A stretch of DNA of 62,509 nucleotides, counting the filler, from Dugesia japonica (Eukaryota): the NCBI GenBank assembly GCA_001938525.1. It is 5 parts of 5 records of this genome, joined end to end, with 100 filler letters (N's around TTAATTAATTAA, not from the genome) between each part and the next. Parts side by side here need not be neighbours in the genome. Positions count along the whole stretch, not along the records: positions 1 to 17,913 come from MQRL01611271.1; 4 more parts are not named here. One strand, written 5' to 3'. This document shows, one piece after another, positions 1 through 62,509 of this stretch. The translations under genes and the position numbers were made by a program. The notes below the pieces were generated by a model. The model had not been told where the DNA came from and did no database searches. It was given only the letters and a program-made list of their open reading frames with translations. Numbering within the stretch: the stretch's first letter is position 1; each line of letters opens with the position of its first letter.

Positions 1-70
1 AAATTTGGCTGGTTGCCAAAAGTGGGCTGAAAATTTGGCTGATTGCCAAAAGTGGGCTGAAAATTTGGCC
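1..70. repeat. 30-bp tandem repeat (~2.3 copies), followed by a GC-rich hairpin at ~77-102
   Basis: AAATTTGGCTG(G/A)TTGCCAAAAGTGGGCTGA repeats at 1, 31 and 61. GAGCCTACCCCC-GG-GGGGGTGGGTTC can fold. Truncated by the window start. Confidence 0.7.
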
Positions 71-912
71 GTCGCCGAGCCTACCCCCGGGGGGGTGGGT
101 TCTGCCCAGCGCCATGCAAGTGGGCTGATGCGCCACTATCCCCCTACTAATATCTTCTGTATAATAACTTATGATTTAATTTTTTTTGATATCATGATCT
201 TGCAATTGTTTCATGCCTGCAATTCAAACGGTCCTTAAATATTCGCAAGTAGACATATTTTCCTGTCGGCAATAAAAGCACATTAATTATTGGACTTACT
301 TTGGCCGTTTTTGTGCGATATAATTTAATTAACTCTTCTTTAATTCAATCATAATTTGATATATTATTTCTAAAATTTGGAATTGATCTTAATTCTAGCC
401 TTGCATTTTCTTCTAAACTGTTCATCATTTTTTCAGATGTTTCTGTTGGGTTAGTTATGTTTTGATCTGTAAAAAACTTCTCTATCTCCGATATATGATT
501 ATGGATATTTTCATTTATCTGGAGTTGCTTGTGTAAATTCGTATTTCCTTGAAGGAATTTGAGAAAATCTTCTAAAACTACTCTTGTTTTATAACTAAAA
601 GGAACTAGATACACAAAATATATTTAAAAAAAGCCGATTACAATTAGTTCGACTAAACAACATCTATTTCTACATTAAGTATAAGCATTAACACCAGTTG
701 GAATATTTGTAGATGTATTATCACGATGTGGTGCAAATAAATTAAGTAGTGAAGGTATTTTGAAATTTCTCTTTAGTTTTCTTAAAAATAATGTTTCTAT
801 ATTATTGAAGTCAAATTTAAATTTGAAATGCGCCTAACTAGTTCACAATTGAATACTCAGAATGAATTTTACATCTAAATTTATGGAATCTGCTAAATCT
901 TTCATATCGATG

Positions 913-1635
913 GAAATATTAGTAGTATTGACAGAACATATTAGTAGTATTGACCGAAAATATTAGTAGTATTGACAGAAAATATTAGTAGTATTGACAG
1001 AACATATTAGTAGTATTGACCGAAAATATTAGTAGTATTGACAGAACATATTAGTAGTATTGACAGAAAATATTAGTATTATTGACAGAAAATATTAGTA
1101 TTATTGACAGAAAATATTAGTAGTATTGACAGAACATATTAGTAGTATTGACAGAACATATTAGTAGTATTGACCGAAAATATTAGTAGTATTGACAGAA
1201 ATATTAGTAGTATTGACAGAACATATTAGTAGTATTGACAGAACATATTAGTAGTATTGACAGAACATATTANNNNNNNNNNNNNNNNNNNNNNNNNNNN
1301 NNNNNNNNNNNNNNNNNNNNNNATATTAGTAGTATTGACAGAACATATTAGTAGTATTGACCGAAAATATTAGTAGTATTGACAGAAAATATTAGTAGTA
1401 TTGACAGAACATATTAGTAGTATTGACNNNNNNNNNNNNNNNNNNNNNNNNNNNNNNNNNNNNNNNNNNNNNNNNNNNNNNNNNNNNNNNNNNNGAAAAT
1501 ATTAGTAGTATTGACAGAAAATATTAGTAGTATTGACAGAACATATTAGTAGTATTGACAGAAAATATTAGTAGTATTGACAGAAAATATTAGTAGTATT
1601 GACAGAACATATTAGTAGTATTGACAGAAAATATT
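913..1635. repeat. 22-bp minisatellite
   Basis: Head-to-tail ATATTAGTAGTATTGAC(A/C)GAA(C/A) units with no unique spacers; two N gaps inside. Confidence 0.95.
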
Positions 1636-4600
1636 TCGAAAACATTAAAACAATAATTAACTTAATGTTGAAATTTTTTATTTAGGAATTTAATAAATTT
1701 AATTAACTGACTGAATTACATTGAATTTCAATTTAATAAATTTGACATGTGGAATATTCAGCCAACATCGTCGAATAAACGAGCATAATTTTCCAACAGC
1801 AGTACATTGTAAGATCTTCACAAAGACTCGTCTATCTAATAATGTTATCGATGTTTTCCTGTTTTTAATTTATTTATATATTAGATTGAACTATTTATAT
1901 TTTATACTATTATTATAACTATAGTTTTTCTTAACAGATAATTCTCTAGGAAAAACAGAAATCAAAACAAATACGTCATAAAACAATGATGAGAAATAAT
2001 TATTTTGAAAGATTCTCGAGAAGTCTCTGTTTCTAACTATTCTATGTTCATAATGGTAGTAAATAAGATGTTTGTTAAATATAATCAGAATTTCGTCAAA
2101 TATTTCTCCAAAACAAATTCTCGGAAATGTTAATAAAAAAAATTATTTATTCTTTATTTAAATAATTTTAATACAAATTTATAAATTTTTATTTAATTTG
2201 AAATATACAGGTGGCATTATTTGAAAGGGGAACCATGGCAACAATGAGAGTAATCTTCTTTAAAATAACTTTATTTCATAACATCGCTCTTCATACTGTT
2301 ACACCACCTTGCTGCCATTTAATTGACATTCAGTTTATCTCTTAATAACAGTTAACAAAGTCGTATAAGAAAATGTTATTGAAATTTTAATTTGATGATT
2401 CATGAATCAGTAGTACTGATACAAGAATGTTGTAGACGTTAATAATTGAATATAACTGAGTTGACGATACGAAAGATTTTCACGATTTTTCTAAAAAGTT
2501 ACCAAACCTTTCGCAATGTTTTCTTATTAAATACTTCGCAATTGAGCAAGATAGAAATAAATACAATAATCTTATTGTAATATTTTACATCTAGCTACTC
2601 TTTAGTTATATTCCTGCTTGTCAAAAGGTTTTGTTGTGATTTTTCTTTCCCGGTGGTAGTGTGTGTGTCTTGTTGTTTTCCCGTAATTCAGAGAATAATT
2701 CAATGAACTCCATTTTCATTAATAGAACAGAAAGAATGATAGTATCATTGTATCTCTATATTTATTGGATAGAACCGATTTATAGAAGGAAATGAACTAG
2801 AATTGTTTGTTACAATAGCGGATCGATAAAGAGCATTTCACAAAACATTTGTAACAATTTAATTTGATTCGATAGTCATTTCTTGACAGTTCTTCTTCCA
2901 TTCAAATAATTCTCGGATAAACCCTTCCATCACCAGTAAGTTATACTTCGATAAAAGCAGTTTGACACAAGCAAATTAACTGATTACATTTTACCAGCAA
3001 TATAATCCAAAGACAATTTATTTTCAATTAAACTATTAATTGAAAATTAGTAAACGATTATTTTTGTAAATATTATTTACATTAGAGAAATTTATGACAT
3101 AAAATAACACCAAATAGAATCAATCTCACAATTAAAATTATTCAATGTTTTATTGGCTAAAATTTTTTGAAATTATTCCATCTTTCATGAAATTATGAAA
3201 TTAAAATAAGTAATTACAGTTGCTTAATTTTTCCAACTTTCACCAATTCAATAATGTTAGTTCTCATCTAGCTCTCATCTAGTTCAATATTAGTTATCAT
3301 AATATGTTTACGAGAAAAGTTGGTTTTATTTTACCAGTAATAATTTTTTATTGTTTTTTTATAATTTCAGATNNNNNNNNNNNNNNNNNNNNNNNNNNNN
3401 NNNNNNNNNNNNNNNNNNNNNNNNNNNNNNNNNNNNNNNNNNNNNNNNNNNNNNNNNNNNNNNNNNNNNNNNNNNNNNNNNNNNNNNNNNNNNNNNNNNN
3501 NNNNNNNNNNNNNNNNNNNNNNNNNNNNNNNNNNNNNNNNNNNNNNNNNNNNNNNNNNNNNNNNNNGATAAGGCTTCGATCAAAACAAAACAAAATTTAT
3601 TTGTAAAACAAGTTCAAATTTTTGACAATAGTCTTCTTCAAATATCAAAAAGCTTATTGAAAAATGTTTAGAAAAATCCCAGATTGTTTGATAATTACCA
3701 ATCAAATAGTGCGAAAATTACAATTAAAACAAAGTAGGGCCGCAAATCTTGATTGGTAAATGTTTTTTAAAAAGAAAATGTTTATTTAATTAAAGAACAC
3801 TTGTGATTGTCCTAACCGGCCCTCTTTTATAGAAATTTAATGAAAATTACTGAAAATTTACTTGTTAAAAAATATTTACTTATAGGTTTTTATGTAGCAA
3901 TTTTAAGTTAAATATAGGATTTTTATGGATTTATATAATCTAATAAACCTGTTAAACTCCACACGTGATAAACTAATGTACATACAAAAGCAATATATAG
4001 ACTTCCCTTTTCCAAGCTTTTATGATTTTTTAAAGAAAAGTTCCACTTTGAATATTTTACCAAGTAAATATCCACGGACTTTTCTCTTTGGTTATTTTAT
4101 AATAAAATTATACAAAGACTAACCTATCTTAAACAACACACCATAACTATGCATTTAATACAAATAATCTACGATAAATAAGTAAATAATTCAAATATTA
4201 CACTTGTACTGTGAAAATAGTACATCGGTACTATGTGAATATTATATAAATAAAATGAAGAGTTTTAACGTACATTTAATTAAAAGATTAAGATATATGA
4301 TTTTGGTACCATGGATAATAATTGCATTCCTATGGTAATACGACTTTAATAATTTATTTGAAAATTTATATTATATTCATAAATCTGTCTTACAATACAA
4401 ATGCATCATAACTACAATTATGGTGCATTTGAATGGTAATATTATCACCATAATTACATTTATGATAATATGAATTAAAATTAGTAATATAAAATTATAA
4501 AATTTAGCAATCAAAATTTTTATTCATTGTTAAATTTTATATTACTATTTTTAATTTTATATTGTAATAAATGTATAAATGGTATATTTGAAATTTCAAA

Positions 4601-4763
4601 ATGGTGAGAATTTATTATTTCTTTTATTAGTCAATTAAATTTTAAATAAAAATTGTTTTTTAAAGTTAATTTTATTGAAATTTAAATAAATCTATTAAAA
4701 TATGGTTAAAGTTTCCTTTATTATATGGTTAATGTTGTTTAAACGTTCCATTATTATATAGTC

Positions 4764-4946
4764 TGTTAGGTAAATCTTCAATTGATAATTAGTTTTCCAA
4801 TGCACAACTAATATTTTTAACATCATTTTATTTCACTTCTACAAAACATGTTTGATAAGATAATTATAAGTGATTACAATTAATTAAATATTAATATTCA
4901 ATTTAATTGATTTCTATTAAATGAAATTAATAATTATTTCCTTATA
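4764..4946 (-). repeat. 3' LTR of Ty3/Gypsy element, copy 1
   Basis: Homologous to 20533-20723. On the minus strand it follows a polypurine tract (AAGAAGGGG) downstream of integrase, begins TATAAGG and ends ...CCTAACA. Confidence 0.7.
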
Positions 4947-6785
4947 AGCCCCTTCTTAAGAAACTTTCTATGTTTTTACACATTTCTTTCAAATCGCTAT
5001 CCATTTTCCCCTTGTATCGCACATCTGATTTCGTAAATTTTCTCAATTATCCGATAAGGTCCTTCAAATCTGTCTTGACTTTTATTTCTTGTTTCTACAT
5101 TGATGAGTTACAAAATCACCTTTTTTGAATTCTCTGTAAGTTATCATGCCAGAAGTGTTATTTTAAGGATATCTGAAACGTCTGACTCAAACTACTTTTC
5201 CCTGCAGATTTTCTTCCAAAATAAGATCTCATAGGGCTCTTTCTAGTCGTCTGCTTACTTGTTGCGTTCAGTGTAAATTTTATTTCCGGTAAAGATTTAC
5301 ACAATATGTTGTCTTTTGTTATTGAAGTGTTGCATTAATTAAAATTCGAATTGTCTTGAACTGTCTTTCAATTTTTCCGTTTGAATTGCGATGATAGCCT
5401 CTAAAAAAGCAAGGTTTAATAACTAGCTTCAGTGCAAACACTTTTATAACTCTGGATTCAAAAGCTTTTCCACAATCTAATCTTATCTCTCTTGGACATC
5501 CAAATCTCAGTGTCCCCTTTTCAAAAATAGCTTTTCGTACTGTTTCTTCGTTTTATCTAGAAAATGGAATAATAAATGGTATAATATTTACTGTACTGGT
5601 CGATTATTTCAAGAATATAATTTTTCCGTCCACTTGTTTCTAATATTGGCCCACGTATATATGTGAATATCACTAAAGAATCAATTGGTAGCTTCTAATC
5701 TTTTTGTCTTCTCTTTAGTTGCTGTCGTTCTATTTTGGTCTTGTGACAAATTTCACAACTAGGAACTATCTTCTAAATTTGGTTCTACAGGTTCTTCACA
5801 ATATATGTGTATTTCATATATTCGTAGACGTTTTCAATTTCTACATGACATAATAATTTGCGTATTTCTTCTATTGTCTCATGTATTTTGTCATCCGGAA
5901 TTTAGATTTTCTTGATCAAATCTGTTTCCTCAGAAATGCTTAAATGATCTTCTTTTTCCTTTTCAATTATGTTCAGTATTCTCGTTTTTATCGTCTCTTT
6001 CTTGACATCTTCATGTGAAATTTTACATTGTACACATACTTCGTATCTTAATCTAGATAACATATATGTATTAATATATTGATTTCCTTTCCCATATTCC
6101 AAATCATGTCTAAACTACTCAGATAATTAATATATGTCTGAAATTGTGACGTAATTGGTTTCTTCATCGTCATCATGAAGGTTGGCTTTATGATCTGTTC
6201 TAATTGTAAATTTTCTAACGTACAAGTAAGATTTGAAATGCATAAAGAAATACTAAACAGCCAATATTTCCTTTTGTGTAATGCAATATCCCTTTTTAAA
6301 ACTCGTTATTGAGTTTTATATGCAACAAATCTTTCTCTTCTTTCTTTATCTCTCTGTGACAATAATGCTCCGATTGTATCAAAACTGGCTTCAGTATCTA
6401 ATATAAATTCTCTGTTTATATCTGGAAAACACAATATTGGTGTAGTCATTAAAGATTTCTTTAGACCCTCAAAAGTATCTTATTTTCCATCTGTCCATTT
6501 TAATTTCTTATTGCTTGGTCTGCTACACAACTGCTCTAAGATTCTTAATTTTCTTGCGTGGTTTTCTTTAAACTTTCTGTAATAATTACAAATTCCCAAG
6601 AAACTTCGCAGCTTCTTCACACAGTTAGGTTTGGCGTATGTTCTTATTGCTTCTATTTTAGACGGATCAGTTCTAAAACCGTCCCTGATAAGTATGTGTC
6701 CAAGAAATTTGATTTTGCTTTGAAAAAACTGACACTTTTCGCGATTAATTCTTAAACCAGCCTTCATTATTTCCATCAATAATAC
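4947..6785 (-). mobile_element. Ty3/Gypsy pol remnant (RT C-terminus, RNase H, integrase), degraded
   Basis: GLRINREKCQFFQSKIKFLGH...KKLRSFLGICNYYRKF (RT); FILDTEASFDTIGA and FTIRTDHK (RNase H); integrase region homologous to 20990-21427. Many stops. Confidence 0.9.
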
Positions 6786-7041
6786 TGTTGGAGTCCCAAC
6801 TGAGTTAAGTGGAAAGGTTTGTGGCTGGGGAAAAACAGCCCTCAGGGAGACCCGTTCAAGAATTTGACCTACCGCCCCTAGGGTAGGTTTTCAGTTCATA
6901 GCGGTTGACCCCTTCTCTTAATGGGAGGTACGCACCTATAAACCTTTATATTCGGGTTCATTGTTTTCCCTATCGTTACTAACTCAAGAAAGAAATTACG
7001 ATTCTGATTGCATACATTTTATTTGAAGAAAAAAAAAATTA

Positions 7042-7425
7042 TTATAGTAAATCCAGTGCCCCTGGATCCAACCGCTGGTTTGGTTCAGTCACCAAGAAGT
7101 TTAAGGCGGGGGTGTCATCATCGTCGTCCCATTGCGCCACTGTTGGGTTGCCTATTTGTCAGGATAGATCGGCAATGTATTATTTCAAGAACTCGATCTT
7201 CCTCAGTAACAATTGCTTATTTTTGGCTTCCAAGGCCTTTGTTTGAACTACAAGGTCATTCTGCTTTTTTACAATTATAACTAATTTCTTAATCAGTCTG
7301 TCCTTCTGCGACAATTGTTTAAGTAAGGTTCGGTCTATCTTACGTTTTAAATGCCTTTCGATAAGCAGTCGGCGCATGATGCGATGGCACCGACGAAGAC
7401 TGGTCGGAAAATTGATGTGTGGCAC
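7042..7425 (-). pseudogene. Insertion cassette 4: ~127-aa basic/coiled-coil ORF with two premature stops
   Basis: The frame continues past the TAA at 7180 as *YIADLS*QIGNPTVAQWDDDDDTPALNFLVTEPNQRLDPGALDLL*. Preceded by TTTTAG acceptor; followed by AATAAA (7018-7023). Confidence 0.5.
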
Positions 7426-7562
7426 TAAAATAAATTAAAGTTAATTCTCAAATAAAATTTACACAATGACTGAGATGAATACCCACACAATGAAAAACAA
7501 TGAAAAGAAAATCCATAATAAGGTTCAAACACAAGGTTTATTAACAAAAAATAGTGTGTGGA

Positions 7563-7921
7563 TTAACTCTTAGGGGTCTGTGTGCTTTTCTCGAACATCA
7601 AGTGTTCGAGCGGCATGGAAGCCTTCAACTTCAAAACATCCCCTACCAGTTTATTTTCTCGGTCTTGGTAGGACCGGATCATGTCAACTAGTGACTCCAC
7701 TTGCCCCTTCCACACTCTTTCTTGGGCATGGGAGGCCTCGACTTCCTTTCTGAAAGCCAAACATTTTTTTCGGTAGAAGCTTACCTTACTATTAGCGTTG
7801 GATGTATCCGCCTCCTACTTACATTTAGCGAGACGATAAAGATCCCACGTCATCTCGCGGTCCTCGCTGTCCTCTCGCACCTTTTTTGTAGGAGCCGAAA
7901 TACGATTCAGTGAAGAGTGCA
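7563..7921 (-). pseudogene. Insertion cassette 3: coiled-coil ORF with one stop and one frameshift
   Basis: HSSLNRISAPTKKVREDSEDREMTWDLYRLAKCK*...LAFRKEVEASHAQERVWKGQVESLVDMIRSYQDRENKL. Acceptor TATTTAG at 7922-7928; AATAAA at 7537-7542. Confidence 0.5.
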
Positions 7922-8087
7922 CTAAATATTATTATGGTTAAATATGATAATTACAAGGGCTATTGGATTAATATTAAGAAAACGAAAGATCATCTCATGC
8001 AACAAAAGAAATATAATGCAAGAATACCAAACTTTTATTTATTTATTTCTTTTTTATTTATAATTTATTTCAAGCAACAGACAAAAT

Positions 8088-8441
8088 TTAGGTAGTAGGA
8101 TTAATATTGTTGATAGTAGGGGCCGTATTCTCACTGTCGATGACACCAGACGGTTCCCTAATTCCCCACACGAGGTTAGTTATAAACGCCTGTACAGCAG
8201 GAGCTGGGGGTAGGGTGGGTGCCTGGTAGAAGGAGGTTGCAAGAGTGCGATCTGGGCCTGTCCAATTCTGATATCGCTGCCTCTCACCAAAATCTCTTAT
8301 CCGAGAGATAATTGACTCTACTGGAGGTAAGTTAGTCCTATCGACTAAGATTCCAGCATCAAGATTGTGGGGATTATGATGCCGGCACAAAATGAGTTGT
8401 CGGGTTTTCCTATTCACGATTCTTTCCCAGATGGACTCCAT
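8088..8441 (-). CDS. Insertion cassette 2: intact 117-aa unknown protein
   Basis: ATG-to-TAA ORF, GC-richer than its flanks. Acceptor TTTATAG lies 1 nt before the ATG; AATAAA at 8034-8058. Confidence 0.55.
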   Translation of the reverse strand: MESIWERIVNRKTRQLILCRHHNPHNLDAGILVDRTNLPPVESIISRIRDFGERQRYQNWTGPDRTLATSFYQAPTLPPAPAVQAFITNLVWGIREPSGVIDSENTAPTINNINPTT

Positions 8442-8592
8442 TCTATAAATAATAGGAATTCTAATATGCAGTTTCCTTTAAATTAATCAATAGTAAATGA
8501 AATACACATCAAAATAGAACGAAACAACTTGAATTTTTTATTTTTATACACCAAAGGCTATTAACCTCTTACACTCTTATGTTAAGCGGTGT

Positions 8593-8775
8593 CTATTCCC
8601 CATCTAAACCTACGGATATCAATAGAGGAAACATTTCCGCAAAACACTGGAGATCGGTTTCATCCGGGTGTTCAATCCGCCCCTTGGTTAATAGGTGGGA
8701 AATCAACTGTTTTAGTCGCGTAGATCGTCGTTGTTGCCTAATTCATTTGAGCGTATGATGCAACTCGTCTGGCAT
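8593..8775 (-). pseudogene. Insertion cassette 1: 60-aa ORF with one internal TGA
   Basis: MPDELHHTLK*IRQQRRSTRLKQLISHLLTKGRIEHPDETDLQCFAEMFPLLISVGLDGE*. Acceptor TTTTTTTAG ends at 8779; AATAAA at 8537-8542. Confidence 0.4.
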
Positions 8776-11239
8776 GAACTAAAAAAATGAATTATAAGTC
8801 TCAGACAAATGATTCCGAGTCCTGCACAACTACTTTACCCCCCGGTCATGTCTGCTTAAGATAGCACCCCATCCATCCGTACTGTATCGTTCACCAAATA
8901 ATTTTAGCTTAAACTCATGGGTAGTGAAGGGGAATGATGTGCAACATTCGTCATACTGAGGATAATGAGTTTTATTTATTTTTGAAGGATGACGATCTAT
9001 ACACTTCGACAAGTATACTGAACATAATAATAATAATACTAAGGGTAATGAAGATGATTTTAATATGATTAATAGTAAACCCATAATATCAATCATTAAT
9101 GATAATTCTAATAAAGTAAGAGTTGATACTAACGATAACAATGATATTGACTCTAATAATGTAGTATTAATCATAATAACAATAATCATAATATTACTAG
9201 CAATGTTATCCACTATGAGAGTGGAAATAGCATTAGTAACAATAATATCAATGATACTAAAGATTTTACTACTAGTGATGTCACTGGTACGATAATAAGA
9301 GTGATGATTTTAATAGTAATACTATGATAACTATAACTGTATTACTACTAACAATAATAATACTAATGTGAATAAAACTGATGTTAATAATAATAGGAAT
9401 ATCAATAGTACTTTTAATATTAGGATTGTAAATAATAAATTAAGAGAACCGCAATTCTATCAATTATGATGAATTTAAATTTCTTCTGGAGTTATATAAT
9501 TCGATTTTCCGTATTTTGCTGTTACCTAGAAACATCCTATGGTGATATGATTATGATAACTTCCTTTGAGTTGGTATGGAAGTATAATGTTCCGTTGTAG
9601 GTGTTTGGCCGAAGCGAACCCGGAATGACAGTATTATATAACTACTCACTCATCAGAGTATGCACACTCTAACCGATAATGCAATTCATGATCCAATCTA
9701 TACACCAACTACAACTCATGAGCGAAATGGGTTAACTTGGTATTGCTGGAAAATTTATCAATTAGGGAATTACTCATTGATTTAAACTCTCTATCCATGC
9801 CTAGTGGAANNNNNNNNNNTTTAGACATATCAATGGATTTTTCATTTCTAGATTTTACAAGTAATTTGTTGTTTTTGTTAAATAAACGATTAAAATTACA
9901 ATGTATTTTCTCTTTTAATTCTTGAATGTGGGAGCTATGATCATAAAATTAAACCGATCTGTTTATCAGTGTTGGTACAGATTTCTGTATTCTTAATTAT
10001 AAAAGGTTTAGTTCAAAAATCAAAATATTTTGTAACTACTTATTCAATTTACGGAGAGATCGAGTGGGAACTACCTAAAAAATATATTTTATTATTTAAA
10101 AAAAGGCGTTGCATCTAAATTTTATCACTTAATAAATTTACGTGAAAAATTAACATCAAGATTTTCATATATAAGAATTTATTACCATAAATAATATGTA
10201 AATTTACCANATAAAAACATTTATCATAAACAGAATAATATTTTACTTCTTGTTGGTACTAAAAGATTTCTGCAACGGGTTTTTTGTGAATAGTTAATTG
10301 ACTTGGCAATTCCTGGTTTTTCACCTGGGGTTTGATATTCCTTTATTTTCCTTTTTCTGGTAGAAAGAGAAATTAACCACAACACAATTAGGTATTTAAA
10401 TTACTGTAGTTCTCCGATATTTCACGACAAATTGGTGCGCGATAATTAATTAATAAGTTTCGTTTGAGGATTGAACAATTAATTTTCTTGACAATTCGTT
10501 AATTTTGATGATTCGCAATTAAATTTTCACTGATTATTTCACGTACGTGAATATGCAAAATTTTTTGTGTTTTTTCTGTTAAAGTCAGGGGTTTTTTTAT
10601 ACGATTTCTGAGACACCCCGACTTGTCTGGCATTGGCCAGTTATTTTTAATTTGGCTAATTTGAATTTTATTGGATCTGGTGCCAATCTTCCAAGAATTT
10701 TGGAGTTCTGATCGATAGTTATTTTTAGACTGGCACATGATAACTGTGTCTTTGTTTTACTTTTACTTTTAGATATCTGATTGGTTTGACCTTGTGGACT
10801 CTACAACAACCCTCTGGAAGGTGGTAGGTTTTTTCTATTTAGCAATTCTGATGCATCTTGTTGCTCCTTTTTCATATTCTCTTGTCCGGGTTCTTTTCAA
10901 CTTTCTTGACCGAAGTTATCTGGTTAAAACAGATTTTTAACTAATTTCGCTTCTTTTTATTTTTAAAATTAATTAATTTTCATTTGTTAATTAATTATTT
11001 TCCATATCGCTTTTCTTAATTGTTGATTATTAATTTAATAATTTTTCTTAATTTCCAATCGTAAATTGCTTTTATGTTACCCGGTTCTTCATATTCATCG
11101 TTGATTTTATTTNNNNNNNNNCTAATGGTGATTACATGCTTTATATTTCATTATTGGTAACTTTAGTGTTTCTGCTATTCTTTTCCGTTGATTTGGCTTC
11201 TCGGCCTTATTCCCGTTTAGCGGGTAATTCACCCCAACA

Positions 11240-11900
11240 ATACTCTGTCGATTACTTCAAAGTGTTGATCTTTATTTTTCGTAAATATTGGAATGTCATC
11301 AAGATAAACCATGACTCCATTGATTCCGCCAACCACTTTTTTTGTGATCTACTCTTGAAATGTACCTGGTACCACTGCAATGCCAAATGACATTCTATTA
11401 AAACAATATTGTCCATGTTTCGTTGAAAACGCCGTTTTTTCTTGAGCTCTACATGATAGTACACATTTCTCAAATCTATTGAACTGAAATATTTGGCTTC
11501 ATCAAACTTGTCCAACATTTCATCGACATTAGGCATCGGGAAGGCTTGTCTTTTCGCTACTGCATTCAATTGTCTAAAATCCAAACATATTCTGATGTTT
11601 TTCTTTTCCTCTTTCCAAACACAGATCAGTAGGTGATCCATGGTGAGTTGCATTTCCGGATAATAATATTCTCGAAAAGGTTTTAGATAGCTTCTTTTCA
11701 ATTTTAGATTCTAAATTCATTGGTTGACTATACGGTTTTACGTTGATTGGTTCACCACTTGTGATTATTTTGTGTCTTATCAGATGTGTACGCCCTACAT
11801 CCAATTTATCTTCCCTAAAAGCATCTTCTTTACTTTCAATTATTTTTATAATCATTGATCCTCTTTAATCTTCAAAATGTTTAAAGCTCTTCAATCGTTC
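11240..11900 (-). mobile_element. Ty3/Gypsy reverse transcriptase N-terminal part (continuation of copy 1)
   Basis: HKIITSGEPINVKPY and IRICLDFRQLNAVAKRQAFPMPNVDEMLDKFDEAKYFSSIDL are Gypsy RT motifs; frameshifted. Confidence 0.92.
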
Positions 11901-12496
11901 TTCTTTTTTAATTTGTCTCCAAAATTTCGCTTAAATATTACAAATGTAATTTGTAACTTTTTCATCCGCTTTGCTATCAACCTTTCGCATAAGCTGATAT
12001 CCAAAGTAACTTCTTTGCAAACTTAATCAATTTTCACTCCAGTTCTAACTAACTAAAATCTTTTTTAAACAGTTTATTTCCAAGAATTTAACTTTAAAAA
12101 AATTAATTGAATCATTTCGAAGCTTTTAAAATTTATTTTAACAGAAAAATTTTTAAAAATTCTTAATAAACAAGGCACTTACTAAACTTAAATTATCACT
12201 TAGAAAAACATAAAAAACTTTTAACAAATTGTTTAAATATGAATTAAATTTGACCTTCTAGCTGTTTTTGTATTTTTGAAAAAATATTTGTGAATAAATT
12301 TTGACATTATAAATTTATTTAGATGTAAATTAAATTATTAATTAAAATTTCGTAACATCGTAAAATTGAATTAGTTTACAACTCTTCAGGTTAGGTCTGA
12401 GTGAATTTAGCTAGTTACAAATGAGGTCATAAAACTTTTCAATTTTTATTATTTCATTGATTTTCAGTGATTTTCAATTATATATTAATTCTATAG

Positions 12497-15400
12497 AATC
12501 TGATAGTGATGAAGATATTGAATATAAATTTAAAATTGAATTTCTAGAAATGGAAGATGTGAATATTATTAATTCAATAAATATGCTAGATAAATATTTT
12601 AAATTAGAAAGATTCATATCGCCCTTTACATCATGCATGTCGTTATGGTCGAGTTAAATTTGCAAAATTATTAATATCTTATCATTGTGATATTCATTCA
12701 TGCACAAAAGTACTTTCTGTTTTAAATATTATGAATAAATATTGAAATAGAATGGTTTTCAACCAATACATTTGGCCTGTGAGAATGGTCATATTGATAT
12801 TGTTAAACTATTGATTGAAAATAATTGCTTTATTAATGCGTCTGACAAAGTAATTTATTTGTTTTTAATGTAATTTTTGAATAAATCCTAATTTAGCTAG
12901 GATATCAACCGATACATTTAGCATGCATGTCTGGACATATTGATATTGTTAAACTATTGATCTTACACAAATCTAATATTAATAAAAAAGATAAAATCGT
13001 AAATATTTTTATTACTAAATCAATAATATTAATTCAGTATGGATATCAACCAATACATTTAGCATGTATGCATGGTCATGTTGATATTGTAAAACTATTG
13101 ATTGCAAACAAATGTAATATCAATGCTTCTCTTTATGTATTTTATTCGTTATTTTCTAAATAATCTGTGGATAATTATTAATTCAGTGTGGATATCAACC
13201 GATTCATTTGGCATGTACGAATGGTCATATTGATGTTGTGAAAGAATTGATTTTAAATAATTGCGTTATTGATAAAAAAGATAAAATTGTAATTTGTTAT
13301 TTGTTTAATAATTAATAAGTAAATATTGATTTAGTTTGGATATCAATCGATACATTTGGCATGTATGAATTGTCATATTGAGGTTGTGAAAATATTGATC
13401 GATAACAAATGTGATATCAATGCATCTGATCAAATTGTAATCTGTTATTTACTAAATAATTTAAGAATAAATATTGAATTAGTATGCATGTAGACCGATA
13501 CATTTGGCATGTATGAANNNNNNNNNNNNNNNNNNNNNNNNNNNNNNNGATAATGATTGCGATATAAATGTATTGTCAAAAGTATTTTGTCAATGTAAAT
13601 TATATGAAATATAATAATCAATCTCTGCAGTATCAAGAATCACCAATCGATATTGCAATACAAAATGGACATGATGAAATTATTCGTATTTTAAATATTT
13701 CAAATGTAAATGTTAATTTTATTTTCTCATCAATTATTATGAAACAATTNNNNNNNNNNNNNNNNNNNNNNNNNNNNNNNNNNNNGAAGATTCTTGAAGA
13801 AGATAATATTCGACAATTCGGATAATCGCAAAAAAATAACAAAACAACATTTTCATCAAAACATTTAATTTAATATTAACTGTTTAATTTTCCAGCAATT
13901 ATTCTCACAATAGTTCTAAAAAACCGCGTAAAACAAGTAACAAATGTGCTGCGTTATTTGATATTTTTGGATTATTAAGAATTTCGATATTAGAAAATAA
14001 ATATTTATTTTNATTAACTACAATTTATAGATTCGAACACTTGCTAAAGCGATGGATTTACAATGCGGAGTTAATTGCGATCATAAATTTTGTTTAAGGA
14101 GTTAGATTTTATATTTGTATTTTCATTTGATTTATATAAATTATTTTATTAATGATTTTCAATTAATTGCGATATTTTAGCTATGGAAAATGACAAACTT
14201 AAAAAGGGTGAACGTATTGGATCAGGATCATTTGGAAAGGTCTATAAATATAAAATATCAAATACAAATCGTGAAATTGTTATCAAGAAAATAATATATT
14301 TTCGTGAAGATAAAAAAAATATTGAAGGAAATATAAATAAGTTTTCATCTCAAATAATTCATAGAAATATTGTTAGACATTTTGGAGTTTTGGAAAAATC
14401 TGGGAAGTTTTACATATTTATGGAGTACATTTCGGGGGTGATTTTGTTTATTTTGAATAATTTTTTATTAAATCTATTTCAGGGCTCCCTTAAAGATTTA
14501 ATTGATAATTTAGACGAGAGAAATCAATCGATAGAATATTCGAAAGTCATAAAATTTAGTAAACAAATATTAAAAGCTCTCGAATTCATTCATTCTCAAG
14601 GAATTATTCACAGAGATATCAAACGTAATTAATTGATTTGATTAATCGATTGATTGATTGATAATTTGTTGTTATTCAGCTGCAAATATATTGCTGGATC
14701 GTGATGAAACATTGAAATTAGCAGATTTTGGTTTAAGCACTTCATTGCGTATTGAATCGATGTATGAAACAAATGGAAAAGCTGAAACATTTTGTGGTAC
14801 TCCGAATTATTTGGCTCCAGAGATTGTATTTGGTGAACCGTATGATTTTCCAGTTGATATTTGGTCCACTGGAGCATCGATTATCCATATGATAACAGGT
14901 TGTTTGCATTGATTAATTGAATTAATTATATAAAACTGTTTTATTTGTTATCTGAACAATAAACTAGCATCTTTGTTACAATGTTTTCCCCTGTAAAATC
15001 TTTATTTATAAATAATCTTTTACATTCTTAAAATAAACTTCAATCTCTTCATTTCCACATTTGTAATTAATCGAATTTTGTAAATCTTTGACAGCATCTT
15101 TCTCTTTCTCGAATGCCAAACATAAACGAACCTGAAACTCTTCAACATTTTTCACCGTCTTCCCATATTCTTCCTGCAAATCTTCATCTAACAAACAATA
15201 AATTAATATCTCTTGTTGTTTCTGCTGAGTAATAGCTTTAGCATGAAAATATAATTCACAACGCTTGCAATGTTATTTCATCTAGAGAATACATTTGGTA
15301 ATAACATATCGATCCACAGAGATTTCCTATAAATGTTGATTAAATTACCTCTTTTATCATTTTTCAACATGCCTAGTAAGAGGATGTCTCATTTTAATTA

Positions 15401-16822
15401 ATTGTTATTGCTGGAAATACAGGAGATCATATCTTATCAAGATCATTTATTAGTCCAAGTGAGCTTGACAATTATTTATTTATTTATATTATTATTAAAT
15501 AGCAAAATCAACCAACAAAATTATTCGAAACTTGGCTCCATGATTTATTATGACAAAAAGATATTAATAAAATCTTATAAAATCTCTGTCACATTAATAC
15601 ACACAATGTCAATCAATATGATTTCAACACAACTTTATATAATAAATTTTATATTACAGTGTGTTCTCTTGTACAGATTCTCATTGAATAATTAAACCAG
15701 TGATACTCATCGATCGATACCATTGTGATAGAGGTATAATATAATATTAGATTACAAGTACAGAAACTGCACGATGGTAATGCTTGACAAGTCAAATAAT
15801 TAAACAGTATTACATAATATTTGTTGCTACAATATGTAACCAAAACAGTTGCACTCTAGATGATGAAGTGGAAGTTACCTGTGCGAAGTGTAAAATATTG
15901 AAAATATAATAATATTTTGCATTACTAGAAAATCAGTTTTGAATCATATGCGAGCTGCTAAATGAAATTCTTAATCTGCTATCTTAAAATAATCAAATCA
16001 ATAAAGAATTGCATTGTAATAACACATGTGTGTGCTGTGTGTATGTGTAAGACGATAACAAATTATTATCAGCACATTTCCATGTTTATTTGGAATGCTC
16101 AATAATGTTTACATGAATTCAAATCTATTCTTTGTATTGAAAATTATATTTATTTACATTATGTATTTATTTCGATCATCAAATCTATCTTAGCTGTAAA
16201 CATAGTAAAAATTTCAATTCAAATGAGAAATAAAAATTTTTGATTATCACAAAATGAAATTAGGGCAAACAGATAATTCTAACAGAAATATTTTCTATCT
16301 ATTTTTTGTGAAGAAATAAAACAAACATAAGCGATGAGAAATTTCGAGATTCAAAAACCGAATTTTGATTTCTATCAATCAACTTTTGTATATAAAAATT
16401 ATTAAAATGCTGTTTTCATTCATATTTAGCCATTTATTTTAATTTTTAATATAAAGAAATTAGAACATTACAATTTTTTAATTGTTTTGTTTAAAATTAT
16501 TAAAAATATTTTTATTAAGATTGTATTATAATTTTAGAAATTATTATAATTTACAGAAATTAATTAAAAATTAATGATTAAATTGTTCAATTCAATTTTC
16601 CAATAATAAATATCATCTTATTATTCAGGGAAAATGCCGTATTATCAATTACGACCTGAAGCGGCCATGTTTAATATTGGAATAACAAAGAAAATCGAAT
16701 ACACACCTTGTCAACCAATCTCAGAAATAATGCAATCATTTATTGATGATTTGTTGACACCAGACCAATCAAATCGCCCCACTGCAAAATCTTTATTAAA
16801 ACATCGAATTTTCTATTTGTAG
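12497..16822 (+). CDS. Multi-exon ankyrin-repeat (>=8) plus Ser/Thr protein kinase (STE/MAP3K-like); 5' start not resolved
   Basis: Ankyrin exons of ~99-102 nt (e.g. 12751-12849 NGFQPIHLACENGHIDIVKLLIENNCFINASDK) separated by ~40-50 nt GT-AG introns. Kinase exons ~14181-14437, 14483-14625, 14680-14898 and 16630-16822 give GSGSFG, HRDIKPAN, DFG, GTPNYLAPE, DIWSTG and RPTAKSLLKH. Confidence 0.88.
15000..15300 (-). mobile_element. Possible Gypsy gag-like remnant inside the last kinase intron
   Basis: Degraded helical ORF (DEDLQEEYGKTVKNVEEFQVRLCLAFEKEKD) in an intron about 35-fold longer than the other introns of the gene. Confidence 0.35.
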
Positions 16823-17912
16823 TAATTCTCGAATAAAAATTTATTTGTTCAAACATTAAGAAAGTGGAACATAATCATAACAAATTTGTGAAATGTTGTA
16901 AAACTGAAATAAAACTATTATTAGCGATTACCCTGAGAATAAATGAAAAAGTAAATTTATATATAATGAAAACACGTTGGAATTTAAATTTGTTTGAATT
17001 TACAAGGTCATTTATGAATAAATTACTGGAATTTTTCGAAATTTGTATTTTTCAAATAACTTAATATTAGTGAGTTATCGAAATCGAATTAGATAGATAG
17101 TGGCTCACTGTATCACTTCTTCCTTTCATCAGCAATTTCAATCGGACCATGCATATAAAGATTTAAAATTTAAAAGACATGCTGCCATTATTTTTAAATT
17201 TTGTATTTATACCATTTAATAGAGAAATAAAAACTATATATTCATGCTTTCCTAATCGTTTAAAACGGTTTTTAGTCTAAAGTAGATAGATGGTAGGGAA
17301 CTGGACCGCCTTCCCCCGGGTTATAATATAATACTATAGGAAACCCAATATGAATATAAAATCATAATGAAAATCAGATTTCAAAGTTTTTTATACCAAA
17401 CTGCTGAGAATTTTACGGTGATCATTTTTTACAAATAAAAATTTTTCGAAATTTTTTTCCTTCTCAAATATGTCAGCAAAGCATTTATTCGATAGAGAAT
17501 TTTTTGCTGATTCCAAATATGTTAACCTAAAAGCGTCAAAGTTAATACTCGATGAAATGAATGGATTTTTGTGATGAAATTAGGTCAAAATTCAGATCTT
17601 TGAGTTCAGAACTCTGAGATCAGAGCACGGATATTGATTCGAATTTGGTCTTATTTTAATCAGAAGAAAAAAATGACTGTGTAAAGTTAAAATATCGTCT
17701 AGCTAAAAATGCTTCCTGACAAAGATATACAGCTGACCTCCCGGAGTTGGTGATATTTTTCGAAAATATCAAAAGTACCTCAGAATTTATCGAAATTTAT
17801 ACTATTTGATAGGGAAATTTACGGTGAGTAGGAAGAACATAGTTAGAAATCAAGAAATCTTATACATAAAAAGTTATAGAGAAACAAATACTTTATTTGG
17901 GAGTCTCCGAGG

Positions 17913-18013
17913 ANNNNNNNNNNNNNNNNNNNNNNNNNNNNNNNNNNNNNNNNNNNNTTAATTAATTAANNNNNNNNNNNNNNNNNNNNNNNNNNNNNNN
18001 NNNNNNNNNNNNN
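17913..18013. other. Artificial contig linker (N-TTAATTAATTAA-N)
   Basis: Six-frame-stop 12-mer between N runs, identical at four places. Confidence 0.95.
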
Positions 18014-18186
18014 TTGGAATTTGGATACTTTGGAATCAACTTTTTTTATTACTTTTCTATTATATAGTTTTAAATAGTTTCAAATATAGATTTAAAGCTT
18101 TAATCATCACTCTTATGAGCTCGTCGAGCGTGATAAAACCGTTTATATATTTTACTCTTGTTTTAATTATTCGCTCATGGCATTTG

Positions 18187-18217
<31 letters not shown>

Positions 18218-18219
18218 AG

Positions 18220-18540
18220 TCATGGAGAATTTCCTAATATCATACCTTCGAGCTCCACTTTATTCACCATTTGAACAAAAGTAATTAGAATATAATAAAC
18301 GTTATGGTGAGCTTTGTTTAATCTTCTCTTAATCTTAGTGTTGAATCCTTTGGCTAAGTTATTTGTTCTTTGATTGTAGTTATCAAAATGAGACCAAAGT
18401 TTCTTGTAAAAAAGAGACTTTTGATGAAATTCCAAACAATATTTAGTTGACTGATTGAAACAAGTGGTAAAGAGGAATTTTTTTGTAAATTTTTCACAAT
18501 ATCCTAGTTCAGCAAATATCAATAATCTCTCACATACATT
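18220..18540 (-). mobile_element. MULE/Mutator transposase C-terminal remnant
   Basis: LWSHFDNYNQRTNNLAKGFNTKIKRRLNKAHHNVY matches the W...RTNN-x-x-E-G-x-N region of invertebrate MULE transposases (E replaced by K). Confidence 0.7.
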
Positions 18541-20203
18541 TTCATCAATATAGTTGATGCCGCTTTACTCATCAGTGTAACGTTTCTTTTATGTGATATG
18601 AGACTCANNNNNNNNNNNNNNNNNNNNNNNNNNNNNNNNNNNNNNNNNNNNNNNNNNAAAAGCGAATAACAATGCCTCAATTATTGCCTCAAAAGAATTG
18701 ATGTAAAATAGTAAAATTTACAAATAAAAAATTTTCCAAATAAAAAGAACTGATATTAATTTTAACCGATTGCTGTCTGATTATGATTTTAAAAAGAAAT
18801 TAGTCGTATTGTATTCATCCAAGAGTTCCAATGATGAAAGAAATGGTTTTTTTACAACACATTAAACTCTTTGAAATACTAATAGATGATCTTTGTAATT
18901 TAATGGGGAAATAAATATGTCGATACTTATAAACTCTGTCAAACAACAGAATTAATGAAATTATTTTGGTCTGATTTTCTAAAAGTAAACTAAATTAAAT
19001 TAACCTTGACTCGATGAATATTGTGATTAGAAAAGTTTTATGTCAAAATNGAACAATTTTGTAAAGAATAAATCCTGAAAATAATGTCCAAAGAATAATT
19101 CACGAATTTCCTAAATTTTGAACTTACGTTTCTTCGTTGTCTGTATTCGATATTAAAAACTATTGATTCTAGAATTCAAGATACAAAGGCATTCAAAACT
19201 GAACTAGAACTTGTTCTGTGGTTATATCAAGATAGGTCACCCGCACATAAAGAAATACTCGATTCATTTGAAGTTTTCGGCAGTAGTCTTAAAGGTATGG
19301 TCGATATAGGCACCATATTATCCTCAGATGACAATCACGGATTTACTCCGTCGATAGGGTTGTCACAACTTGAAAAATTATTAAAAGACGGTGGTGCCTT
19401 ATTGAAATCTTTTACACAATCTGTGTTAGTTTGCTTTCCAATTTTGATAATTGGATTTCCTTTTTTTTCTTTCTAGAGATAAAACGTCTACCAATGTTAC
19501 CAATGTAAATAAAAATCTCACCAGTACGACTAAAAGTTCATTTGTCTCTCGAAAACAGCAAAGAAGACCCGAGCAAGGCAATCAAACATTAAGAGAAGTA
19601 CTCTCGATTGCCGGAGATTCATTACTACCTAAGCGCAAGAAATTCGATGGAGAATTATCAGCTGTTGACAATATCACTGATTTATATCTGCCAAATTTAC
19701 CCCCGTCATCTTCTGTTGATCCTAGAAAAGAATAAAATGTATTTATGTCTTTTTTTAAATAAATGTTTGAAAATTTTTAATATTTTATTTGCGATTTATT
19801 AAAAGGTTACTACATAAAAAAGAATATCAGCAAAATTAGCTTTTTCATTTTCTAACCCGATAAAGGTGATTGTCTGTAATATCGTTACATTCTCACTTCT
19901 TTCAACTATCGGGATATTCAAAGAATATCTGTTAAAGTAAACTTGGTCGTAACGAAGTTTTAATAATTAAAAAGCAAACACACCTATCTAAAATTAATTA
20001 TCAAAAGCAAGTAAAAAGAAAAAATATGAATATCATATAACATAGGAAACATTAGGAACAAGCTATATTTCTACACTTTACAGGAAAAAACAATAAAGAA
20101 ATATTGATTAAGCGAATAAACCTAAAATCGATGTAGTTTATAATAACTTAAATTATTCAAACAATTTTGTAAAATTTGATAATATTGGTTAAATCAATCC
20201 AAA

Positions 20204-20251
20204 TGTTAAATTCCTGAAGATGACAATAGTCGAAAATTCGAATAACTAACA
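20204..20251 (+). ncRNA. Minimal type I hammerhead ribozyme (Penelope-type) with intact core
   Basis: attc-CTGAAGA-T-GAC-aata-GTC-GAAA-AT-TC-gaat. Stem I extends by tgtta/taaca. Predicted cleavage after C20239. Confidence 0.7.
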
Positions 20252-20532
20252 AAAAGGAAGCAAAAAATATTTTAATCGATACTATTAATTTAATGAAATA
20301 AATGTTAATTAAATAGAAACTGAAATAATGTTAATAGAAATTGAAAACAAAAATAAAGTATGGAACTGAACAAAATATTAGAACTTCTAATTTCATCGTA
20401 AAAAGGAAGTAGTAATGAAATAAAATATTAATTTGGTATATTATTGGAATTACAAAGATCAATAAAAAATAAATTAAAAGCCAGAAAGAGAATGTTTGTA
20501 AATGAAATTTTGGTAGTCTAAAATCATATAAT

Positions 20533-22320
20533 TGTTAGGTAAATCTTCAATTGGTAATTCATTTTCTAAATCACAACAAATATTTTTAGACATAATTTAT
20601 TTCACGACTANAACACATGTTTGATAAGATAAATATGATTAAAAATGTGATTACAATTAATTAAATATTAATATTCAGTTTAATCGATTTCTATTAGATG
20701 AAATTAATAATTATTTCCCCATATCCCCCTTATTAAGTTTTTCCACATTTCTTTTTAATCGCTGTCCATTTTCTCCTTGTACCGCGTACCGTCTTTCGTG
20801 AATTTTCTCAATTATTCGATTAGGTTCTTCAAATCTGTCTTGACTTTTTTTCTTGATTCTACCTTGATGAGTGCAAAATCGCCCACTTTAAATTCTCTTT
20901 TAGTAATCACGTTTGAAATGTTTTCTTTAGTTCTATTTGAAACGTCTGACTCACCACTTTTCTCTGCTAATTTTCTTTCTAAATTTTCATCAACCCAATA
21001 AAACCATCTCAGCCGGACTCTTTCCAGTCGTCTTCTGCATTGTTGCGTTCATTGTAACTTCTTTTTCAGGTAAAATATCTGCCCAATCTGTTGTCTTTCT
21101 TTCCTGAAGTGTTCCATTAATCGAATCTTGAATTGTTCTGAACTGTCTTTCAATTTGTTTGATTGAATTTTGATGATTAGGACTCGAAAAGCAAAGTTTA
21201 TTATTTAGCTTCAGTGCAAACTCTCTCATAACTCTGGATTCAAAAGCTTTCCCACAATTTAATCTTATCTCTCTTGGACATTTAAATCTCAATATACACT
21301 TTTTAGCATTTCGTATTGTTTCCTCGTCTTGTTTAGACAATGCTATAAGAACCAGATATTTACTGTAATGGTCGATTATTCCAAGAATATATTTTTTCCG
21401 CACACCTTTTCCTGCATTGGCCCACATATATCTGTAAATATGACTGCAAACAATTTGGTAGCTTCTAATCTTTTTGTCTTCTATTTAGTTGCGGTCTTCA
21501 CTACTTTTGTCTTCTGAAAAATTTCACAACTACGAACTATCTTCTGTATTTGACCCCACAAATTATTCGCAATATATTTGTTTCTCATATATTTGTACAC
21601 CTTTTCAACTCCTCCATAGCATAATAATTTATGTATTTTTTCTATTGTCTCATGTATTTTATTATCCGGAATTTTTATTTTCTTGTTTAAATCTGTTTCC
21701 TCAGAAATTTTTAATTGCTCTCCTCTTTTCTTTTCAATTATATTTAGTACTCTTGTTTTAATTTTTGCATTTCCAAGAAACTTTAAGAAACTTACACTTT
21801 TTGGGAATAATTCCTAAATCAGCCTTCATTATTTTCATCAATACTCTGTCAATTACTTCATAGTGTTCTTCTTTATTGTTCGTAAATATTAGACTGTCGT
21901 CAGGATATACCATGGCTGCATTGATTCCGTCTACCACTTTTTTATCATCATCTCCTGAAATGTACCTGGTGCGCTGCGATGCCAAATTAATTTCTATTAA
22001 AACAATATTGTCCGTGCTTGGTTGAGATTCTTCTTCGAGCCCTACCTGATAGGGCTCTATTCCAAATCTATTGAACTGAAATATTTGGTTATATCTAACC
22101 TTTACAATTGCAATTATTGCGAGAATAATTTTTGGACATAATCATTGATCGTTTTATAGAATTCATTTAATATAAAAGCTTTGATCAAAGTCAATTCCTG
22201 ACGAAGACAAGGTCAAAATATCGAATTGTTATCAAATATCAATATAAAAAACAAAAAAAAAATTTTGATAAAAGCTTTTATATTAAAGGGATACATCTAA
22301 CTTGTCCATCATTTCATTTA
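20533..22320 (-). mobile_element. Ty3/Gypsy element copy 2 (3' LTR 20533-20723, integrase, internally deleted RT/RNase H)
   Basis: KYILGIIDHYSKYL...CPREIRLNCGKAFES...QIERQFRTI (integrase) and VYPDDSLIF (degenerate YxDD). Colinear with 4764-6785 plus 11240-11520. Confidence 0.9.
22101..22290. mobile_element. Penelope-like pLTR fragment with inverted segment and hammerhead (22192-22228, + strand, G12A), inserted in the Gypsy RT
   Basis: caattc-CTGACGA-A-GAC-aag-GTC-AAAA-TA-TC-gaattg. Inverted arms TTTAATATAAAAGCTTT / AAAGCTTTTATATTAAA. ATCTAAC occurs on both flanks. Confidence 0.7.
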
Positions 22321-23559
22321 CATTTAGCATATAAGTGATTACAATTGATTACAATGGTGATTCGAAATATTTTCAATAAACTTTCTATTATTATTATTAT
22401 TGAAATAATGTTTATTAAATTTCTATTATTCTTTGTAACTCATAAATTTCATTTCAGAAATTAAAATTTTCATCTCAAAATTCATTTTTAAAAATTATAT
22501 TTCCATTGATCTGTAAATTAAACAAATATTTTGAAAAACAAATTTCAATAAGTAAAATTTGTTTTTCAAAAATATTTGTTTATAACTCATACCTACCGAC
22601 AAATTCACATACAGACAGGAAATTATATATATAAAGAATAACAATCCATGCATCATATAATAATAAAAAGTCAGAAAAGTAAATATTGAACAAGATATGG
22701 AAAAATCACTGTGATTAAAAAAATTAAGAGAATATTTTAGAAACAAAAAATTCTGGGATGTTTAAATTTAGTAGTCAATATTTTCAAATATTTTCCGCAA
22801 TTTAAATTTGGAATATTTCCAAAAATACCGCATAAAATCTAAAATAATTCCAAAAATTTCAAATAATGTATTATAATAAATAAAATATCAATTTTTATCA
22901 ATTATCAATAAATAATTCAACAAGATCTTCTGTAATGCCCATTTTATCTACAATGTTTGCTTTTAATTGTAAATTTTGTAGACTCCGGTAAACTCCGAAT
23001 TCCTTTTATCTTTTGTTTGCCACAGCGAATTATTTTTAAGTATTCAATAGTCGAAATATCATAAAATTATAAATATCCCTAATGAATTTGCTTGATATAA
23101 ATAAACATGCACTTTTCACTACAAAGAATGTTCATAGATTCTAAATAAAAATACTAAATTCTTTTGGATAAATGCAAGAACACGATTTTTTGGAGATTTT
23201 TATAACTCTTCTTAGAGAAGATATAGCAGAATCTTGTACTTGATATTTAGTTAAAACCTTTTATGGAAAACTTGTTAGAAAGCGACATTACTCAATAGAA
23301 AAAATTATTTTAGATGTTCTAACCAAAATATACGTATTATATTCTGCGGAAAATTTTCTTCCCTGGTAAACATGCCGAGAAATAAAGTGAATGAATGATT
23401 CCAGAGACTGAAAAATATTAAGTTTTATTTATTTTAATAAAAATTAGCATTCCGATAAATTATTTGAAATTAATTTAGATTTTGTGTAGTGTTCTTTGGA
23501 ATATCCCTTTAAATTATTATTTCTTCCCTGAAAATTAATGAAGCTGTGTAAATAATAGA

Positions 23560-24290
23560 AAACGATAAAATTTAAACGTGCAAAATTCAAAAACAGATTC
23601 TTTAAAGAGACCAAAATTTCAAAAGATTTGCAGAGATTGTAATCCGAAAGCTAGCAGAAAGATACAAAGCATCAGAAAACCAAGTCAAGGGATATGAAAC
23701 TAGGCTGCGACTACTGTTGGAAAAACTGAAAGATTTTTCTGAATACCTAAAAGAATTCATACGATAGAGACAAGGTGACGCTGATAGTGTGGTATTCTTC
23801 CACGATGTGGAAAACCGGAGGATAAACTAGTTATTCATAATATGTCAACGGAGTCGTCTGTAGATGCAGGCCTGATAAATGCAACGGCACAAAAGAAGGC
23901 AAAATGTGTCTCTTATAAAAAAGATTTCCCAACCGGAAGAAATAAAAGACATTATCAGAGACGCTTCAAAAATCGCGAAAATACGAAAGGAATAACCGTG
24001 ATACCTAGCTAACAAAAAGAAATGGTATCAAAGATCAATCAATCTTCAAGTGGCAAAATACCAAAAAGAGTTCAGAACAGAGAAAGTAGAATGTTGGAAC
24101 TGTCACAAACTGGATCACTTAAATCGTGAGTACCATAAGTCATAAGACCTCTTACATGCTATCCATGTAGAATTGTATAACATACAAGACAGTACAACCA
24201 AGTAAAGTGCGGAAATGCAACAAGAGCGGTCATAATAGGAAGACTGTTTCACAAAGACTGGGTACAATAGATGAAACGAATAGTTTTATG
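23560..24290 (+). mobile_element. LTR-retrotransposon gag remnant with three CCHC zinc knuckles
   Basis: VECWNCHKLDHLNRE, TCYPCRIV*HTRQ and a frameshifted VKCG-CNKSGHN at ~24085-24240. Confidence 0.75.
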
Positions 24291-25174
24291 AATATAAGGG
24301 AAATGAGTTTAAAAAAGCTCCTTTTTCGGGGTAGAAACGTATTCATTCTCTTCTCTTTATGTTTCATTCAACCAAACTGAGCCAAAGTAACGCGTGACCG
24401 GTATATCTAGTATTAAATAAAACCCATTCAAGAGTAAAAGTGTAATGAAATGAAATCTGATTCTTTTCATTAATTCAGCAAATGAAAGCTGAAACAAAAT
24501 GACCGTATAACAAACATATTGTCAATGTTTCTTTATAAGATGACTTACTCTAAATTTTTATAATGAATTAATTACTTTAATCATTTAATTATTTTTCTTT
24601 CATTATATCTTAAAATCCGAGATATTTTATAAATTTCGATTTTAAAAAAATTTGAAGTTTAGCATTGTAACAGTACAAATGCCTGAATAGTGTCTGAGAT
24701 GTTTTAATGACGATTGCAAAATCAAAAATTCTTCTTTTTTTGTAAAATAAAATAACCGATTTCTTGAATAAATATAAGTTTAATTCACGTTTTGGCACAA
24801 TTTCATCCTAAAAGTGGGGTTATACTATGCATTCAATATTGAATTATTTTAAATTTAATTTATTAATGTTCGATTGAAATATATTTCATATGAGAATATA
24901 ACTTTTATGTTACTTATTACTAGGTAGGATACAAATTGTTTTTCAACATAGTATAAAATACTAAATACTATTGTTATAAAAATTTCAACGATTTATGCTT
25001 TTCATTAGAATAAAAATTATTAGAGCAAAATATATTTGAAAAATAATTTATTGCTTTAATTTTTATATAAACGAAAAGAATATTTAATAATAATTAAACA
25101 ATTATTCAAATCTTTTTAAATTATCGTTAATTCACAAAATATTTAAACTGTTTTAATAATATCTTTTTTTTAAA

Positions 25175-25475
25175 ATGAAATTAAATGATGAAAACCTAAG
25201 AAGTTATGAATGTTTTAAATGTTTTAAAGATAATTTAGACAAAGTTAACGGTCTAAATTTTACTTCTAATGGAGAAAAACTAATTTCTTCCAGTCAAGAT
25301 GATTCAATAAATGTTTACGATGTGATAAATGGAAAGTAAGATTCTATTTTATTAAATACAAGATTAAGATTTATTAGACACTCACAAACCATTTATAGTA
25401 AAAAATATGGAGTAGAGATGATTAAGTTTACTCATTGTTCAACAGCAGTTATTCATGCTTCTAATAAAATAGATG
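25175..25475 (+). CDS. WDR82: WD repeat-containing protein 82 (Swd2), exons 1-2 (25175-25335, 25378-25475); rest not on this contig
   Basis: Spliced product MKLNDENLRSYECFKCFKDNLDKVNGLNFTSNGEKLISSSQDDSINVYDVINGKHSQTIYSKKYGVEMIKFTHCSTAVIHASNKID matches the WDR82 N-terminus (SSSDDDSI, YSKKYGV, SNKID). 42-nt GT-AG intron. Confidence 0.92.
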
Positions 25476-43600: not shown

Positions 43601-44485
43601 AATTTCAGAAGATAAATTATTATGTCCAGATTTTACAGCTGAAATTAATAATGTTAACTTTTCAAATAATGCTATTGGATTTCCTGGCTTTATGGTTTTA
43701 GCTCCTTGTCCACTTTTTGTTGCCCTTGTGGTTGTTGGTATTTTCTTAGTTTTTTGTGTGGATAAAAAATCACCTTCTTCTGATTCACTATTTAATTTAA
43801 TATGTTCAGAATCAGATTTAGGGTGTTCTGATTCTGATTCTGCTTCTAGTTTAGTTATTTTTTCTTTTTTTGTTCTTTTAGGTTTTTCTTTTTCAATATC
43901 TACTTTTCTAAATTTTTTCTTTAATTTATTAACATAATCACAATTAGTAGGAATTGGAGCTATAAATTTTAAATAAACCTCAATTTCTTCAGGTGTTTCT
44001 TTTTTATCTAAATTTCCTAAAATCATTCTAAATATTCCATCGGAGTATGGAATAACTTCTGATTTAAATAAGAAATAATTATCACCATCTTCTCCGTCAG
44101 AGAATAAATGAATTTTATTTCCTTTTAGATTTATTTCCATAAAACTTTTTATTTTATCGATAGAAGCAATATCTAATTTAGAAAATTTAGGAATAATTGT
44201 TTGAGTTAATTTTCCAGTGGTATTAATATTTTCAATTGAATATTCAGGAATAAATGGAATTACATTTTCATTTAAAAAGAATTTTGTTAAATCTCTAGAT
44301 TCTATTATTTGTTCTTTTATTGGTTGTATTGGTTTAGATTTTTTTATTGCAGTGATAGTTGGTTTTTGTAAAATTGATAAGTCACTTTGTAAATTATTAT
44401 AATCAAGAACATTACTACAAAAATAATTATTATATTGTTCTTGAGCTTTAATTAGAGCTTTTAATTCTTTAATTCTTTCTTCCAT
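43601..44485 (-). CDS. Polinton conserved ORF (C-terminal L..L.LL..A..SG.N...EI motif; the GasderminX-type gene of adintoviruses); true end lies in the N gap
   Basis: ALFEKLTLLISAVKSGHNNLSSEI after a charged low-complexity linker and KSGQG. Confidence 0.6.
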
Positions 44486-44497
44486 TTTATATAGATT

Positions 44498-45050
44498 TAA
44501 TTTTGTTCAGTTTCTGTTTGTCCGGAGGCCAGCGAAGCGTTTTCAGTTTCAGATTCAGTTTCTTCATCAACTGTGTTTTCCTTTATGTATGCTATAAGGA
44601 TTAAGATATATTCCATTTCCATGTTGAATTATATGGGTTCCATTTTTAAACTTTTTTGTTAACCCTTTAAATTTAGGATCAATATTTTTTAAATATTTAT
44701 GAATTGCTGAACCTTGATATGGATTTAAAAATATACCTGTTCCTTGTGTTAATTTTTTTGCTTCTACTTGTTTTTGTAATTCAACTAATTCAGTTTCTTT
44801 TTGTATTTTAATAGCATTTCTAGATTCTGTAACAGTTTTTGCAATTCCAGCTGCTAATCCAGATGTAGTTGCTAATCCTGCAATTATTGCTGGAATGGCA
44901 GCTAGAAATGCAAATCCACCTTCTTGCTACGGGTTTAAGTTCATCTTTAACTTTTTTAGAAATATAATAATTTTTACCGTTGATCTTTACAGATTTACAT
45001 TTTTTAGAATTTATAATTTTAATTAGTTCTTCTTCTGTTGCTTCGGTCAT
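44498..45050 (-). pseudogene. pX/core-protein-like ORF, frameshifted
   Basis: After a frameshift at ~44925: EGGFAFLAAIPAIIAGLATTSGLAAGIAK...QGTGIFLNPY, and after a second shift HGNGIYLNPY. Confidence 0.6.
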
Positions 45051-48000
45051 TTATTAATATTATTATTTGAGCAAGGAGTACAGTGATTTATTTTGTCTAA
45101 TCTTAAATGCCATATGTTACATTTTACACAATAATATTTATTTCCATTTGGCCATGTTCTTGTTGCATCATCTTCTATAATTCTTTTATCATCAAATGCT
45201 ATTAATGCTATTTTCTTTTGTTCTACTAATTCAATATTATGACAATCTGATTTTAAAGAATAATTAGTTCCATAAATTATTTTCTTTGGATCATTTAATA
45301 CTAAATCAAAATCTTTCATTAATAATTTATTATTTTTCTTAACACCTTTATTTCTAGAATCAAAACCAATCTCTTTATGGGTCGCTGTGCTTGCTGTGTG
45401 GGCTGCGCTATATGAATAAGCATAAGATTTTGCTTTTATAAAATTACCTTGAGTTATTTCACAATTGGGTTTTTCATCTTTCATTTGAAATAAATTATCT
45501 CCAAGTAGGCTTTCTAATTTTANNANATTATCTCTATGTTTTATTTCAACAAAGATACAATCTGTATTTTTTATTATCAATGGAAATCCACAATTAAATG
45601 TTCCATCTTCAGTTTCAATGTCATATACCCATTCATCAGCTTCTCTTAAAAATTTTACACTTTGAAAATTATATGTAACATCTTTAGGATTTAATTCTCC
45701 AAGTTCAAATTCACCTATAACACTTAAATATGTGCTGCTAAGATAATATGCTTTAGCTAAAGATATTTTATCTGGAAATTTTCTATTTTTAAATTTTAAT
45801 TGTCTAGTAAACATTTCATTNNNNNNNNNNNNNNNNNNNNNNNNNNNNNNNNNNNNNNNNNNNNNNNNNNNNNNNNNNNNNNNNNNNNNNNNNNNNNNNN
45901 NNNNNNNNNNNNNNNNNCCGTGTGTTCTAACTCTATAAATCTTTTTATGAGTTTTGTGTTTTATTACTTTTTTTAGTGGAACCCAATCGCTTTTAGTCCA
46001 AATTTCATAATCTTCTGGATTCGAATAATATTTATTATTATATCTACATAAATCTTTTTAATTATTATTTTATTATTTCTTTTTAGTATTATTGGAGTGT
46101 CAGCTGTTACACTGTCAGTATAATGAATTTTATAGTTATCTTCACCAATTAAAGGTTGCATTTGATTGTAAATAAAATCATACATAACTTGTTTTGCATG
46201 TTCAAGAATAGTAAATCCAATATATGGAAATTTAATATATCTTAATTTACCTTTTATCATATTCATTGCTGCAACAGTGGCTTCATTTGAATCATTTAAT
46301 GAAAAGATTTTACTAGATTTAAATGTTGTTTTAGCTGCAAATCTTTGATAATATTTGTCAGTATCAACAATTTCAATATTACAACGATTTCTAATATTTT
46401 CAAGGGTTTTTCCATAGAATGCATTTAACATTAATTTATAAATATAATCTCCAAATACATCTTTAATTCTTTTAGATTCTTTTCTTAATGCAATTAATTT
46501 ATAAACATAATCTTTAAACCATGGAGATGTTTTCATTTTAATTTTTTTATGAATTTTTATTAGTTTCATACCAATTTTTAAATAGAGATCTAATGTACTT
46601 CCAAGACACACATAATTTTTCTTATCAAATTGATTCAATGTAAGTTTAACATTATCTTTTGACAATTTTCTATTAAAACTTAATTGATAATTACTTAACA
46701 TTTCATTTGTAATATTTATTTTCTCTGGACATAATGGGAAATATTTAGTTCTATCATGTAATTCTTTTGGATAATCAAGATCAACTTCATAAATAAAATT
46801 CATTTTATCAGTTGCTGGTTCATAACACAGTTCGTTGCACTCGTACATTTCACCTGTTGGTAATGGTCTTGTCATGCATGATGCATATAAAGAATTTTCA
46901 TCAATATATTTTATAAATGTTTCTTCTAATAAATCATTAAAATATTCATCTGGAATAAATTCATGTTCATTCATTGTTTTAAGAAGATCTAGATATTGTG
47001 TTTTATTTAATTTTCTAGGATTTGATTTTTCATTATTTGAAAATACTTGACGTTCACCTAGAACACCAGAATAGCCACCTCAAATTCCAGATTCAACTGT
47101 TAAGAACATATCATAAGTTTCAGGTTTAGCATATTTTAAATAATCATTTGCATTTAACATTCAAGTTTCCCATGAATATCCTGGTGCAGAATATGAATAA
47201 CAAGGATCTAATCTAAGAAGATTATTTAAACATGAATTACGAAAGTTTTCTAAGAAATCAGATAATATTAACACATCAAGTTTCATATAATGTAACATAT
47301 AATTCCATAAATTATCAAATTGTGCAAAATCATTATAAAATATTTGATAGTCTTCATCAGATATTTCTTTTTGAGTTAGAGTGTTAAAGAAATCTTTTTT
47401 CTCTGGTATTTTGTTAGATTTTAATAATGTTTNNNNNNNNNNNNNNNNNNNNNNNNNNNNNNNNNNNNNNNNNNNNNNNNNNNNNNNNNNNNNNNNNNNN
47501 NNNNNNNNNNNNNNNNNNNNNNNNNNNNNNNNNNNNNNNNNNNNNNNNNNNNNNNNNNNNNNNNNNNNNNNNNNNNNNNNNNNNNNNNNNNNNNNNNNNN
47601 NNNNNNNNNNNNNNNNNNNNNNNTAATTATCTGATGTGTGTGGAATTATCTTTTTTACTTTTCCTGGAAATTTTGTTAATAATTCTCGGAAAAATAAATG
47701 ATTATCATAACCAGATGCATTATGAAAGTAAAATGGTATAATTAAATTTTTAATACTTTTATCATTTAAATTACATTTATTACATGAATATCCACGAAAT
47801 TTACCTGTGAAATGATTATGGTCTATAACTGGATCTTTTTTAACTTGTCCGTGGGCCAGCTTCGCGATTTTTTTGTTACAATAATAACAATTTTGATTTT
47901 TAAATGCTGGAACTTCTTCGGGTAATTCTAATATTAATTTATTATCTTTAATATCACTTAATTTATTATTAGTGTCATTTAATAATTTAAAGAATTTATC

Positions 48001-48632
48001 ATAAATATTTTCACCTGAAAATTCAAAATATTCACTTTTTAGGAGATTTTGGTGTTCACTGTGAAGATAAATTCCTAAAGATAAAGCTTTTTGTTTTTTC
48101 CTTGAATTTGTATAAGCTTCAAAATCACCAATTAATACAAATGGTATTTTATTTTTCATGTAAAATTTATTAAAGTAATAATAATTATTATATTGAAATA
48201 CAATGTTATTTGGTCTGTGGTTAATACAAGCATCTTGATGTTTAATTAATAATTCTTCACTTGATTAACAATTCATACATCGTATGCATGGATAATTTTT
48301 ATTTCTATTTTATTGAAAAATACAGTTAAATCTCGACAAAAAACATAATGATTTTTATATATTAATAAGTTACATTTATTTTCTTCTGGTTTAGGATTTC
48401 TTGTGTGATTTGAAATGTAAAGTGGTTCAAGTTTTTTATTAGCATTTACACCGAAAACATTTATTTTATAGTTATTTAATTTCTCNAATAAATGTATTTC
48501 GCCGATGTTCATAGGGAATGTTAAATTTGAATATTTTAATTCTGATAAATATGGAATGTAATTAGTTACACGTGTTGGATTATCAGGTATATGTTTATGT
48601 GCTAAAATTGAATAAAGAAAACATTTATCACA
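45047..48632 (-). pseudogene. Protein-primed family B DNA polymerase (pPolB) with EndoVII-like Zn module and an intein; stops and frameshifts
   Basis: ExoI IGDFEAY, ExoII FHNASGYD, ExoIII YMKLDV, GI*GG, motif A YIDENSLY, motif B KLMLNAFYGK, motif C YTD[intein]TDC, KAKSY, KGV, KKIALIAFDDKR. N-terminal DKCFLYSIL...HYVF region. CxxC...DHNH.TG.FRG..C..CN module. Confidence 0.95.
45566..46113 (-). other. Mini-intein in pPolB motif C (Pol-c site)
   Basis: Starts SVTADTPIILK (block A). After a frameshift: EIWTKSDWVPLKKVIKHKTHKKIYRVRTH. Ends VYDIETEDGTFNCGFPLIIKN (blocks F/G) followed by +1 Thr. Confidence 0.9.
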
Positions 48633-50582
48633 TGAGAAACATAGTTTGATTATAAATATATAATTTTAAGTAAAGTCTAAACACCACAAATCATTGTAAA
48701 TAATGCGAAATTATTTTTGTAGATGAGAAGGTAGTTAAAACAAATGAAAACTTTAAATAACTAAATTTGGGTGAAATAATTAATTTGAACATAAAATATA
48801 TTATACGTGAGATTTATTGAGGTTACTAACAAGTTTGAGAGAAACTTGAGTTATTGTAAAATTTTAAGAGGTTTGATCCCAGAGTTGATGTGCGATAGAT
48901 GGAGTTACGATGTGACCAAATAATTTGATTGGAAATTGGTTTTATTAATTATATTTGACGAAGTATTTTATTGGAGGACTTTTGTAAAAGTCAACATTGA
49001 GTATGCCAAGATTTTATTTGTTGTAATATTTTTTGTGATTTTTGAAAAGTTAACATGCACGTGAACGTAAAAATATACTATAAATAGATTCATTTATACA
49101 TGGAATTTGCAGATTTTGTGTTGAAAAATAACGTTTATTCAGTTTGATCGGATTCAATTCAATCAGAGTAATTATTATTCATTTGGGAGAATTAATTAAC
49201 AGACGCACCTTATTAAACTTAGTCAGATATTTGATTACATTCAACTTGAGCTCTAGTGTCGTGTATACCCGGACAATATGATCATAATTGTAATTATGGT
49301 AATTATAGTAATATGAAATTAAAATTTGTATTTGTAATTTCAAATACATTTATAGTAATATAAAATTAAACAATTAATATATTTATAGATTGTTAACAAT
49401 TAACATAATTGTATTTGAAATTAAAAATGGACAGTTTAATAATTTTTTTAACATTAGATTTTTTAATGATGATTTAAATTTAGGGAAATCTAATAAAAGG
49501 TTACATTATTATATGGTCAATGTTACTTAATTATATGGTATATGATGTTTAAAGAATTTCTTTTTAAAAATTTCCATCTTAAAACTTTCGTTTTAAAATT
49601 TAATTTCATAAAAATTAACTTTACCATTGATCTGTGTATATTAAAAAAATATTTTGAAAAACAAATTTAAATAAAGTTTATTTTTAATTGTAAAGATCAA
49701 AACGATATTTAAAGGTTCCATTAATATGGCAAAAAATGTGACAAAGATGTCTAATATGTTCTAAATAATATAAAATATAACATGTATTGAATAAGTAACA
49801 GTTGAGTTAGAATTCCTTGACATTTTGCTGTTACGAGTTTAGTCAATTATTGACGATGATGACTGATTGTTTTTAAACAATTGTAGCGGTGTTCAATTTA
49901 TAACCGGATGTGACCGGACGGAGGCACTGCTACCAGAGATGCACATACCGTAATCGAGTTTAACTTACTTAATACTACGCAAGTTGATCGATAAGTTAAA
50001 TTATGAACTAACTCGATTAGATGCTAACAGACCTTGATGAATTCGCTCCGTCGAACTGTACATGCTGGAGAAGGTATTGCAATGGTATGGAAGGAAATCT
50101 TTGAAAATATTTAAAAATTCAACGATCCAATTCGAAAATTTTTTAACCAATAAAACAAAATTTTTTTTTCATCAGGAAAACATAAATGTTCTCACCACTT
50201 GGTATATGTTGGCAACGAATGTGGAGGAGGTGATGTACATTAATCTACCTACTCGAGAATTCTCAAGAATTTGAAAATTATCTGTCGTTTCTCGAGAATT
50301 AAAATGTCAAAAATATGAGAAAACCTAAAAACTATTTAAGTCAAAAGTAAACGAAAATCGCGTGTTGCTGTATCAAACTTTTACACCACGGATTTAATAC
50401 GCTAGTAAGACGCGATTAATTAATTATTAAAAAATTAAAATTAAAACCAATTATAACTGCTTGGTATTTTAATATTTTTATGAATATTTTGTTTTAATCA
50501 GTCACAAATAAAAGTTATACAGATTACTAATAAATAATCTTCATTTATTCCTGTTATTTCTTTTTAAAAAAAACAATAATAA

Positions 50583-50787
50583 ACAATTTCAATAATTGCG
50601 AGAATAATTGAGGACATAACCATTGATCGTTTAACAGAATTCCTTTAAAATAAAAGCTTCGATCAAACTTTTTTGTTTTTTTATTGATATTTGATAACAA
50701 TTCGATATTTTGACTTAGTCTTCTTCAGAAATTGAAATCAATAAAAAATCAAAAAAATTTATCGAAGCTTTTATTTTAAATGAATAA
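50583..50787. mobile_element. Penelope-like pLTR fragment with inverted arm and hammerhead (50698-50734, - strand, G12A)
   Basis: Minus strand caattt-CTGAAGA-A-GAC-taa-GTC-AAAA-TA-TC-gaattg. Arms TTTAAAATAAAAGCTTCGAT / ATCGAAGCTTTTATTTTAAA. Confidence 0.72.
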
Positions 50788-50929
50788 TAATAAACCTCGA
50801 TTTTATTTTAATTAATATTAAATCTTTTAACCGATTGATCATTATTAATTGTTACTATTTTTACTGAATTAACATTTGTTGGGCTGAAACAGCACAGATC
50901 GCTAAAGAATTATAGCTTCTATTATATTA

Positions 50930-51340
50930 TTTTTTTTACGCATTACTCGTCTATTAATAGTGGGTACCCCTTTGAGTAATTACTCACGCAATCATTTATC
51001 TGCGTTGTTTATTTATTATCTCCTCACATACACACTCAATAATTTATCTGCGTGAGTAATTTTTTTCTTCCCGCCCCCAGCGCAGCTTTTATTTAATGTC
51101 AAGCGGAATCGAGGCCCATGCACGCGACAAAGCACAACAGGGGAGAAGTTAAATAGTGTGCACTAGGGCGAAAAAAGACACGCACAGAAATTATTGCGTG
51201 AGTAATTACTCAGAAGGACTTACCGTGGGTGCGCATTACTACTAGTTGAGTAGTGCGCAAATAAAAAAAGCGCAGAGCGCAGTTAAATAAAACGTGGGGG
51301 ATCGGAAATATATAATGCGTAATTACACGCGTAATTCCGT
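50930..51340. repeat. GC-enriched nested inverted-repeat/palindrome region
   Basis: 50971-50997 is a 25/27 inverted match to 51188-51214; both contain the palindrome TGAGTAATTACTCA. Hairpin at 51230-51259. Confidence 0.75.
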
Positions 51341-51362
51341 TAAAATATCATAATTAATAAAT

Positions 51363-51579
51363 ATGGGTAGCACAATAGAGAATTCGTTAAATGAGACAAC
51401 AGATTCAATAAAACCACTATTGAAAAGACCAATCGACGGCGGCAATGGTGGAGGATATGAAACTTTTAAACCGGTCGAACCAAGAATACCATTACAAGTA
51501 ACAAGATCAAGTTTTAGAAAATATCAAGAAGAATATAATAAATATCTGGAGGAGTTAGGAAAATGGAATAGAAATAAAC
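51363..51579 (+). CDS. Unknown ORF, 3'-truncated by contig end
   Basis: MGSTIENS...GGNGGGYETF...; TATATAA ~50 nt upstream; open to the linker. Confidence 0.45.
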
Positions 51580-51679
51580 NNNNNNNNNNNNNNNNNNNNN
51601 NNNNNNNNNNNNNNNNNNNNNNNTTAATTAATTAANNNNNNNNNNNNNNNNNNNNNNNNNNNNNNNNNNNNNNNNNNNN
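51580..51679. other. Artificial contig linker
   Basis: N-TTAATTAATTAA-N. Confidence 0.95.
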
Positions 51680-51960
51680 ATATTATATTTTATCATAATT
51701 GCAAAGATTTTGGTACCATTAAATTGGTAATGAGACGATGATTTCAACTAACATATTTTAAATCAGTTTGACAGATAATTGATGAGATATAAAAAGTTTT
51801 TCAGTTCCCCGGGCAGTTTAAATATTTGTCGTCGCGGCAGTTTTATTGTTTATTTCCCCCATAATCTAAAGATTCATGTCCATGGTAGTCTAGGTAATCA
51901 TAATATAAATTATTATGCCTACGAATTGCATTTAAATTGCATCTCTGTTGCATTTAAATA
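51680..51960. repeat. Interspersed repeat (MITE-like), diverged inverted copy of 57765-58040
   Basis: Shared blocks such as CATCTCTGTTGCATTT / AAATGCAACAGAGATG, CTAAAGATTCATGTC / GACATGAATCTTTAG and AAATCAGTTTGA / TCAAACTGATTT. Confidence 0.7.
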
Positions 51961-54433
51961 ACAGATAAGATATTTTTTATTTATTTATTTTCCTTTCTTT
52001 TTATTAATTTATTTTCTTTAATAAATGTTACTATTTACAAAAAAACTATTTCCGATTTAAAAGATTTATTAAATATTAAACTTTTTCTAACATTTATTTT
52101 GTTAATTGAGATAAAGTTACAATTGAAATTTCTCTCGCAGTTTCGAATAAATAATATCTACGATTTGTATTATTAATTCCTAAGTATACATTAATAAAAT
52201 TAATTTTAAAATTAATTTTAAAATTAATAGAACCTCATTACGATGAAATATTTAAGTCATTGAGACTTAATTCTTTAATTTTGATCAGTAACAATCATTT
52301 GCACATTTGGTTGTGTATCGATCAATTCATCATCACCAATTTCCTTGTTTGGTTGCGAATCAATTATTCCATCGTCAACAAATTTTTCAACCATGAATTT
52401 CAGGTTTGTGAATTTTTCAGAAAATTCTTCTAAATTATTTATTTTAAAATAATAATTTTATTTGAAAANTTTTTAAATTTATACTAGTTTGTTAACCAAT
52501 AAAAAAAACACTCAATACAATCAAATAACAACAAAAGTTGCACAGGAACGGTTGACTTCATTGTGATATTTTATGAAAACATTATTGTGTGTATTGTATA
52601 ATGTCCGTAATGTAAGCTTTTATTCTTATATGTACAAACTCTTTTATCATTGTTATTAGATAGAGCGACTTTGTGGCATTTAATACTGTTTTTCGATGTA
52701 ATCCTAAATTGATCCAGAGACCGTTTTAATCTGATTATAAGAGTCAATGTATAGCTGATGAGTAATATCATTATTATTATCATAATTCTAAAGTAATGAT
52801 AACGTGTAATAATTAAATAACAATAAATTTGTTTTATTCATTGTTGACTTTGTAATATTTTTTGTTGAATTTGCCATTCCCTATTTTGTTCATAGTCTAA
52901 AAAACTATAAAATTATATATTACAAAATAATAAATTTACTTTTTCAATTGCAAAAAATTTAAGATTTTTAAAAATATTTTTCAAATTATCATAAAAATAT
53001 TTGAGTAAGCTTTTTATACTAAATTAGTTATCCAAAAAAATTTTGATACATAAACTGATAATACCACAATGTAACATATTTTACAAATGAAATAGTTCCA
53101 CGTGACTGTAAAGATGGATTTTCGATAATGATATGGAAGAAGTATAAAAACGTTGAACTAGAGCTTTTATAACCACTATTGTTCTCCACTTTAAAATGTT
53201 ACCAGAATAAAGTTAGGTAAAGATTTGTTCTTTATACAACCACGTAATTTCTTTACTAATTGCAAAAGCAATAATTTCCTTAGTTTTAATCGAATAAACT
53301 ATATTTTGCTTATTTAATCCTATTTGATGACAAGCCAATACTGTAGGTTTACCACGTCCGAGCCTAACCAACAATTTTGTGTTTAGTAATTTATATTTAG
53401 GTTTGTTGAATGCAGATTCAAAACGAATTTTTAAAGATACTCGTTTTATTCGATTGTAAGCATTAACACCTTAAATAAGATTTGTGTTGATCTATGAAAT
53501 AAAATTGAAATGAACCTCATAGAGAATGGTTTAGATAATTTAATAGACTTTTTTCTATCTGTTTTTGCTCCATACTCCATTGCTATAAAACAAATATTCT
53601 TACTGTTACCATTATAATTTAATATAGTTTCAATCAATGTTTTTAAGTAAAATTTCTAATTCCACATTCAGTTTTCAAATTATTAAATTGAAGAATTAAT
53701 ATGGAAGAATTACTAAAACGTGTATGCAACATACAGTTACTAGGAATCAATAACTACTTTTATTATTAACGACTTTTACTTCTATATACAATAAAGTATC
53801 ATTCAAATTCAAAAATGCTGTTTATGAACCACTTAAAAGAAACTCTACATCATTTCTCAATTCAGAAATTGAATTCATTGAAAACACATTTTCAAATATA
53901 CCATATTCGACTACTGTTTGAAGAGATGGGCGATCAAAAATTTAATTCAAATTTTCCATAAATCATTTTTCGAATATTGTTTCATGTCCTTTAATTCGCT
54001 AGTTTATAAGTGATGCGTTTGACGTTTTACATTTATTATTTCTAGTCTGTTGCTTTTTGATTATTTCGATATAATATTACTTATACCACTTGGTATTTCA
54101 TTTGCTATACTTGTTGGTAAGATGTTGACTACTTTCGAGATCATACTAGTTGCTCTACTAAGTAAGAAAGATACTACATTACCAAGTTCAGATAATGCGT
54201 TAGATTTTAATGTTGGTAATATTTTTTAATTATTAAATAGAGTACATCTTGAGTTGTTTTCATATCAAAGGAACCAAAACGTTTAAGAACAGGAAGTGAA
54301 AACCTACCAATTATTCTCAACTAACCAAATCCATACCTTTTTTCCACCAGCTTGATTAATACAATACAATGAAATTATATCAGAATTAGTTATTTATTTG
54401 TCGAAAATGTAAACCAAACAGAATAAAAAACTT

Positions 54434-54700
54434 TCAAATAGACTTAAAATTGGTAAAAATTGTTGTGTGATGTTTGCCCAGAATTTGTCCCAAATCATGA
54501 GATGTCTTCTTTGCATCAGAGTTGATTGATTGTCTCAAGGCATCGTTGTTTAGTTCTTTAAGATGCTCCTCAAGATCGAAATAATGTTCTCTGAAGCGAA
54601 CAAACAGCCTTTTGATATACTGCAAAGATATTTCGGACGGTTTCCGAAGCATTTGATCCCCGATGAAACTCATAGAGCATCATATGTCTACTGTGAGAGT
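54434..54700 (-). mobile_element. mariner transposase N-terminal fragment
   Basis: RLFVRFREHYFDLEE...DALRQSINSDAKKTSHDLGQILGKHHTTI resembles the mariner HTH region. Confidence 0.6.
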
Positions 54701-57700
54701 CACGTAAAGTCATGCTCTTAAAATCCATCTGTTAGTTGAAATAAAATTTATTGATTATTTTAAAACAAAGAACATACTTAAATTTATTGATTAATTTATC
54801 ATGCTAGTAAAATTAATTTATAATTGATACATAAGTGACTAAATTTCCGGAAATATTCCAACCAACCAAATATAAATCATCTTTAAACTTTATAATAATT
54901 TACTGTAGAATAAGCTATTTTATTTTTACTGTTTCTAATTGAATAATNATTTTAAAATTCCATGTATGCAGATTTCAATAATTTAGATGTTACTCAGTTA
55001 GACTTATAAACAAATCTAAATCTGTGTACGATATGCTTGGCTTCAAATATGAAAACAAGTAAAATTTTTGACTTATCGAATACTTCAACAATTTCCTTTT
55101 CATTGACACTCAACATTTTTTTGTTTATTGTTAATTGTTATATAGTTATATTATGTGATATAATTTTCTTTGTCATATATTCAATTTTTGACTTGCTATA
55201 TAGTGAAAATAGAGAAAATACAAAGGTGAAATTTAACATCGCTAATTCCCACTGACTTTCTAAGTAAGTATAGGATTTTGAGGTTCAATGTTGAATTTAC
55301 TAGCATTATTATCTGGACGAATAAGAAGACAATATTACTAGGCAAATGATATATATAAAATATTCGATTTTATCAGTATTTTGTTGGTTAACTAACGGCA
55401 AAGAAAATATCCAAGTAAGTTTTTGATCCATGACACTTTATTCCTACCGCTTCCCTTTGATTTTATAATTTTTTCTATTTTAAATATTCTTGGTGATAAT
55501 TCCTGTTCAAAATATTTTCCTTGCATGATTTATTTTCATAATCTTTAATGACATACACGACTGGATTTTGTTTGGTATTGATTTTTGATATTTGAAATTC
55601 TCCACCGCTCCAATTACTATTGAAATTCGTGATAAGTTGAGATGCAATTAGTTTGGATATTCTAACATGATCGCCAAATTTGCATTTTGGTTTCTTAATT
55701 GCTTTTGGTTGTTGTTGTGATTACAACAACAGCTTTAATTGCTTATTTGTTAACATAATAATCAGTCTTGTTTCATTTAAACCCTTTAACTTATGAATAG
55801 GTTTTAGTAAAAATTCATACAAAGTTTTTTTTACCAGTTTGTACAAATTATTTTTTCAAAGCATCTATAAATCCACCACAAATTTCTCTATTAGGGGTTG
55901 AACCTACATACCCTACATTAAAAGAATCTTCACTTTCAGATAGCATTTATTACTGTATCAAAAATATAATTTCTATAATGTTATAAATTACACAAATTTT
56001 ATTCTATAAAAATTGACAAAATATAATTCAAAATATAAAAATTTATTAAATATAATAAAATGACCTACTCAACTTTTAAAAATCATCTACAACTGTTTAC
56101 CAAATTATATTATTTAAAAAACTTTATATTAACACAGCAAAATAAATATTAATCAATAAATAATAAATTACACACATAGAAATAAGCTAATAATGATCAT
56201 AATAACTTAAAACATTCCTAATATTTAATTATTTCCTTACAGTCTTCATGTGCAACTTTGTACTGTGAGAATACAGTACAATGGTTTATTTATAAATGAT
56301 TAATAATATTTAACTTTAGAATTATAGAATTCTTTACCCAAATTCATTTGTAAATTAACTGAATGTCTATCTTTGAACATTTATTTAATGGCTGGTTCCA
56401 TATCATTAGCAGAATTTGATTTGACTGAAATGGCTCTTGCAAATCTACTGATACATGTCAAAATGTTCTTGTATTCTTTATTAATTATCAAATATGGAAT
56501 CATTACTATCAAATCATCAATACCAAGCGTTTTATATGCTTGATAAGAATTTGCTTATTATTAGGATAAGTCTGTCATGTTAGAAAATCAACAACTGTTG
56601 ATCTCTAGAATTTTTAAAGATAACTTAGTATTGCACGTTCAAATTACACGTTCTGAGAATTCCTTTTTAATGAAATAGATTTTGATAGGTCTTGATATTT
56701 TTGTAAATAAATTATTAAATTCTTTTNNNNNNNNNNNNNNNNNNNNNNNNNNNNNNNNNNNNNNNNNNNNNNTTTATTTCCCATCTCTTGCTCCAATTTG
56801 TGTCAAAGTTCTTTATAATTTTCATTTTTTTATTACAGAACCCTGATTGACATAATCTATGATCTTCATATTTTATTAAATTTTAATTTAAGAAAATGTG
56901 ATTTCAATAATTTACATACAAACAGAGTTTTCCCACAACCACTGGGATCAACAATTTACTAAACTGCATAACTTCTTAACTTCTTCATTTAAATTTATAA
57001 GCAATTATCACAGTGTTTATATTGTTTAATGAACTGATCAAGTTATTTCCACAAAATCATCTAAATATTTATTGAAAGTCATTAATAATAATAGTTAACA
57101 TTAATTGTAAATGTAAAGTAAAATAAATGTTTTTTAAATGTACATCTTTGTTTTTTGACTGGTTTGGTTATAAATTTTAATAAAACATTATCTGTTTTTA
57201 AAATAAAAAAAGTAATGGGATAAATTTTAACAGTTAAATAATATTTTTAAAAACTTTAACTTTTAAATAATATAAATTCATATCACATTGAGACTTTATT
57301 AATAAACACATGTAATTGTTACTATCAAGTCTAACAAAAGAAAGTAACAGTATTTATTGTTACTTCTTTTAACGTTTTTTTTATTTTCCATATAAAACTA
57401 ACGTGATTTATCGATTTATTGAAACATTTGATTTTAACTTGAACTAACCATTTATTTGGATTATCAAACGCCATCATAATAGTAAATAATATTACTTGGA
57501 ACACATTAATAATTGGAGTTTTTAAGAAACTCAATTTATGTTGATGGTGACATCAGTTGACATAATATTTTCTTTTGATAAAAATTATGGAAATTTTTTT
57601 TAAAATAATAAACAATTTATGTAAATTTACCGCTTAAATACTTGGTGGTGCTGCATGTATGTAAATGGTATAAATCTTCATTGCTCGTTCTTTATTCATC

Positions 57701-57764
57701 ACTATTGTGATTGTTTGCCTAATTTTTTTAAATTTAGAACACCAAAATTATTTTATATGTTACG

Positions 57765-58040
57765 CAAATGCAACAGAGATGAAATTAAAATAGAATTCAA
57801 AGGCATATTATTTAAATTATGATTACTTAGATTACCCTAGACATGAATCTTTAGACTGTAGGGGAAAATAAACATTTAGACTACCGATGGACACAAATAT
57901 TTTTAAACTTTCGGAGAACTGATCAACTTTATATCTCATCAATTATTTATCAAACTGATTTAAACACATACTAATTGTATTCATCATCTCATTGCAGATC
58001 TAATGATACCAATTTTATACAATTATGATAAAAATGATAT
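57765..58040. repeat. Interspersed repeat (MITE-like), inverted relative to 51680-51960
   Basis: See 51680-51960. Confidence 0.7.
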
Positions 58041-61000
58041 CAAAACCCCATTTTTTAAAACAATTGCCACGTACTTTTAACATCGANTTTCATAAGGAAA
58101 GGATCGTTTCATGATAAGTTTATTAGACAATAATATAAGTACTTTTCAGTTATAAATCAAATGGTATCAAAATTTCAAATAGTGTAATGGAAATAAGTTC
58201 CTGTACAACTTACAACGTCTTTTTATAATTATTGATCTAATTATTGATCAAAATTTTTTATAAGTAACAGAATTATCCGTTATCTATTTCCGAATCCAAG
58301 CATTTTTCAATAGTAATTCTTTAGGCAATGTATAGACAGTTTGTCAGTCCCATATCATTCATACTATCATATATTAGAAAAATTAAAATCAATAACTGCT
58401 TTGTGCAGTTGAATGTGCACACGGTCTTTCCACAATATCGATTAACACATTCAACATATCAAAATACAAATATAGCACCAAAATGTGCACATGTACTTTC
58501 CCCATGCATAATTACCGTTTCTGAAATCCTATCAGAACAAAACCATACTGAAATATAAGTTTTTAAAACATTTTTATAAAAATAGCGATCTCACTTTAAA
58601 ATTTTTAACCATTAAAGCGGAAAATTGTTTTTCCATTACAAAAATATAAAAAATTTAGAATTACTTGGTATCAGTTCCTGAAGGGTGAGGAGGTGGTTTA
58701 TTGCGCCAATATCTACTTACTGACATGGAATGCAATACAGAAATCTTAAATGAATTTTTGAATATCATTAAATTGTTTTTCTTTAGAAGTAGCAATAATC
58801 ATATTTTTTTACTTATATGAATGTCATCTTTAGTGCATACAATTGTATTGAGTGTCTTATTATTAACAATATCGGTTGTTATAATTAACTATTTTCAATA
58901 ATTATATTATAATTTTTATAGAAAGGTTTTATGGAAGAAAATAATAAAAAAAGAAACAGTAAGAGAGTATTAAACATTTAATCGATTCATCTCAGTAATT
59001 ATAGCAAAATTAAAAAATAATATTTTAATAGCGAACGATTATTTGTTTAAAAATTTGGAAAAGTAAAAATAATATTTTAATAGCGAATGATTGGTTGTTT
59101 TGAAATTTTGTGAAAATTTTGAATGATATTTTGATAATTATTTTCTTAAAATTTTCGAATTATTTTAAATAAAGATTTAATCTAAAATGTTAAATTTATT
59201 AGAAAATAATTTCCAATTGAAGCATGGGGTTTTAATTTGTTTAAATAAACAAAAAATTATTTTATGGTTTTGTTGTGTGAATAAATTTTCTATGGAATCG
59301 AGTTTTGATATTAATGATCCGATGAGTACTTCAAACTCATCAAAAAATAATAATAACACTAAAGAAACGAAGCTACTATCAACTTTAAAGCTAAATGGCT
59401 GTTTTTGTATGAGTTATGGGTGCATGCATACTGTTGCGTTGCGTGTTATTTTAACGCATTACGTTCGGTTACAAGTTAAACATATTAAGTCAAGATTAAA
59501 AATATTATTTTCAATAATAATACGATTTAGTGGACTTCAGCTATTTAGATTTCAAAAGAAATTTAGAACAGAAAATACAAATAACGTAAAACTTGAAAAT
59601 CTTGACTTTTTAACCAAGAGTAATAAGAGGTCGTAAGCACTTTCATTATAATGATGCACTGTCGCACTATTGGCTTGTGGTAAAAACACTGATTGAACAC
59701 AAAGATTGAAAGACGAAGTTCAAATGAGTAGCCACTCCGATCTATCTATACTACTCTTCTTTGGAAGTATATAAAGAATATTTACAAGAACAGACTTTCC
59801 ATAATTCTAAACTAAATGACCGAATCAAGCATGCAGAGAATGGAATGTGAAAGCGAGCATAACAAAAATGTAGTGTGACTTTGTATAATCATATTGTATA
59901 ATCATATTGTATAATCAAATATTGTATTAAAAAAATTTCTTCAAAACTAAACTATTACTCACTTCTATAGCTTTCTTGTTTATTAAAATATTTGAAATTA
60001 AAGTATGTTAAAATACATAAACATCCATTATATTTAAAGAAACATGCAAAACTTCATTCGGAAATTTTGATTGATCAAATCTAATTACGTAAATTTAGAT
60101 TACTAAAATAAGAAAATTTTAACCAAAATATTTATTTTAACCAAATAAATCTCTTTAAAATAGAGAAGTCCTATTAAAAAGGTTTAAATTTACTAATTGT
60201 CTATATAAATTTTATTACACTTAAAATTTCAATAAATTGTTAAATTGTTAGTTTTTGAAATGTTGACTATTTTAAGATCCAAAAAACATTTCTACCCCTA
60301 CATTTCCCCGACAAATTTCTTTATTTAATCACAAGATTCGGAAAATCTTTCTTTCGAAAATATTAAATCAAATTTATTAATATACAATTTCTAAATCACA
60401 AAGAATTATTAAAATTTGTTATATTCCATTGAAAATTTAAAAATCTGGAAGAAATGATCCAATTTTTGAAAATTAAAAATCGGGGAATTTATTTCGTTTT
60501 GTTTAAAACTCAGAGATATTTTTCAAATTTTTGGGTATTTTTTCCAATGAAAAATAAACAGCTATGAATTAAATAAATGGCAATGATTTAAAATAAATAA
60601 ATTAAAAATTAAAACTAAATGTAACTCAAGCATAAAAGAAATAATAAAAGAAAGCTTATATTATCAAAACCAAAAATCATAATATAATATAATCTAGTAT
60701 AAATATAATTATTTAAAATAAAACTTTCTATAATTTTGATATTTGTATAGCTAAAAAAATAATTTATTCCAATAGAAAATTTTAATGCAATTATGTAAGA
60801 CATACATTAAGAAAATATAATAGAGAATAAATATGTTTAAAATTAATACTTAGAAAAACAATTATTTTTGGATTATTACAGTTTATTTTTCAATTTTCTT
60901 ATTCCAATTAATTAAATATTACTCGTAAAAGCATACAATGATCTAATGTCAACGCAAAAATCTATAGATTCGGGTGATTCGTCGGTGATCTTTTTTTCTT

Positions 61001-62509
61001 TCATCTGATTTCCTATTTATAATTTCATTCGAATTTCATAATTTTTAATTTTTAACCATGAAAATATTTTATTCGTTGATTCTATATAATTTATTTATTT
61101 GAAATTTCTCACAAATAGTATTTTAAAAAATTTTATTGTTTNTTGTTTCTATGTAACTTGCGTTAAATTTTTATGAATAAACATTAATTCATTATTTATT
61201 TTATGCAAAATTCATTTAAAAAATCAATTCTTTTGTTTTCACAAATTTAATTTTCATAATTTTATTTTATCAATTTATTTCAAAAAATTCTATTTCATTT
61301 GATTTAATTCACTTTATTATCCTAACAATTCTTAAAATAATTTTTTGGTTGGTTTTTAAATTTATAAGACAGTTAACTATTTTTCTTCATTGGAATCAAT
61401 TTCTTAATTTTTCTAAAATTTTCATTTAATAATATTTTGAATTATTTTATTAATGAATTTATAATGAAAACTTTATTAAGTATAAGAAATCTGGTAATTC
61501 TGATTTTCGTTTAACTCCTGTGTTTATTCAATAATATAAAAAATTTCTCGAATCATTTTAACGAATAATTATTAGATTCTTTCCGTTTTTAAAAATAAAA
61601 TAAACGAGACAACAAAAAACGGAGCTCCTTAAAATTGCCCCATTGTAAAATTTAAATAAAACTCGAACGATTACATAGATTTATCCTAAATAAAACAAGA
61701 AAGAACATTAAAATCAGATTTCATTATGTTGTTTCTTAGCATTAATTAAGGGACTTCCAAGAACAATAGAGTTATTTTTAAAATATGCTTCAAATCCTAT
61801 CCGATAAGCATTATAAAATTTATTTGCCACTTTGGGAGAACAATTAATTTCATCTAATTTCAGTTACATCAGTTTCTAATAAAAAAACAAAAAATAATAA
61901 TTCATTTAAAACAATTTTAAAATGTTGAGGAATAGAACCATTGCTAATTTGTAGTTTTGTAATGTCATTACAGTTTTGGCGCTATTTTAAAGTGAAATAA
62001 TAATAGTTGTCAGGAGAGTCTGAGACACTCACCATAGAATTTAAAAGACATTAGTTATCCAAGAATTTATTAATAGATTTGTTGAGCTGGAACACCTATA
62101 TATTTAAAAATATGTAAAAGCCAGAAAAGGAGACATAATTATTTAATTAAAGAAAGAACCAATAAACAAAATTTTAAGGAAAACTAGAAAAAATCAATAA
62201 TAGTTACAAGGCGAAGATTAAAAAAAAATTTTTAAAAACAAAGAAACTGGACCAGGATAAAATGTATTAGATTATAAAATAAATTATATTGGTATTTATA
62301 GTTATATGACTGTTAATATCAATAGAATTATAATTAGGAAAACATAAACAGTAGAATTATAATGCAACTAAAATATTATTAATTGTGAATTTATTTCTTA
62401 TTACCAAAAATTTAGAACATCTCGGAAATAAATGCACTGTAAAATTAGTAATTGTAATCATATTTTGAAAAAGATTTAATTTGGAAAATTGTAAAACTTA
62501 GTGATTGTA

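Follow-up and report, generated by a model that had tools for sequence, protein, structure and literature searches.

How four small ORFs in a row, each led by a splice acceptor and followed by a poly(A) signal, could be expressed is the question raised by this part of the window, which is the whole 62,509-nucleotide stretch of Dugesia japonica DNA analyzed here. The ORFs lie in four cassettes (a slash marks the predicted splice point).

8537..8778, minus strand: cassette 1, with acceptor, ORF1 at 8775-8593 (60 aa, premature stop at 8745) and AATAAA at 8542.
8034..8442, minus strand: cassette 2, with acceptor, ORF2 at 8441-8088 (117 aa, open) and an AATAAA cluster at 8069/8058/8047/8039.
7537..7921, minus strand: cassette 3, with AG/TG acceptor, ORF3 to 7563 (118 full codons, premature stop at 7817, predicted coiled coil) and AATAAA at 7542.
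7018..7424, minus strand: cassette 4, with AG/TG acceptor, ORF4 to 7042 (126 full codons) and AATAAA at 7023.

The predicted exon starts are 8778, 8442, 7921 and 7424 (7425 is the G of the AG), and the stop codons of ORF1 to ORF4 end at 8593, 8088, 7563 and 7042, respectively. In agreement with the first-pass annotation, the ORFs are co-oriented and GC-richer (0.43-0.47) than the AT-rich spacers (0.21-0.26), which are 150, 166 and 138 nt long. The separation of AATAAA from the next AG, previously given as 95-110 nt, is about 92-110 nt between the motifs, or 100, 118 (nearest of four signals) and 118 nt from the first A of AATAAA to the end of the AG. The start sites were also read correctly, with ATG 3 nt (cassette 1) or 1 nt (cassette 2) past the AG and with AG/TG and no ATG opening cassettes 3 and 4, as was the damage to three of the four ORFs; the premature stops of ORF4 in this copy are at 7182 and 7161. 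A shuffled spacer yields AATAAA within 80 nt at P 0.02-0.17. The signals of one copy alone could have originated by chance, whereas across copies they are not due to chance.

All four ORFs are housed in a minus-strand solo LTR of 4,454 bp at 11239-6786, which is inserted in an older Gypsy element.

6786..11239, minus strand: solo LTR, Burro-type Gypsy, with ends TGTTGGGG...CCAACA.
11240..11243, minus strand: target-site duplication GTAT, left copy.
6782..6785, minus strand: target-site duplication GTAT, right copy.
5100..6785, minus strand: older decayed Gypsy pol (RT end, RNase H, integrase; RVT_1 match, translation), the target of the LTR insertion.
11240..11900, minus strand: upstream part of the same older Gypsy RT (RVT_1 match).

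The LTR has TGT...ACA ends and a 4-bp GTAT target duplication, and its termini are common to tens of copies with unrelated flanks. PBS and PPT neighbours are found in other copies: a PBS, putatively for tRNA-Pro, follows LTR sequence in 13 loci (9 of 44 distinct right ends by the strict pattern), and a shared purine-rich tract precedes the LTR in 7 internal-region loci. The older RT keeps an identical reading frame on either side of the LTR, and the empty-site joint 6776-11238 is present in RNA runs X7, X8 and X11 and in contig run X6. A DNA transposon with short TIRs was also considered and is ruled out by the PBS and PPT neighbours, which mark an LTR. The mobile insertion proposed at first is real, and it is now refined, by PBS, PPT and target duplication, to a solo LTR with the genes inside the LTR itself.

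The parent of this LTR is a Burro-type, env-bearing Gypsy element, the type being assigned by domain set and order. Its domains are gag, Bcl-2-like, fusion env, PR, dUTPase, RT, RH, IN and BIR. The env (PF24664, E 1e-77) is in frame with gag and PR pieces in contig C645809, with decay stops present, and BIR is matched at E 4e-16; the Bcl-2 (E 0.002) and dUTPase (E 0.0005) matches are under Pfam cut-offs, yet stand in the expected order. The giant retroelement suggested as the carrier has been found from its domain set, with a size of about 25 kb inferred from one contig (the Burro criterion is >30 kb). MATH, ankyrin and AAA-ATPase extras, which vary among Burro families, were absent from the 12 parent ORF pieces scanned. 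According to the Burro sections of PMC6431247, Burro/GYPSM1 of planarians shares Gag, Bcl-2-like, BIR, long LTRs, an env fusion in frame between gag and PR, and dUTPase between PR and RT. Differences from the same sections are an internal region of about 16.3 kb in C645809, compared with up to 25 kb in Burro, and a BIR-RING that forms a separate acceptor-led cassette after pol; LTR-internal genes, splicing and several poly(A) sites are unmentioned there. The gene content of the LTR would offer a reason for the very long Burro LTRs. The parent's internal BIR-RING and coiled-coil accessory ORFs resemble the LTR cassettes in anatomy.

Comparison among copies had been set as a check, with dN/dS below 1 and conserved AG and AATAAA expected, and this is what was found. 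All four ORFs evolve under purifying selection across subfamilies, with dN/dS of 0.20 for ORF1 (19 sequences), 0.14 for ORF2 (17), 0.19 for ORF3 (26) and 0.09 for ORF4 (32), against 0.73-2.29 in off frames. Variants in at least 3 copies are mostly synonymous (319 synonymous vs 86 nonsynonymous), and private variants are not (161 vs 326). The codons ahead of the first internal Met are selected too (synonymous to nonsynonymous 20:5 in ORF3 and 17:7 in ORF4), and the unspliced upstream frames meet a stop first in 22 of 25 (ORF3) and 21 of 31 (ORF4) copies.

Because the copies are related, the following counts of conserved signals are not independent. Among copies anchored by coding motif only, AGTG stands ahead of the first complete codon in 28 of 29 for ORF3 and 27 of 30 for ORF4 (55/59 in total), and it is kept over 11 and 15 types of spacer end, respectively, that are less than 70% alike. 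The G of TG is retained in 54 of 56 copies, compared with majority fractions of 0.42-0.86 at fourfold sites, and conservation before ORF3 and ORF4 extends to the T-rich tract and the A of the acceptor AG. Overall, 72 of 85 copies have AATAAA after the stop (9/10, 25/27 and 26/30 for ORF2 to ORF4, and only 12/18 for ORF1), when 3, 6, 4 and 0 rows for ORF1 to ORF4 (mis-anchored, duplicate or longer-ORF) are set aside. Divergent subfamilies keep the cassette order 1-2-3-4.

The sequence upstream of the cassettes contains the following predicted elements.

10595..10636, minus strand: predicted LTR promoter, with CCAAT box (10636) and TATAAAA (10601).
10357..10404, minus strand: GT-AG intron of the leader, 48 nt.
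10247..10356, minus strand: predicted non-coding leader exon with the conserved CCGTTGCAGAA motif (10278), ending in A at donor 10246.
9650..9800, minus strand: predicted non-coding leader exon with donor A/GTGAGT at 9649.

By visual count, 28 of 33 aligned copies have TATAAAA, and transcription probably starts near 10570. The conserved TATA places the cassettes downstream of a likely LTR promoter and before the primer site, and it is the predicted counterpart of the single promoter postulated in the first-pass annotation. The GT of the 48-nt intron is retained in 92% of 26 copies; the intron is absent exactly in copy L055 and within 1 nt in L160 (2 of 28 covering copies, from different subfamilies), a genome pattern search for the intron-less leader gave L055 only, and a 3-nt AGA microhomology at the ends of the lost intron counts against this evidence. 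The upstream exon ending in A, also postulated earlier, is predicted at two conserved cis donors. The first donor-like GT after CCGTTGCAGAA (30 motif sites, one without donor) has an A before it at 26 of 29 sites, deep subfamilies included, against a background of 34%, a count that is inflated by an A-rich run before donor 10246, which also has the weaker U1 match. Donor 9649 ranks first among 118 GT sites (GT in 19/19, A at -1 in 18/19, purine at Kozak -3 in 19/19) and could be located neither in L148 nor in the second LTR of L151, which represent two deep subfamilies. The leader is judged to be non-coding since the AG-to-ATG distance varies without frame (1, 2 and 10 nt in cassette 2; 2, 3 and 4 nt in the internal coiled-coil cassette) and no coding signal was found in the LTR upstream of 8800. 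Two further candidates, a coding ORF at 8830-9309 and an antisense one at 8993-9295, were rejected for want of a selection signal. Because further AATAAA lie within the leader (10347, 10183 and 10093) and a second TATA-like word near 6950 is kept in 29 of the 45 rows listed out of 54 (by eye), the U3/R/U5 limits are provisional.

With a predicted promoter, a conserved upstream donor and a non-coding leader in the sequence, we consider it probable that this solo Burro-type LTR joins a cis-spliced leader from that promoter to four alternative last exons that each carry an AATAAA. A start near 10570 would put the cassettes in R/U5, 5' of the primer-binding site, and the leader could be spliced onto any of them. 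The final A of the leader, from donor 10246 or 9649, would complete the start codon of ORF3 and ORF4 with TG, ORF1 and ORF2 would start at their own ATG, and acceptor choice and poly(A) site would determine which protein is made. Each mRNA would likely end at the AATAAA of its cassette, and to make full-length genomic RNA the polymerase would have to pass all four. In terminal-exon definition, poly(A) signals are effective when the upstream acceptor is used. Read-through would probably occur since the signals work well only with that acceptor in use, or by U1 suppression, as described for foamy virus (PMC3694450). We offer more tentatively the idea that the LTR is a self-contained four-gene unit before the primer site, in which a poly(A) ladder would give short regulatory mRNAs by default and gate genomic RNA, the element's own basic proteins would operate an early/late switch, and every solo LTR would remain a complete gene cluster with the ability to act in trans.

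Four of 24 listed runs were aligned; the three RNA runs among them give 0-3x depth on the cassettes, and at this minimal coverage no splice junction, poly(A) read or other joint inside the LTR was seen. A genome pattern search for processed copies joining 9649 to cassette 3 or 4 gave 0 matches, which is weak evidence because such RNAs would be without the primer site. The exact junctions predicted by the cis-leader model could be tested with existing RNA data from PIWI-knockdown planarians, in which Burro is de-repressed (PMC8532177).

The expression geometry first proposed also had a trans-spliced branch, in which a polycistronic RNA is cut at AATAAA and a host SL is added at the next AG, and we regard this as unlikely. 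Planarians trans-splice, and the 138-166 nt gaps between co-oriented ORFs fit the flatworm operon gaps of up to 300 bp given in PMC12582326 and the peak near 100 bp given for Macrostomum in PMC8629364; 15 of 26 cassette-1 and 15 of 18 BIR-cassette copies have 3 nt between AG and ATG, which keeps the ATG in frame with a leader AUG. However, the flatworm SLs reported in PMC12582326 end in ATG, and translation from that ATG would run into a stop after 4 codons of cassette 3 and 25 codons of cassette 4, the selected N-termini of ORF3 and ORF4 lying one base off; conserved cis donors ending in A also lie upstream. Alternative 3' exons on one leader are favoured, and the trans-spliced branch is disfavoured because of this frame. 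A mixed model may be entertained with the SL for cassette 1 only.

It is similarly doubtful that the 3' LTR is where the cassettes are read, with splicing from an internal leader or gag donor, possibly on a phase-1 coding exon. A strong donor ending in A (AAA/GTAAG) lies upstream of gag in at least 14 loci, the internal accessory cassettes require some such donor, and errantivirus env offers a precedent in the splicing account of bioRxiv 10.1101/2023.08.03.551782. Against this, out-of-frame AUGs lie within about 35 nt of that donor, the TATA box sits upstream of the cassettes within the LTR, and the variable AG-to-ATG phase speaks against a coding partner exon. Unspliced expression, with ORF3 and ORF4 started at the genomic GTG or at spacer ATGs of read-through or separate short transcripts, is less probable still: AG/TG is readable as an in-frame GTG, and in 7 of 31 copies of cassette 4 the spacer holds an ATG in frame, 5 codons upstream, but the T-rich tract and the A of the acceptor AG are conserved as well, and cassettes 1 and 2 retain an acceptor despite their own ATG. 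A chance origin of the signals, in AT-rich DNA flanking GC-rich blocks that do not code, for which the 2-17% of shuffled spacers with AATAAA and the lack of protein homologs found could be cited, is very improbable in view of frame-specific purifying selection and junctions invariant across unrelated spacers.

An LTR is ordinarily regarded as a control region without coding function, and the mRNAs of a retrovirus as a rule have one common 3' end. The adenovirus major late unit has one promoter, a multi-exon non-coding leader, and alternative acceptors and poly(A) sites; adenovirus is a DNA virus that need not reverse-transcribe read-through RNA, and only likeness, no homology, is claimed. In the env account of bioRxiv 10.1101/2023.08.03.551782, springer-subclade Drosophila errantiviruses, as Gypsy-type proviruses, likewise build a start codon at a splice junction, but as AU/G in one env gene of the internal region; here A/TG is predicted in two of four non-env LTR genes, and each gene has its own poly(A) signal. 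MMTV sag, as outlined in PMC9147501, is an accessory gene in a long LTR made from a spliced mRNA, as predicted here, but it is a single gene that overlaps U3 and precedes the promoter, whereas the four genes here lie downstream of the TATA box. The foamy virus LTR also has a donor upstream of the poly(A) signal and needs 5' LTR read-through, but it has a single poly(A) site and its R/U5 contains no coding exons (PMC3694450). Literature searches gave no precedent for four selected LTR genes between promoter and primer site with their own poly(A) signals. If true, this would be a new expression plan for a retroelement, and abundant solo LTRs would be potential protein sources.

The array adds four protein families for which no homolog was found in the searches. 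Pfam gave sub-cut-off matches only, mostly coiled-coil (for ORF3, weak coiled-coil only); alignment searches, covering near lengths only, found no homologs of ORF4 and ORF2; ORF1 had no match in PDB (best E 0.48); and ORF3 gave one 33-residue repeat-like match (E 2.6e-4) among representative sequences. The best scores of an Atlas search, 0.86 and 0.76, are leads only. ORF3 and ORF4 are not homologous to each other, and the structure model of ORF2 is unusable (pLDDT 49). Judged by composition, the four proteins are most likely regulators of the element that bind nucleic acids or dimerise. The initial description as an accessory-gene array of a giant retroelement is upheld, with the ORFs under selection. 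ORF3 is a predicted coiled coil and ORF4 has a basic N-terminus. In ORF4 this is followed by a long helix (7-89 in a model of mean pLDDT 81 with no viral fold match) and an acidic-aromatic tail.

The insertion that holds the four ORFs is a solo LTR with its sense on the minus strand (11239-6786, 4,454 bp), because its right end leads directly into a primer-binding site common to 13 loci and its left end is entered via a common purine-rich tract in 7 internal-region loci; a strict pattern places the primer-binding site at 9 of 44 right ends. The "mobile insertion" of the first-pass annotation is thus kept and made more specific. Sharp repeat ends at 11239 and 6786 were obtained by genome searches for copies, in each of which 40 candidates were scored and copy counts mean "at least". 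The termini are TGT...ACA flanked by a GTAT duplication, the insertion point is the RT of an older Gypsy, and the empty site is crossed by RNA reads. The flanks of the copies are unlike one another, and a search for an internal direct repeat within the insertion found none. Other features in the window are as follows.

42323-48665, minus strand: Polinton-like block by domain matches (protein-primed DNA polymerase B, E 9e-15; Endonuclease VII; weak adenoviral-type protease)
20990-22141, minus strand: further Gypsy pol fragment by domain matches (RT, integrase)
14156-14632, plus strand: protein kinase exon by domain match, probable host gene
866-1650: 22-bp tandem array
12708-13517: degenerate tandem array of about 147 bp
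26469-26786, minus strand: 105-aa frame; Pfam match to Tox-MPTase2 weak and below cut-off (E 0.002), probably chance

Re-checking of the sequence confirmed the annotated positions of the four ORFs (8775-8593, 8441-8088, and two ending at 7563 and 7042), spacers, AATAAA motifs and AG acceptors, as well as the damage to three ORFs, which have premature stops in this copy, ORF2 being open. Since AATAAA arises in 2-17% of shuffled-spacer trials, a single copy could not exclude chance. In the other copies, the comparison proposed by that annotation gave dN/dS of 0.20, 0.14, 0.19, and 0.09 for ORF1-4 (19, 17, 26, and 32 sequences), whereas the two off frames gave 0.73-2.29; 3, 2, 6, and 1 rows were left out as mis-anchored or duplicate, and 90/171, 101/136, 179/325, and 286/496 synonymous-saturated pairs were excluded. 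The AG acceptors are kept, as is AATAAA, present past the stop in 72 of 85 copies (lowest for ORF1, 12/18). It is almost certain that the four ORFs are real and under selection. Variants common to at least three copies are mainly synonymous and private ones mainly nonsynonymous, the pattern expected if active lineages are under selection and copies decay once inserted; 11/21, 7/17, 10/30, and 12/32 copies of ORF1-4 lack stops. The order 1-2-3-4 is preserved across divergent subfamilies, and no coding signal was found in any frame of the LTR upstream of 8800. Variant arrangements include a tandem pair of ORF1-like genes (locus L180), two adjoining LTRs (L151), and a cassette order of 4-1-2 (L023, L024).

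No homologs of the cassette proteins were found in Pfam, homolog, representative, atlas, PDB, and viral fold searches. Structure prediction gave a single long helix for ORF4, which begins basic and ends in an acidic-aromatic tail; a regulatory role is our guess from composition.

AGTG stands just 5' of the first full codon in 28 of 29 copies of cassette 3 and 27 of 30 of cassette 4, behind 11 and 15 types of unrelated spacer ends, respectively. Because the codons ahead of the first internal Met are under selection, the upstream frame, if unspliced, usually ends at a stop, and 54/56 copies preserve the G of TG against variable fourfold sites, the sequences point to Met as the first residue of both, its A coming from upstream; an exception is the ATG that lies in frame five codons upstream in 7 of 31 copies of cassette 4. 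The AG-to-ATG distance varies irrespective of frame in cassette 2 and an internal coiled-coil cassette; for cassette 1 and the BIR cassette, a distance of 3 nt predominates.

We consider it fairly probable that the cassettes are expressed by splicing of a cis leader to alternative last exons, with a split start. A TATA promoter in the LTR would start transcription, a multi-exon non-coding leader would supply A as its last base, and the four last exons would each use their own poly(A) site. TATAAAA at 10601 is preserved in 28/33 copies, and CCAAT often stands 35 nt upstream of it. When 118 GT sites 5' of cassette 1 were scored, 9649 came first and 10404 second. At donor 9649, position -1 is A in 18/19 copies and the Kozak -3 position is a purine in 19/19; this donor was not found in two deep subfamilies. 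The exon's final three bases there (9652-9650) are a stop triplet in 18/19 copies, so splicing would make stop and start overlap; no upstream ORF that is conserved was evident. Donor 10246 lies downstream of the most conserved motif of the leader and ends in A at 26/29 sites, deep subfamilies included, with the caveats of a weaker U1 match and an A-rich run just before it. The 48-nt GT-AG segment 10404-10357 is absent from 2 of 28 copies, of different subfamilies (these are 2 of 8 larger deletions), and the simplest reading is reverse transcription of spliced RNA, with the caveat of a 3-nt microhomology. Since the leader has several AATAAA and there is a weaker TATA-like word around 6950, the R/U5 limits are not fixed. 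In this model the cassettes would lie between promoter and primer site, so genomic RNA would require poly(A) read-through; in foamy virus, the 5' LTR poly(A) site is suppressed in a U1-dependent manner (PMC3694450).

A donor in the internal leader of the element, which likewise ends in A, could instead be the 5' partner of the cassettes, but out-of-frame AUGs lie immediately upstream of it. The trans-spliced operon, which the first-pass annotation had set beside a shared leader, is disfavored because flatworm spliced leaders end in ATG (excerpts of PMC12582326), whose reading frame soon meets a stop in cassettes 3 and 4, and the conserved cis donors ending in A favor the shared leader. In three oligo-dT or cDNA runs, RNA depth on the cassettes was 0-3x, too thin to test the cis-leader model, and at this depth no joint was seen inside the LTR; the low depth fits the PIWI silencing of Burro described in part of PMC8532177.

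As for known systems, the likeness to errantivirus env is the split start codon (sections of bioRxiv 10.1101/2023.08.03.551782), and that to MMTV sag is a gene encoded inside the LTR (sections of PMC9147501). No multi-gene LTR with separate poly(A) sites was found in the portions of the literature covered, including PMC11410931, PMC13238120, and PMC8629364; Grohme 2018, its supplements, and Repbase are outside this scope.

The contig with the parent element (C645809) has the order gag, Bcl-2-like, fusion env (E 1e-77), PR, dUTPase, RT, RNase H, integrase, and BIR, the gag, Bcl-2, PR, and dUTPase matches being below Pfam cut-offs. This order matches the one reported for planarian Burro elements, in which a review sees possible proviruses (PMC6431247, section 7). 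The element and the AT content together suggest that the host is likely a planarian. The internal leader past the primer-binding site (L117, L124, L137, L140) is about 1.5 kb and contains GGAAG-rich repeats, a conserved acceptor of its own, two GTAAG donors that are also conserved, and an intron of about 70 nt immediately 5' of gag. The accessory ORFs 3' of pol (coiled coil, BIR-RING, coiled coil; L145 5088-7930 and loci L175-L194) have a stop-AATAAA-spacer-AG anatomy like that of the LTR cassettes; for the BIR-RING and coiled-coil ORFs, acceptors are conserved and AATAAA is mostly present past the stop.

Follow-up and report, generated by a model that had tools for sequence, protein, structure and literature searches.

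A probable mini-intein splitting motif C of a Polinton polymerase from Dugesia japonica, within a Polinton intein lineage that is likely to have spread by homing

Introduction

The window analysed here is a 62,509-nt stretch of DNA (filler included) from Dugesia japonica (assembly GCA_001938525.1), and its fourth stretch, positions 42379-51579, is the entire 9,201-nt contig MQRL01636108.1. On the minus strand of this contig, the gene for a Polinton protein-primed DNA polymerase (pPolB) is interrupted at 45566..46113 by an insert that splits motif C as YTD|TD. This raises the question of what the insert is, whether it could be removed at the protein level, and how it came to be in an animal genome.

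In the parts of Green et al. (2018, PMC5784728) available to us, eukaryotic inteins are listed for fungi, algae, protists and NCLDVs, and metazoan genomes are said to lack inteins. Mimivirus and archaeal PolB are known to carry the Pol-c allele (Ogata et al. 2005, PMC549080, in excerpt). HNH and VSR insertions in pPolB have been described by Jeong et al. (2023, PMC10748475), whose excerpted text calls the HNH insertion unique to oomycete and terrestrial-nematode pPolB2. In the accessible passages of Krupovic et al. (2024, PMC11161782) it is suggested, and no more than suggested, that bare nuclease insertions in pPolB stem from intein invasions. A first-pass annotation of the locus had proposed an intein that homed directly from a giant virus into the element and that gates its replicase by splicing.

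Results

The insert and the polymerase copy that carries it

The insert is 548 nt long, including 97 N (45821-45917), and sits between KIHYTD and TDCIFV. It begins with SVTADTP (from 46113) and ends with VYDIETEDGTFNCGFPLIIKN (at 45566), after which the polymerase continues with TDCIF. The splicing residues that had been read at first pass are all present in the window: Ser1 of block A at 46111..46113, VYDIET of block F with its conserved Asp at 45611..45628, and the terminal Lys-Asn of block G followed by the +1 Thr of the C-extein at 45563..45571 (all minus strand). Since natural empty alleles exist at the exact site, the boundaries of the insert are fixed and the splitting of motif C is confirmed. 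The position between YxD and TD, together with 39% identity to the Mimivirus intein, upholds the assignment to the Pol-c site. The size of about 180 aa that had been estimated was too small, the commonest sister insert being 573 nt or 191 aa, and on the intein tree the window copy (L001) groups within the 191-aa clade.

Upstream of the insert, the polymerase frame (N-extein up to YTD, 46114..48629, minus strand) matched PF03175 with 55 bits against a cut-off of 25.8, while frame reading places the C-extein, from TDCIF to the stop, at 45047..45565 (minus strand). The N-extein is broken: about 280 N-terminal residues are gone when compared with a sister copy, and it carries a frameshift, in-frame stops and an N gap. 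In the assembled sequence of the insert the frame shifts near 46050, as had been noted earlier. This genomic copy of the polymerase gene is dead. The C-terminal 85 aa of its insert matched no Pfam family, and the family matches given below come from sister copies. An Endonuclease VII/HNH-type domain was also found within the polymerase, separate from the intein, at 47767..47907 on the minus strand (PF02945, 31.2 bits, cut-off 23.6); a PF02945-type insertion is also present in the polymerase of public protein P0052.

Sister copies in the same genome were collected with the 3' part of the insert (881 candidates; 40 scored, at 81-100% identity, and 30 of these 40 taken) and with the upstream flank (1,489 candidates, of which 40 were scored and 30 fetched). 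When the nuclease part of the public protein P0001 served as query, 140 of the 150 hits scored had E<=0.1. The set of 20 distinct inserts used below contains in-frame copies, frameshifted ones being left out.

Evidence that the insert is an intein predicted to splice

That the insert is an intein, as first proposed, was borne out by profile and structure searches. TIGR01445 matched four of four 191-aa sister inserts at 32.3-33.7 bits (cut-off 24.5), and PF14890 scored 18.5-25.2 bits, below its cut-off of 35.8. An AlphaFold model built from 12 copies had a pLDDT of 71, with the C-terminal residues poorly predicted; all 12 Foldseek matches to this model at E<=0.001 were inteins (TM-scores 0.39-0.49). 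When the mini-intein sequence was searched against solved structures, the Nanoarchaeum split intein alone was matched at E<0.001.

Splicing blocks were defined following the available part of PMC7765530. Block B reads T-[EVQ]-D-H in 19 of the 20 distinct in-frame sister inserts, with Thr in all 20 and His in 19, and it falls in the stretch that is the N gap of the window copy (45821..45917), where it had been expected and is unreadable. The block F Asp is present in all 20 sister inserts. Ser1, the terminal Asn and the +1 Thr were demanded by the search pattern, therefore their conservation in the 20 inserts is not independent evidence. In class 1 inteins a penultimate His is usual, not universal. 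All 20 sister inserts have Lys in place of His at this position. The first-pass annotation was right that the Lys is present and wrong to see it as an oddity, because 125 of 197 related public inteins, including that of Mimivirus, end in KN (63 have the penultimate His) and the Lys is therefore a family trait.

Selection at the codon level was estimated from in-frame copies by pooled pairwise comparison, the pairs being non-independent. In the minis dN/dS was 0.29 for the N-splicing region, 0.20 for the C-splicing region and 0.80 for the linker; in the full alleles it was 0.34 and 0.17 for the two splicing regions and 0.29 for the nuclease core (6 copies). Taken together, the sequence evidence indicates with high confidence that the polymerase of these animal Polintons carries a splicing-competent intein lineage.

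It could be argued that the insert is instead removed as an RNA intron, or that it is a Hint domain that cleaves without splicing, as the penultimate His is missing and PF14890 stays below its cut-off. We consider this highly improbable, since a domain that only cleaved would leave motif C in two pieces, inteins of this family usually have Lys at the penultimate position, and the open frame is under codon-level selection across copies. At the DNA level the insert ends are AG..AT, not GT..AG; the RNA-intron reading was rejected on these ends and on the codon-level selection.

The host element and its genome

The insert lies in an animal genome, as claimed at first pass. The Wnt profile PF00110 gave 34 matches above cut-off in the genome and none in 14 control genomes, and the window contains Src-family kinase exons of a host gene at 29694-32287 (plus strand), of which 31922-32251 matches Src-family kinases. 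By eye, an ankyrin-repeat and kinase host gene was seen at 12897-14912 (plus strand), Gypsy-type and Tc1/mariner-type remnants at 5319-11864, 20812-22141 and 26469-29158, and a second Polinton remnant, consisting of a decayed pPolB C-terminus and a Polinton integrase C-terminus, at 52571-52837 and 55475-55720 (minus strand).

Besides pPolB, the Polinton genes of the window comprise a weak adenain match, which is an adenain-like cysteine protease ORF at 42829..43320 on the minus strand (PF00770, E=0.0039, 17.3 bits, below the cut-off of 21.3). There are three further conserved Polinton ORFs: one directly 3' of the polymerase at 44567..45050, which is in two frames here and had no Pfam match over the part scanned, one with no assigned function at 43421..44506, and one truncated by the contig end at 42379..42868 (all minus strand). 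A 17-kb intein-bearing sister contig had PF21738, PF00665, PF04665 and PF03175 above cut-off and PF00770 as a weak match, corresponding to a double-jelly-roll capsid, an rve integrase with a PLA2-like domain, an A32 ATPase, the polymerase and a weak adenain. By this predicted gene set (pPolB, integrase, capsid, packaging ATPase and protease) the host element belongs to the Polintons/Mavericks, in agreement with the earlier reading. Upstream of the truncated polymerase there is a GC-richer block with inverted and palindromic repeats at 50939-51255 (TGAGTAATTACTCA twice) and a divergent short ORF at 51354-51579.

Another explanation to be considered is that the element belongs to a co-sequenced virus or symbiont and lies outside the animal genome, as positions 42379-51579 make up an entire contig of 9.2 kb without clear host flank. 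The upstream comparison found no element terminus in this contig. An AGTAG-starting terminus (one end of the element) was shared by one intein-bearing copy and another contig, whose flanks are unrelated, therefore indicating integration; the opposite end and a target-site duplication were not seen. With the 881 first-look candidates, the 81-100% identity of the 40 scored, the decay of many copies by stops and frameshifts, and the presence of the element in runs with the same organism label from several studies, a non-genomic source has very little in its favour. The empty-site joints of one contig run, which is possibly related to the source of the assembly, were not counted as independent.

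For transcription, 12 partial reads, none of them at least 95% alike, were found in three RNA runs of about 5,200 million letters, therefore the element is nearly silent in those three libraries; the sequencing-run search listed no RNA run as carrying it. Of 53 candidate starts, 19 have AAA immediately before them (compared with 8% of all ATG) and 14 have TATAAA no further than 45 nt away (background 9%), in a set that includes wrong starts. TATAAA or TAAA stands immediately before many Polinton starts (L071-L087; 44485-44500 and 45048-45060 in the window), unlike a spaced TATA box. These motifs hint at promoters of the cytoplasmic-virus type and are a lead only.

Full, decayed, mini and empty alleles in one genome

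The survey of copies that had been called for revealed a whole series of alleles at the motif-C site of this one genome: empty, full with LAGLIDADG (338-353 aa), decayed (305-315 aa) and mini (188-212 aa). Of the 20 distinct in-frame inserts, nine are 188-191 aa long, three 198-212, two 305-315 and six 338-353. A 347-aa allele matched PF14528 with 38.5 bits (cut-off 22.5). Both LAGLIDADG motifs are present in the 346-353-aa inserts where readable and are lost in those of 305 and 315 aa. The two motifs are also absent from the window mini; in the alignment with full-length sister inteins the minis retain the last helix of the LAGLIDADG region, and DKISLAKAYYL in the window (45740..45772, minus strand) is its remnant, as had been suspected.

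Among the 30 loci fetched with the upstream flank, 21 were empty, seven were filled, one was the window itself and one stopped short of the site. Empty alleles, which read HY[TSN]D|T(D) without insert, therefore make up 21 of 28 informative loci, a count that is not an allele frequency because loci were sampled by similarity. Most full-length alleles examined contain stops, gaps or frameshifts. The polymerase frame ran uninterrupted through the intein in five of 16 listed sister stretches, therefore intein-bearing genes were under selection until recently.

The earlier proposal that splicing gates the replicase was not supported, because empty alleles are common. The idea that the intein is kept as a regulator, with conditional splicing controlling the Polinton replicase, could draw on the site in a catalytic motif, the conserved splicing residues and the abundance of the 191-aa mini (24 rows on the intein tree). 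However, empty alleles are the majority near the window copy and the need to splice already predicts the conservation, so we regard a regulatory role as very unlikely.

Relatives and origin of the intein

A search with a full allele gave 391 matches, of which the best eight were Polinton-type polymerases or fragments (41-58% identity). The next best were family-B PolBs, two of which are named, Mimiviridae sp. ChoanoV1 and Mimivirus, both with 39% intein identity (E 2e-67 for Mimivirus); the remaining PolB matches were taken as giant-virus-type, judged by their domains. Kinship with giant-virus PolB inteins, as first proposed, was thus recovered, while the closest relatives, at 44-58% identity, reside in other Polinton polymerases.

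A tree was made from 59 full-length inteins (six from this genome, nine public Polinton, 38 PolB, five topoisomerase and one other), the PolB inteins being chosen from 105 at <62% identity and P0052, P0178 and P0200 being left out. All 15 Polinton inteins formed one clade (100/99) placed among the PolB inteins. A sister position of this clade, with the PolB inteins monophyletic to its exclusion, was not rejected in favour of the nested one (AU p=0.078), and the nesting among PolB inteins is thus not significant. The proposal that the intein homed straight from a giant virus into the element was not supported, and a transfer from giant viruses, if any, would be older than this Polinton intein family, because its nearest relatives are other Polinton inteins. 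On these sequence comparisons an old and indirect giant-virus donor is somewhat favoured, and a virophage-like phase of the Polinton in a giant virus is rather doubtful, the signs of it being indirect, namely the intein kinship and the A-rich TATAAA beside start codons. Viral contigs searched with the full-length allele gave 29 pattern matches, none of which was confirmed.

The sister of this genome's inteins is that of P0001 (100/99, 58% identity), whose polymerase was not similar by BLAST in the 420 residues that precede the site (E=0.74). Five other Polinton hosts have 34-37% polymerase identity over the region before the site. As the closest intein sits in a dissimilar polymerase, the intein must have been in Polintons for a long time and has passed from one polymerase class to another. 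We infer that the two classes are the Alpha and Beta classes of PMC8502044, as these are set out in the accessible text. A search at the level of 50% clusters (150 best of 1749) added 143 new rows, in which a motif screen found no further full pPolB host; in 31 of these rows the site was not readable.

Some related inteins were seen in other settings. P0178, a Polinton-type polymerase with a related intein, is filed in a clam-symbiont bacterial bin; it is likely to be mis-binned host Polinton DNA, which would point to a mollusc host. Residues 267-620 of P0198 are a Pol-c-type intein in an ADP-ribosylglycohydrolase (PF03747) at GGD|TDT, which looks like the polymerase motif, and related inteins also occur in topoisomerase II at DxD|TD.

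Probable movement between polymerase backgrounds

The presence of the intein does not simply follow the phylogeny of the flanks. On the upstream-flank tree (56 copies) the filled or empty state needs 13 changes, at least five of them forced by supported branches, and on the downstream-flank tree (51 copies) it needs 11, at least three of them forced. These trees are short (240-330 columns) and retain some clustering of state (4-7 of 500 shuffles were as low). The sister of the window copy on the flank tree is an empty allele (99/90). On the intein tree the 191-aa minis group in a single clade (24 of 40 rows, 100/99), whereas the upstream tree, made from 28 filled copies, requires nine changes for this class, and its monophyly was rejected there (17 of 28 rows; AU p=4.3e-9, with two long-branch rows and rows without known insert length left out). 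The main caveat on these intein and flank mosaics is chimeric assembly of repeats: the assembly consists of 648,594 contigs, therefore mosaic copies could be assembly products. A scan for linkage between intein state and the bases near the site found no peak in the genome, therefore no recent single sweep is visible.

Among public proteins, cluster 4 (15 of 136 members listed) contains six filled proteins of 1537-1539 aa and six empty ones of 905-1193 aa, which are 94-98% identical. Of the 50 residues surrounding the site, 10-14 differ in the empty proteins, as against 10-54 of the remaining 850-1140. Most of the differences that set the empty alleles of this cluster (P0022, P0141-P0148) apart from the filled ones, and from one another, lie no more than 25 residues from the site. 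Such site-centred divergence could reflect co-conversion or escape from the homing nuclease. Cluster 3 contains an exact empty allele.

These patterns could also be explained by a real intein whose homing ended long ago, with one old insertion followed by ordinary recombination or chimeric assembly that shuffles the alleles. The missing co-conversion peak in the genome, the fragmented assembly and the many broken full alleles would agree with this, as would the scatter of a nuclease-free mini that is beyond the reach of homing in cis. However, the nuclease core is under purifying selection, the divergence between filled and empty alleles in cluster 4 is centred on the site, and plain recombination over long flanks would not place the closest intein in an unrelated polymerase class. 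An end to homing long ago is therefore unlikely in our view. We favour, with good but not full confidence, a mini-intein in Polinton motif C that belongs to a Polinton-specific lineage whose full-length members probably spread by endonuclease homing.

Discussion

In the favoured reading, Ser1 would start splicing with an N-O shift, aided by the Thr and His of block B and the Asp of block F, as the conserved residues suggest for the standard class 1 route. The +1 Thr would then take over the N-extein and the terminal Asn would cyclise, so that motif C is re-formed; without splicing, the polymerase would be dead. In full alleles, the LAGLIDADG domain may cut the empty motif-C site of another copy, whose repair would copy the intein in. 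The nuclease would then decay (305-315 aa) and be deleted (188-212 aa), and the mini could still reach other polymerase backgrounds through recombination or homing in trans. At the origin of the lineage there may have been one old capture from a giant-virus-type PolB intein, followed by movement among Polinton lineages, and this is the weaker part of the proposal.

A bolder version can be put forward tentatively, and we think it is less probable than not: animal Polintons would have an intein lineage of their own, obtained from a giant virus whose factory they used, with a live LAGLIDADG drive, minis aided in trans and jumps between polymerase classes. If this were true, protein splicing and intein homing would be encoded in an animal germline genome.

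In the Goddard-Burt model, inteins pass through a cycle of invasion, decay and loss. With empty, full, decayed and mini alleles side by side, this genome offers a natural time series of that cycle. The intein may also help to trace contacts of animal Polintons with giant viruses, and of Polinton lineages with one another, which bears on whether Polintons have an infectious or virophage-like phase. The statement that inteins are absent from metazoan genomes, as worded in the available part of PMC5784728, needs the qualifier 'host genes', and the same absence is a premise for intein-directed antimicrobials. The idea of intein invasion of pPolB, as it stands in the accessible part of PMC11161782, now has a testable case.

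Our literature search found no report of a Polinton intein; Repbase Reports, InBase, most subscription journals and supplements lay outside the search and may affect the question of novelty. The word 'intein' does not occur in the main texts of PMC8097293, PMC10748475 and PMC8502044, and PMC10710043 contains neither 'polinton' nor 'maverick'. The report of an intein in fish Mavericks mentioned at first pass was not found, PMC8097293 being the text examined for it. In the portions available of PMC12220804, PMC5718144, PMC13768754 and PMC3671162, inteins are mentioned in general terms only. Within the literature searched, this is the first complete intein in a protein-primed Polinton polymerase that we could find.

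The host element resembles described Polintons/Mavericks (adintoviruses) in having pPolB, an rve integrase, a double-jelly-roll capsid, an A32 ATPase, adenain and an HNH-type insertion in the polymerase. As far as the excerpt of PMC10748475 goes, the PF02945 domain of the window polymerase resembles the HNH insertion of oomycete and terrestrial-nematode pPolB2. Unlike the pPolB insertions described in the texts available, which are bare HNH or VSR, the intein of this genome is complete in its full-length alleles, with Hint and LAGLIDADG, and lies at a different site.

Animal Hedgehog/Hint domains share the Hint fold. According to the accessible parts of PMC5784728 and PMC7765530, however, these differ in being parts of host genes that undergo C-terminal autocleavage, with no homing nuclease and no empty alleles. 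The inteins covered in the available part of Green et al. 2018 (PMC5784728) likewise include full and mini forms, and those of viral DNA polymerases are the commonest viral class there. The closest known system is the Mimivirus Pol-c intein, which is 351 aa long and ends KN|TDS. Both occupy the same motif-C site (YGD|TDS in Mimivirus, from the excerpted source, and Y[TS]D|TD here), both have Ser1, a terminal Lys-Asn and a +1 Thr, and in both the full form is about 350 aa long with LAGLIDADG, at 39% identity. They differ in that the intein described here resides in a protein-primed Polinton PolB, which upstream of the site shows no similarity by BLAST to the Mimivirus polymerase, is present in many integrated copies in an animal genome and belongs to a clade of Polinton inteins of its own.
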